From the NCBI GenBank assembly GCA_964016885.1, contig OZ024741.1:389050001-389114000 (forward strand): 64,000 nucleotides of DNA, given 5' to 3'. Shown here in pieces: positions 1 through 64,000 of this stretch. The stretch is from Eledone cirrhosa. Taxonomy: Eukaryota. The translations under genes and the position numbers were made by a program. Every line of letters starts with the position of its first letter. Position 1 is the stretch's first letter. The notes beneath the pieces were generated by a model. It saw only the letters and a list, made by a program, of their open reading frames with translations. It made no database searches and was not told the origin of the DNA.

Positions 1-1130
1 CATGCAGCACTCGGCATCAAACTTATCGAGTACAGCCGACTGATTTTACACCCACCAGTTGTGATGTCACTTACAGCCCAGCTGTGCATGTCAATCCTGT
101 TCATGAAAATAAACAGTACACACCCTTGGCAGAGTCTGATACCCACATTTAATAGTTTCGATGTAGCACCATTTATCTGAACATAAGTACTCGGGCATTC
201 ATGTAGAAACATCAGGGCAGCAAGAAGCTGACCATTGATCCCATACTTCTGCAGAACCTTCCACAGCAGGTTGCGAAGTACACGATCATATGCCTTTTTG
301 AGACCTACAAAACAAGAATATACCTCTTGGCAATACTCCCATGATTTTTTGAAGACCTGCCACAGTGTGAATATCTGGTCGGCAGTGCTGTGTCCAGGGC
401 AAAAACCACACTGTTCATCAGCTAGCTTGGACTCTACAATCTCCCTGCATCTGTTTGCCAGACACTTAGCATAGACTTTACTAGGGAGGCTTAACAAAGG
501 GATCCCTCTGTAATTGGAACAATCTCTCTTGTCTCCCTTATGGAAAATTGGGATTATCACTCCTGATTGTCATTGCTTAGGTGCCTTTCCATCCAGAGAT
601 CCAGGCCACCCGACACACACAAGTCAGCCAGAGAATACCTTCTCTATTTAAGGTTTTTAATATCTCAGGCCAAATTTCCTCTTCTCCAATGGCCTTGTCA
701 CATTTGAGCTCTTTAATTGCTCTTGTGACCTGAGCCTCTGAGAAATTAGTCACCTCTCCCAGATGCACCTTGTGTACATCTGAAGATGTTGTGATTAGGT
801 TTAGGAGATCAGAAAAATATTCTCTCCACCTCACGAGGATACACTTCTCTGAATAGAAGAGAACCCCAGACGTATTCCTGATAGCAGGTGTGGAGGAGGG
901 CTTCTTATTACAAAGTCGGCGGATGGTCTGCCAGAACACTTTATTTGCTGATCTGAAGTTGGATTCCAGCTTAACCCCAAAAGATCCCCATGTCTTAACT
1001 TTGGACACCTTCACTTTCTCTGCTGCGATTCTTCATGCAAGAAGGAGGACTTGTTTCCAAGTCAAGCTTTGTAGGCTTCTTTCTTTGCTCAAATGGCATC
1101 TTTGACCTCTTGATTGAACCAAGGGGTCTT
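1..1130 (-). mobile_element. Decayed RTE-clade LINE fragment (family A): ORF2 linker plus start of RT; runs off the window edge
   Basis: Minus-strand translation gives RT-like motifs across frameshifts: KTPWFNQEVK, ...ANKVFWQTIRRL..., RWREYFSDLLN, RGIPLLSLPSKVYA, FVGLKKAYDRV. Confidence 0.85.
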
Positions 1131-1547
1131 CATGCTATCCAGCACCACACCAAGCCAAACTACATCTCATCTAATTTCACCCTTTCTTGCGCTAATATTC
1201 TCTCTGCCACTTTCATAACCTGATCCATCAGTTATATACCTCTATAATTGCTCCTCTCCAGAGCATCCCCTTTACCTTTGTAGCAATTTATGAGTATACT
1301 GCTGCACCAGTCTTTGGGTATGACACCACCATATATAACTTGATTGATGATGTGTGCAACCAGTTTAATGCCTACTTTACCTGATGCCTTCAGCATCTCA
1401 GCAACTATCCCCGACGGTCCAGCAGCCTTACCATTCTTCATTTCTTTAATTACCTCTTGTACCCTATATTCGTCAATCTCAATAGCTGGTCCCTCTGTTG
1501 GGTCTACTGGGGGTAATTTCTCACTCTCCCATTCATTCTCCACATAA
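1131..1547 (-). mobile_element. Internal RT fragment of a divergent member of the PHD-RTE LINE lineage
   Basis: ORF 1232-1621 contains MKNGKAAGPSGIVAEMLKASG...IPKDWCSSILINCYKGKGDALERSNYRGI, collinear with the 690-aa ORF at 31239-33311. Confidence 0.85.
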
Positions 1548-1593
1548 GTTAGACATGGCCTGGGCCAATACTGGCCGAAACCTATCAAAGTTA

Positions 1594-2222
1594 TCATCAT
1601 CATCATCATCATCATCATCATCGTTTAACGTCCATCTTCCACGCTTGCATGGGTTTGGACGGGAATTTTCCCACTTGAGGCAAGATTGGTTGTCTTGCTC
1701 GTATAGGACTGTTTGGCGGCTTTTCTACGGCTGGATGCCCTTCCTAACACCAACCACATTTACAGTGTGGACTGGGAGGTTTTTACCATGTTACCTACAC
1801 GGCCACATTACAGCTTGGACTGTGTTTTTTTGTTGTGACACCTACACGACCTCATTTATTTTGGACTGGATATTGTGGTACCAACATAACTTTACATCAA
1901 AAGGGGTGGGGGGTGGGGTGTATTTTGTTAGAGGTGCCTACTGACTGTAGGTTTCGCTTTGTACTTAGGCAAGGCGGGTCTTCTGTATTACTGTGTAGTG
2001 CCAAAGATCTCTGTCCTGTGACATTGTCTTGGAGAGGTGTAAGTGTGTGAGGTCGGAATTTATCAGGTCGTCCCAGGTTTTTCTGGGTCTGCCTACTCCA
2101 TGGCTACAGTCTATTTTTATCACCCTGCACTTTTTTATACAGCTGTCGTCTTTCATGCACCTCACATGACCATACCAACATAGTCTTCTCTTGAGTAAAC
2201 AACATCTGATTCCTCTTATTCA
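1594..2222 (-). mobile_element. 3' fragment of PHD-RTE LINE subfamily B (ORF2 C-terminus, 3'UTR, (GAT)n tail)
   Basis: MKDDSCIKKCRVIKIDCSHGVGRPRKTWDDLI; (CAT)n run at 1594-1622; closely matches 38366-39060. Confidence 0.9.
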
Positions 2223-2237
2223 TATATATATATATAT

Positions 2238-2674
2238 ATCTCCAAGACAATGTCACTGGACCGAGATCTTTGGCGCTACGCAGTAATACAGTACAAAGCG
2301 AAACCTACAGTCAGTAGGCACCTCTTAACCAAAATACACCCCCATCCCACTACCCCTACCCCACCCCCGTCAACATCACCCCTTTCAATGTAAAGTTATG
2401 TTGGTACCACAACATCCAGTCCTAAATAAATGAGGTTGTGTAGGTGTCATGACAAAAAAAACACACAGTCCACGCTGTAATGTGGCCGTGTAGGTAACAC
2501 GGTAAAAACCTCCCAGTTCCACACTGTAAATGTGGTTGTTGTTAGGAAGGGTATCCAGCCATAGAAAACTTGCCAGACAGTCCCATACGAGTGAGATGAC
2601 CAATCTTGCCTCACGTGGGACAATTCCCGTCTAAACCCATGCTAGCATGGAAGATAGACGTTAAACGATGATGA
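2238..2674 (+). mobile_element. 3' fragment of PHD-RTE LINE subfamily B, opposite orientation to the adjacent copy
   Basis: Reverse complement of ~1610-2035; ends aacccatgctagcatggaagatagacgttaaacgatgatgat. Confidence 0.9.
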
Positions 2675-2696
2675 TACATGTGTGTGTTTATGTATG

Positions 2697-2744
<48 letters not shown>

Positions 2745-2745
<1 letters not shown>

Positions 2746-4188
2746 CATCATCATCATCATCACCGTTTTACGTCCGTTCTTCCACGCTAGCATGGGTTAG
2801 ACGGGTTGTTCTGTTGTGTGCAGTGTCTGGTCGGCTGACCATGCCTTGCTCATACATGAACTGATCTGGCTTGATTTCTACAGCTGGATGCCCTTCCTAA
2901 CACCAACCTCATTTACAGTGAGTGCTGGGTGCTTTTTCCGTGGCGCCTACACGTCCACTTTATAGTGTGGGCTGGGTGCTTTTTTGCCGTGGCACCTCCA
3001 CGACCACCTTGCAGTGGGAGGGTGTGGGGGCATATTGTCTATATGCTTCAGCATGTACCCATGGGAGGTCGGGTACTCTGTATTACTGCGTGACGCCAGA
3101 AGTCACGGTCGTGTGTCATTGTCTTTGAGAGGTGTAATTGGATAAGGTCGGCTTTTATCACCTCATCCCAGGTCATCTTGGGTCTCCCCACTCCGCGGTT
3201 TCCACCAACTTCTAGTGCTCTGCACCTTTTTATGCAGCTGTCATCCTTCATACGCATCACATGTCCATACCAGCGCAACTGCCTCTCCTGCACACAGCAT
3301 TTGATTCCTCTTATGCTCAGTCTCTCTCTCAATTCATTTATGCTTTGTCGTTCGCGTATATTACTATTACACATCCATCGGAGCATGCAGGCTTCGTTTC
3401 TTTCTAATCTATGTAAGTCTTCCACCTTCAGTGCCCAGGTCTCACTACCATGTAACATTGCTGTTCAGACACACGCATCATACAGTCTGCCTTTTATTTT
3501 GAGGGAGAAGCCTTTTGCAGCTAGCAGTGGCAGTAGTTCCCTGAACTTCTTCCATCCCGTTCTTACCCTAGTTATTGTACTTTCTGAACACCCACCTCCG
3601 CTGCTAATTCGGTCACCTAGGTAGCAGAAGCTGTCTACTGTTTCTACAGAGCCCTCCCAGAGATTGGTGGTACTTGTTTCCTGTGGCTGTTTGCTGCTTG
3701 CTGTGCCAGCACAGCTGCTGCATGTGAAGCCTACATTCTTAATTAAGCTTCCTGAGATCTCGCTACATCTCTTGTGTACCCATTGTTTGCATTTAGGGCA
3801 GAGAATGGAGTTCCTACCTACACCTTTCCTACACACTGAGCAAGGCCATTTCCCTGAGGGGATCTGGGTTCTGTTTTCTCGTCTACTTACAAGGACCTTA
3901 GTCTTTGTCATGTTGACTTTGAGACCCTTTCTTTCTAGTCCCTGCTTCTAAGTTTGGAATTTCTTCTCTAGTTCTACCATAGATTCAGCTATAAGTGCGA
4001 GGTCATCAGCATACAGGAGTTCCCATGGGCATCCGGTCTTAAACTCCTCCATTATTGCCTGCAGGACTATGATGAACAGGAGAGGGCTAACAACAGAGCC
4101 CTGGTGGACCCCAACCTGTACGCTAAATTCCTCGCTATACTCATTGCTAATCCTAACTTTGCTAACTGCTCCCCTATACATGGCTTGT
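2745..4188 (-). mobile_element. 5'-truncated PHD-RTE LINE subfamily A copy with premature stops
   Basis: GVHQGSVVSPLLF, LLYADDL, PHD-like CSVC..CPKC..WVHKRC..CSSC, FCYLG; near-identical to 30934-32376; stops where the intact copy has TGG and CGA; (CAT)n tail at 2745. Confidence 0.95.
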
Positions 4189-4300
4189 ATGTATATATGT
4201 ATGTATATATATATATGTGCGTATGTATATATATATATGTGTGCGTGTGTGTGTATGTGTGTATGTATATATATATGTGTGTATGTATGTATATATATGT
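4189..4300. repeat. (TA)n/(TG)n compound microsatellite
   Basis: Alternating TA/TG dinucleotides seen directly. Confidence 0.95.
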
Positions 4301-4895
4301 GTGTTGGTGCTACTGGTAACATGTATCCCAGTACAACCTGTCCCATGGTTGGGTCGTTGGCGACTAAACTGGCAACCTCACCAAGGTTTCTTGGTGAGGA
4401 GGGTGACTTTTGACATCCTTCAGGACTAAAAGCAAAACCTGTCAAAGTGCAAAGGAGCTCTTAAGACTCAATGGCCATCCAAAATCACCGGGAGAGATGA
4501 CCCCTTAGCCTTTGTCAAGGCAGAATTCTAGGAGGAGGAAAACTCTGATATAACACCTGCAACCCTGATGGTATCCAATAATGTTGACTTCTTCTTTTTG
4601 GTAAATATCATCTTGGTTAAGAGAGTGGGACTGGCTTTGTACAGTGCCTTTGCTCACTATAAAAGCTTCACGGCACAGGCATTGCTTTATATCTGGAGAT
4701 CTCTCTGCACTTGTCGTCACATGGAACCATGGGCCCAGCACTGTGTGTCAATAATTGTCACAAGTGTAGTGTTTGTACCAGAGTTTTCAAGTCACTGGCT
4801 GGACTAAAAAGTCACACTTGTTCAGCGCATCGATAGGGGTTCTCCTATATGGATATAAAGTAGTGGCCGTACTCGAAAACGAGTTGGCAGCCACC
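4301..4895 (+). mobile_element. Probable 5' UTR portion of an RTE-type LINE
   Basis: GC-richer island between microsatellites; motif ctaggaggaggaaaactctgat resembles RTE 5'UTRs as recalled; perfect 10-bp hairpin at 4376-4399. Confidence 0.4.
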
Positions 4896-4926
4896 ATATA
4901 TATATATGTGTGTGTGTGTATGTATG

Positions 4927-4977
<51 letters not shown>

Positions 4978-5207
4978 TGTGTATGTATGTATGTATATAT
5001 ATATATATGTCTGTGTGTGTGTATGTATGTATATATGTGTGTGTATGTATGTATATATGTGTGTGTATGTATGTATATATGTGTGTGTATGTATGTATGT
5101 ATATATGTGTGTTTGTATGTATATACGTATATATATATATATGTGTGTGTATATACATATATATATATATGTGTGTATTTATATATATAAATATATGTGT
5201 GTGTATG

Positions 5208-5238
<31 letters not shown>

Positions 5239-5295
5239 GTGCGTATGTATGTATATATATATATGTGTGTGTATATATGTATATATATATATATT
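4896..5295. repeat. Long (TA)n/(TG)n/(TATG)n microsatellite
   Basis: Seen directly. Confidence 0.97.
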
Positions 5296-5973
5296 GTTAT
5301 ACTTTGGGAGGGTCATGTTGCCAATAAGAAACACACGCACCAGTTGCTTTCATTCCAATTTATTATAAATTAAATTATAAATTTTAAAAAATTTATAAAT
5401 TTCTAGTTGGTTGGTTGGTTCCACAACCGGACGGTTGTTCATATATTGTCAAAGTTCTTTCGTCACACATTATGTGACCTCATCAGTGACTGGGGATTCT
5501 TTTCTTTTTTTTTGTGCCTCTCCTTTGTTCTGTCCTACGCCATCTTGTTTTTGTGTGTGTTGTGTGCTTAGTTTGCGCATGTGTTACATCCGGGTGTCCA
5601 TGTGTGTTTTTATTTGTTTATTTACATGTTACTAGTTGGTTGTTTGTTTTATGTGTGTGTCTTTTCATTTTGACCTTAATTGTAAGTTGTGATGTTGCTA
5701 TTCCATTCATGTTTTCTATTTAATTTTGGTTGGAGTTCATTTATGTTTATTGCCTCTGTGATTTGTCTAAACATTGCGTCTTTTCTGTGTGTAGATTTTA
5801 TTTTTATTTCTATGTTCTCTAATTTGCCCTTATGCTCTATTCAGTACTCCACCAACATGCTAAAATAGAGCATAAGGACAAATTAGAGAACATAGAAATT
5901 GATAATAAATTGGAGTGAAAGCAACTGGTGCGTGTGTTTGTTATTGGCAACATGACCCTCCCAAAGTATAACA
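5296..5973. mobile_element. Penelope-like (pseudo-LTR) or foldback remnant with nested inverted repeats
   Basis: 5296-5365 is the reverse complement of ~5902-5973; 5807-5841 is the reverse complement of ~5863-5898; contains a hammerhead-like motif. Confidence 0.6.
5447..5490 (-). ncRNA. Minimal type I hammerhead ribozyme-like motif (slightly degenerate)
   Basis: Minus strand reads gtca-CTGATGA-g-gtcaca(taatg)tgtgac-GAAA-gaac-TT-tgac: stem I, catalytic core, stem II and a very short stem III. Confidence 0.6.
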
Positions 5974-6087
5974 ATATCGTTTTCAACACACATTTTCAGA
6001 TAAAGAATCTTGCTAAACAAATTCAAAAACGAAATATATATATATGTATATATATATATGTGTGTGTATATATGTATATATATATAT

Positions 6088-6696
6088 ATGGAAGCATGGT
6101 CTAGAATCAAAAGGCCTTAAAGTTAACTTGTCTAAGACTAAAGTTCTAGTTTGTAGAAAGGAAAATAGGGCACAGGTGCCCTCAGGGAAATGGCCATGCT
6201 CAGTGTGTAGGAAAGGAGTAGGCAGAAATTCCATTTTATGTCCCAAATGCAAAGTGGGTACATAAAAGACCGAGATCTTTGGCGCTACGCAGTAATACAG
6301 AAGACCCGCCTTGCCTATGTACAAAGCGAAACCTACAGTCAGTAGGCACCTCTTAACCAAATATACACCCCAATCTACTACCCCTACCCTATCCTCCCAC
6401 TCCCACCAACAGCACGAGAAAATGTGATCGAGTTCATGTAGGTGTCACAACAAAAAAACACACACAGTTCACGCTGCAATGTGGCCATGTAGGTAACACG
6501 GTAAAAAGTTCCCAGTTCCCCACTGTAAATGTGGTTGGTGTTAGGAAGGGCATCCAGCCGTAGAAAACCTGCCAGATAGTCCTATATGAGCGAGACACGG
6601 TCACCCAACCAGCCTTGCCTCAAGTGGGACAACTCCCATCTAACCCATGCTAGCGTGGAAAATGGACGTTAAATGAAGATGATGAGATGATGATGA
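6088..6696 (+). mobile_element. Internally deleted PHD-RTE subfamily B copy
   Basis: WKHGLESKGLKVNLSKTKV...WPCSVCRKGVGRNSILCPKCK joined near 6268 directly to the ORF2 end and 3'UTR; (GAT)n tail. Confidence 0.88.
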
Positions 6697-6744
6697 TATA
6701 TATATGTGTGTGTATATGTATATATATATATATGTGTGTGTGTG

Positions 6745-6775
<31 letters not shown>

Positions 6776-6894
6776 ATGTATATATATATATATGTGTGTG
6801 TGTGTATATATGTATATATATATGTGTGTGTATATATATGTGTGTGTATGTGTGTGTGTGTGTGAGTGTATATATGTGTGTATGTATATGTGTG

Positions 6895-6925
<31 letters not shown>

Positions 6926-6932
6926 ATGTGAG

Positions 6933-6963
<31 letters not shown>
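6697..6963. repeat. (TA)n/(TG)n/(CA)n microsatellite
   Basis: Seen directly. Confidence 0.97.
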
Positions 6964-6964
<1 letters not shown>

Positions 6965-7058
6965 AATTTTATAGGCCCTGGCATGACAAAAGAATATAAA
7001 GCTTTTGGGAAATAATCCCAGGATATCATCAACATAGAAAATAAATAAGTATTAATGT

Positions 7059-7215
7059 AATAATTGTTTCTACTTTTGGCACAAGGCCAGCAATTATTTC
7101 AGTGTATTACTGTACTTTATTTTATAGACCCCATAGGGATGAAAGGCAAAGTTAACCTCGGCAGGATTTGAACTGAGACCATAAAGTGCCGTAACTCTAT
7201 GCTACAAAGGCCCTT
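7059..7215 (-). mobile_element. tRNA-derived SINE family 1, partial
   Basis: Matches the family body aattgtttctacttttggcacaaggccagc...ggatgaaaggcaaagttaacctcggc. Confidence 0.85.
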
Positions 7216-7689
7216 TATGTGCTCAGTTCAAATCCTGCTGTGGTTACTATTAATGTAATTATAACAGTAGTTCTTTAAAAAATATCTCTTTACATGTTTT
7301 AGCTAATTACATCATATTAACATAATGTGAAGTAACTGATCAATGGCGTCTCTGTTCTGTAATATTTGAATTACTCAGCTAAATTTATATTGTATCTCCC
7401 CTCCCCAATTTACACCTTTTCTAGTCTTAATACCCTTGCCCTCACCAACTAAATTCCCCACTCACTTCATCCCTGTCCAACTTACACGCTCCTATAGTAC
7501 CTCTTTGCTCCAGCACTACATACAAGTGTGGAAAGTAGTACACACTCCAAATCTTCTCCCACCTCCCATAATGTTGCTTCCACAACAAAATGCATTGTAT
7601 CTACACTGACCACATCTTAACACTGCCCTTTCACCAGCTCAGTACCCCACCTTAGATCTATCCCTTCAATCCACATCGTGCATACACAC

Positions 7690-8098
7690 ACAACACCCTC
7701 CTTAAACCACCACCTTCCACATTTGATACACCTCTCTTATCTAACCCATGCATATAAGCACAGAAAGCTGGACCCCCCCCCACACACACACACACACAAT
7801 GCTGCTAAATTGGCTAAAAGCTCCCAGTTCACCCTGTAAGCTGGTCATACTGGTGACACAACAAAAGTTCACCATATAAGGGACTCATACTGGTGACACA
7901 ACAAAAGAGCATCCAGTCCACATTAAATGTAGTTGGAGTCAGGAAGGGCATCCAGCCATAGAAACCAAGCCAGAAACAGTTCTGTTTGAGCAAGACATGA
8001 GCATCTGATCTGACTTTTCTCACAACAGGACAACTCATCTAACCCATACTAGTGTGGGAAAATGGATGTTAAACAGTGGCGGTGGTGATGATGATGAT
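7690..8098 (+). mobile_element. Old RTE-related 3'UTR remnant with (GAT)n tail
   Basis: ggaagggcatccagccatagaaa...ctaacccatactagtgtgg...atgatgat, shared with the RTE 3' ends; reverse-matches 27215-27620. Confidence 0.7.
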
Positions 8099-9134
8099 AA
8101 TTTATCAACTAAATCTCTATTTGAATTAGAATTAAAGAGTTCTTATAAAATTTGGCATTAAAACTTACCTTGTTAAAAATGGCAAAGACGCTGCATTTTA
8201 TTTCTACCCCTTGGCTCTTGAAAACTTATGGAAGCATGGTTGTTGCTGTTTTTAATATAAGTTAAATCCCTGTTTACATAATTGAAAATTTCTTTACAGA
8301 TTTCTACATTGGCACATAAATAGGTATCTAATTTGTTCTTTTTTTTTTACTCTACTCAATGAAGATTATATTCCTCCTTGACCATTTTTTCATCAATGAT
8401 CTCTTCTAAATGTTCAAGATTAACTCCTTATATACCAATGATATTTATTCATTTCTCAATCTCTTTCTATCCTCAATGGAATTTATATATTTCAATTAAC
8501 CTTCTTCCTCAGCATATGCCCCCAAAGAGTTCTCAAAGCATATTTAGTGTTACAGAACATAAATGGAGATTTTCCACTCTTCATGAACACTCCCAAATTT
8601 ATACAAATCCCATTCACTAAATATATTAAAACTTTACAACAAACATCTTTTATTTTATTTCATTTTCTGCAAATTTGTCATTTTCAATAAATTTTGTTGA
8701 AAGAGCCTTAATTTCTTTTGGGAATAAAGGGAAAAAATACTTGAATTCTTAAAACCTAAGTAAACTGCTTATGTATTTGAAAAAGTACAATCCTTTATTA
8801 AGCAGCTTACTATCAATTGCAACCTGACATAAATATTGAAAAGTAATGTAAAACAAAACTAGAACACCAGAAATATATACAACAGTCAATTTCATTTAAG
8901 CAGAACATGAAATACCATCTTTCCTAGAAAATAACTTTCAAGAAATAAAGGTATTAACAAAATGGTTTTTAAGAAAAATTTCAATGATGGCAATTATTTA
9001 TAGCCTTTCTGTGATATGAAATATAACAGCAGGATATAGAATAATTATAAGTATTAATAGCTACACCTCATTGTATACTGTAATATCAGACATCACTAAT
9101 CTAACTCATTTACATAAAGTAACCTAAAATATTA

Positions 9135-9720
9135 AACCCTGACATATATATAAGGTTGATAGAAAATTCTTATTCTGGACAATGGTACATTCATAGCCCC
9201 GACATATGTATGTATAGGGAATTTGTTAATAAAAAATGGTTATTTGAAAACAATGGCGCACAGACGCACAAACACGCATGCATGGATGCAGCTCTGACAT
9301 ATGTGTAAGGTATGTATTGATAGAAAACATTCATTCTGGACAATGGCACACTCATAGCCCTGGCATATGTATAATATATTTGTTGATAAAAAATACTTAT
9401 TTGAAGACAGTGGCACACATACATACGTGGGTGCAGTCCTGACATATATATAACCTGCATGTTGATAGAAAATGCTCATTTTGGACAATGGCTCACTTAT
9501 AGCCCTGACATATATATAAGGTATGTGTTGATAGAAAATACTCATTCAAAGACAATGGCACACACACACACATGCGGGTGCAGCACTAACATATGTATAA
9601 GAAGTTATGTGATGATAGAAGTTATTCATTCTGGACAATGGCACATAGAGAGAGAGAGCTCTGATATATGTATAAGGTGTGTGCTGACAGAAAATACTAA
9701 TCCTAGACAATGGAACACAT
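9135..9720. repeat. Degenerate minisatellite, ~8 units of ~60-95 bp
   Basis: Recurring ctgacatatrtrtaagg...gttgatagaaaa...cattctggacaatggcacac. Confidence 0.85.
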
Positions 9721-9764
9721 GGTTTTGTGTTTGGCCATTTATGATTGGAAAATATTTGTAGAAG

Positions 9765-10175
9765 TTTCATAATAATAATTGTTTCTACTTTTGGTACAAG
9801 GCCAGCAATTATCCCAGTGCATTACTCGTGCTTTATTTTATCACGCCCGTATGGATGAAAGGCAAAGTTAACCTCGGCAGGATGTCAACTCAGACCGTAA
9901 AGGACCGTAACTCTATGCTGCAAAGCATAGAGTACGACCCTCTACCGATACTGCCAATCCACCGCCCTTTCATAATAATAATTGTTTCTACTTTTGGCAC
10001 AAGGCCAGCAATTACCCAGTACATTACAGGTACTTTATCGACCCCGTAAGGATGAAAGGCAAAGTTAACCTCGGCGGGATTTGAACTCAGACCGTAAAGG
10101 GATGTAACTATACTGGAAAGCATGGCATCCGACTCTCTACCGATTCTGCCAATCCACCGCTTTCATAATAATAAT
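9765..10175 (-). mobile_element. Two tandem full-length family 1 SINEs
   Basis: Minus-strand head ggcggtggattggcag(a/t)atcggtagag (A box) and gagttcaaatcc (B box, second copy); tttcataataataat at 9765, 9968 and 10161. Confidence 0.92.
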
Positions 10176-10739
10176 GGTTCTAAATGAGCAGTGACCTCTT
10201 TCAAATGGTTTTGTTCAACTGTGATAAAATGCATTCAGTACAATCTATAAAGTGGTTGGCTTTAGGAAGGGTATCCAACTGAAGAAACGATGCCAAACAA
10301 AAAATGAAGAGGACTCCTCAATTATGTCAAGGACATGACAACCTCTCTAGTGCTGAGGCCATTATAAAATGTACCCAGTGTACTCTGTAAAGTGCTAAAA
10401 TATATGTAGAGATGCGGCTCCTTGTCCATCTGAGAGGTCAGTAGCTCCAATTAAGTACTGACTTGGTGTGTGATAACTCTTCTAACCCATGCCAGCATGG
10501 AAAAGTTGATGTTAAAGGATGATGATGATCATCATCATGAGATTTGAATGACTTGACACAACTATCTCTTAAAGCAACAGAATTTGATTGTATCTAACAG
10601 TAAATAATAATTTAACAAAATTTAGAATTCTGCTCTAGAAGTTGAAGAAAACAATTTTGATGCAATCATTGATACGTATTTGAAATTTCAAAAATGCACT
10701 GTAATTGTTGTTTGTTTGGAATGGTTTTTCAGTCATTGT

Positions 10740-12265
10740 CGTTGTTATCATTTTAATGCCTGTTTTACTATACCAGCATGGGTTGCACATATCTACCAGA
10801 GTACTTTGATCATTGTCTTTCTGTAAGATATGACCTAAACACTTCTACCTACATTATTCTCAATCCTCCTCTCCTTTAGATGCCCACATCAGTACAGTCA
10901 CTGCACTTGAACACTTTAGTTGATGTTTTTATTGCCTAACAACTCTCTGAGCTCCCTCATAATCAGCTCTTCATAAATGTTAATACTAGATATTTTACAG
11001 ACCCAACTCGTTTCTCTTCAGTATCTACAGATCTTCAACATTTGCTGTCTCACTACTATGCAGCATTATACTTCTTAAGTATACTTTATACAATCTCTCA
11101 CTGAATGAACAAAATCTTTTGATGTTGCTAAGCTCCAAATCAGCTTAGTTCAAGCAGCTCTCTGGTATATAGGTGGTAACAGTTGGAACAACTCGGTAAC
11201 TGACCCACAAATTCAATGTTCAGTGTTTGGAGTGCTGTAGTGGTGTGATGATGAGCTCTTTAGTTGTATGCTTTTCAATTGTGATTCAAACTGTACTTGT
11301 CAAGTCTTTTTTCTGCCATAATATATCTAGGACAGTATTACTAATGGTGTAATGTTGTTTTTCAAGAGAGCAGAGTAGAGTGGGATTTAAGGGATTTGGG
11401 GCTGTTCCAGCAAGTTAAGCAAAGAGGACCAGGTTATCAACATAAGTTCTTAGGAGGATTAACCAATTTTAAACTCTTTTTGTTGCTTCAAATAATAAAT
11501 GAGGCTAAAGACAAGGACTTGGTGCACACCCACTTGTATGCTTAATTTCTCACTAATTTATACCAACTCTATTCTTGATAATAGCACCCTTGTATACAGC
11601 CTCCATTAGCCTCTTAAGCTATCCATCTACACTAGCTGTCTCACTAGAAACATGGCATCTGTGATTCCTTTCTTCCTTTCTCTAGCTCAGACTAAAACTG
11701 TATTTTATCCAGGTTTATATTCTTGAATTAGCTTTGCAAAAACTCTGAAAGACCTCTGTAATTTCTCTATTTATTGCATCTCTTTTGCTTTTTATCACTT
11801 GATAAGGTTATTGCTACACTAATCATTGGAGATAGCATCTTCTTGCACTACTTATTTAATTAAGGGAATAATTAACTTTTCACATACATAAAATTATTAC
11901 TTTCATCAACAATTATCACTAGAAGAGCTGCAACACTCCTTGCTTTCATTTTCTTAATAGCTTTATTAACCACACTGATGTACTTGGGGTAATCCTTCAC
12001 TGTCACACTCATACTTTTCATTCAACAATTTCTCATAGTAGCACTTTTATACCTCTTTTAATTGTCAGAGGAAGCAGTATGACATCTTGGTTCATAGAAA
12101 AATTATGCTTTCTACTTCCTTGGAACATTACATTCTACTCATTCTCACAGTGTAGCATATTAGCAAACCTCTCTTGTTTCTTGCTTGCTACTCCCCACCA
12201 TATCTGGCTGTGCCCTTCTCCATCCACAAAACTAATCAGTGGCTTACAACAGATTATCCCATAGA
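10740..12265 (-). mobile_element. Highly decayed RTE LINE remnant
   Basis: Patchy nucleotide similarity to the RT region and 3' end of 30934-33423. Confidence 0.5.
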
Positions 12266-12314
12266 AATGCTAGTATATAAGAATACTGATTAATTTACAT
12301 AACAAATATAGAAA

Positions 12315-13621
12315 TCTATATATAATATAAAAGTGATGTTTATTGGTTGGTTGGTTGAATCACACACCACACACATCTAAGGAGAGAGAGAGACATACAG
12401 AGGGAGAGATAGGCTGTTATATAGAGAGAGATACAATTAAAGTGTTAGATATTCAGAAAGAGAGTGACGTCCCACATAAGTCTAGAAATGACTTAAACTA
12501 TAAATCAAAGTATCACTTGAATGATTAACAATATTGTGTTAGCTTTTATAAAGTCATTTTACACCAGTATTTGATTTTACAGAACACAGAAAAAATTGAT
12601 ACTATTTGAAATTAATCTACGGTGTATATTAATTTAGCTTTTTGAGGATAGTGTCATGTTATTATTGACCTAATTCAGATGACAGTGTCAACCTATTCTC
12701 TAGGCTGCTATTTGCATTTATTTCTATTTTTTTAATATTGCTTTATATTTTTTTTTCTTCGATATTTTCACCAAAACACCGCTCATCTATCAGGAGAGTT
12801 ACAATGTCCACCAAGCAGTTGAAATCTTCAAGCAAAAGAGAAACTCACAGACAATATAAAAAAAGACTTGGGAATAAAGTCAACATTGTGACATTCAACA
12901 GAATATGAGATGGGAAACAGAAAGGTTAAGACAACACGAAAGACAATCGCATCTTTCTGAAAGTGTACAGAACCTGAGACTGGAAACAGAAAGATTAAAG
13001 AAACAAGAAAGACTATCGCAACATGAAATTCACCAAAGGCAATGAGAGTTGCGATGCAAGCTCGACGAGCACAATGGAGTATTCAAGGCAGAATAAACTG
13101 GCTAAGAGCTGCGTTTTCATATGATCTATCAAAGAATTATAGAAATGATCCTAAAGTCGCAATTGGAAGCATGGATATTACACTTGGCATGTGTTGCTTA
13201 GGAGGGAAGGTCAGACTTCCACTGATAGAAGACCCGCCAGCTTTTATCCATATACTGCTTACAAACCGTACTAACAAAACTAAACATTTCAGAAGCAATG
13301 TTATGCAGTATAATGCTGCGTTTCAGATGACGTCTATTGGCGCTGAGAAAGATCATACTGACTATGGTTATTTCACAACATTTAAAATCCAAGGTCAATG
13401 CTACCATTTAATCGGCAGTTTACTCACCCAGCCTAATAAGGAAGTTTTATGATTGTTTTTTTCTCTCTCTCTCTCTGTCTCTCTCTCTCTCTCTCTCACA
13501 CAAATACACACACACATTACGGTCTCACCTTATACCAGACAGCACATCCAATACAGTCATTTTCTCTTTTATCTGCCTTCTTTTAACTATTCTCCTGGGT
13601 GAAGCCAGGTAACTCAGCTAG
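12315..13621 (+). mobile_element. Non-autonomous Helitron with both termini
   Basis: 5' A|TCTATATATAATATAAAAG; 3' hairpin cctgg-gtgaag-ccagg (13594-13609) then CTAG|T; internal RepHel fragment. Confidence 0.85.
13042..13452 (+). pseudogene. Helitron Rep/helicase N-terminal fragment
   Basis: IGSMD..., CCLGGKVRLP, FRSNVMQYNAAFQMTSIG and FKIQGQCYHLIGSLL are typical Helitron RepHel motifs. Confidence 0.88.
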
Positions 13622-13725
13622 TGTTATATAAGTTCCACAAACCTGGTTTTTGTTGAAAACATTCAATGGATATTAAATAGATTGAATGTATTCTTGAATG
13701 AAAACAAGTTTCAGGATTTACCTTT

Positions 13726-14200
13726 TTAACCCTTTCCTATTTCTAATGAAAGACACTACCTATAAATATTAAATCATTTGGAAGGATTTAGTTACATAAC
13801 TAACATTCTCATGGCCCTTTATGTTCTGAGTTCAAATCCTGCCGAGGTTTACTTTGCCTTTCATCCTTACAGGGTCGATAAAATAAAGCACCAGTAATAC
13901 ACTGGGGGTAATTGCTGGCTTTGTGCCAAAAGTAGAAACAGTAGAAGCTGGTGTTTGGAACTTAACTTAGTTTTTTTACATAAAATTATAATTGTTTCTA
14001 CTTTTGGCACAAGGCCAGCAATTACTCAGTGCATTACTGGTACTTTATTTTATCGACCCCGTAAGGATGAAAGGCAAAGTTTAACCTCGGCAGGATTTGA
14101 ACTCAGAAAGTTTTTAGGTAAATACAAACACTTAAAAATAAACAGCCTTATATGGTAGAATTGGAAGTGGTTTCAAGTGGTTTGGTATCAAAAGAGTTGA
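13726..14200. mobile_element. TTAA-type MITE (family M) interrupted by two inverted family 1 SINE fragments (13815-13940 +, 13988-14107 -)
   Basis: ttaaccctttc start, ggaaggatttagt...taac core and gtttggtatcaaaagagttga end; SINE bodies in opposite orientation inside. Confidence 0.7.
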
Positions 14201-15109
14201 GCTTATGAATTTAGTTCCAGTGCTTCGACTACAACCTTTTAAACTGGATGTTTAAAAAGTAAATAAAAACAAGGGGGAAATGAGAAATAATAAGGAAATA
14301 AATGTATAGAAAATATTTTTGCACATATATTCTTACAACTTCAATATGGATATTTTTTTAATTAATTATCAATTGGAAATTTAATGTAAAACAGTTGAAT
14401 TATTTTGGAAATATAAAATCTCTAAAATCCATGATGTAAGGTCTGTTTTTTTTTTATAATTTTGTTTTTAATTCAGTTTACTACATCATCTGTTCCTCTT
14501 TATATAGCAAAGAAAAATGTTAATGTTGCATAAGTATAACTTTTCAGATATGAATAAAATCAATGCTGGCTTGTTTCTGTTAACAAATCAAAATCCTTTA
14601 CTCCATATACTCTATCTCAACTAAAATCTAGAAAAAAAAGACTGATATTTGGTTTTTATAGCCTACACATGTAAATGTTAGCTGCATGAGCACAATTACT
14701 ATACCTATATATTTCCATTGTTTTCCTATTAATGACTTAAAGAAATTTATGCATAATGTGATCTGATAAACATTTTAAAGTCTTTTTGTTTTTTCAAGCA
14801 CATATTTTCTCATTTATATGGTGGTTTAACATTTAGTACAAACAGCTCATTCTAGCAAAAAGATGAATAAATAAATACACCTTTCAATCTAAATCTATAA
14901 AATTGTATATTAAATATCTTTTCAATTACATATGTAATATTTATATTATTTAATCTCTTCTGTGCTGTTAATATTCATCCTTATCAGATCATTACATAAG
15001 TAATATACATTTTACATTCTATTTAAATATTAAAAAAACAAAGAATCATTTTTTTATAAATTTAGTAGATACCTTCTATTGCTTTTAATCAATAAGTAAT
15101 TATACATTC

Positions 15110-15329
15110 CAAAATCCAGGGCCTTCTCACTCCTGTTGGAGGAATCCCTCTCTGGTTGACCTCCACTGCTTCCTATCTCTGGCCATATTGGGTATCGGGT
15201 CAGATTATCACTGGTTCTTCTCCAATACCTTGGTGTCCATTCTGTTGCTTTAATAGTCCACCTGTTGTCTCTGAGACAAGGGATGTGGCCAGCCCATCTA
15301 TGTTTGCTCTTCTTGATGATCTCAATAAT
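15110..15329 (-). mobile_element. 3' fragment of another RTE-like LINE
   Basis: IEIIKKSKHRWAGHI..LRDNRWTIKATEWTPR is a typical RTE ORF2 C-terminus. Confidence 0.8.
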
Positions 15330-15518
15330 TGTTTCTACTTTAGGTACAAGGCCAGCAATTACCCAGTGCATTACTGGTACTTTATTTTATCGACCCCATA
15401 AGGATGAAAGGCAAAGTGAACCTTGGCGGGATTTAAACTCAGACCGTAAAGGGACGTAACTATGCTGGAAAGCATGGCGTCCGACTCTCTACCGATACTG
15501 CCAATCCACCGCCCTCAA
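15330..15518 (-). mobile_element. Full-length family 1 SINE with 16-bp TSD
   Basis: tgatgatctcaataat at 15314-15329 and 15519-15534. Confidence 0.92.
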
Positions 15519-15824
15519 TGATGATCTCAATAATCTCCTACAGTCTAGTTAGTCATTAGATTACCTATAACAGAAGTGCACTTCTGTTATAGATAATCTA
15601 ATGTCTAACTAAAGCTGGCACATTGAACAAATATAATGGCACAAGCCATTCACAGGAGATATTCTTTTGTTAGTGATTTTATAAAAAGAAAAAAAAACAA
15701 AAACAGAAATCAAGACCCATTAATTTCTCAGTCTATCACCATATGAGTAGATGCATGGGCTCAGTGATACATTGATTAAAAACAAGATGTTTGTTAATAA
15801 CAAGTGCACATCTTATATGTTATT

Positions 15825-16165
15825 TATTTAAGACCCCACTCGGTCAAGAATGACCATGGTTTTGTACCTAGAAAGTTTCCCTCCGAGGCACAAGCCTGGG
15901 TATGGTTTGTTTTGTGGAAGACCAGTAGTCGCCCATGCATACCAGCCTCCCCTCCACACCACCGATGTTGTCCAAGGGAAAGGCAATGACTGATACAGCT
16001 TGGCACCAGTGACGTCACAACTCATTTCTACAGTAGAGTAATCTGGAGCAACGGGAAATAAAGTGTCTTGCTCAAGAACACAACGCATCACCCGGTCCAA
16101 GAATCGAACTCACAACCTCTCAATTACAAGCCCAATGCTCTAACCACTAGGCCATATGCTTTCAC
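15825..16165 (-). mobile_element. tRNA-derived SINE family 2 (V-domain-like body)
   Basis: Minus strand tggcctagtggttagagc (A box), gagttcgattc (B box), then tgtgttcttgagcaagacactt. Confidence 0.85.
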
Positions 16166-16324
16166 ATCTTGTATGTGCTTCTTTGATTTCTGATTTTAAT
16201 GGTGTTGCTTGTGATTAACAATATCTCATCAAATGTTCTGAACAGAATTCTTTAACTCTTAACATCCTCTTGTGATTTTGTAGAAAATATATAAATATAA
16301 GTTTGTTGGACAACACTGTAATAG

Positions 16325-16795
16325 AAGACCAGGTGTGTTTAATGTGGTTGCAATACTAATAGTGGAGCATGTGTGTTTAATCTGGTACCAATACAAATAG
16401 TAGAGCAGGTGTGTTTAATGTAGTACCAATACAAATAGTAGAGCAGGTGTGTTTAATCTGGTACCAATACAAATAGTAGAGCAGGTGTGTTTAATGTAGT
16501 ACCAATACAAATAGTAGAGCAGGTGTGTTTAATCTGGTACCAATACAAATAGTAGAGCAGGTGTGTTTAATCTGGTACCAATACAAATAGTAGAGCAGGT
16601 GTGTTTAATGTAGTACCAATACAAATAGTAGAGCAGGTGTGTTTAATGTGGTAGCAATACTAATAGTAGAGCAGGTGTGTTTAATGTGGTAGCAATACAA
16701 ATAGTGGGGCAGGTGTGTTTAATGTGGTACCAACACAAATAGTGAAGCAGGTGCATTTAATGCAGTGCCAACACTAATAAAGAAGCAGGTATATT
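16325..16795. repeat. 38-bp minisatellite, ~12 copies
   Basis: Unit gagcaggtgtgtttaatctggtaccaatacaaatagta; starts at 16441 and 16479 give period 38. Confidence 0.95.
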
Positions 16796-17345
16796 TATAC
16801 CTTGATGCATACACCAACTCGTCAAATGATGTAAACAACAGGATAGCACAAGCATGGTCTGCTGTGAACTCACTAGATAAGGTGTGGAAATCTAACATAA
16901 CCACAAGAACAAAAGTTAGATTATTCAAAGCAACAATGGAATCAATCTTACTGTATTCCTGTGAATCATGGTTGGTAACAATACCTATCACCAAAGCTTT
17001 AGATGATGTTACACCCAACTGCTAAGAAGGATAAAAAACATCAAACCTCTCAACTGTATTGCAAACAAAATTCTCTCTGGCCACCCCCCACCCATTAACC
17101 ATACTGTCCGTATCAAGCGTGTTCAACTTGCAGGTCATGTCATGAGAGGCAACAAACCTGCTACAAAACTTTTACTATGGGAGCCCACTAATGTGAAACG
17201 CAAATGTGTAATACCTTTCAATACATTAAAGAGAGTCATTAAGGAAGATACAGAAGTGTCTGGGGAAGAACTGAGACAGTTAATTTTGGACCGTGTGAGA
17301 TAGAAAGGTTTTATCATACCACCACAAAGAAGTGGATGAATTTAG
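16796..17345 (+). mobile_element. 3' fragment of an RTE-like LINE (further family)
   Basis: DVNNRIAQAWSAVNSLDKVWKSNITTRTKVRLFKATMESILLYSCESW; later QLAGHVMR. Confidence 0.8.
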
Positions 17346-19994
17346 TAGTTAGCAGTAGCAGGTGTGTTTATTGTGCTTACTAATAGTGGAGAAACTATCT
17401 TAGCTGTGTTTGTTTATTACAAAGACATAGACAACCAAGACCCAGTAGTTAGCATTTTGTTGCAGTTTATTGTCTTTACTACTGGTGGTGAGGGGTACTG
17501 TGATTGTGTACATATAGTAATGTTCAGGAATATTCTAGATTTCATTCTGAAAGCCTAGAACACTCTTCCTTACACATACACACATACCAGATATATATTG
17601 GATTTTTAAAAAAATACTGTTTTACATTCTTCAGTACACTACAACAGATGTGATACATCAACACAAGTGTTTTAAGGCCAGTTTGATATGTATGGATCTA
17701 TGACAAGCTTCTCCATCTTGTTCTATCATCTGTATACTCCCTTCTCAACACATGGTTTTCCTTTCTTCCTCCATGTTTTTCTTGGTCTTCCTCTTCTTCT
17801 TTCCACATTCATTCCCATCACTCTCTCACCCTTATTCTATTTCTCATCACAATATTCACTATTGGTTCTATTCCCATCATCCTCTGTAATTCATTGTTTT
17901 TCTTCCTCTCTCTCTCTCTGAACATTACTCTGCTCTTTCACTAAACTATTCTTATCTTCGTTCTTTCCACCTTTCTCTGCTGCTCCATGTTTATCACCTA
18001 TGTCTTGCTCACTTCTCACACATGCAGCATACCATGTGCGTCTTGCTCTAGCTACTGTCACTGAGTTTCATCTACCGTCTCCATTAACTATGCCACCTAC
18101 GTAACAAAATATTTTTGAACCTTCTATCTTAACACAATTCTGTGTTAACAAGTTTAGAATAGGTGCTCCATATCTCTGTGTTCTGTAAGAAGTAGTTTAA
18201 ATGATTGGCAACAGAATGGGCATCCAGTCATAAAACATTGCCTCAGAAAGGATCCCATGATGAGTATGACTACAACAAATGATATAGGCTCTAGCAAATT
18301 CAAATATTAGCATATAGCAAGAATATTTATAGTTGAATGCTCATCCTATTGCTAATGCTAACTACTCAACCATGATATAGAAATAGTAACTATTATTAAC
18401 GAATTAGGCTTAAGCTAAATAAAGAAATTTGCTTTGCCTCAGAGGAAATTACTTTAAAATATTTACTTATAATGTTGAAAAATATTTTCTCAAATGTCTA
18501 AACATGCACATTTTCTGATTGCATATTTGGCTAAATTTAGCTGGGAATAATGTGTTTCCATTCTATACTAATATGAATAAGTAAAAAATTATAAATATAT
18601 ATATATATATAATTTTGGATTTAAAAGTATATTGAAGCACTGAAAGATCAAAGTAAACTGCTCAGACATAAGCTTGAACAGATGTAAGCTAATTGTTATC
18701 TGAATCTTTTTGAATATTTTTCCTCTAAATTCTCTTAATGAAATATATTTATTGCCTGAAGGTACATTTTCCAGTTCAAGCTTCTGAAATATTATAATTT
18801 ATTATATATGTACAATATTTTCTTCCTTTTTTTTTTTTTTTATTCTTCCTCCAAAAGATTCTTGCAAATAAATAAGAAATATTTACAAATAGATCTTTCC
18901 TAAACATTGTTAGACTAAGTTTAGATTGATTGCTCTTTCCTTTTATTTTATTTATCCTAATATTTGATAGAATATTTCACAAATATGTTATACATATTTT
19001 TGGATATTGTATTTTTTTTTAAACCTGCCATATTTAGTATGTTTTTCAATGAGAAAAATAAGTAAAAAATGTATTTCAAATAAAAATTGTTTTAATGAAA
19101 GTATCTTTAATGGACTTGAATAATATCATCACTATGATCATCTTCCATTAGGAATGTCACTACATTAATATTATTATATATATATATATCAATTTTGAGA
19201 CAGCCAGAGGTAGATAGGAAGAAATTTTACTGCACTGTAGATAATTTTTCTGTATTGAATTTGATCATTTTGAAGTTTTTGGTAAATATCACATCTAGTT
19301 TGAAAATTGTAAAAGGAAATAAGAATTATCATTGTAAAAACATTCTTTTCTCTTTAGAATTTCTTCTCACAGATCATAATGAACTAATAAAATGTTTGAA
19401 ATATAATTTCTTTTTTATATACAAAAATATTTAAGATATTCACAAATCTAAGATTTAACTTTAGACTAGAACAAATATATCTTATATTTTATGTCTGATG
19501 CCAAAACAAAAATCTATGATGCTATCATACTTTTTTGTTTTTATTCTTTGCTTATTTTATAAAAGTAGAATTTATTTATCTTTTATGATCAATCACACTA
19601 TGTGGTTGTGATTACAAATTGGAAATGTCTCAACTTAGTATAACTCTACTAACATAATATCAATATATTTACATTCCTCAGTCTTTTCATATGCTTTTCA
19701 TACTTTGTATAGATGTATATAGTGTCATATTTGGTGGTTTTAGAAAATTTTCAATGAATATACAAATATTTTCATGTACAAAAGGTACAGCACTATTAAA
19801 TGGTGTTCCTTGAAGCAGTCATAATTCTAGGAAAGTTAATTTAGTGTATTGGTTCATTTAAAAATAAAATAAGTTACAATACTAATATATGAAAAATCTT
19901 CAACTAGCTTCAGATTTGATGGCATTGAATAAGTGGGGGTGGGATTTCTATAAAATTTTACTGAATTGATTTAATAGCAATATAGTAATGTACA

Positions 19995-20245
19995 AGGTGT
20001 GTGGCTTAGTAGTTAAAACATCAGATTCACAATCGGAAGGTTGCGAGTTCAATTCCTGGACCAGGTGTCTTTCAACAAGACACTTTATTTCTTTATTTCA
20101 TGTTGCTCCACTTTACTCGGCTGTAGAAATGAGTTGCAATGTCACTGGTACCAAGCTATATTGGCCATTGCCTTTCCCTTGGACAACAGAATTGTACCTC
20201 AGAAGGGAAACTTTCTAGGTGCAAATTCCATGGTCATTTGTACTC
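19995..20245 (+). mobile_element. SINE family 2 copy with internal deletion
   Basis: tggcttagtagtta (A box), gagttcaattcc (B box); body matches the reverse complement of 15825-16165. Confidence 0.82.
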
Positions 20246-21404
20246 CTTACCCTTTACTCAGTAATCTACAATGAGTGTTGTAGTCTTATGATTCAGTGTT
20301 GGCCTAACTACAGTTTTGTGCCCTCCTAACTTGGTTTCCTTAATGTTCTTATAATGATTTAGCAGAAAATATCTAAAAACTGGTTTGTTAATGTAAATGT
20401 CTATAGTATCTATACTACAGGACAGATCATTGTGAAAATGTGCACCTTTAGACTAAAGGCTTCAATTTTTAATGTGATACAGTCGTAGTGCTGCTTTATA
20501 CTTTTCAAGAATGTCTAGCTAATGCGATTTCTTGCTGTGCAGGACATTAAAAGTTGATGAAATTTTGCAAAGATATGTTTTTGTAGGTGTAGATTACGAT
20601 TTTGGTGATGAAATTATTGTTTTTTTTTGTGTGTTTTTTTTCACAATCCATAGTTGTAGAAGTTACATGTTCCTGTAGAATACCTGCAACAGTATTTTGG
20701 TTGGTATCAATGAAACCATTTCTGAGTTTAGGTTTAACATACTACTAACACAAATTGAAAGTATAAACTGTAGTTATGTCTTAACGTTCTTTAACACCAA
20801 GTATACTTTGTAGCTAAGGTGGAAGATAGAAACAGTAAGATAGGAAGGAATATTCAGTGTAAAAAAAAGAACAGTTGCTAACATATACATAAGTTCCCTA
20901 CAGATACATTTTAGGGATAATTGTAATTTTTCAAATTAAACATTAATTTTTAGCTATAGATGTATATTTTACATGCATACTCCCCCCCCCCCCCCTCTCT
21001 CTCTCTCTCTCAATAGAATAAGAATGTAATAATTAAAAATAATTGCATGAAGGGGGAAAAGAAAGATAGGAAGGGGAAATAATGATTTTCCATACAAATT
21101 GTTAGTGACGCAGTGACTTTATTTGTGATTTTGCTTAAGGTGAGTTCAGCAAATGTAACGGATCATAGTAAAATAATTGAAGACTTAGCAAATTGATCTC
21201 TTGAAGTCAGTTAATTACAAGGTGGAGGTCCCATCCCCATCACTATTATATTTGTTTCTTCTTGTGTCATAAACGTGTGTTTTGTCTTTTGAATTTGACC
21301 TTAATTAATTACATATACTACTGAAGTCTGGCTGGAAGCAACAGCTTCTTCTTGTATCTGCTGAATTTTATCATAGCTATGCTTCTCTCCTTCTTTTCTA
21401 GCTA

Positions 21405-21845
21405 CTTACACATACATTATCGACACATACATATATACTTGCATATTATATACAGTATACACATACATACACACATTTTAGATATACACATATGTACATG
21501 CATATTATATACAACATGCATATACACACATTATAGACATACACATATGTACATACACATATACATCCAAACATAATTATTTATATACAGATACATACAT
21601 ACACATATGTGTGTATATAAACCTCAACAAAAATGAAAACAGGATTATCAGAATATTTTTTATTAAAGAACAGTTTGAACTATCACACACACACACTATA
21701 GACTCAAACATATATACATACAAACACATACACATACAGACATGCACATTATGCGTATATATAAACCTCAACAAAAATGAAAACAAGATTATCAGAATAT
21801 TTAAATTAAAGAACAGTTTGAACTATTACACACATACACACACTT
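21405..21845. repeat. CA/TA-rich low-complexity tract with a ~145-bp tandem duplication
   Basis: tatataaacctcaacaaaaatgaaaaca.gattatcagaatattt occurs at ~21613 and ~21758. Confidence 0.85.
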
Positions 21846-22000
21846 CCTTGTGGTTGAATCACATGTAAATGCCAGCTGCCAATTGAGCTCTCCTCCACCA
21901 CCCCTCAATGCTGGTAGGATGGAAGCTAGATTGGAAGGTTGTTTGTTGATGTAATTCATGTGACACACACACACACAAAGTGGTTTGTCCCTCACTGTAA

Positions 22001-22183
22001 TTTAATTGTTTCTACCTTTGGCACAAGGCCAGCAATTACCCAGTACATTACTGGTACTTTATTTTATCGACCTCTGTAAGGATGAAAGACAAAGTTAACC
22101 TCGACGGGATTTGAACTCAGACTGGAAAGGGCCGTAACTCTATGCTGGAAAGCATGACGTCTGACCCTCTACCGATACTGCCA
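22001..22183 (-). mobile_element. Family 1 SINE
   Basis: Matches the family consensus. Confidence 0.9.
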
Positions 22184-22186
22184 AAA

Positions 22187-22487
22187 TGTTGTTTAATCCT
22201 AGTCGCCTGATCAGCAACCCTCTGATGATTAACATTCCAACTGTGACCATTTTGATATTTTTAATATCCTGAATTCTCATCCATCTTTCCCTGTAAGTAA
22301 GATGTCCTCTATATGGTCACTCGATATCCAAATCTCCATCAATTATCACCCTGCTATCTCAAATGGAAGGGCACATTAAATAATGTAGTCCTAGATACCC
22401 TTAGATAGTTATGGTGGTCACAGTTGTAATGTTTTTGATCATAGGTCAGTTGAATCAGCCCTGACCTGGGGCCTAAACAACAACAAT
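22187..22487. mobile_element. Short element with imperfect long inverted ends (MITE-like, or two inverted repeat tails)
   Basis: tgttgtttaatcc...aacattccaactgtgacc versus ggtcacagttgtaatgtt...cctaaacaacaaca; related copy near 33760-33900. Confidence 0.55.
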
Positions 22488-24311
22488 GTAGCTATAGTAT
22501 GGCATATTCGTATTTCCCTCCAATATGTCACATCCCACGAGGCACAATATTCTCAGATTTCATTTCATCTGATCATACCACTATATCTCACCCTATATCT
22601 TCCTTGGTCTCTATTGCTCACCTTCCACTGTCAATGCTACAATTTCCACCCTGTATGTTTCATCCACATGTACCACATGTTCATATAAGCCACGGTCACT
22701 ACTTCTCCTACATTTATATAATTTGATGCTTTTAATATTATCCAGATACATTAATGTTTTCTTTGCTCACTTGTGGAAACAAATGCTACTATTGACCACA
22801 TTTATTCCACTCTTTTGAATAAAAGTTCAGTTATATTCTGTTTGATGTTTAAACTCCCAATTTTTCTAACTGTACCATAGTTAATGTGTTTGGTATTTCT
22901 GTCAAATAATGTGGTGAAGGAAATGGCAATTTCAAATGTTTTCTATTAGATAACCCTTTCAAAAGATATATATAATTACGCATGACTGTGATAGTGTTGC
23001 TGAATTACATAAATGCATGAATACACTAGCAAAATATATAGCCTTATTTCAGCCTATTTATTCTTCTTTTGAAGTTTCTGAAATGTTTGTTAAACAATTG
23101 ACAAGCTTCTCCTGTTTCAATTTGCCTGCTTTTACTCATGACTTCTGATAATTTTATTAAGTCTAAAGAGAAAAATCTTTACAAATGATCTTTTATTGCT
23201 ATCATTTAAGTTAATAAAAATGCTAATTCATAATTGCTTTTGAATATTCTTAACATTTATTTCTAGTTAGCTTCCATGTTATGCAAATGTAATTAAGACT
23301 AGAGATTTGGTTTTCAAATTATTTGAAGCACATTCAATATAATTTATATCGGTTATTAAATTTCCAATGAAAAAAAGCCTTTTCAGTGAAGAAATCAGGG
23401 CAGGTTTTGTGAATGTATTTTTTTTTTTTTCAAGGGAGTAGTTTATATTTAGCTTAGAAGTTTTTTATAAAATGAGTCTTCCAGTTTTTAAAAATAAATG
23501 CATTGTTGTTTTTTACTTCTGTGATTTGCTGGCTTGTATTTTGTCTTACATATTATTTTATTAGTATGGCTTCATTGAATTTAAGGGCCTTTTGTGTGAC
23601 ATTAGCTATTCAATTCACATCTTTTCTTACATCTAACACACTCACTTCTTTTCTCTCTCCCATTACATTTTTTATATCGTTCCCTCCATCTTCTCCCTCT
23701 AGTTGAAACTAGAAATGTTCAAACTTTCTCCAAAATTATGTTGTAGAGACCTTTTTGTAAAAGGCCATTAAGGTATTACAATTGTTAAAATAAGAAATAA
23801 TTGAAAAAAAAAAAACACTACATTTTGAATAGTTTTCCAAGAAGGTCATGTTTTCTATTAGAATTTCTTCTCATTTTGCAACTTAAAGTGTTCCCTGGAT
23901 GAAAAGAATTTATTCCAAACCCACACATATTTGAAATGCCAGTTTCTTGTTTTTACTTTTTTTTTTTGTTTTACTAGTATTTCTAGGTGATTTCATTTTA
24001 TTTTATCTTATTTATTTATTCATTTATTGAGAATTCCCAGTGTTAATAATTAACTTTGCTAATAAGTTAGGCTCAAACATTGTTCTATAATGAGGTTTTT
24101 TTTAGTAGTAGTGTTGTTATTAATGATGGTGGTGGTGGTAGTAGTAGTAATTTAACTGAAAAAACTCAATATAATGGTGGGTTTAGGGGTTACCTTGTAC
24201 CACATTCTTGGTAAATTACTCTTTTTGTTCCCTTCAAATTTCCCTGAACTGACAATTTTCTTAAGACATTGTTAGTGAAAGATGTCAGCTGTCTTAACCA
24301 AATGAGTCACA

Positions 24312-24768
24312 TTAACCCTTTCACTACTATATTTCTAAATAAAAAAAAAACACTGCTTATAAATTGCAAGTAATGTTGAAAATAATCAAAAATTTGGAAG
24401 GATTTACTTATATAATGATGCATTATGCCCTTGGGCAAGACACTTTGTCTCATGTTGCTCTTTCTGCCAGGAATTGGGACTGGTAGATAGTATCAGCAAT
24501 GGAAAGACCATTGGAAACATTGTTTCCTTTGTCCGATTTGACAGGTTCCACCCTGCTTGATATGCGAATGAGGTTTTGGAACTTGTTGATCATTCCTTAA
24601 TAACTTATATAACTAACTTTCTCATTATTAAGCTGATGCTTGAAACATAAGTTTACAAAGATTCTTACATAAAATTATGATGGGAGGATTTTAAATAGAT
24701 ATGAACACTTTATGACCTATCATTGAACTAAGGGCTGGCTTCAAGCAGTTTAGTATGAAAAGGGTTTA
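24312..24768. mobile_element. TTAA-type MITE family M with a nested truncated SINE-like insert (24416-24602)
   Basis: ttaaccctttca...tgaaaagggttta termini; insert flanked by acttatataa at 24406-24415 and 24603-24612. Confidence 0.75.
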
Positions 24769-24859
24769 TAACAAAGATTTAAACTTCCTCTAAAATGTTA
24801 TTTCAATATTGGTTTCTTCACACTCAGAAAACATCTGAATGTTGCCCATGTGTCTATGG

Positions 24860-25046
24860 TGTATATTTTTAATTGTTTATCTAAAAACCTTCCATCATAA
24901 TTTTATGCAAGAACATTTTGTTTTGTTCCAAATAATGAGAAAGTTAGTTATTTTGTTAAATCTCTCAAAATTGTTGATTATTTTCAAACTGATTTGAAAA
25001 TTCTAAGCAATGTCTTTCACTATAATTATTGTTGCAAAAGAGTTAA
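24860..25046 (-). mobile_element. MITE family M, reverse-orientation partial copy
   Basis: aaaaccttccatcataatttt...aataatgagaaagttagtta...aaaagagttaa. Confidence 0.65.
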
Positions 25047-25104
25047 TCTGTCTTAGATCCTGGACAGCTCTGTTTCTCTGAATTTAGCTAACCAACTTTA
25101 CAAT

Positions 25105-25500
25105 TGCAGGAGCTGGTGCAGTTTCAGCATTCAGTAATCAGAAGGGAAGTTAGGTGTAAAAACCAAACTCACTAGCTTCAATTCGGTATTTGTGCCAACC
25201 CTTATCTATGGTCCTGAATCTTGGGTAATGACCAAAAGAATATGATCGCAGATACAAGCGGCTGAAATAGGGTTCCTCCGGATGATCTGTGGAGGAATGT
25301 TACTTGATACAGTGCATAGCTCGGAGATCAAAGAATCACTCCAAGTAGTGCTGCTACTTATCCAAATTGAGAGATCACAGCTCTGATATTACAAACATTT
25401 GTTACAAGAATGTCTCATGAAAGAATTGCTGATCAATTAGAGACAGTTGCTTCTGGAAGGAGTGTTTGAGGATTGTTTCCCCATGACCCTATCAGGAATA
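25105..25500 (+). mobile_element. Decayed RTE LINE 3' fragment
   Basis: Translates to FNSVFVPTLIYGPESWVMTKRI*SQIQAAEIGFLR...IERSQL. Confidence 0.8.
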
Positions 25501-25825
25501 AGTGGGTGAAGAACTTTACAATTCATCAAATCTGCTTCCAATAATCTTGTTTTCCACTGTAAACTACTCTTAAGTGTTTGACCTTATCATTTACACTTGT
25601 ACTTTGCTACTTTGACATAGTTTTCTGTTCATATCACTTCAAATCAGATTTTCAAAAGTTAAACCTGGAGTGGGATTAACAACCTCACTAACGTTATTTT
25701 TCAACTGGAGGTTAAGATCTTAGTCTTTTTAAGATTTTACATTCTTTTTCTTTTTAAGATTTTATACTTAGATTTTCTAACAACAATAAAAATATAGCTA
25801 CAAATTCAATAAGGCTTATGGCTTA

Positions 25826-26280
25826 GTCTTCTTTTCATCTTATCCCCTCCTTTTGCACCTTTTCTCTTTATTTTTTTACTCTCTCCTCTTTTTACTCAAT
25901 CTACCTTTCTTTCTCTTCTCTCCTTTCTGTCTCTTTTCTCCTTTTCCTCTCCATTTTCCACTTCCTTTTAAATTTTCTCTTATTTTCCCCCTTTTTTCCA
26001 CTCTCCCCTCTTCTCCCATATCCCATCTAAGTCTTTTCCACCTTTCCCTTCCCCTCTCTCACTCCCCATTATCACACTCTTTTCTTTTTCTCTCCCTCTT
26101 TTGCTGACTATTTCATGCTTCTCTCTTCTCTTCCTGCCTCTCTTTCTCTCCTGTCATTTTATCTTTTTCCTTTACTCAATCTTCTTTTACATTCTTCTCC
26201 CTTAACACCAGCTCTCTTTTTCTGCCCCTCCCTCTCCCCTCTCTTCCCTTTCTCTCCCCTTTCTCTCCCTTCTCCTCCAC
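25826..26280. repeat. Polypyrimidine (C/T) low-complexity tract
   Basis: Composition seen directly. Confidence 0.9.
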
Positions 26281-27199
26281 ACATTCTGCAAGAATATTTA
26301 TTGAAATCATAGATATCAGCTTTTATTAACAATGCTATTGAGGTTTTATAACAGTTGTAACCTGCAAGCTGCAGTCAAGCATTCTCATACTTAATCTGCT
26401 TAATCTTAGTACACAACCATAGTTCTTAAGCAATGGAGCTAAAAATATGTTTATACAGACAGTGTGTGTGTGTGTATGCATGTATGCGTTATATAGAATG
26501 TTTCTTTTTGTAGCTCCGTCTGCTGTCATGCAACATAACTTCTTGCATATTTCTGAAATGTGTACAAGTTGTTATATTGCATTCTATACACTAGCTAATC
26601 AATCTATATCTGACCTTCATGGAAAATCAATAATTCCTATCTATATCAATATTGATGATGAAAACTGAATTTTTCTTCATATCTTTTTCTCCACTTTCTA
26701 TTCCTGCATGTTGACACCTCTGTGTAAGAGAAACACCAAATCAAATTGCTCTGAATTTTAGTTTTTATTTTACTTTATTTTATTTCATCATATGTTTTTA
26801 TTTTTAACACTAACAAAATATATTATCAGTAATTATTTAAAGCCCCGATCTGTTGCTGTTTCAAACGATGTTGAATATAAAAATATTAAACACCATGTTT
26901 TTTTGTGTATTTTTTTTTGTTTTTTTTATTTATTGTTTTTTGTGCATGTGTGTGTACTTGTGTGTTTAGTTTATATGTGAAGATATTGACTTTGTTTTGA
27001 TAAAGACCTAACACTCTTCCACACCAGCAGTTTATTAGCGTGTTACTTTTCACACATACATGCATAATCAGATTTAATTTGATGGCCTAGATAAAGAAAG
27101 ATATTTAGATGAGGAAGAGTATTAATTTAATCATTTATATCCTAAGTTTTACCAAACTTTTGTTCAAAATTTAATTGTTTTGAGAATCGTCAACAAGAA

Positions 27200-28205
27200 G
27201 TATCAGCAGCAGCATTTGATGTCCATTTTTTCACACTAGCATGGGTTAGACGAGCTGTCCTGTTGTGAGACAAGTCAGAATAGGTGATCATGTCTTACTC
27301 ATACAGAACTGTTTCTGGCTTGGTTTCTATGGCTGGATACGCTTTGTAATGCCAACCACATTTACAGTGTGTACTGGGTGCTTTTTATCATGGCACCAAA
27401 ATGACCAACTGACAAGTTGGACTGGGTGCTTTTTGTTGAGTCAAGAACATGACCACTTTGCAGGGTGAAAAGGGGGCTTTTATTGTGTCACCAGCATGAC
27501 CAGTTTACAGAGTGAACTAAGAGCTTTTAGCCATTTCAGCAGTATTGTAGGAGAGTGTGTCCAGCTTTCCATGCTTGTATGCATGGGTTTGATAAGAGAA
27601 GTATATCAGATGTGGAAGGTGAGGAGTTGGGGAGGATGTGGTACATGTATGCAGGATGGGGATTGGAGAGGTAGGTCTAAGGTAGAGTACTTAAGTGATA
27701 AAGAAGGGTTGTTAAGACTTAGGAGAGAGGAGAATATTTGATGCATACTAATGTCCTCTAAATGTCTACTTCATCCTGTACACATGAGAAGGCAGGTCTT
27801 CTGCTGTACTGCATATTACCAAAGATCTCAATCTTGTGTTACTGCTTTTGAAAGGTTTAATTGTGCAAGGTCAGCTTTTATCACTTCATCCTATACTTTC
27901 CTAGGTTTTCCTCTTCTATAGTTTCCTTCAACTTCGAGTGCCCTGCATCATTTTATACAGCTGTCATCCTCAATATACATCACATGTCCATACCACCAGA
28001 ATCTCCTCGCCTGCACACTGCATCTTTGATGCTCAGTTGCTCTCTCAGTTCATTTACACATTACTATTTATGATATTGCTATTACACATCCATCAGAGCA
28101 TGCAAGCTTCATTTCTTTACAATCTTCATAGGTCCTCAGCAAACAACACTCAGGTCTCACTTTCAAGCAGCATTGCTGTTTGTGCACACGCATCATACAA
28201 TCCAC
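27200..28205 (-). mobile_element. Older RTE LINE 3' portion, related to the PHD-RTE lineage
   Basis: Decayed match to the ORF2 C-terminus (LYDACAQTAML, NEACML, LRWYGHVM-like) and the 3'UTR. Confidence 0.8.
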
Positions 28206-28474
28206 TATTGAGGTAGAAAAATAAATTATTTTCAATTAAGGTGAGAGCTGGATTCTTTGAAATTTACAGCTCACACCTATGTAGGTTCAACTGGCCTCCT
28301 ATGAGGTTGCATCTCATAGGCGGTTTCTTGAGTGTTTTAATGGGGAATCCAGTCATATTATGAAAAGCAATGTGAAATGAAGCATCTTGCTGAATACACA
28401 ACTTTATCAAGGAACCAAACCCATGTCATTATGATTGTAAGTCCAATGCCCTAGCCACTAAACAACTTTAACCT

Positions 28475-28618
28475 TGGTGGCAGTATCGGTAGAGGGTCAG
28501 AGGCGTGCTTTGAGTTATGGTCCTTTACGGTCTGAGTTCAAATCCCGCTGAGGTTACCTTTGCCTTTCATCCTTACAGGGTAATTGCTGGCCTTGTGCCA
28601 AAAATAGAAACAATTATT
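28475..28618 (+). mobile_element. Family 1 SINE with internal deletion
   Basis: tggcagtatcggtagag...gagttcaaatccc...gccaaaaatagaaacaattat. Confidence 0.85.
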
Positions 28619-28620
28619 AA

Positions 28621-29267
28621 CCTTTAACATGCCATTAGCGATTTCAGGCACAGGGGAGTAATCTCCCCCTGTAGCTGCAGGCATATTTTCTCGCCTTGGA
28701 AACTCTTTGTCAAAAAATACTATGTCAAAGGTTATTTCTAGTATTTTAAACAGGTAACAGCATATTTTCAAATCAGGACAAGGCTAAACTTTCGTTTTCC
28801 AATGCCATTTTTAATTTTTCTTCATTCAACATGTGTGTAAACAGTTGTAGACGAAGGAGAAATTTCTTTGGAATTTTGAAAATGGTGCCTACTATGAAAG
28901 AAAATTTTGTGGGCGACATCTTTATGGATTTTGATTCAGATGATGAATTTTTAAGATTTATGCAAGTCGATATTAATGGTGAAGTAGTAGAATATGATAG
29001 TGATACAATATACTGAGTGGGTACACTAATCCTTGCGATTTTTGTTTTTGTGTGTTTTATTTGTTTTTCAATGTTAAAAGATATATGCAGAACATAATAC
29101 ATTGCTCATGCATCTCGTTAATAGCATAGAAAAAAATCAAGTCTGTATAGAAAATACAAAGAAAGTTATAATAATTTAAAAACAGAGTGTGCTTATATTT
29201 GTTGCTACCCCAAAAGTAATGCAGTGTCAGGGGAAACAATTCAAAACAATTACTAGCACACTAAAGG
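28621..29267 (+). mobile_element. piggyBac-like non-autonomous DNA transposon
   Basis: TTAA at 28617-28620 and 29268-29271; imperfect TIR cctttaacatgcca / tagcacactaaagg; internal acidic peptide DIFMDFDSDDEF. Confidence 0.55.
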
Positions 29268-30134
29268 TTAAAGGGATATATTTTTAATAGTTTTTTTTTT
29301 TTTTTTTTCGTAATTAATAAATATTTGGAAACAATTTTCCAAAATATCTGCATCATCCTTTATCCATTTTCTCCATGGGTGGCAACCCAGTTGTCCTCAT
29401 ATATTTCACATACTTTCAAAAAGGATATTACGTCCTTAAACCCCAGCCTTAATTTGTGCTGAGTGCACTTTCTGCATTACAAGCTCACCATCTGCTTTGT
29501 GATCTTCTGATTATTCATTCATACAAGGTGTCCAGTCCAACATAAACAGTGCCTCAATATATAATTTTCTATGAAATCTCACTATTTTGATAGAATGTTC
29601 AAGAATGTTTAGGTTGATATGCCATCTGATGAATGTTGTCCTAGTGAGAAATTAGGTAGTGTAAGAGTAGTTATAATGATGTGCGAGTGTGTGTGTGAAG
29701 AACTAGAAATGTAACTGTTAGGTTAAAGTGCTAGATTGTTAATCACAAGGTTATGAGTTCAAAGTTTACAACAGTTGATTTGTCCATTTGCTTCAGTTAA
29801 CCTGACTGATAGCTAGTTTCACCTCTACTTTGCAGTTAAAAAATAGTTTTAGAGGTAGAAAGAGCATTCAGCTGTTGAAAACCCATTCATGGATGGAAAG
29901 TAATAAAAATAAAGTGCTATGCATTAAGTAATTTGAGAATATTTATCATATTACAATAACAAACTTACTGTATAATCATTTATTCTGCATATACTATCAT
30001 TTAACACTTTTGATATGAAACCACACTTGGTTCTATGATACAGAATTGTTTGTTTTAAAGTGTTTATATTTATCAAAAAAATCTCCATCGTAATTTCAAG
30101 TAATAAATTAAGGAGAAAGTTAGTTATTTTATTG

Positions 30135-30300
30135 ATTCTCTCTTCAAGTGTCCTAGGTTCTCAGACTGCCATTTTCCTTTGCAAAATCAGAAAAATGGCA
30201 GCCCACTTAAGGAATGAGGTGGATTGGGTGTTGCAGCAGGTGTCACTGGCCATTCTCTATGGCAATACCTTAGCCATTTTGTCCACAGGACACAGCTAAG
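30135..30300 (+). mobile_element. Remnant C-terminus of an RLE-type (CRE-like) non-LTR ORF
   Basis: SSVLGSQ...VLQQVSLAILYGNTLAIL resembles the ET.G.LG...QRLS.A.QRGNA..I terminus; related copy at 35735-35905 (-). Confidence 0.45.
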
Positions 30301-30933
30301 AGATACTGTTCAGACTGGGGTGTACAGTATGTTGCTCCCTGACCCTCTTCCCTTCATTTCATTGTTTAATTTCTTCTTTTATTATTTCTTTTTCTATTTT
30401 CTATTTTGCATATTGCCCAACATGTGCTAATATGGAAAATTTTTAGCAATAATAACGAGTAAATGGATGCACACATACACATAAGCACTTGAGTATGCTC
30501 CATGACTAGACATGTTGGAGAACCACCTTGTCCTATGTTCCATATTTTGGCAGGGTTTTTTTTATGGTATCATGTCCTTCTTAATGCCAGTCACTTTACA
30601 GAGAGAACTGTGTGCATTTTACCATGGCAACATTTTATCATGTACTCAGTAAGACTGAAGAGTCCTTTCTATCCTATATTGTTTCTATCTAGTCACCAAC
30701 CACTTTACAGAGTGTAGTGGGTGCATTTTATCATGACACTAACACTAGAAGGTTGCCAGGTCCTCAACAGGCCAAAGGATCTTCTCTATCCTACATTATA
30801 TTAGTTTGTAAATCACTACTTTTATAGGAGGTATTGAGTGCATTCTATCATCACATTAATACTAAAGAGGTTGTCTCATCCACAACAAGCTAAAAGGGAT
30901 CTCCCTATTCCTTGTAGTTTCGAATCTTTGACT

Positions 30934-33423
30934 CATCATCATCATCATCATCATCATCACCGTTTTACGTCCGTTCTTCCACGCTAGCATGGGTTAGACG
31001 GGTTGTCCTGTTGTGGGCAGTGTCTGGTCGGCTGACCATGCCTTGCTCATACAGGAACTGATCTGGCTTGATTTCTACAGCTGGATGCCCTTCCTAACAC
31101 CAACCTCATTTACAGTGAGTGCTGGGTGCTTTTTCGTGGCGCCTACACGTCCACTTTACAGTGTGGGCTGGGTGCTTTTTTGCCGTGGCACCTCCACGAC
31201 CACCTTGCGGTGGGGGGGGGGCATATTGTTTATATGCTTCAGCATGTACCCATGGGAGGTCGGGTACCCTGTATTACTGCGTGACGCCAGAAGTCACGGT
31301 CGTGTGTCATTGACTTTGAGAGGTGTAGTTGGGTAAGGTCGGCTCTTATCACCTCATCCCAAGTCATCTTGGGTCTCCCCACTCCGCGGTTTCCATCAAC
31401 TTCTAGTGCTCTGCACCTTTTTATGCAGCTGTCATCCTTCATACGCATCACATGTCCATACCAGCGTAACCGCCTCTCCTGCACGCAGCATTTGATTCCT
31501 CTTATGCTCAGTCTCTCTCTCAATTCATTTATGCTTTGTCGTTCACGTATATTACTGTTACACATCCATCGGAGCATGCAGGCTTCGTTTCTCTCTAATC
31601 TACGTAAGTCTTCCACCTTCAGCGCCCAGGTCTCACTACCATGCAACATCGCTGTTCGGATACACGCATCATACAGTCTGCCTTTCATTCTGAGGGAGAA
31701 GCCTTTTGCAGCTAGCAGTGGTAGTAGTTCCCTAAACTTCTTCCATCCCGTTCTTACCCTAGTTATTGTACTTTCTGAGCACCCACCTCCGTTGCTAATT
31801 CGGTCACCTAGGTAGCAGAAGCTGTCTACTGTTTCTACAGGGCCCTCCCAGAGATTGGTGGTACTTGTTTCCTGTGGCTGTTTGCTTGCTGTTTCAGCAC
31901 AGCTGCTGCATGTGAATCCTACATTCTTAATTAAGCTTCCTGAGATCCCGCTACATCTCTTGTGTACCCATTGTTTGCATTTGGGGCAAAGAATGGAGTT
32001 CCTACCTACACCTTTCCTACATACTGAGCAAGGCCATTTCCCTGAGGGGATCTGGGTTCTGTTTTCTCGTCTACTTATAAGGACCTTAGTCTTTGTCATG
32101 TTGACTTTGAGGCCCTTTCTCTCTAGTCCCTGCTTCCAGGTTTGGAATTTATTCTCTAGTTCTACCATAGATTCAGCTATGAGTGCGAGGTCATCAGCAT
32201 ACAGGAGTTCCCATGGGCATCCGGTCTTAAACTCCTCCGTTATTGCCTGCAGGACTATGATGAACAGGAGAGGGCTAAGAACAGAGCCCTGGTGGACCCC
32301 AACCTGTACGCTAAATTCCTCGCTATACTCATTGCCAATCCTAACTTTGCTGACTGCTCCCCTATACATGGCTTGTACCGCTTTCACAAGCCATTCATCT
32401 ACTCCTAGTTTTCTAAGAGCCCACCAGATTACTGCACGTGGAACTCTGTCAAAGGCTTTCTCAAGGTCGACAAATGCCAAGTAGAGTGGCTTACTTTTAG
32501 CTAGGTACTTTTCCTGTAATTGCCTCACAAGGAAGAGCGCATCAGTGGTGCCTTTCCCTGGAACAAACCCAAATTGCATCTCGTCTATATTCACCCGGTC
32601 CCTAATCAGCTGTGCTATAACTCTTTCTGTTACTTTCATGACCTGGTCCATCAACTTTATACCTCTATAGTTTCCTCTATCTAGTGCATCGCCTTTACCT
32701 TTGTAGCAGTTGACAATGATGCTACTGCACCAATCTTTTGGTATGGCCCCCTCTAGTATTACCTGGTTAACGATACGTGTGGTTATAGTGTGACCTACAG
32801 ACCCAGATGCCTTCAGCATCTCGGCAGCTATACCCGATGGACCGGTTGCCTTCCCTATCTTCATATCTCTGATTGCCTTACTTACTACGCTGCCGCTGAC
32901 TTGTACTGCTGGTCCCTCTATAGGGTCTACGTGGGGTAGGGTCTCTTCTTCCCATGCATTCTCCTCATTTAGTAATCTATCATAATGACTCTTCCATGCA
33001 TCTTTCTTCTCAGCACTTGTGAGGGCAAGCTCACCTTTATCATTCCGGATACACTTCTCTCCAATGACATCACAACTATCTCTGACACACTGCCTCGCAA
33101 TCTTGAATACCTCCTGTTTCTGGTCCTCACGTTGTAAAACATGCTTGAATTTTCTATCCTCTGCTTCCCTCCTAGCTAAGTATACTTGTCGCCTAGCTTC
33201 CCTCTTGGTCTCTATGTAATGTACCCTGCTCCCCCCGTTCTTCCATTCTTTCCATGCCTGTCTCTTGGCCTTGACTGCTTCATCTACCTTATTGTTCCAC
33301 CACCAAGTCACTCTCCTCCTGCTTGAGGTCTTACTCCAGCCACAAACCTCATCCGTCGCCTCTAGTAAGTTATTTTTTAGGAACTCCCAGTTCTCTTCTA
33401 CGTTAAATGTCTCTATCTGTTCT
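30934..33423 (-). mobile_element. Young 5'-truncated RTE-clade LINE (PHD-RTE subfamily A) with (GAT)n tail and 9-bp TSD
   Basis: Uninterrupted ORF; (CAT)n at 30934-30960; tctttgact at 30925-30933 and 33424-33432. Confidence 0.95.
31239..33311 (-). CDS. RTE LINE ORF2 (endonuclease lost by truncation): reverse transcriptase with internal PHD-finger-like insertion
   Basis: NYRGIKL, QFGF, FVDLEKAFD, GVHQGSVLSPLLF, YADD, KTK, YLG, LRWYGHVMR; the frame stays open upstream to the truncation point, so the listed start is not a true start. Confidence 0.93.
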   Translation of the reverse strand: MTWWWNNKVDEAVKAKRQAWKEWKNGGSRVHYIETKREARRQVYLARREAEDRKFKHVLQREDQKQEVFKIARQCVRDSCDVIGEKCIRNDKGELALTSAEKKDAWKSHYDRLLNEENAWEEETLPHVDPIEGPAVQVSGSVVSKAIRDMKIGKATGPSGIAAEMLKASGSVGHTITTRIVNQVILEGAIPKDWCSSIIVNCYKGKGDALDRGNYRGIKLMDQVMKVTERVIAQLIRDRVNIDEMQFGFVPGKGTTDALFLVRQLQEKYLAKSKPLYLAFVDLEKAFDRVPRAVIWWALRKLGVDEWLVKAVQAMYRGAVSKVRIGNEYSEEFSVQVGVHQGSVLSPLLFIIVLQAITEEFKTGCPWELLYADDLALIAESMVELENKFQTWKQGLERKGLKVNMTKTKVLISRRENRTQIPSGKWPCSVCRKGVGRNSILCPKCKQWVHKRCSGISGSLIKNVGFTCSSCAETASKQPQETSTTNLWEGPVETVDSFCYLGDRISNGGGCSESTITRVRTGWKKFRELLPLLAAKGFSLRMKGRLYDACIRTAMLHGSETWALKVEDLRRLERNEACMLRWMCNSNIRERQSINELRERLSIRGIKCCVQERRLRWYGHVMRMKDDSCIKRCRALEVDGNRGVGRPKMTWDEVIRADLTQLHLSKSMTHDRDFWRHAVIQGTRPPMGTC

Positions 33424-34414
33424 TCTTTGACTACATTTACTTTTAATGTTGCAATGTTCTTCTTTGACTACATTTACTTTTAATGTTGCAATGTTTATAC
33501 TAATATGTGGGTCTTTTCTAGTATAGCAAGTTGCCAGTCAACGTGATCTTGTCTCATTCCCTTCATAAATAGTAAGGAAAAAAACTCCTTAGAGCTTGCT
33601 CAAGTTTTCAATTTTGTTATTTTCCTCCCCTGAGATTTGAAGTGTCAAATGTTAGGGTTATGGGAGAGGAAACAATATGACTGGTAAGCAGTTAGTAAAT
33701 ATTTAATAGCAGAATTCTGTATATGGAAGAAATTAGACAGTTCATGATGACATGAAAGTTGTTGATAGTTTTAGCCCCAGGTCAACACTGATGAAGTAGT
33801 TCTGTGTTCAAAAATGTTCTAGCTGTGACCATCTATCTTTTTGTATATTAAAACTACATTATCCTTGTGTCTTTCTTGTTTTTAAGATGGTAAGGTGTAA
33901 ATTGATAGATTTAACTATTTCCAGTAGCTGCTTCTTAAGCCTGTTGTTATTTACTCTTCAGATCAGCTCTGATTAGTAAAATCATAAACATTCCATCTTT
34001 TCCCAAGGTCCTTGTTTAAAATAGTAGGCTGTGATCTGAATGAGATTTGACTATTCTTCCTAGCATGTCAAGCAACTGTATTGTAGCTCTTTCATTAGGT
34101 TTTTTGTGTATGTTATGAAAGTGTTTATTAATGCTGTGATTGTTGTCTTTTATAAAGTAATAATTGCAGATATGAAGCTAGCAGTCCATTCTGTTGTACA
34201 TATATTGTTGATAGGGAGGTAACTGTCCATCATGGTGCACATGCTGCAGTTCTTTAGAACATTGGATTCTCTATTATGTCCCATAACTCCTGATGGAGTC
34301 ATAGGGGTGCTGTAATGGCATATGCCATTTTTTGGACATTTTAAGCCTGACTCATGTGAATACAGCAGATTTTACCCAGGGAAGGATAAAGTGAGAAAAA
34401 GATGTTGAGGAAGA

Positions 34415-34572
34415 ATCGACCCCAATACTTCTGGTACTTTTTTTATTGACCTCAAATGGATGAAAGGCAAAGTTGACCTTGGCAGAATTTGAACTCAGAG
34501 AGCAGAAAGCTGGAACAAATATTACAAAGCACTTTATCTAACATTCTAACGACTCTGCCAATTCACTGCCAG
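34415..34572 (-). mobile_element. Older SINE related to family 1
   Basis: ggatgaaaggcaaagttgaccttggcagaatttgaactcag...tctgccaattcactgcc. Confidence 0.75.
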
Positions 34573-34825
34573 AACATTGGATAGTATTCCTTAGAATTCA
34601 GTGGGAAAAACTTGGTAGTCATATTCAGTAACATGAGTGATAGGTTGATTCTTTGCTGTGTTCTATTTCTTATAATTATAATTTCAGTGATAACTGGTTC
34701 TAAAATAGATCCTCTTGTCAAAGGTATCCTCAAAATGATGTTTTATTCATAAATTTGGTGACAGCTAACTGGTCATGAATTTTTTAAATATTTAATGATT
34801 ATCAGTGGAGGTGGCTGAAACTGTA

Positions 34826-35053
34826 AATCCCTTCTTTAGCATATTTCTAGTGATTGCCTAAGTTTTTGAAAAAAAAAAAATAATAATCAAGATTTTGGAA
34901 GGATTTAGTAATATAACTAACTTTCTCATTACTAAACTGGTGTTTGGAACAGAGCTTAACAAAATTACTTACATAGAATTATGATGGAATGTTTTTAAAT
35001 GCTTTGAAATACACAATTTTGTATAATAGAACCAAGGGTATTAAAAGGGTTTT
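34826..35053. mobile_element. MITE family M copy
   Basis: tttggaaggatttagtaatataactaactttctcatt...tattaaaagggtt. Confidence 0.7.
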
Positions 35054-35734
35054 TAAATTGTCACTGTCATTTCAGCACTCTATTCTGAGTCCAAATCCTG
35101 CAAAAGGTTTGATGTTTGTTAGTCTTTCTGGGCAAATAAAACCAGAACCAGTAATATACTGCACTATATCTTGAAACTGATTTACTCACCATTTATGCAA
35201 AGATATTGAATAAGTCAGTATTGCACACATTATCTACAATGCAAAGATATTGCACTAATTAATTACTGAGTAGGGATATTGCACTAATTAACTGCAGTAC
35301 AGAGATATTTCAATAATTATACAATTATCTAATTTTTACTACGTATTTTGTTATTTCTTTTTTTCTTTTTTTTTTTGTAATGTAGATTTGAATAATTCAT
35401 TTGTCTTTAATCCTTTGAGAATAACTAAAACAAAACAAGACAAACTAGTGTTAGTAGATTACTAATTCAAAGAAATATAACATAAAATATTAATATTTTA
35501 GTCATTCACTAATGCATCTCTTTTCTCTATCTTTCAAATTCATTTAATTTTATGTATTTTTCTTCCTCATCTGGGTTCAGCTTGCCATTTTTTTTTTTTT
35601 TGTTCAAGAATTTAATTATTTTGATGGTTATATATTTTAATAACACAATTAAAAGCCCTCCACCCACCTCCTAAAAAGGAATAAATGGTGGGAGAGGGAA
35701 ACTTTACACCTTGACTAGGGAGTATATATTAGCT

Positions 35735-35905
35735 ATGCTCAACGTATAAGATGGTGAAAGAGTTGCCATAGAAAATGGCCAGCAATGCCTACTGCACAAG
35801 CTCTTCCATCTTATGGACTCCTTCCTCAGGCATGATTTCATCATCTTGATTTGGTTGAGGAAAACAGGACCAAGAATACTGGAAGTTTCAAAGGCAATTG
35901 GCACA
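35735..35905 (-). mobile_element. Remnant C-terminus of an RLE-type (CRE-like) non-LTR ORF
   Basis: PIAFETSSILGP... then, after a frameshift, LAIFYGNSFTIL. Confidence 0.45.
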
Positions 35906-38365
35906 AAAAAGAGTCATTCACATGCACATTTATACATGTGCTGGTATATTTGCATGTGAGCCAGCATTTTCACATACACCATCATCATCATCGTCATTTT
36001 TACGTCCTTTTTCCATGCTTGCATGGGCCCTTTTCTGCACAGCATCTCTCCGCTCATCATGTTTGTCATTTCCTCTGTGACTTGAGATCAGCTCTAACCA
36101 CCTCTGTTCAGGTATTCCTTGGTTTACCTCTACTGCAGCTTTCTTTCACTGGGATTTCCTGGCACTTCTTCTCCCAGCAATCCATATAGACATATGACTC
36201 ACTAACATTTTTTCTAATATTTATTCAGTCACACTTCCTCTAACAACACTCATATATTTTTCCTAACACTCATTGTCTTTCTTTCTCTAACATCCCCTCC
36301 CTCAGTCATTCTGATAGTTTTTAACTAACTAGATCATATGTTGTACATTGGCATGAGGCTACACATTTGTTGAGAAATCTTTTGTCAGTTGAATCAACTT
36401 CAAAACATAACTTAACAACACTGGAAACTTAAAGACAATGTCAACTTTGGGATGTTTTGAACTCAGTATATTGAAAGTCAAGACTAAATACTCCCCAGAT
36501 AATGTATTTGCTTTGCTGTTTTCTAGGCACAGTTTTTTATGCCACGACCATGAAACTTAAGGGTCAGTCTGCCTCATGGTCCTAGCTGACAGAATGGAGA
36601 AGACATTGCCCTAGAGGACAGTGATGGAAATATGCTGGAACAGCCACTCCATCTCTATTTGATGAAAAATATTGTCATTTTCTCTAAAGCCTAATTAGCT
36701 ATATTGTCATTAGTTATAATTATTAAGAAATGTCAGCACTACATTTTCTTTTTTAAAATTGAATATTTTGTCTTTGTTTATTGCAATTGTGAGTTTTCAA
36801 GAATAAATAGTTTAACTCATCTATTGCAGCATCTAAATGATAATTAGCTGTAAATCTTAGTAAAAAATAATACAGAAAAAATATTAAGATCTTCCTAAAT
36901 AGCCAATGGATCTATAATTTTTTTGTATGATTTTGACTTCAAGTGTTTAGTGAATTTTTTAATTTTTGTGAGATTTGTATAACTGTGCAATATATATAAC
37001 AAATAAATGTTATTTGTTTATCATTTTACCATTTCTTTCTTCTGTGTTGCTGCCATCAGTTGGACATGTCTGTACAACAGTCTGTTTCCCTGTCTCGCAT
37101 ACATCTATTGCCTATACAAACCAGTCACCAATAAAGCCCAATGCATAGAATTGGTTTTGCTACTTGATATATGATTATATACAATTTTATTCTAAAAAAA
37201 TATATATATTGTCGGTTTTTTTTGTGTGGTTGTTTATATATATATAATTTCTTGCTTCCTTGGTTGATTTTGTTGTATTGATCAATCTGAAGACATCTGA
37301 ATGAGAAACTAAACATATCAACTGAGGGTGGGGGAAGTTTGGAAGGGTGGGGGTTTCTTAATGCTGCTGTTGCAGCAATACTTCTCTTCCTTTCTCTTTT
37401 TTCCCCCCTCTCTCTTTAAGCTAACTATAGATGGATATCTGCATCTGACAGCCACAATGTTTTTATACATACTGCATTATCCTTTGGATGAGACTTATTT
37501 CCTATTCAATGTTTGATCGACCCAGATTCTTTAAATTGAAAAAAAATATATATATATCACAAAAAGAAATGTAACTATTTATAAAGTAAATTCACATCTA
37601 TTCTGTCTTCTTTTATTATTTAACTCTCTCCTGTACTTTGTGTTGAAGTATTTTTTATATATACCTATATAAATACACACACACACACAATATCCCTACA
37701 ATTATTGTCCACTTTTTCTATTTTTTCCTGATATAACACACCTGAAGTCTTTCAATTCTTCTATCTCTTTCACACATAAATAGTCAACCTGTTCTAGAAA
37801 TTGTTCACTATAAAATCAAATCCAGATAGATTTTTGTCTTTCTGTAAGGTCTCAGGCTAAAACAGCTGGAAAGAATAAATTTCTATTAAATTTCAACAAC
37901 TCATTCTAGGATATATCCCATTTTGCAAATGTCTGCCCCCCCCCCCCCCCCCCCCCCCCCCAATCTCCTTCCTCTCTTACACCTACATACTGCTTACTAA
38001 CTGATGATGGATGGTGGTCCAGCAATAGAGTTGGCTTAGGACAGCTTTCATTTCTGCCAGTTCTAATCTGGTTAGACAAACTAAGTTAACCTATACTTAC
38101 TAACACAAAGCAGATGGTTGCATCATGATAACTCAATATATCTAATTATAATTGTAAAAGCTATTTCCAAGTGCCAATACATATATAGGTGCAGGCATAA
38201 CCATGTGATTAAGTTTTTCTTTGCAACTACATGCTTTATGGTTCAATCACTCCACAGCTCCATGAGCCAGTGTCATTTATTGTAGCCTTGGGATGGATAG
38301 TACCCTGTAGGTAGAATTCTGTTAACAGAAACTGTGGAGTAAGCTGATTGTGTGTGTGTATACAT

Positions 38366-40785
38366 ATCATCATCATCATCATCATCATCGTTTAACGTCT
38401 ATCTTCCATGCTAGTATGGGTTAGATGGGAATTGTCCCACTTGAGGCAAGATTGGTCGGGTGACCGTGTCTCGCTTGTATGGGACTATCTGGCAGGTTTT
38501 CTATGGTTGGATGCCCTTCCTAACACCAACCACATTTACAGTGTGGACTGGGAGCTTTTTACCGTGTCTAATACACGGCCACATTACATTTTTTTGTTTG
38601 TTTTTATCCTCTACCCTTTTTCCCCTTCTCTCTTTCCTTTTTTTTTATTATGACACCTACATGATCTCATTAGTTTGGACTGGATGTTGTGGTACCAACA
38701 TAACTTTATAGGAAAGGGTGGTGTTGGTGGGAGTGGAAGGGTGGAGTAGGTGTAGTGGGTTTGGAGGGGCCTACTGACTGTAGGTTAACTTTGCACGTAG
38801 GGAATGCGGGTCTTCTGTATTACTGCGTGGTGCCAAAGATCTCGATCCAGTGACATTCTCTTAGAGGAGTGCAAGTGAGCAAGGTCGGAATTTATCAAGT
38901 CATCCCAGGTTTTTCTGGGTCTACCTACTCCATAACTTCCGTCAATTTTGATTGCCCTGCACTTTTTTATACAGCTGTCGTCTTTCATGCACTCTACGTG
39001 ACCATACCAACGTAGTCTTCTCTCAAGTAAACAGCAGCTGATCCCTCTTATTCCTAATTTCTCACTTAGTTCATTTATGTTTAGCCATTTGTGTATATTA
39101 CTATTACATATGCAACGGAACATGCATCCTTCGTTCCCTACCAGTCTCCGCAGGTCCTCTACACACAATGCTCATGTCTCACTGCCATGTAACATTGGTG
39201 TTCGTATGCAGGCATCATACAATCTGCCTTTCATTTTTAGAGAGAAACCTTTTGTGGCCAACAGCGGTATAAGCTCTCTGAATTTTTTCCATCTCATTCT
39301 AGCTCTGGCTACTGTAGTTTCAGAGCACCCTCCACCACTTGCTGATTTTGTCACCCAGGCAACAGAAAGTGTCCACTATTTCTATAGAACCATCTGGGCA
39401 GTAGAATGAGATAGTATCCTGTGGGCACCTGCTACTTATTGCACCTGAGCATCGGCCACATATAAAATCTACGTTCTTAGATAGCTTGCCTGTGATCCCA
39501 CTACATCTTTTATGTACCCATAGTTTGTATTTGTGACATAAAATGGAATTTCTACCTACTCCTTTCCTACACACTGAGCATGGCCATTTACCAGAGGGTA
39601 CCTGTGCCCTATTTTCCTTTCTACATACTAGAACTTTAACCATGTTTCCATATTTGAAATTTCTTCTCTAGTTCAGCCATAGATTCAGCTATGAGCGTTA
39701 GATCATCTGCATATAGAAGTTCCCATGGGCAGCCGGTCTTATACTCCTCTGTTATAGCCTGAAGGGAAATAATAAACAGGAGAGGACTAAGGACAGAGCC
39801 TTGATGAACACTAACTTTTACACTAAATTCTTCACTATATTCATTGTTAAATCTAACCTTGCTGACTGTTTCTTTATACATGGTTTGTATAGCTCTCACA
39901 AGCCATTCATCTACACCTAGTTTTCTAAGGGCCTACCAGATAATGGAGCGGGGACTCTGTCAAAGGCTTTCTCCAAGTCAACAAAAGCTATGTATAGGGG
40001 TCTACTTTTAGCTAGGTACTTCTCCTGTATTTGTCATACAAGGAAAAGAGCATCTGTGGTACTTTTACCTGACACGAACCCAAACTGCATTTCATCTAGA
40101 TCAATTCGATCTCTAATTAGTTGTGCTATAACTCTGTGACCTTCATGACCTGGTCAACTAACTTAATGCCTCTATAGTTTCCTCTATCTAGGGCATCTCC
40201 TTTACCCTTGTAGCAGTTAATGATGATGCTGCTACGCCAGTCTTTTGGTATGACCCCATTCTGTATTACTTGGTTAACTATGCGGGTGACCATAGTGTGT
40301 CCGGGTGACCATTGGTGTCCCACCATTCCAGATACCTGCAACATCTCAGCAACTATCTCCGAAGGCCCAGCTGCCTTGCCTGTCTTCATATCTTTGATTG
40401 CCTTACTTATTATACTACCTTTAACTTGCACTGCTGGTCCTTCTATTGGATTGATTTGGTACAGACTATCTTTATCCCATTTATTCTCCTCATTTAGAAG
40501 TCCCTCATAGTGACACTTCCAAGCTACCTTCTTATCAGCATCAGTGAGGACAAGTACACCATCATCATTACGGACACACTTCTCCCCGACAATATCACAG
40601 TTTTCCTTGACACATTATCTTGCGATCATGAACACCTCACGTTTTTGGTCCTCACGTTGTAGAACATGCTTGAACTTTTTATCCTCTGCCTCCCTTCTTG
40701 CAAGGTACACTTGTCTCCTAGCTTCTCTACTTCTCCCATCCCGCCATACTTTCCAAGCCTGCTTTTTGGCCTTGATTGTCTCGAT
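38366..40785 (-). mobile_element. 5'-truncated, decayed PHD-RTE LINE subfamily B
   Basis: Fragmented ORFs collinear with 31239-33311, including YADD and CSVC..CHKY..WVHKRC..CGRC; stops and frameshifts; (CAT)n tail at 38366-38389. Confidence 0.93.
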
Positions 40786-41544
40786 CGTATATTTATATTT
40801 ATAAATACATATACATATAATAGTAGGAGTGGGTACCTCTAGAAGAAAGATAACTTCATATATTTGTACAAGAATATATATATAATCACCATCATTTTAT
40901 CATTTACTTTCCCTGCTAGCAAAGGTTGAACAGGTCTACATAGACCAAGTAAGTACTGAAGCAGGGCTACTGATCTCCCAGACTGGTCGAGGAGTCTGCA
41001 TCTTGCTTACATGCAGTCTCATATTCTACCGAGTGCACACAAGAGGTTGTCATGTCTTTGACATAACTGAGTCCTCCAAACCCTTTGTTTGGCGAGCTTT
41101 CTATGGGTGGGGGTGCTTACTGTGTAGGTCACTAATGCTAAGGAGATTGTCATGTCCTTGACATGATTGAGGGGTCCTCTCAGTTCTTTTTTATTGGTCT
41201 TTTAAAGAAGCCCTTGCTGTGTTAAAAACTGGGCAGTCATTAGAAGGTATTGTACCTTCAATTCCCTCAACAGCATCTCAGTAAGACTTAATATACCCAG
41301 TTAAGCACCACCACCTACTCTTGGATGCCTTTAGTGTAGAGCACACTGCTTCAAGTATTCAGGCAAGTTCTCTTATTAAAGGATAACTTCTTTTAATTTA
41401 AATAATAAAAGTTATATAAACATTTCAAACAAAAAGTTGTGAAAAATAATAAATATATAGGATTTTAAAGTTCTACATATTGCTTTATTCTCTTACTGGT
41501 TTTAGTCATTAGCCTGCAGTCATGTTGGGGCACTATCACACCAT

Positions 41545-41739
41545 ACTTTGAATGAAAGACATTGCCTATAGCTTTCAAATCATTTTGAAACTCATTATTA
41601 AGTTGGTGCTTGGAACATAAAAGTTCTTACATGAAATTATGATGGAAGGTTTTTAGATAAATGTAAAAATGTTAAGATAAACAGTTTTGTATTGTTGAAC
41701 TAAGGGTAGTTTCAAACAGTTTGGTATCAAAAGGTTTAA
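41545..41739. mobile_element. MITE family M partial copy
   Basis: ctcattattaagttggtgcttggaacata...gtttggtatcaaaaggtttaa. Confidence 0.65.
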
Positions 41740-41852
41740 AGGGGCCTACTCGATTATATTCATCAATCACTTTTTATTGAACTGTTAAGCTCTAGAACTT
41801 AAACTCCCTCTCTCACATTTTTTCTCAAAAGATAAACTTTCTGTTCCTTCCT

Positions 41853-44800
41853 CTTCTCACTCTATCTTCTATTTCATCTTTTATTTCTCACTCTATCTTC
41901 TATTTCATCTTTTATTTCTCATTCTATCTTCTATTTCGTCTTTTATTTCTCACTCTATCTTCTATTTCATCTTTTATTTCTCATTCTATCTTCTATTTCA
42001 TCTTTTATTTCTCATTCTATCTTCTATTTCATCTTTTATTTCTCATTCTATCTTCTATTTCATCTTATATTTCTCACTCTATCTTCTATTTCATCTTTTA
42101 TTTCTCACTCTATCTTCTATTTTATCTTTTATTTCTTATTCTATCATTCTATTTCATCTTTTATTTCTCATTCTATCTTCTATTTCATCTTTTATTTCTC
42201 ACTCTATCTTTATTTCATCTTTTATTTCTCATTCTATCTTCTATTTCATCTTTTATTTCTCATTCTATCTTTCTATTTCATCTTTTATTTCTCACTCTAT
42301 CTTCTATTTCATCTTTTATTTCTCATTCTATCTTCTATTTCATCTTTTATTTCTCATTCTATCTTCTATTTCATCTTTTATTTCTCATTCTATCTTCTAT
42401 TTCATCTTTTATTTCTCATTCTCTCTTCTATTTCATCTTTTATTTCTCACTCTATCTTCTATTTCATCTTTTATTTCTCACTCTATCTTCTATTTCATCT
42501 TTTATTTCTCACTCTATCTTCTATTTCATCTTTTATTTCTCATTCTATCTTCTATTTCATCTTTTATTTCTCATTCTATCTTCTATTTCATCTTTTATTT
42601 CTCACTCTATCTTCTATTTCATCTTTTATTTCTCATTCTAGCTTCTATTTCATCTTTTATTTCTCATTCTATCTTCTATTTCATCTTCTATTTCTCACTC
42701 TATCTTCTATTTCATCTTTTATTTCTCATTCTATCTTCTATTTCATCTTTTATTTCTCACTCTATCTTCTATTTCATCTTTTATTTCTCACTCTATCTTC
42801 TATTTCATCTTTTATTTCTCATTCTATCTTCTATTTCATCTTTTATTTCTCATTCTATCTTCTATTTCATCTTTTATTTCTCATTCTATCTTCTATTTCA
42901 TCTTTTATTTCTCATTCTATCTTTCTATTTCATTTTTTATTTCTCATTCTATCTTTCTATTTCATCTTTTATTTCTCATTCTCTCTTCTATTTCATCTTT
43001 TATTTCTCATTCTATCTTCTATTTCATCTTTTATTTCTCATTCTATCTTCTATTTCATCTTTTATTTCTCATTCTATCTTCTATTTCATCTTTTATTTCT
43101 CATTCTATCTTTCTATTTCATTTTTTATTTCTCATTCTATCTTTCTATTTCATCTTTTATTTCTCATTCTCTCTTCTATTTCATCTTTTATTTCTCACTC
43201 TATCTTCTATTTCATCTTTTATTTCTCATTCTATCTTCCATTTCATCTTTTATTTCTCACTCTATCTTCTATTTCATCTTTTATTTCGCATTCTATCTTC
43301 TATTTCATCTTTTATTTCTCATTCTATCTTTCTATTTCATCTTTTATTTCTCAGTCTATCTTCTATTTCATCTTTTATTTCTCATTCTATCTTCTATTTC
43401 ATCTTTTATTTCTCATTCTATCTCCTATTTCATCTTTTATTTCTCATTCTATCTTCTATTTCATCTTTTATTTCTCACTCTATCTTCTATTTCATCTTTT
43501 ATTTCTCACTCTATCTTCTATTTCATCTTTTATTTCTCATTCTATCTTCTATTTCATCTTTTATTTCTCATTCTATCTTCTATTTCATCTTTTATTTCTC
43601 ATTCTATCTTTCTATTTCATCTTTTATTTCTCACTCTATCTTCTATTTCATCTTTTATTTCTCATTCTATCTTCTATTTCATCTTTTATTTCTCACTCTA
43701 TCTTCTATTTCATCTTTTATTTCTCATTCTATCTTCTATTTCATGTTTTATTTCTCATTCTATCTTCTATTTCATCTTTTATTTCTCACTCTATTTCATC
43801 TTTTATTTCTCACTCTATCTTCTATTTCATCTTTTATTTCTCACTCTATCTTCTATTTCATCTTTTATTTCTCATTCTATCTTCTATTTCATCTTTTATT
43901 TCTCATTCTATCTTCTATTTCATCTTTTATTTCTCACTCTATCTTCTATTTCATCTTTTATTTCTCATTCTATCTTCTATTTCATCTTTTATTTCTCATT
44001 CTATCTTCTATTTCATCTTCTATTTCTCACTCTATCTTCTATTTCATCTTTTATTTCTCATTCTATCTTCTATTTCATCTTTTATTTCTCACTCTATCTT
44101 CTATTTCATCTTTTATTTCTCATTCTATCTTCTATTTCATCTTTTATTTCTCATTCTATCTTCTATTTCATCTTTTATTTCTCACTCTATCTTCTATTTC
44201 ATCTTTTATTTCTCATTCTATCTTCTATTTCATCTTTTATTTCTCATTCTATCTTCTATTTCATCTTTTATTTCTCATTCTATCTTCTATTTCATCTTTT
44301 ATTTCTCATTCTATCTTCTATTTCATCTTTTATTTCTCATTCTATCTTTCTATTTCATCTTTTATTTCTCATTCTATCTTTCTATTTCATCTTTTATTTC
44401 TCATTCTCTCTTCTATTTCATCTTTTATTTCTCACTCTATCTTTATTTCATCTTTTATTTCTCATTCTATCTTCTATTTCATCTTTTATTTCTCACTCTA
44501 TCTTCTATTTTATCTTTTATTTCTCATTCTATCTTTCTATTTCATCTTCTATTTCATCTTTTATTTCTCATTCTATCTTCAATTTCATCTTTTATTTCTC
44601 ATTCTCTCTTCTATTTCATCTTTTATTTCTCACTCTATCTTCTATTTCATCTTTTATTTCTCATTCTATCTTCTATTTCATCTTTTATTTCTCACTCTAT
44701 CTTCTATTTCATCTTTTATTTCTCATTCTATCTTCTATTTCATCTTTTATTTCTCACTCTATCTTCTATTTCATCTTTTATTTCTCACTCTATCTTCTAT

Positions 44801-45876
44801 TTCATCTTTTATTTCTCATTCTATCTTCTATTTCATCTTTTATTTCTCATTCTATCTTCTATTTCATCTTTTATTTCTCATTCTATCTTCTATTTCATCT
44901 TTTATTTCTCATTCTATCTTCTATTTCATCTTTTATTTCTCATTCTATCTTTCTATTTCATCTTTTATTTCTCATTCTATCTTTCTATTTCATCTTTTAT
45001 TTCTCATTCTCTCTTCTATTTCATCTTTTATTTCTCATTCTATCTTCCATTTCATCTTTTATTTCTCACTCTATCTTTATTTCATCTTTTATTTCTCATT
45101 CTATCTTCTATTTCATCTTTTATTTCTCACTCTATCTTCTATTTTATCTTTTATTTCTCATTCTATCTTTCTATTTCATCTTCTATTTCATCTTTTATTT
45201 CTCATTCTATCTTCAATTTCATCTTTTATTTCTCATTCTATCTTCTATTTCATCTTTTATTTCTCACTCTATCTTCTATTTCATCTTTTATTTCTCATTC
45301 CATCTTCTATTTCATCTTTTATTTCTCATTCCATCTTCTATTTCATCTTTTATTTCTCATTATATCTTCTATTTCATCTTTTATTTCTCACTCTATCTTC
45401 TATTTCATCTTTTATTTCTCATTCTATCTTCAATTTCATCTTTTATTTCTCATTCTATCTTCTATTTCATCTTTTACTTCTCATTCTATCTTCTATTTCA
45501 TCTTTTATTTCTCATTCTATCTTCTATTTCATCTTTTATTTCTCATTATATCTTTCTATTTCATCTTTTATTTCTCATTCTCTCTTCTATTTCATCTTTT
45601 ATTTCTCACTCTATCTTCTATTTCATCTTTTATTTCTCATTCTATCTTCCATTTCATCTTTTATTTCTCACTCTATCTTCTATTTCATCTTTTATTTCTC
45701 ATTCTATCTTCTATTTCATCTTTTATTTCTCATTCTATCTTCTATTTCATCTTCTATTTCTCACTCTATCTTCTATTTCATCTTTTATTTCTCATTCTAT
45801 CTTCTATTTCATCTTTTATTTCTCATTCTATCTTCTATTTCATCTCTTATTTCTCATTCTATCTTTCTATTTCATC
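41853..45876. repeat. 31-bp pyrimidine-rich satellite array, left arm
   Basis: Unit tttctca(t/c)tctatcttctatttcatctttta; the 31-aa periodicity of the translation (93 nt = 3 units) confirms the period. Confidence 0.98.
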
Positions 45877-48800
45877 AGAATTAAGGATAAGGACTTTTTA
45901 AGTTGTCCAAAAATGCGCATGGTTGGCTATTCAGACCACAAATTAGTGACCTGCATGGTCAACCTTGACAGAACTCATAGACAGGGCCCCGGTTACTGGA
46001 AGCTCAACTTGTCCTTGCCGGCAAGTAGAGCCTACAGGAATCGGATTAGTACGTTAGTTAAGGAACGGTTGACTGGAGCGATCGTCAACAGCAGGTGGTG
46101 GGTATCTCTAAAGAGAGAGATTAGAGTAGTCTCGATAGAATTTAGTAAGGTTCTAGCTGCGGATAGGAATAGGAAGGAAAGGGAGCTAATAGATAGAGTA
46201 GAAGAGGCAATTAGAAGCGGCGACGTGGCCAGAGTGCTAGCGTCGAGAACGGCTTTGAGCCAGTTTTTCGACGCGAAGCACGAAGGCTGCGTTGTCCGAA
46301 GTAAAATACGTGCTCTAGGGAACGAGGGGACCAAAGCTGTTAGCTGGGCCCGCGTGACAGAGGCCAACAGTGGAACTAAATCCACCATCCGGTCTTTGCG
46401 AGACCTGGATGGACGGGCGATTCTTGGGCCTAAGCAGATGTGTGAGGCCTTTCAAAGGCACTTTGCCCGACTGTTCGGGAGGGGCGGGGAGCCGGTTGGG
46501 AACGTGGACTTCGGTCCATACCTCGACGGCCTGCCGCGCCTCTCGGACAGGGAGGCGAAGTCCTGCGAGGAGCCGATTTCGGCCGCTGAGATAGAGGACG
46601 TGCTGAGCCAATGCGGCAAACGCAAATCCCCGGGTCTCGATGGTCTTCCTTACGAATTATATCTAGCTATGCCGGACTTGTTCCCCGATCTCCTCGAGGC
46701 GGTCTACTGCAACTGGCAACAGAATGGGAGAATTCCCTGTACTGTGACCAAGGGCGTAGTCACGCTAGTGAGGAAGGACGAGAACAAGGGGGACGAAATA
46801 AGTAACTTCAGGCCCATAACTCTGCTAAATACAGAGTTACAGATTTTGGCCAAGGTGCTAGCAAAGAGGTTGGCGCTTGTCGTGGGCAACCTGGTGGGAG
46901 ATGCGCAGACATGCGCTATCCCGTCCAGGTCCATCCATGACAACCTCCACCTCATGCGATACATCATAGAGAGGGTTGGGAACGAACCCGGCTTTGGTGG
47001 GGCTCTGATCAACTTGGATCAATCTAAGGCGTTCGATAGGGTCGACCATGGTTACCTGGATGCGGTGCTAGCGGCGGCAGGCTTCGGACCCGTTTTCAGG
47101 GGCTGGATCACTGCTATGCACAGCAGCCGCATCTGCTCTAGGGTCAAGGTGAACGGCTACCTCTCGGAGCCGTTCAAAATCGCGCGGTCCATCCGACAGG
47201 GGTGCCCTCTCTCCTCCCTTCTGTATGTGTTGACTCTCGAGCCACTACTGCGGAAGTTGGAGTTGTTGCAGGGCATCCCTTTGGAACCGGGATTGCGGAA
47301 AGCGGTGTCGGCCTACGCCGATGACGTGACAGTAATGGTGTCGACGGCCTCCGAAATCGAGGCGGTCGGCACCTTACTGGAGGAGTACGAAAAGTTCACA
47401 GGGGCTAAGCTGAACCGGGACAAGTCGATCGGTTTGCAACTCGGCACGTGGAGGGGCAGACCGATGCCCTCCGATGGCGTCGTCGGACGCTGGACGGAGG
47501 GCCCGGTGAAGTTGCTCGGGGTCTGGTTCGGACCGGACCTCCAGGTGGAGAAAAACTGGGCGGAGGTTACGAACAGGGTGTTTGCACTGACCCAGAAGTG
47601 GGCCAGTTGCAAACTATCCCTGAAAGGTCGGGCGGAGGTGGCGAACACCTACATAGCGTCCGTCATCTACTACCGCCTGACCGTAGTGCCCTGCCCAAGG
47701 GAAACCCTCACCAAGATGGAGCGCGCGCTCTTCCAATTCCTTTGGAAGAGGCGGGCTCCTATGGTGAGGAGATCCATCTGCTGTCAACACCCTTCGAAAG
47801 GAGGGCTGGGGATGCCGTGGCTAATGATGCGTAAACACGCATTAAGGCTACGGCACCTCTACGTATTCCTCACCGGACAACCGGTGTGGGCCTCGTTTGT
47901 GAGGCGAACCTTTCCCAGACTCGTCTCACTCACCGAGCTGCAATCCTGGGTCAAGCAAAGACCGAGAAAACTGGGCGCCTGGCACACTGAGTGTGCCCAG
48001 GCGCTCACCGCCCTCTGGCAGGCGGATCCGGTTATCAGTGGAGACTCCACCGCAACATTCTATAGAGGGCTGGTACGCAGCAGGTGCGACGACGCCCTCG
48101 GAGAAGCCCTAGACATGGAGGAGGACGAACTGGCCAGCCTGTTCGGTAGGACATTCAGCCCGGGACCTATGGACAACTTCCAGAAGTCCCTGGCCTGGCA
48201 GTGCTACCGAGGGGCTTTACCCGTTCGAGAAAGGCTCTACAGACACGGGCGCCCGGGTAGGGACCCCGCCAAAAAGATCTGTCCCAGATGCGTGTGCGAC
48301 GAGGAAACCGTTGCACACGCATTGGTACACTGCTCGGGCGTAGCCGATCTGTGGGGCTATGTCGAACAACTGCTGTCAAGGGTGGAACCGATCCGGTTGA
48401 CCACCGAGTCTATTGTAATGATCAAGCCGCCTCCCCCCTTCAAAGATGAAGCAGAGGCGGTGTTTCTGTGCGTAATAGCCATGGCGAAAGAGGTTGTATG
48501 GTGGACGCGTCTGAAAGGACTGAGGTCAGGCACCTTTCTCTCTGGCCAACAACTGGTCCGTTTCTTCCGATATCATTTCGGAAGAAGGATCAGGATGGAG
48601 AGAGAGGTGCTGCACCCCAGCCGTTTCTATGAAAGATGGGTGAAAGTGGCGAGAATGGCCCGTGTGAATGGGCCTTCACTCTACATCAGACTATAGGTGA
48701 GGAAGATGAAAGACCAAGGGAGCACCCCTTCTCTGTGCTCCTGAGGAGAAGGGTTGCACACTTTTTTCGGGGGTGTGTGCGACCCCCCAAGGCGCCTCCT

Positions 48801-48960
48801 CTCTATTGAGGATTTTGTTAAAAATTTTATTTTTTGTTATATCTTATTTTATTTTTATATTTTGTTATTGCCTCCTCCTTATTGAGGACGCCTTTTTGTG
48901 TAAACTCCCCCCTTTGTACTTGTCCCACTTTTGATGCCCTAGTGGCAAATAAAAGAAATA
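45877..48960 (+). mobile_element. 5'-truncated Tx1/L1-group non-LTR retrotransposon inserted in the satellite, 17-bp TSD
   Basis: TSD tatctttctatttcatc at 45860-45876 and 48961-48977; ORF2, 3'UTR and AATAAA at 48948-48953. Confidence 0.95.
45913..48696 (+). CDS. Tx1-like ORF2: end of APE endonuclease, reverse transcriptase, C-terminal CCHC zinc knuckle
   Basis: SDH (APE C-terminus), GPGYWKLN, KSPGLDGLPYE, NFRPITLLN, LDQSKAFDRVDH, RQGCPLS, YADD, CPRC...HALVHC; frame is open from the junction at 45877. Confidence 0.95.
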   Translation: MRMVGYSDHKLVTCMVNLDRTHRQGPGYWKLNLSLPASRAYRNRISTLVKERLTGAIVNSRWWVSLKREIRVVSIEFSKVLAADRNRKERELIDRVEEAIRSGDVARVLASRTALSQFFDAKHEGCVVRSKIRALGNEGTKAVSWARVTEANSGTKSTIRSLRDLDGRAILGPKQMCEAFQRHFARLFGRGGEPVGNVDFGPYLDGLPRLSDREAKSCEEPISAAEIEDVLSQCGKRKSPGLDGLPYELYLAMPDLFPDLLEAVYCNWQQNGRIPCTVTKGVVTLVRKDENKGDEISNFRPITLLNTELQILAKVLAKRLALVVGNLVGDAQTCAIPSRSIHDNLHLMRYIIERVGNEPGFGGALINLDQSKAFDRVDHGYLDAVLAAAGFGPVFRGWITAMHSSRICSRVKVNGYLSEPFKIARSIRQGCPLSSLLYVLTLEPLLRKLELLQGIPLEPGLRKAVSAYADDVTVMVSTASEIEAVGTLLEEYEKFTGAKLNRDKSIGLQLGTWRGRPMPSDGVVGRWTEGPVKLLGVWFGPDLQVEKNWAEVTNRVFALTQKWASCKLSLKGRAEVANTYIASVIYYRLTVVPCPRETLTKMERALFQFLWKRRAPMVRRSICCQHPSKGGLGMPWLMMRKHALRLRHLYVFLTGQPVWASFVRRTFPRLVSLTELQSWVKQRPRKLGAWHTECAQALTALWQADPVISGDSTATFYRGLVRSRCDDALGEALDMEEDELASLFGRTFSPGPMDNFQKSLAWQCYRGALPVRERLYRHGRPGRDPAKKICPRCVCDEETVAHALVHCSGVADLWGYVEQLLSRVEPIRLTTESIVMIKPPPPFKDEAEAVFLCVIAMAKEVVWWTRLKGLRSGTFLSGQQLVRFFRYHFGRRIRMEREVLHPSRFYERWVKVARMARVNGPSLYIRL

Positions 48961-51900
48961 TATCTTTCTATTTCATCTTTTATTTCTCAGTCTATCTTCT
49001 ATTTCATCTTTTATTTCTCATTCTATCTTCTATTTCATCTTTTATTTCTCATTCTATCTTCTATTTCATCTTTTATTTCTCATTCTATCTTCTATTTCAT
49101 CTTTTATTTCTCATTCTATCTTCTATTTCATCTTTTATTTCTTATTCTATCTTTCTATTTCATCTTTTATTTCTCGCTCTATCTTCTATTTCATCTTTTA
49201 TTTCTCATTCTATCTTTCTATTTCATCTTTTATTTCTCATTCTATCTTTCTATTTCATCTTTTATTTCTCATTCTATCTTCTATTTCATCTTTTATTTCT
49301 CATTCTATCTTCTATTTCATCTTTTATTTCTCATTCTATCTTCAATTTCATGTTTTATTTCTCATTCTATCTTCAATTTCATCTTTTATTTCTCATTCTA
49401 TCTTCTATTTCATCTTTTATTTCTCATTCTATCTTCTATTTCATCTTTTATTTCTCACTCTATCTTCTATTTCATCTTTTATTTCTCACTCTATCTTCTA
49501 TTTCATCTTTTATTTCTCATTCTATCTTCTATTTCATCTTTTATTTCTCATTCTATCTTCTATTTCATCTTTTATTTCTCATTCTATCTTTCTATTTCAT
49601 CTTTTATTTCTCGCTCTATCTTCTATTTCATCTTTTATTTCTTATTCTATCTTTCTATTTCATCTTTTATTTCTCATTCTATCTTTCTATTTCATCTTTT
49701 ATTTCTCATTCTATCTTCTATTTCATCTTTTATTTCTCATTCTATCTTCAATTTCATCTTTTATTTCTCATTCTATCTTCTATTTCATCTTTTATTTCTC
49801 ATTCTATCTTCTATTTCATCTTTTATTTCTCATTCTATCTTCAATTTCATCTTTTATTTCTCATTCTATCTTCTATTTCATCTTTTATTTCTCATTCTAT
49901 CTTCAATTTCATCTTTTATTTCTCATTCTATCTTCAATTTCATCTTTTATTTCTCATTCTATCTTCTATTTCATCTTTTATTTCTCACTCTATCTTCTAT
50001 TTCATCTTTTATTTCTCATTCTATATTCTATTTCATCTTTTATTTCTCATTGTATCTTCTATTTCATCTTTTATTTCTCATTCTATCTTGTATTTCATCT
50101 TTAATTTCTATCTTATATTTAATCTTTCATTTCTCATTCTATCTTCTATTTCATCTTTCATTTCTCATTCTATCTTCTATTTCATCTTCTATTTCTCACT
50201 CTATCTTCTATTTCATCTTTTATTTCTCATTCTATCTTCTATTTCATCTTTTATTTCTCACTCTATCTTCTATTTCATCTTTTATTTCTCATTCTATCTT
50301 CTATTTCATCTTTTATTTCTCATTCTATCTTCTATTTCATCTTTTATTTCTCATTCTATCTTCTATTTCATCTTTTATTTCTCATTCTATCTTCTATTTC
50401 ATCTTTTATTTCTCATTCTATCTTTCTATTTCATCTTTTATTTCTCATTCTATCTTTCTATTTCATCTTTTATTTCTCATTCTCTCTTCTATTTCATCTT
50501 TTATTTCTCATTCTATCTTCCATTTCATCTTTTATTTCTCACTCTATCTTTATTTCATCTTTTATTTCTCATTCTATCTTCTATTTCATCTTTTATTTCT
50601 CACTCTATCTTCTATTTTATCTTTTATTTCTCATTCTATCTTTCTATTTCATCTTCTATTTCATCTTTTATTTCTCATTCTATCTTCAATTTCATCTTTT
50701 ATTTCTCATTCTATCTTCTATTTCATCTTTTATTTCTCACTCTATCTTCTATTTCATCTTTTATTTCTCATTCCATCTTCTATTTCATCTTTTATTTCTA
50801 ATTCCATCTTCTATTTCATCTTTTATTTCTCATTATATCTTCTATTTCATCTTTTATTTCTCACTCTATCTTCTATTTCATCATTATTTCTCACTCTATC
50901 TTCTATTTCATCTTTTATTTCTCATTATATCTTTCTATTTCATCTTTTATTTCTCATTCTATCTTCTATTTCATCTTTTATTTCTCATTCTATCTTCTAT
51001 TTCATCTTTTATTTCTCATTCTATCTTCTATTTCATCTTTTATTTCTCATTCTATCTTCTATTTCATCTTTTATTTCTCATTTTATCTTTCTATTTCATC
51101 TTTTATTTCTCATTCTCTCTTCTATTTCATCTTTTATTTCTCACTCTATCTTCTATTTCATCTTTTATTTCTCATTCTATCTTCTATTTCATCTTTTATT
51201 TCTCATTCTATCTTTCTATTTCATCTTTTATTTCTCAGTCTATCTTCTATTTCATCTTTTATTTCTCATTCTATCTTCTATTTCATCTTTTATTTCTCAT
51301 TCTCTCTTCTATTTCATCTTTTATTTCTCACTCTATCTTCTATTTCATCTTTTATTTCTCATTCTATCTTCCATTTCATCTTTTATTTCTCACTCTATCT
51401 TCTATTTCATCTTTTATTTCTCAGTCTATCTTCTATTTCATCTTTTATTTCTCATTCTATCTTCTATTTCATTTTTTATTTCTCATTCTATCTTTCTATT
51501 TCATCTTTTATTTCTCATTCTATCTTTCTATTTCATTTTTTATTTCTCATTCTATCTTTCTATTTCATCTTTTATTTCTCATTCTCTCTTCTATTTCATC
51601 TTTTATTTCTCACTCTATCTTCTATTTCATCTTTTATTTCTCATTCTATCTTCCATTTCATCTTTTATTTCTCACTCTATCTTCTATTTCATCTTTTATT
51701 TCTCAGTCTATCTTCTATTTCATCTTTTATTTCTCAGTCTATCTTCTATTTCATCTTTTATTTCTCATTCTATCTTCTATTTCATCTTTTATTTCTCATT
51801 CTCTCTTCTATTTCATCTTTTATTTCTCACTCTATCTTCTATTTCATCTTTTATTTCTCATTCTATCTTCCATTTCATCTTTTATTTCTCACTCTATCTT

Positions 51901-54900
51901 CTATTTCATCTTTTATTTCTCAGTCTATCTTCTATTTCATCTTTTATTTCTCATTCTATCTTCTATTTCATTTTTTATTTCTCATTCTATCTTTCTATTT
52001 CATCTTTTATTTCTCATTCTATCTTTCTATTTCATTTTTTATTTCTCATTCTATCTTTCTATTTCATCTTTTATTTCTCATTCTCTCTTCTATTTCATCT
52101 TTTATTTCTCACTCTATCTTCTATTTCATCTTTTATTTCTCATTCTATCTTTCTATTTCATCTTTTATTTCTCATTCTCTCTTCTATTTCATCTTTTATT
52201 TCTCATTCTATCTTCCATTTCATCTTTTATTTCTCACTCTATCTTCTATTTCATCTTTTATTTCTCATTCTATCTTCTATTTCATCTTTTATTTCTCATT
52301 CTATCTTTCTATTTCATCTTTTATTTCTCAGTCTATCTTCTATTTCATCTTTTATTTCTCATTCTATCTTCTATTTCATCTTTTATTTCTCATTCTATCT
52401 TCTATTTCATCTTTTATTTCTCATTCTATCTTCTATTTAATCTTTTATTTCTCATTCTATCTTCTATTTCATCTTTTATTTCTCATTCTATCTTTCTATT
52501 TCATTTTTTATTTCTCATTCTATCTTTCTATTTCATCTTTTATTTCTCATTCTCTCTTCTATTTCATCTTTTATTTCTCACTCTATCTTCTATTTCATCT
52601 TTTATTTCTCATTCTATCTTCCATTTCATCTTTTATTTCTCACTCTATCTTCTATTTCATCTTTTATTTCTCATTCTATCTTCTATTTCATCTTTTATTT
52701 CTCATTCTATCTTTCTATTTCATCTTTTATTTCTCAGTCTATTTTCTATTTCATCTTTTATTTCTCATTCTATCTTCTATTTCATCTTTTATTTCTCATT
52801 CTCTCTTCTATTTCATCTTTTATTTCTCACTCTATCTTCTATTTCATCTTTTATTTCTCATTCTATCTTCTATTTCATCTTTTATTTCTCACTCTATCTT
52901 CTATTTCATCTTTTATTTCTCATTCTATCTTCTATTTCATCTTTTATTTCTCACTCTATCTTCTATTTCATCTTTTATTTCTCACTCTATCTTCTATTTC
53001 ATCTTTTATTTCTCATTCTATCTTCTATTTCATCTTTTATTTCTCATTCTATCTTCTATTTCATCTTTTATTTCTCATTCTATCTTCTATTTCATCTTTT
53101 ATTTCTCATTCTATCTTCTATTTCATCTTTTATTTCTCATTCTATCTTTCTATTTCATCTTTTATTTCTCATTCTATCTTTCTATTTCATCTTTTATTTC
53201 TCATTCTCTCTTCTATTTCATCTTTTATTTCTCATTCTATCTTCCATTTCATCTTTTATTTCTCACTCTATCTTTATTTCATCTTTTATTTCTCATTCTA
53301 TCTTCTATTTCATCTTTTATTTCTCACTCTATCTTCTATTTTATCTTTTATTTCTCATTCTATCTTTCTATTTCATCTTCTATTTCATCTTTTATTTCTC
53401 ATTCTATCTTCAATTTCATCTTTTATTTCTCATTCTATCTTCTATTTCATCTTTTATTTCTCACTCTATCTTCTATTTCATCTTTTATTTCTCATTCCAT
53501 CTTCTATTTCATCTTTTATTTCTCATTCCATCTTCTATTTCATCTTTTATTTCTCATTATATCTTCTATTTCATCTTTTATTTCTCACTCTATCTTCTAT
53601 TTCATCTTTTATTTCTCATTCTATCTTCAATTTCATCTTTTATTTCTCATTCTATCTTCTATTTCATCTTTTACTTCTCATTCTATCTTCTATTTCATCT
53701 TTTATTTCTCATTCTATCTTCTATTTCATCTTTTATTTCTCATTATATCTTTCTATTTCATCTTTTATTTCTCATTCTCTCTTCTATTTCATCTTTTATT
53801 TCTCACTCTATCTTCTATTTCATCTTTTATTTCTCATTCTATCTTCCATTTCATCTTTTATTTCTCACTCTATCTTCTATTTCATCTTTTATTTCTCATT
53901 CTATCTTCTATTTCATCTTTTATTTCTCATTCTATCTTCTATTTCATCTTCTATTTCTCACTCTATCTTCTATTTCATCTTTTATTTCTCATTCTATCTT
54001 CTATTTCATCTTTTATTTCTCATTCTATCTTCTATTTCATCTCTTATTTCTCATTCTATCTTTCTATTTCATCTTTTATTTCTCAGTCTATCTTCTATTT
54101 CATCTTTTATTTCTCATTCTATCTTCTATTTCATCTTTTATTTCTCATTCTATCTTCTATTTCATCTTTTATTTCTCATTCTATCTTCTATTTCATCTTT
54201 TATTTCTCATTCTATCTTCTATTTCATCTTTTATTTCTTATTCTATCTTTCTATTTCATCTTTTATTTCTCGCTCTATCTTCTATTTCATCTTTTATTTC
54301 TCATTCTATCTTTCTATTTCATCTTTTATTTCTCATTCTATCTTTCTATTTCATCTTTTATTTCTCATTCTATCTTCTATTTCATCTTTTATTTCTCATT
54401 CTATCTTCTATTTCATCTTTTATTTCTCATTCTATCTTCAATTTCATGTTTTATTTCTCATTCTATCTTCAATTTCATCTTTTATTTCTCATTCTATCTT
54501 CTATTTCATCTTTTATTTCTCATTCTATCTTCTATTTCATCTTTTATTTCTCACTCTATCTTCTATTTCATCTTTTATTTCTCACTCTATCTTCTATTTC
54601 ATCTTTTATTTCTCATTCTATCTTCTATTTCATCTTTTATTTCTCATTCTATCTTCTATTTCATCTTTTATTTCTCATTCTATCTTTCTATTTCATCTTT
54701 TATTTCTCGCTCTATCTTCTATTTCATCTTTTATTTCTTATTCTATCTTTCTATTTCATCTTTTATTTCTCATTCTATCTTTCTATTTCATCTTTTATTT
54801 CTCATTCTATCTTCTATTTCATCTTTTATTTCTCATTCTATCTTCAATTTCATCTTTTATTTCTCATTCTATCTTCTATTTCATCTTTTATTTCTCATTC

Positions 54901-57900
54901 TATCTTCTATTTCATCTTTTATTTCTCATTCTATCTTCAATTTCATCTTTTATTTCTCATTCTATCTTCTATTTCATCTTTTATTTCTCATTCTATCTTC
55001 AATTTCATCTTTTATTTCTCATTCTATCTTCAATTTCATCTTTTATTTCTCATTCTATCTTCTATTTCATCTTTTATTTCTCACTCTATCTTCTATTTCA
55101 TCTTTTATTTCTCATTCTATATTCTATTTCATCTTTTATTTCTCATTGTATCTTCTATTTCATCTTTTATTTCTCATTCTATCTTGTATTTCATCTTTAA
55201 TTTCTATCTTATATTTAATCTTTCATTTCTCATTCTATCTTCTATTTCATCTTTCATTTCTCATTCTATCTTCTATTTCATCTTCTATTTCTCACTCTAT
55301 CTTCTATTTCATCTTTTATTTCTCATTCTATCTTCTATTTCATCTTTTATTTCTCACTCTATCTTCTATTTCATCTTTTATTTCTCATTCTATCTTCTAT
55401 TTCATCTTTTATTTCTCATTCTATCTTCTATTTCATCTTTTATTTCTCATTCTATCTTCTATTTCATCTTTTATTTCTCATTCTATCTTCTATTTCATCT
55501 TTTATTTCTCATTCTATCTTTCTATTTCATCTTTTATTTCTCATTCTATCTTTCTATTTCATCTTTTATTTCTCATTCTCTCTTCTATTTCATCTTTTAT
55601 TTCTCATTCTATCTTCCATTTCATCTTTTATTTCTCACTCTATCTTTATTTCATCTTTTATTTCTCATTCTATCTTCTATTTCATCTTTTATTTCTCACT
55701 CTATCTTCTATTTTATCTTTTATTTCTCATTCTATCTTTCTATTTCATCTTCTATTTCATCTTTTATTTCTCATTCTATCTTCAATTTCATCTTTTATTT
55801 CTCATTCTATCTTCTATTTCATCTTTTATTTCTCACTCTATCTTCTATTTCATCTTTTATTTCTCATTCCATCTTCTATTTCATCTTTTATTTCTAATTC
55901 CATCTTCTATTTCATCTTTTATTTCTCATTATATCTTCTATTTCATCTTTTATTTCTCACTCTATCTTCTATTTCATCATTATTTCTCACTCTATCTTCT
56001 ATTTCATCTTTTATTTCTCATTATATCTTTCTATTTCATCTTTTATTTCTCATTCTATCTTCTATTTCATCTTTTATTTCTCATTCTATCTTCTATTTCA
56101 TCTTTTATTTCTCATTCTATCTTCTATTTCATCTTTTATTTCTCATTCTATCTTCTATTTCATCTTTTATTTCTCATTTTATCTTTCTATTTCATCTTTT
56201 ATTTCTCATTCTCTCTTCTATTTCATCTTTTATTTCTCACTCTATCTTCTATTTCATCTTTTATTTCTCATTCTATCTTCTATTTCATCTTTTATTTCTC
56301 ATTCTATCTTTCTATTTCATCTTTTATTTCTCAGTCTATCTTCTATTTCATCTTTTATTTCTCATTCTATCTTCTATTTCATCTTTTATTTCTCATTCTC
56401 TCTTCTATTTCATCTTTTATTTCTCACTCTATCTTCTATTTCATCTTTTATTTCTCATTCTATCTTCCATTTCATCTTTTATTTCTCACTCTATCTTCTA
56501 TTTCATCTTTTATTTCTCAGTCTATCTTCTATTTCATCTTTTATTTCTCATTCTATCTTCTATTTCATTTTTTATTTCTCATTCTATCTTTCTATTTCAT
56601 CTTTTATTTCTCATTCTATCTTTCTATTTCATTTTTTATTTCTCATTCTATCTTTCTATTTCATCTTTTATTTCTCATTCTCTCTTCTATTTCATCTTTT
56701 ATTTCTCACTCTATCTTCTATTTCATCTTTTATTTCTCATTCTATCTTCCATTTCATCTTTTATTTCTCACTCTATCTTCTATTTCATCTTTTATTTCTC
56801 AGTCTATCTTCTATTTCATCTTTTATTTCTCAGTCTATCTTCTATTTCATCTTTTATTTCTCATTCTATCTTCTATTTCATCTTTTATTTCTCATTCTCT
56901 CTTCTATTTCATCTTTTATTTCTCACTCTATCTTCTATTTCATCTTTTATTTCTCATTCTATCTTCCATTTCATCTTTTATTTCTCACTCTATCTTCTAT
57001 TTCATCTTTTATTTCTCAGTCTATCTTCTATTTCATCTTTTATTTCTCATTCTATCTTCTATTTCATTTTTTATTTCTCATTCTATCTTTCTATTTCATC
57101 TTTTATTTCTCATTCTATCTTTCTATTTCATTTTTTATTTCTCATTCTATCTTTCTATTTCATCTTTTATTTCTCATTCTCTCTTCTATTTCATCTTTTA
57201 TTTCTCACTCTATCTTCTATTTCATCTTTTATTTCTCATTCTATCTTCCATTTCATCTTTTATTTCTCACTCTATCTTCTATTTCATCTTTTATTTCTCA
57301 GTCTATCTTCTATTTCATCTTTTATTTCTCATTCTATCTTCTATTTCATCTTTTATTTCTCATTCTATCTTCTATTTCATCTTTTATTTCTCACTCTATC
57401 TTCTATTTCATCTTTTATTTCTCACTCTATCTTCTATTTCATCTTTTATTTCTCATTCTATCTTCTATTTCATCTTTTATTTCTCATTCTATCTTCTATT
57501 TCATCTTTTATTTCTCATTCTATCTTCTATTTCATCTTTTATTTCTCATTCTATCTTTCTATTTCATCTTTTATTTCTCGCTCTATCTTCTATTTCATCT
57601 TTTATTTCTCATTCTATCTTTCTATTTCATCTTTTATTTCTCATTCTATCTTTCTATTTCATCTTTTATTTCTCATTCTATCTTCTATTTCATCTTTTAT
57701 TTCTCATTCTATCTTCAATTTCATCTTTTATTTCTCATTCTATCTTCTATTTCATCTTTTATTTCTCATTCTATCTTCTATTTCATCTTTTATTTCTCAT
57801 TCTATCTTCAATTTCATCTTTTATTTCTCATTCTATCTTCTATTTCATCTTTTATTTCTCATTCTATCTTCAATTTCATCTTTTATTTCTCATTCTATCT

Positions 57901-60900
57901 TCAATTTCATCTTTTATTTCTCATTCTATCTTCTATTTCATCTTTTATTTCTCACTCTATCTTCTATTTCATCTTTTATTTCTCATTCTATATTCTATTT
58001 CATCTTTTATTTCTCATTGTATCTTCTATTTCATCTTTTATTTCTCATTCTATCTTGTATTTCATCTTTAATTTCTATCTTATATTTAATCTTTCATTTC
58101 TCATTCTATCTTCTATTTCATCTTTCATTTCTCATTCTATCTTCTATTTCATCTTCTATTTCTCACTCTATCTTCTATTTCATCTTTTATTTCTCATTCT
58201 ATCTTCTATTTCATCTTTTATTTCTCACTCTATCTTCTATTTCATCTTTTATTTCTCATTCTATCTTCTATTTCATCTTTTATTTCTCATTCTATCTTCT
58301 ATTTCATCTTTTATTTCTCATTCTATCTTCTATTTCATCTTTTATTTCTCATTCTATCTTCTATTTCATCTTTTATTTCTCATTCTATCTTTCTATTTCA
58401 TCTTTTATTTCTCATTCTATCTTTCTATTTCATCTTTTATTTCTCATTCTCTCTTCTATTTCATCTTTTATTTCTCATTCTATCTTCCATTTCATCTTTT
58501 ATTTCTCACTCTATCTTTATTTCATCTTTTATTTCTCATTCTATCTTCTATTTCATCTTTTATTTCTCACTCTATCTTCTATTTTATCTTTTATTTCTCA
58601 TTCTATCTTTCTATTTCATCTTCTATTTCATCTTTTATTTCTCATTCTATCTTCAATTTCATCTTTTATTTCTCATTCTATCTTCTATTTCATCTTTTAT
58701 TTCTCACTCTATCTTCTATTTCATCTTTTATTTCTCATTCCATCTTCTATTTCATCTTTTATTTCTAATTCCATCTTCTATTTCATCTTTTATTTCTCAT
58801 TATATCTTCTATTTCATCTTTTATTTCTCACTCTATCTTCTATTTCATCATTATTTCTCACTCTATCTTCTATTTCATCTTTTATTTCTCATTATATCTT
58901 TCTATTTCATCTTTTATTTCTCATTCTATCTTCTATTTCATCTTTTATTTCTCATTCTATCTTCTATTTCATCTTTTATTTCTCATTCTATCTTCTATTT
59001 CATCTTTTATTTCTCATTCTATCTTCTATTTCATCTTTTATTTCTCATTCTATCTTTCTATTTCATCTTTTATTTCTCATTCTCTCTTCTATTTCATCTT
59101 TTATTTCTCACTCTATCTTCTATTTCATCTTTTATTTCTCATTCTATCTTCCATTTCATCTTTTATTTCTCACTCTATCTTCTATTTCATCTTTTATTTC
59201 TCATTCTATCTTCTATTTCATCTTTTATTTCTCATTCTATCTTTCTATTTCATCTTTTATTTCTCAGTCTATCTTCTATTTCATCTTTTATTTCTCATTC
59301 TATCTTCTATTTCATCTTTTATTTCTCATTCTCTCTTCTATTTCATCTTTTATTTCTCACTCTATCTTCTATTTCATCTTTTATTTCTCATTCTATCTTC
59401 CATTTCATCTTTTATTTCTCACTCTATCTTCTATTTCATCTTTTATTTCTCAGTCTATCTTCTATTTCATCTTTTATTTCTCATTCTATCTTCTATTTCA
59501 TTTTTTATTTCTCATTCTATCTTTCTATTTCATCTTTTATTTCTCATTCTATCTTTCTATTTCATTTTTTATTTCTCATTCTATCTTTCTATTTCATCTT
59601 TTATTTCTCATTCTCTCTTCTATTTCATCTTTTATTTCTCACTCTATCTTCTATTTCATCTTTTATTTCTCATTCTATCTTCCATTTCATCTTTTATTTC
59701 TCACTCTATCTTCTATTTCATCTTTTATTTCTCAGTCTATCTTCTATTTCATCTTTTATTTCTCATTCTATCTTCTATTTCATCTTTTATTTCTCATTCT
59801 ATCTTCTATTTCATCTTTTATTTCTCATTCTATCTTCTATTTCATCTTTTATTTCTCAATCTATCTTCTATTTCATCTTTTATTTCTTATTCTATCTTTC
59901 TATTTCATCTTTTATTTCTCGCTCTATCTTCTATTTCATCTTTTATTTCTCATTCTATCTTTCTATTTCATCTTTTATTTCTCATTCTATCTTTCTATTT
60001 CATCTTTTATTTCTCATTCTATCTTCTATTTCATCTTTTATTTCTCATTCTATCTTCAATTTCATCTTTTATTTCTCATTCTATCTTCTATTTCATCTTT
60101 TATTTCTCATTCTATCTTCTATTTCATCTTTTATTTCTCATTCTATCTTCAATTTCATCTTTTATTTCTCATTCTATCTTCAATTTCATCTTTTATTTCT
60201 CATTCTATCTTCTATTTCATCTTTTATTTCTCATTCTATCTTCTATTTCATCTTTTATTTCTCACTCTATCTTCTATTTCATCTTTTATTTCTCACTCTA
60301 TCTTCTATTTCATCTTTTATTTCTCATTCTATCTTCTATTTCATCTTTTATTTCTCATTCTATCTTCTATTTCATCTTTTATTTCTCATTCTATCTTCTA
60401 TTTCATCTTTTATTTCTCATTCTATCTTTCTATTTCATCTTTTATTTCTCGCTCTATCTTCTATTTCATCTTTTATTTCTCATTCTATCTTTCTATTTCA
60501 TCTTTTATTTCTCATTCTATCTTTCTATTTCATCTTTTATTTCTCATTCTATCTTCTATTTCATCTTTTATTTCTCATTCTATCTTCTATTTCATCTTTT
60601 ATTTCTCATTCTATCTTCTATTTCATCTTTTATTTCTCATTCTATCTTCAATTTCATCTTTTATTTCTCATTCTATCTTCTATTTCATCTTTTATTTCTC
60701 ATTCTATCTTCAATTCCATCTTTTATTTCTCATTCTATCTTCAATTTCATCTTTTATTTCTCATTCTATCTTCTATTTCATCTTTTATTTCTCACTCTAT
60801 CTTCTATTTCATCTTTTATTTCTCATTCTATATTCTATTTCATCTTTTATTTCTCATTGTATCTTCTATTTCATCTTTTATTTCTCATTCTATCTTCTAT

Positions 60901-61078
60901 TTCATCTTTCATTTCTCATTCTATCTTCTATTTCATCTTTTATTTCTCATTCTAGCTTCTATTTCATCTTTTATTTCTCATTCTATCTTCTATTTCATCT
61001 TTCATTTCTCATTCTATCTTCTATTTCATCTTTTATTTCTGATTGTATCTTCTATTTCATCTTTTATTTCTCATTCTT
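48961..61078. repeat. 31-bp satellite array, right arm, with higher-order duplications
   Basis: Same unit; a diagnostic variant block recurs at 50090, 55186 and 58057. Confidence 0.98.
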
Positions 61079-61499
61079 TTCTTACTATATCAAGCATTAA
61101 ACTAATATATTTCTTCATTGTACTGTATCATTTGCTTTATTAATTCTGTTTACTTTTTGCATATGCACACATACACATGCGCACGCACACACATGATCGG
61201 CTTCTGTAGTTTGTGTTCATCAAATTTCACTCACAAAAGGCATTATTCAATCTGAGGCTATAGTGGAAGACACTTGCCCAAGTTACCATGTAGTGGGAGT
61301 AAACCTGAAGTCATGTGATTGTAAAAGGAATTCCTTAACCACACAGATGTCTTTTTAATTAGAACAGCCATATTAAATATCAGTTTCTTTCTTTTTCCCT
61401 GTTTTCTTTTACTTTGTATTTAAATCTTGTTTATGTTCATATTATCTTTAATCCACTTCTTTAAAAGGTTTATAAAGATTTCCTGTGCACTTTTAATTT

Positions 61500-61790
61500 C
61501 ATCATCATCATCATCATTTTAGTTTGCATTCCCTGCAAGCATGGGCTGGACAAGTTGTCAGAATCTAAGACCAAATGAGTCAGTGCAACCTCATCTTGCT
61601 CATACTTTCCATATTTGACAGTTGGATGCCCTTCTTAATGCCAACCACTGTTAACAGTGTGTTCTGGGGGAATTTTTTGTGGCCCCACCACTACCACTTT
61701 ACAGAGTATACTGGGTGCATTTTAGATTGAGGCACTAACACTTTACAGGGTGAGCTGGATGTATTTTATCATGACACTCTCACTAATTTA
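61500..61790 (-). mobile_element. Old RTE-related 3' end remnant
   Basis: (CAT)n followed by agcatgggctggac...ggatgcccttcttaatgccaacc. Confidence 0.65.
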
Positions 61791-62093
61791 TAGTATTAAT
61801 TATGCTATCAAAGGATTTCCTGTCTAAACCATATAATCATGTTGTTCTAATGTAGTCTCTACTATTTTTACACATGTCGTTTTGTACTGGTATCCAATAA
61901 AATCTACTGTTTTTCAAATATCGTTTTTGCTTTCTTTGAAATCAAATTTTAGCAATACTTTCAGATATCATTATTCCCATTATTTCTGTTTGAGCCTAAC
62001 CATATTCATAAGCCATATTTAGTGAATTATTTCCCTTAATTTTGATAACTGCAACCATTACCACACAAGCTATATATTACATAATTACAAATT

Positions 62094-62278
62094 TTGGCAA
62101 TATCAGTCGGCTGGACGCCATGCTTTGCAGCATAGTGTTACGCCCCTTTACGGTTTGAGTTCAAATCCCACCGAGGTTTACTTTGCCTTTCATCCTTACG
62201 AGGTTGATAAAATAAAGCACCAGTAATGCACTGGATTATTGCTGGCCTTGTGCCAAAATTAGAAACAATTATTACATT
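62094..62278 (+). mobile_element. Family 1 SINE with TSD
   Basis: cataattacaaatt at 62080-62093 and 62279-62292; B box gagttcaaatcc. Confidence 0.9.
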
Positions 62279-63509
62279 CATAATTACAAATTCTTCAATG
62301 TTTTCTTGAAGTTTTAAAATGTCCAACCTTTGGAGAAATTATTAAACATATCAATTTATATTTTATTTTAAGAATAATTAAGTTCTATTCTTAAAAAAAC
62401 TTTTTGTTAAGAATTAGAAAAGATGTAATCACTTCACAACATACTTTTGTGTCTTGCATCACTTGCTTCAGGCAGGGTTTGTCAAAAGTGTTAAATACAA
62501 ATTCAGAAACAGACAATATTGGCATTATATATCTATTGGTCACACTTCAACCATATATGTGTGTGTGTTTATTTAAAGAATCTGTTATTAATATAAATAT
62601 GAATTAAGTCTTGTCTCTACTATTGGACAATTAAATACAGTCAGTAAGTGTATATAATATACAGAGAAACAATTTACCTTCCACTATTAGTGATTCTGTG
62701 ACATAAATGTTTTCTCAGGTTGAATTCATGAAATATAATGCATTAGTGGATAGATTAAAATATAATCTGAAATCGAGAAGAAAATATTTCCTTTTCTGTC
62801 CACTTGTCTGGAAATTCATTATTTTAACTTGCTAGCCACAATAAAAACACTAAAATAGAGACTGTGATAACAAAAAGGCTTTTCACCAGTCAACAGTTTA
62901 TAGTCATGATAACTAACAGCCAAGGGACAGTCTCCATCAAGTTGATATGCTTATATATTTAAAGCATGTCTAAAATAACTGTCATACCAGGTGCCAGACA
63001 TTTACACCCATCAATCTGTCAGGTTAAGATAAACATTTGACAAAGTATTTGGAGTGTGCCAAGCATTTTTTCCTAAAGTTGCTTCTGAGAAATCCCAGTG
63101 TTTTGCAAAAAAAGAAAAAAAAAATTGGGGCTTTCACAAGATAGTCTTTTAATAAAATTTAATAGAAATGATGCTTTTTTATGTATATAAAAGTTCTCCT
63201 AAATAATTGTTTCATTTAATGTTTTTCAGAACTAGGGTGGGAGGCATTGTCTATAATGGTATGGGTTCTGTGATTTGGGAACATTTTTTTTTCAGGGTAC
63301 CATGACAAATAAATTTTGGGAACCACTGGTCTAGAAAAACAATTAGTTATAAAATGAAGTGTGTAGATGAGCCTTCAGATTAAAGCCAATAGACACTTCT
63401 AGAAGTGTCTCTGTAATCATTCCTGTGCAGAGAGTTATTTCAATATTAATTTATTTTTGTAAACAAATTGTTTGTGAAGGCGCTGGAAATTGTTTTTATT
63501 ATTTTTATG

Positions 63510-63688
63510 CAGTATAGGTAGAGGGTCGGACACCATGCTTTGACACATAGAGTTACGCCCCTTGCCATTCTGAGTTCAAATTGCGCCGAGGTTAACTTTG
63601 CCTTTCATCCTTACGGGGGTCGATAAAATATAGTACCAGTAATGTACTGGGTAATTGCTGGCCTTGTGCCAAAAGTAGAAACAATTAT
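63510..63688 (+). mobile_element. Family 1 SINE with TSD
   Basis: attatttttatg at ~63498 and ~63684; consensus body. Confidence 0.9.
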
Positions 63689-63774
63689 TTTTATGGGTCA
63701 ATCAAAAAAAGAAAGGCACTGGTCATGACCTATTTTCTAGGCCTCTGGGACTGGTAGGCAAAATAGATGAAGAA

Positions 63775-63925
63775 ACATACTTATTTTGAAAATAATTAAG
63801 AATTTGGAGGAATTTAGTAATATAACAAACTTTCTCGCTATAAAGTTAGTGTGTGGAACATAACCTAATAAAGGTTCTTGGATAATATAAGCACTTTAAC
63901 AGGTAGTTTGGTATCAAAAGGATTA
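63775..63925. mobile_element. MITE family M partial copy
   Basis: tttggaggaatttagtaatataacaaactttctc...gtttggtatcaaaagg. Confidence 0.65.
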
Positions 63926-64000
63926 TGTATTAAACTGACAAAGTAATATTTCTTCATATATTTATAGGATATTTAAGATATCAGTAAATTTAATTTTTCA

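What the first reader, a model, noticed from the sequence alone, without database searches (positions are those of the whole stretch)
45860..48977. Young Tx1-like retrotransposon inside a 31-bp satellite: candidate satellite-targeting element
Seen: a 3084-bp element with an uninterrupted 927-aa frame sits in the middle of a ~19-kb array, flanked by a 17-bp TSD (tatctttctatttcatc) taken from a 32-bp variant unit. It is the only foreign insertion in the array, whereas the flanking DNA is full of RTE, SINE and MITE copies. No Tx1 copy occurs elsewhere in the window. Established: many Tx1-clade elements are sequence-specific for multicopy targets, for example Kibi and Koshi for TC/TTC microsatellites, Keno for U2 snRNA, Dewa for tRNA arrays and Mutsu for 5S. 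Inference: this family may target this pyrimidine-rich satellite or TATC/TTTC-like motifs. A single insertion cannot prove specificity.
Basis: partly seen in the sequence, partly recalled or inferred. Interest (0 to 1): 0.75.

Follow-up and report, generated by a model that had tools for sequence, protein, structure and literature searches.

The report
TATC-repeat-seeking LINE in a look-alike site
The insert is a dead, half-length copy of a young, abundant jumping gene that sits almost only in TATC and TA simple repeats, and it likely entered this one-off 31-bp tandem array because a variant unit mimics its usual target, not because it targets the array.

Summary
A 3,084-bp insert (45877-48960) with an open 939-codon frame splits a 31-bp tandem array and is flanked by the 17-bp repeat TATCTTTCTATTTCATC.

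The satellite-targeting reading fails. The array is unique: all 162 exact 31-mer units in the 3.0-Gb genome lie in this window. It is an expansion inside one copy of a dispersed repeat. The LINE family has at least 1,974 copies, and only this one lies in the array.

The family's real target is a microsatellite. Genome-wide, 1,284 of 1,974 3' ends (65%) are followed by NN+TATCTATC. In 100 position-ordered copies, 98 junctions begin TAT (82 TATC, 15 TATA) and none begins GATA. Of 77 resolved 5' flanks, 59 lie in TATC or TA repeats. TSDs that can be resolved are 16-21 bp.

The window copy landed on TATCTTTCTAT, which is 10 of 11 matches to (TATC)n. It is the only class of site in the array that close (79 of about 32,200 strand positions).

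The element is a 5'-truncated copy of a ~5.7-kb L1/Tx1-group LINE (ORF1 with a CCHC knuckle; ORF2 with APE, RT and zf-RVT). Tx1 membership was not tested by phylogeny.

Verdict: a new member of a known kind, the microsatellite-specific LINEs. Interest is moderate to low.

The parts
41854..45876 (+). Left part of the 31-bp tandem array (unit TTCTCATTCTATCTTCTATTTCATCTTTTAT)
   Evidence: TRF: period 31, 129.8 copies, 94% matches. Units counted: 92 normal (TATCTTCTAT) and 15 variant (TATCTTTCTAT).
45860..45876 (+). Left copy of the 17-bp target-site duplication TATCTTTCTATTTCATC, in a 32-bp variant unit
   Evidence: Sequence. It is identical to 48961-48977. Its first 11 nt match TATCTATCTAT at 10 of 11 positions.
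45877..48960 (+). 5'-truncated LINE copy (3,084 bp), starting at about position 2629 of the ~5.7-kb full-length element
   Evidence: It is 99.5% identical over 3,084 bp to the full-length copy in L037. tblastn with ORF2 gives 98.9% identity.
45877..48696 (+). Open remnant of ORF2 (939 codons plus stop): last ~27 residues of the APE domain, then RT and the C-terminal zinc-binding region
   Evidence: Translation, (P0001). Pfam.
46792..47523 (+). Reverse transcriptase domain (RVT_1, P0001 residues 306-549)
   Evidence: E = 3.7e-26, 92.6 bits (cut-off 29.6).
48184..48354 (+). zf-RVT-like zinc-binding motif (CPRCVCDEETVAHALVHC region, P0001 residues 770-826)
   Evidence: E = 3e-05, 25.0 bits, just under Pfam's 27.5-bit cut-off.
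48697..48960 (+). 3' UTR ending ...TTTGATGCCCTAGTGGCAAATAAAAGAAATA, with no poly(A) or microsatellite tail
   Evidence: Sequence. The terminal dinucleotide TA marks a heritable subfamily.
48961..48977 (+). Right copy of the 17-bp target-site duplication
   Evidence: Sequence.
48961..61077 (+). Right part of the 31-bp tandem array
   Evidence: TRF. Units counted: 234 normal and 65 variant.
41790..41853 (+). Left arm of the dispersed repeat copy in which the array expanded (...ttttctcaaaagataaactttctgttccttcctcttctcactc)
   Evidence: It matches the left context of dispersed single copies of the 19-mer core (L120-L125).
61078..61135 (+). Right arm of the same dispersed repeat copy (...cttactatatcaagcattaaactaatatatttcttcattgtact)
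   Evidence: It matches the right context in L122-L125.

Best explanation
The insert at 45877-48960 is a 5'-truncated copy of a ~5.7-kb L1/Tx1-group LINE family whose at least 1,974 young copies lie, in one orientation and one phase, in (TATC)n and (TA)n microsatellites. It likely entered the 31-bp array only because the 32-bp variant unit offers the near-cognate site TATCTTTCTAT.

Shown:
- The family's 3' ends (...AAAGAAA plus a heritable dinucleotide TA, CA or CT) abut TATC or TATA exactly.
- The 5' flanks are also TATC or TA repeats.
- TSDs are 16-21 bp and begin at that TAT.
- The satellite is a single-locus array that holds one copy.

Inferred:
- Insertion is by target-primed reverse transcription.
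- The APE-type endonuclease would nick the GATA strand just after 5'-GATA (or TATA), opposite the first T of a TATC unit.
- The freed 3'-OH would prime cDNA synthesis at the element's 3' end.
- The second strand would be cut 16-21 nt downstream, giving the TSD.
- Reverse transcription stopped early, at about position 2629, which left a dead copy.
- Whether specificity lies in the endonuclease alone, or also in pairing of a read-through RNA 3' end with the target, is not known.
For: Copy number and age:
- The 3'-end 24-mer has 1,962 exact hits and the 23-mer 1,974. Reversed controls give 0.
- 27 of 30 sampled loci are at least 98% identical to the window copy.
- Median pairwise distance is 1.17% over the last 1 kb of 70 copies. 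Within the window's 'TA' subfamily it is 0.59%.

Target at the 3' junction:
- 1,284 of 1,974 3' ends (65%) are followed by NN+TATCTATC.
- In the first 100 hits on contig C1, taken in position order, 98 junctions begin TAT: 82 TATC, 15 TATA and 1 TATT. 69 begin TATCTATC.
- 0 of 100 begin GATA, and 0 of 100 have GATAGATA in the first 40 nt. 34 have 6 or more perfect TATC units.
- Phase positions followed by 6 or more TATC units number 174,303 in 2 x 3.0 Gb. By my arithmetic that is an enrichment of roughly 10^4-fold.

It is a target, not a tail:
- Of 77 copies with a resolved 5' boundary, 50 have TATC repeats and 9 have (TA)n directly upstream.
- The window copy and several others (L014, L021, L074-L076) have no TATC tail at all.

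TSDs and the 3' end:
- TSDs with unique ends are 16-21 bp (L014, L021, L026, L059, L068, L089, L092, L116). The window's 17 bp is typical.
- The dinucleotide before TATC is inherited: within-class distance is smaller than between-class distance, permutation p = 0.0005. The element's end and the junction are therefore exact.

The satellite is not a multicopy target:
- All 162 exact 31-mers in the genome are in this window.
- The array's flanks are the two arms of a dispersed repeat.

Near-cognate site:
- In the reconstructed empty array, TATCTTTCTAT (79 sites) is the only class within 1 mismatch of TATCTATCTAT. The next class has 2 sites at 2 mismatches, the rest 3 or more, and the opposite strand 5 or more.
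- The insertion sits exactly on one of these sites in the family's usual phase. By chance that is about 79 in 32,226, or 0.0025.
- Genome-wide, 7 of 1,974 copies use TATMTTTCTA sites. Three of them lie in another tandem repeat (~49-bp unit starting TATATTTCTAAT) and carry different terminal dinucleotides, so they include independent hits at the same phase.

Sister families:
- Families ending CCYTGTGGCTAATAAAGAAA show the same preference: 6,890 of 10,527 (65%).

Architecture:
- The full-length copy in L037 has ORF1 (592 aa, with a CX2CX4HX4C knuckle), a TAA stop, and an in-frame ORF2 (1,153 codons) with Exo_endo_phos at 31-235, RVT_1 at 520-763 and zf-RVT at 984-1040.
- ORF2 aligns over residues 12-865 with human L1 ORF2p, E = 1.7e-48.
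Against: - A 17-position weight matrix built from the 100 junctions does not single out the actual site. It scores 9.2 against 29.4 for perfect (TATC)n, and 585 array positions score higher. The near-cognate argument rests on the 8-12 nt next to the nick, a length chosen after seeing the data, although it holds for lengths 8, 11 and 12.
- The window holds long (TA)n tracts with much higher matrix scores and no insertion.
- 2 of 100 3' junctions are not TAT (L099 is A-rich; L108 is shifted by one T). 10 of 77 5' flanks are not repeats, though some of these are artefacts of boundary calling in diverged subfamilies.
- The n=100 sample covers only the first 156 Mb of one contig, and only copies with an intact 3' word. 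The genome-wide counts agree (65%).
- No biochemical or RNA evidence exists. The nick site, the role of the endonuclease and current activity are all inferred.
- In a tandem array, the TSD cannot be formally told from a 15-bp target deletion.
Confidence: 0.88

Rival explanations
1. One reading: the family is specific for this pyrimidine-rich 31-bp satellite, as Tx1-clade elements are for other multicopy targets.
For: The copy lies in the array with a clean TSD and is the only insert there. Tx1 families with satellite targets are mentioned in the legend of Fig. 3 of PMC4494074.
Against: All 162 exact satellite units in the genome lie in this window. The 19-mer core occurs elsewhere only as dispersed single copies. 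Only 1 of 1,974 family copies lies in the array. 97 of 100 sampled copies lie at TATC or TATA sites.
Confidence: 0.02
2. The element is not target-specific. It carries or generates a (TATC)n 3' tail, as other LINEs carry microsatellite tails, and TATC upstream of copies arises from nesting in older tails.
For: Every copy has TATC or TA on its 3' side. Several 5' flanks are the TATC stretch downstream of an older related element (L012, L016, L030, L061, L084, L098, L101). In L022 the 3' side reads TATCTATCTCTC while the 5' side reads TTTCTTTCTCTC, as if TATC units were copied from RNA.
Against: The window copy has no TATC tail: its end abuts the satellite TSD directly. L014, L021, L066, L074-L076 and L106 also lack a tail. 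59 of 77 5' flanks are TATC or TA repeats. TSDs start with the TAT itself and run on into unique sequence.
Confidence: 0.04
3. Insertion is near-random, or merely AT-biased as in L1, and copies survive preferentially in microsatellites and tandem arrays because those are harmless places (passive accumulation).
For: Passive accumulation near CA repeats has been proposed for the Drosophila Waldo elements (a passage of PMC3812793). The window copy lies in a gene-poor, repeat-rich region.
Against: Selection would not produce a single orientation (0 of 100 junctions at GATA), a single phase (the junction falls exactly before TATC in 82 of 100), or an excess in copies that differ by only about 1%.
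Confidence: 0.04

Closest known systems
Kibi and Koshi, Tx1-clade LINEs of teleosts specific for (TC)n and (TTC)n, and the crocodilian Tx1 families that prefer (TTCC)n/(TTTC)n
   Same: They are APE-encoding L1-group LINEs inserted specifically into a pyrimidine-containing microsatellite. This is as described in passages and section 15 of PMC4494074 and a passage of PMC3812793. Here both flanks are microsatellite, insertion is orientation-specific, and there is no poly(A) tail.
   Different: The target motif is (TATC)n with (TA)n as a secondary target. I found no such target in the papers read or in five full-text searches. Kinship to Kibi and Koshi was not tested because no labelled sequences were available. 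The best named relatives are only 26-30% identical.
Tx1 of Xenopus laevis and Keno (Tx1 clade, L1 group)
   Same: ORF2 has APE, RT and a C-terminal zinc-binding region, and ORF1 has a CCHC knuckle. Insertion is target-specific. P0050 scores 298-391 bits against animal elements. These include a Danio 'pol-like protein' (BAC82621.1) and a protein its source names 'Transposon TX1 putative 149 kDa'. It scores 168 bits against human L1 ORF2p.
   Different: Those elements target a DNA transposon (Tx1D) or U2 snRNA genes, not a microsatellite. Clade membership was not shown by phylogeny.
Human LINE-1 ORF2p (PDB 8sxt, 8uw3, 9k6g)
   Same: The two are collinear across the APE and RT domains (residues 12-865 against 8-877, E = 1.7e-48). 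The mechanism, presumed from L1 biology as I recall it, is target-primed reverse transcription with frequent 5' truncation and TSDs of similar length.
   Different: As I recall, L1 nicks a loose TTTT/A consensus and ends in poly(A). This family ends in AAAGAAA+NN and uses a 4-nt periodic target with an exact phase.
Waldo and Mino (R1 clade) and Dong (R4 clade), microsatellite-specific LINEs
   Same: They work alike: sequence-specific insertion into (ACAY)n, (AC)n or (TAA)n (a passage of PMC3812793).
   Different: They belong to different clades. As I recall, Dong has a restriction-like endonuclease, whereas this element has an APE domain.

Membership tests
L1 group of non-LTR retrotransposons | ORF2 with an N-terminal APE-type endonuclease followed by a reverse transcriptase, collinear with L1 ORF2p | tested here: met
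   Pfam gives Exo_endo_phos at 31-235 (E = 4.4e-8) and RVT_1 at 520-763 (E = 5.2e-26) in P0050. phmmer against human L1 ORF2p chains gives E = 1.7e-48 over residues 12-865.
L1 group of non-LTR retrotransposons | C-terminal cysteine-rich (zf-RVT / CCHC) region in ORF2 | tested here: inconclusive
   zf-RVT scores E = 4e-05 and 24.6 bits, under the 27.5-bit cut-off. The motif CPRCVCDEETVAHALVHC is visible in the translation.
Tx1 clade | RT and APE phylogeny placing the element with Tx1, Keno, Kibi, Koshi, Mutsu and Dewa rather than with L1 proper | not testable with these tools
   No labelled Tx1 reference sequence could be obtained. Three protein searches returned no curated Tx1 entry. Indirect evidence only: 298-391 bits to animal elements, including one named 'Transposon TX1 putative' by its source. 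Against that, 168 bits to human L1 ORF2p, 180 to a fungal element and 95 to a plant L1-type element.
Tx1 clade | Target-sequence-specific insertion (a frequent trait of the clade, not universal) | tested here: met
   1,284 of 1,974 3' ends are followed by NN+TATCTATC. 98 of 100 junctions begin TAT. 59 of 77 5' flanks lie in TATC or TA repeats.
Tx1 clade | ORF1 with RNA-binding domain(s) plus a CCHC zinc knuckle | tested here: inconclusive
   A CX2CX4HX4C motif (CYLCGTRGHLRAVC) is present in P0051, but P0051 has no Pfam hit at E <= 0.01. Fish and frog relatives carry ZCCHC3-type RNA-binding domains plus zf-CCHC.
Microsatellite-specific LINEs (Kibi/Koshi type) | Both junctions lie in the same microsatellite, in a fixed orientation | tested here: met
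   3' side: 82 of 100 TATC and 0 of 100 GATA. 5' side: 50 of 77 TATC repeats and 9 of 77 (TA)n. By the 20% criterion quoted from PMC4494074, the family counts as target-specific.
   The satellite is a single locus: all 162 exact units in the genome are in this window. Only 1 of 1,974 copies lies in it.

The most novel reading that the evidence does not exclude
This genome carries a previously undescribed LINE lineage specific for (TATC)n, with at least 12,500 copies across several families. Its endonuclease reads a 4-nt periodic motif with exact phase and strand. Each insertion duplicates 16-21 bp of the array, so the lineage itself remodels and spreads the tetranucleotide repeats it lives in. 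Hits at near-cognate sites in longer tandem arrays (this 31-bp array; a 49-bp array hit at least twice) show the route by which a microsatellite-specific LINE could shift to a satellite target.
Probability: 0.35. Interest if true: 0.55.

Novelty: new member of a known kind. Interest (0 to 1): 0.32.

Why it matters
It removes a tempting but wrong claim. A single insertion in a tandem array looked like satellite targeting, but the array is unique in the genome and the family's real target is a common tetranucleotide repeat.

What remains is a clean, large natural data set: about 2,000 copies that are roughly 99% alike, plus about 10,500 copies of sister families. It covers a phase-exact, strand-specific, microsatellite-seeking LINE with a target motif that I did not find described.

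Such elements are models for how APE-type endonucleases acquire sequence specificity, and for how mobile elements and microsatellites shape each other. The near-cognate hits give a natural off-target spectrum.

Tried and rejected
- Whole-genome DNA search with the 264-bp 3' UTR found nothing, not even the window itself. This is a limit of that search mode, so I used exact patterns instead.
I sent a 33-place pattern instead.
- A 17-position weight matrix of the target did not rank the actual site highly. I report this as evidence against.
- Protein searches for a labelled Tx1 reference, the ESM Atlas and cluster look-ups gave no curated clade label. No RT tree was built, because it could not have decided between Tx1 and L1.
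- The accession BAC82621 is mentioned in no paper of the library. My recollection that it comes from the 2004 screen for sequence-specific LINEs is unverified.
- Kojima and Fujiwara 2004 is not held, and the supplements of PMC4494074 could not be read. A (TATC)n-specific family could be listed there, or in Repbase, which I cannot reach.
- Earlier findings of this scan, searched by sequence, gave nothing.
- Sequencing runs: no RNA holder is listed. Contigs of four coded runs laid on 47900-48977 show related sequence. One run has loose ends reading ATCTATCTATC... before a 5' truncation point. The organism labels are coded and one run may be the source sample, so I draw no conclusion on host range or expression.
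- I considered and rejected a structure prediction of the endonuclease, because it would not reveal target specificity.
Full report
**1. What is in the window**

TRF finds a 31-bp tandem array at 41854-45876 and at 48961-61077, with 94% matches. Between the two parts lies a 3,084-bp insert at 45877-48960.

The 17-mer TATCTTTCTATTTCATC stands on both sides, at 45860-45876 and at 48961-48977. Both copies are in the 32-bp variant of the unit (TATCTTTCTAT instead of TATCTTCTAT). After the insert the array restarts the unit rather than continuing in phase, so the repeat is a real duplication. In principle it could instead be a 15-bp deletion between two neighbouring variant units.

The insert carries one open frame of 939 codons ending at 48696. 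It has RVT_1 (E = 3.7e-26) and a weak zf-RVT match. It begins within the last residues of an endonuclease domain (..GYSDH..), so the copy is 5'-truncated. It ends ...GGCAAATAAAAGAAATA without a poly(A) tail. tblastn with the family's two proteins finds no other copy in the window.

**2. The family**

The last 24 nt before the terminal A-rich stretch occur 1,962 times in the 3.0-Gb genome, and a 23-mer reaching the element's end occurs 1,974 times. The reversed controls give 0.

Of the first 30 loci, 27 are at least 98% identical to the window copy. Among 70 copies, the median pairwise distance over the last 1 kb is 1.17%.

Longer stretches around 20 copies show a full length of about 5.7 kb. 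The layout is as follows.
- A 5' end reading (G)GATGGACACACGCG.
- ORF1 of 592 codons, with a CX2CX4HX4C knuckle and an asparagine-rich tract.
- A TAA stop.
- Then, in the same frame, ORF2 of 1,153 codons, with Exo_endo_phos, RVT_1 and zf-RVT.

ORF2 is collinear with human L1 ORF2p over residues 12-865, E = 1.7e-48. The window copy starts at about position 2629 of the full-length element.

**3. Where the family sits**

Genome-wide, 1,284 of the 1,974 3' ends (65%) are followed by two variable bases and then TATCTATC.

I then took the first 100 hits on contig C1 in position order, unselected for flank. After AAAGAAA+NN:
- 98 begin TAT: 82 TATC, 15 TATA and 1 TATT.
- 69 begin TATCTATC.
- 34 have six or more perfect TATC units.
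- None begins GATA or holds GATAGATA in the first 40 nt.

The two exceptions are an A-rich flank (L099) and a junction shifted by one T (L108).

The two variable bases are TA in 39 copies, CA in 31 and CT in 25. They are inherited: copies of one class are closer to each other than to other classes (permutation p = 0.0005). They therefore belong to the element, and the junction with TATC is exact.

Phase positions followed by six or more TATC units number 174,303 on both strands of the genome. By my arithmetic, 34 of 100 is an excess of roughly four orders of magnitude.

**4. Target or tail?**

A LINE could make its own microsatellite tail. Three things speak against this.

- The 5' flanks. Of 77 copies whose 5' boundary lay within the fetched DNA (7 full-length, 70 truncated; 23 ran off the edge), 50 have TATC repeats and 9 have (TA)n directly upstream. 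Another 8 have a single TATC or TATA, and 10 have neither. Some of the 10 are boundary artefacts in diverged subfamilies.
- Copies without a tail. The window copy and several others (L014, L021, L066, L074-L076, L106) have no TATC run at all. The element's end abuts the duplicated target directly.
- The TSDs. Where the duplication runs out of the repeat into unique sequence, it starts at the TAT and is 16-21 bp long (L014, L021, L026, L059, L068, L089, L092, L116). The window's 17 bp fits.

One locus (L022) has TATCTATCTCTC on the 3' side and TTTCTTTCTCTC on the 5' side. This hints that TATC units can sometimes be copied from a read-through RNA. It is a single case.

**5. The satellite is not a multicopy target**

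The exact 31-mer unit occurs 162 times in the genome, and all 162 are in this window.

A 19-mer core occurs 1,154 times, 447 of them in the window. The 100 hits listed outside the window are isolated single copies on both strands. Six of them, when fetched, share a longer common context. The sequences just outside the array (41790-41853 and 61078-61135) are the left and right arms of that same dispersed repeat.

The array is therefore a local expansion of about 31 bp inside one copy of an interspersed repeat. It holds 1 of at least 1,974 copies of the LINE family.

**6. Why this spot?**

In the reconstructed empty array, I compared every position on both strands with (TATC)n over the bases next to the junction. 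For 11 nt:
- The variant-unit site TATCTTTCTAT (79 sites) is the only class within one mismatch.
- Two sites have two mismatches.
- The normal unit has three or more.
- The opposite strand has five or more.

The picture is the same for 8 and 12 nt. The insertion lies exactly on one of the 79 sites, in the family's usual phase. For a random position and strand, that is about 0.0025.

Outside the array, the window has only two sites within one mismatch.

Against this reading, a 17-position matrix from the 100 junctions gives the site only 9.2 bits (perfect TATC scores 29.4), and 585 array positions score higher. The window's (TA)n tracts also score far higher and are empty. So only the first 8-12 nt explain the choice, and I picked that length after seeing the data.

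Independent support comes from a genome-wide count. Seven of 1,974 copies are followed by TATMTTTCTA. They are the window copy, three in degenerate TATC-like DNA, and three in another tandem repeat of about 49 bp whose unit starts TATATTTCTAAT. Those three carry different terminal dinucleotides, so they include independent hits at one phase.

In the 100-copy sample, 5 lie in such longer-period arrays (L014, L021, L074-L076). The window's case belongs to a small class: arrays whose unit contains a look-alike of the target.

**7. Mechanism (inferred)**

By analogy with other APE-type LINEs, insertion would be by target-primed reverse transcription.
- The endonuclease would nick the GATA strand after 5'-GATA (or TATA).
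- The 3'-OH would prime on the RNA's 3' end (...AAAGAAAUA).
- The other strand would be cut 16-21 nt downstream.
- Early termination gives the 5' truncations: 70 of the 77 resolved copies are truncated.

The strict strand and phase argue for recognition at the nick. Whether RNA-target pairing contributes is open. Several sampled copies have an open 1,153-codon ORF2, and one also has an open ORF1. Together with about 1% divergence, this suggests recent activity, but no RNA evidence was obtained.

**8. Comparison with what is known**

Passages of PMC4494074, PMC3812793 and PMC4640811 describe Tx1-clade LINEs as often target-specific:
- Tx1 for the Tx1D transposon.
- Keno for U2 genes.
- Kibi for (TC)n.
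- Koshi for (TTC)n.
- Crocodilian families for (TTCC)n/(TTTC)n, Mariner and Harbinger transposons.
- Others for satellites, U5 and 5S.

The original 2004 screen is not held. This family works like Kibi and Koshi but uses (TATC)n. I found no such target in five full-text searches. Repbase and the supplements could not be checked.

Clade membership is not settled.
- The nearest proteins (69% and 42% identity) are unnamed.
- Named relatives from fish, frogs, lancelet and a Danio 'pol-like protein' are 26-30% identical.
- Bit scores to such animal elements are 298-391. One of them is named 'Transposon TX1 putative' by its source. The score to human L1 ORF2p is 168.
- This fits Tx1 but is not a phylogeny.

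**9. Wider lineage**

A related 3' end (CCYTGTGGCTAATAAAGAAA), seen next to TATC runs in many flanks, occurs 10,527 times. It is followed by NN+TATCTATC in 6,890 cases, or 65%. A full-length copy of the window's family that is 12% diverged (L036) also lies in TATC. The preference is therefore older than this family.

Copies often stand head to tail, separated by a few TATC units (L024-L026, L069, L092, L116, L117).

**10. Verdict**

The satellite-targeting interpretation is refuted. The fallback, a TATC-like motif, is right.

The element is an ordinary dead copy of a young LINE family specific for (TATC)n and (TA)n, at a near-cognate site. It is a new member of a known kind.

Noticed in passing
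window 41790-61135; loci L120-L125: The 31-bp 'satellite' is a single-locus expansion inside one copy of a dispersed repeat. The array's two flanks match the left and right arms of that repeat. A 19-mer core of the unit occurs about 707 times elsewhere in the genome; the 100 such hits listed are isolated single copies.
   Followed up: partly
genome-wide; examples in the flanks of L012, L013, L016, L030, L061, L098 and L101: Sister families with a related 3' end (CCYTGTGGCTAATAAAGAAA) have 10,527 copies, of which 6,890 (65%) are followed by NN+TATCTATC. Some are only about 80 bp long. I did not check whether they include non-autonomous (SINE-like) partners.
   Followed up: partly
L126-L128 (G000:C1:108.72-108.82 Mb): Three copies sit at the same phase (TATATTTCTAAT) of a ~49-bp tandem repeat, with different terminal dinucleotides (CC, CC, TA). 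This is a second tandem array hit more than once at a near-cognate site.
   Followed up: partly
L024-L026 (G000:C1:42.268 Mb); L069, L092, L116, L117: Copies form head-to-tail tandems separated by only a few TATC units. Some include a full-length 5' end directly downstream of another copy's 3' end.
   Followed up: no
L037 minus strand 4220-4222, and 6 other copies: ORF1 and ORF2 are in the same frame, separated by a single TAA. The first ATG of ORF2 lies 8 codons downstream. The arrangement is identical in all 7 copies where the boundary word was found, out of 14 examined. How ORF2 is translated is unknown.
   Followed up: no
L022 / L044 (G000:C1:37.47 Mb): The 3' side of the copy reads TATCTATCTCTC, while the matching 5' side reads TTTCTTTCTCTC. 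This looks as if two TATC units came from the RNA template rather than from the target. It is a single case.
   Followed up: no
window 31239-33467 (-) and 3465-3947 (-): There is another LINE-type ORF with RVT_1 followed by a PHD finger (742 codons), and a second PHD-finger ORF. I did not classify it.
   Followed up: no
L099 (G000:C1:138.806 Mb): One of the 100 copies is followed by an A-rich tract (AAAAAAAAACAAAAAAATAATAATAA...) instead of TATC or TA.
   Followed up: no
window 45877-48960 in public runs: Twenty runs under 17 coded organism labels hold 10-86% of the element's sampled 31-mers. None is on record as RNA. Contigs of a second label carry pieces with no differences. The labels are coded, so I cannot say whether this reflects close relatives, one species under several labels, or something else.
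   Followed up: partly
L037 ORF1 (P0051 residues ~60-105): ORF1 contains a long asparagine-rich low-complexity tract (NNNNNATDENNTNNNNNNKTNNGDNNNNDNNNTTNDNNNTNK).
   Followed up: no
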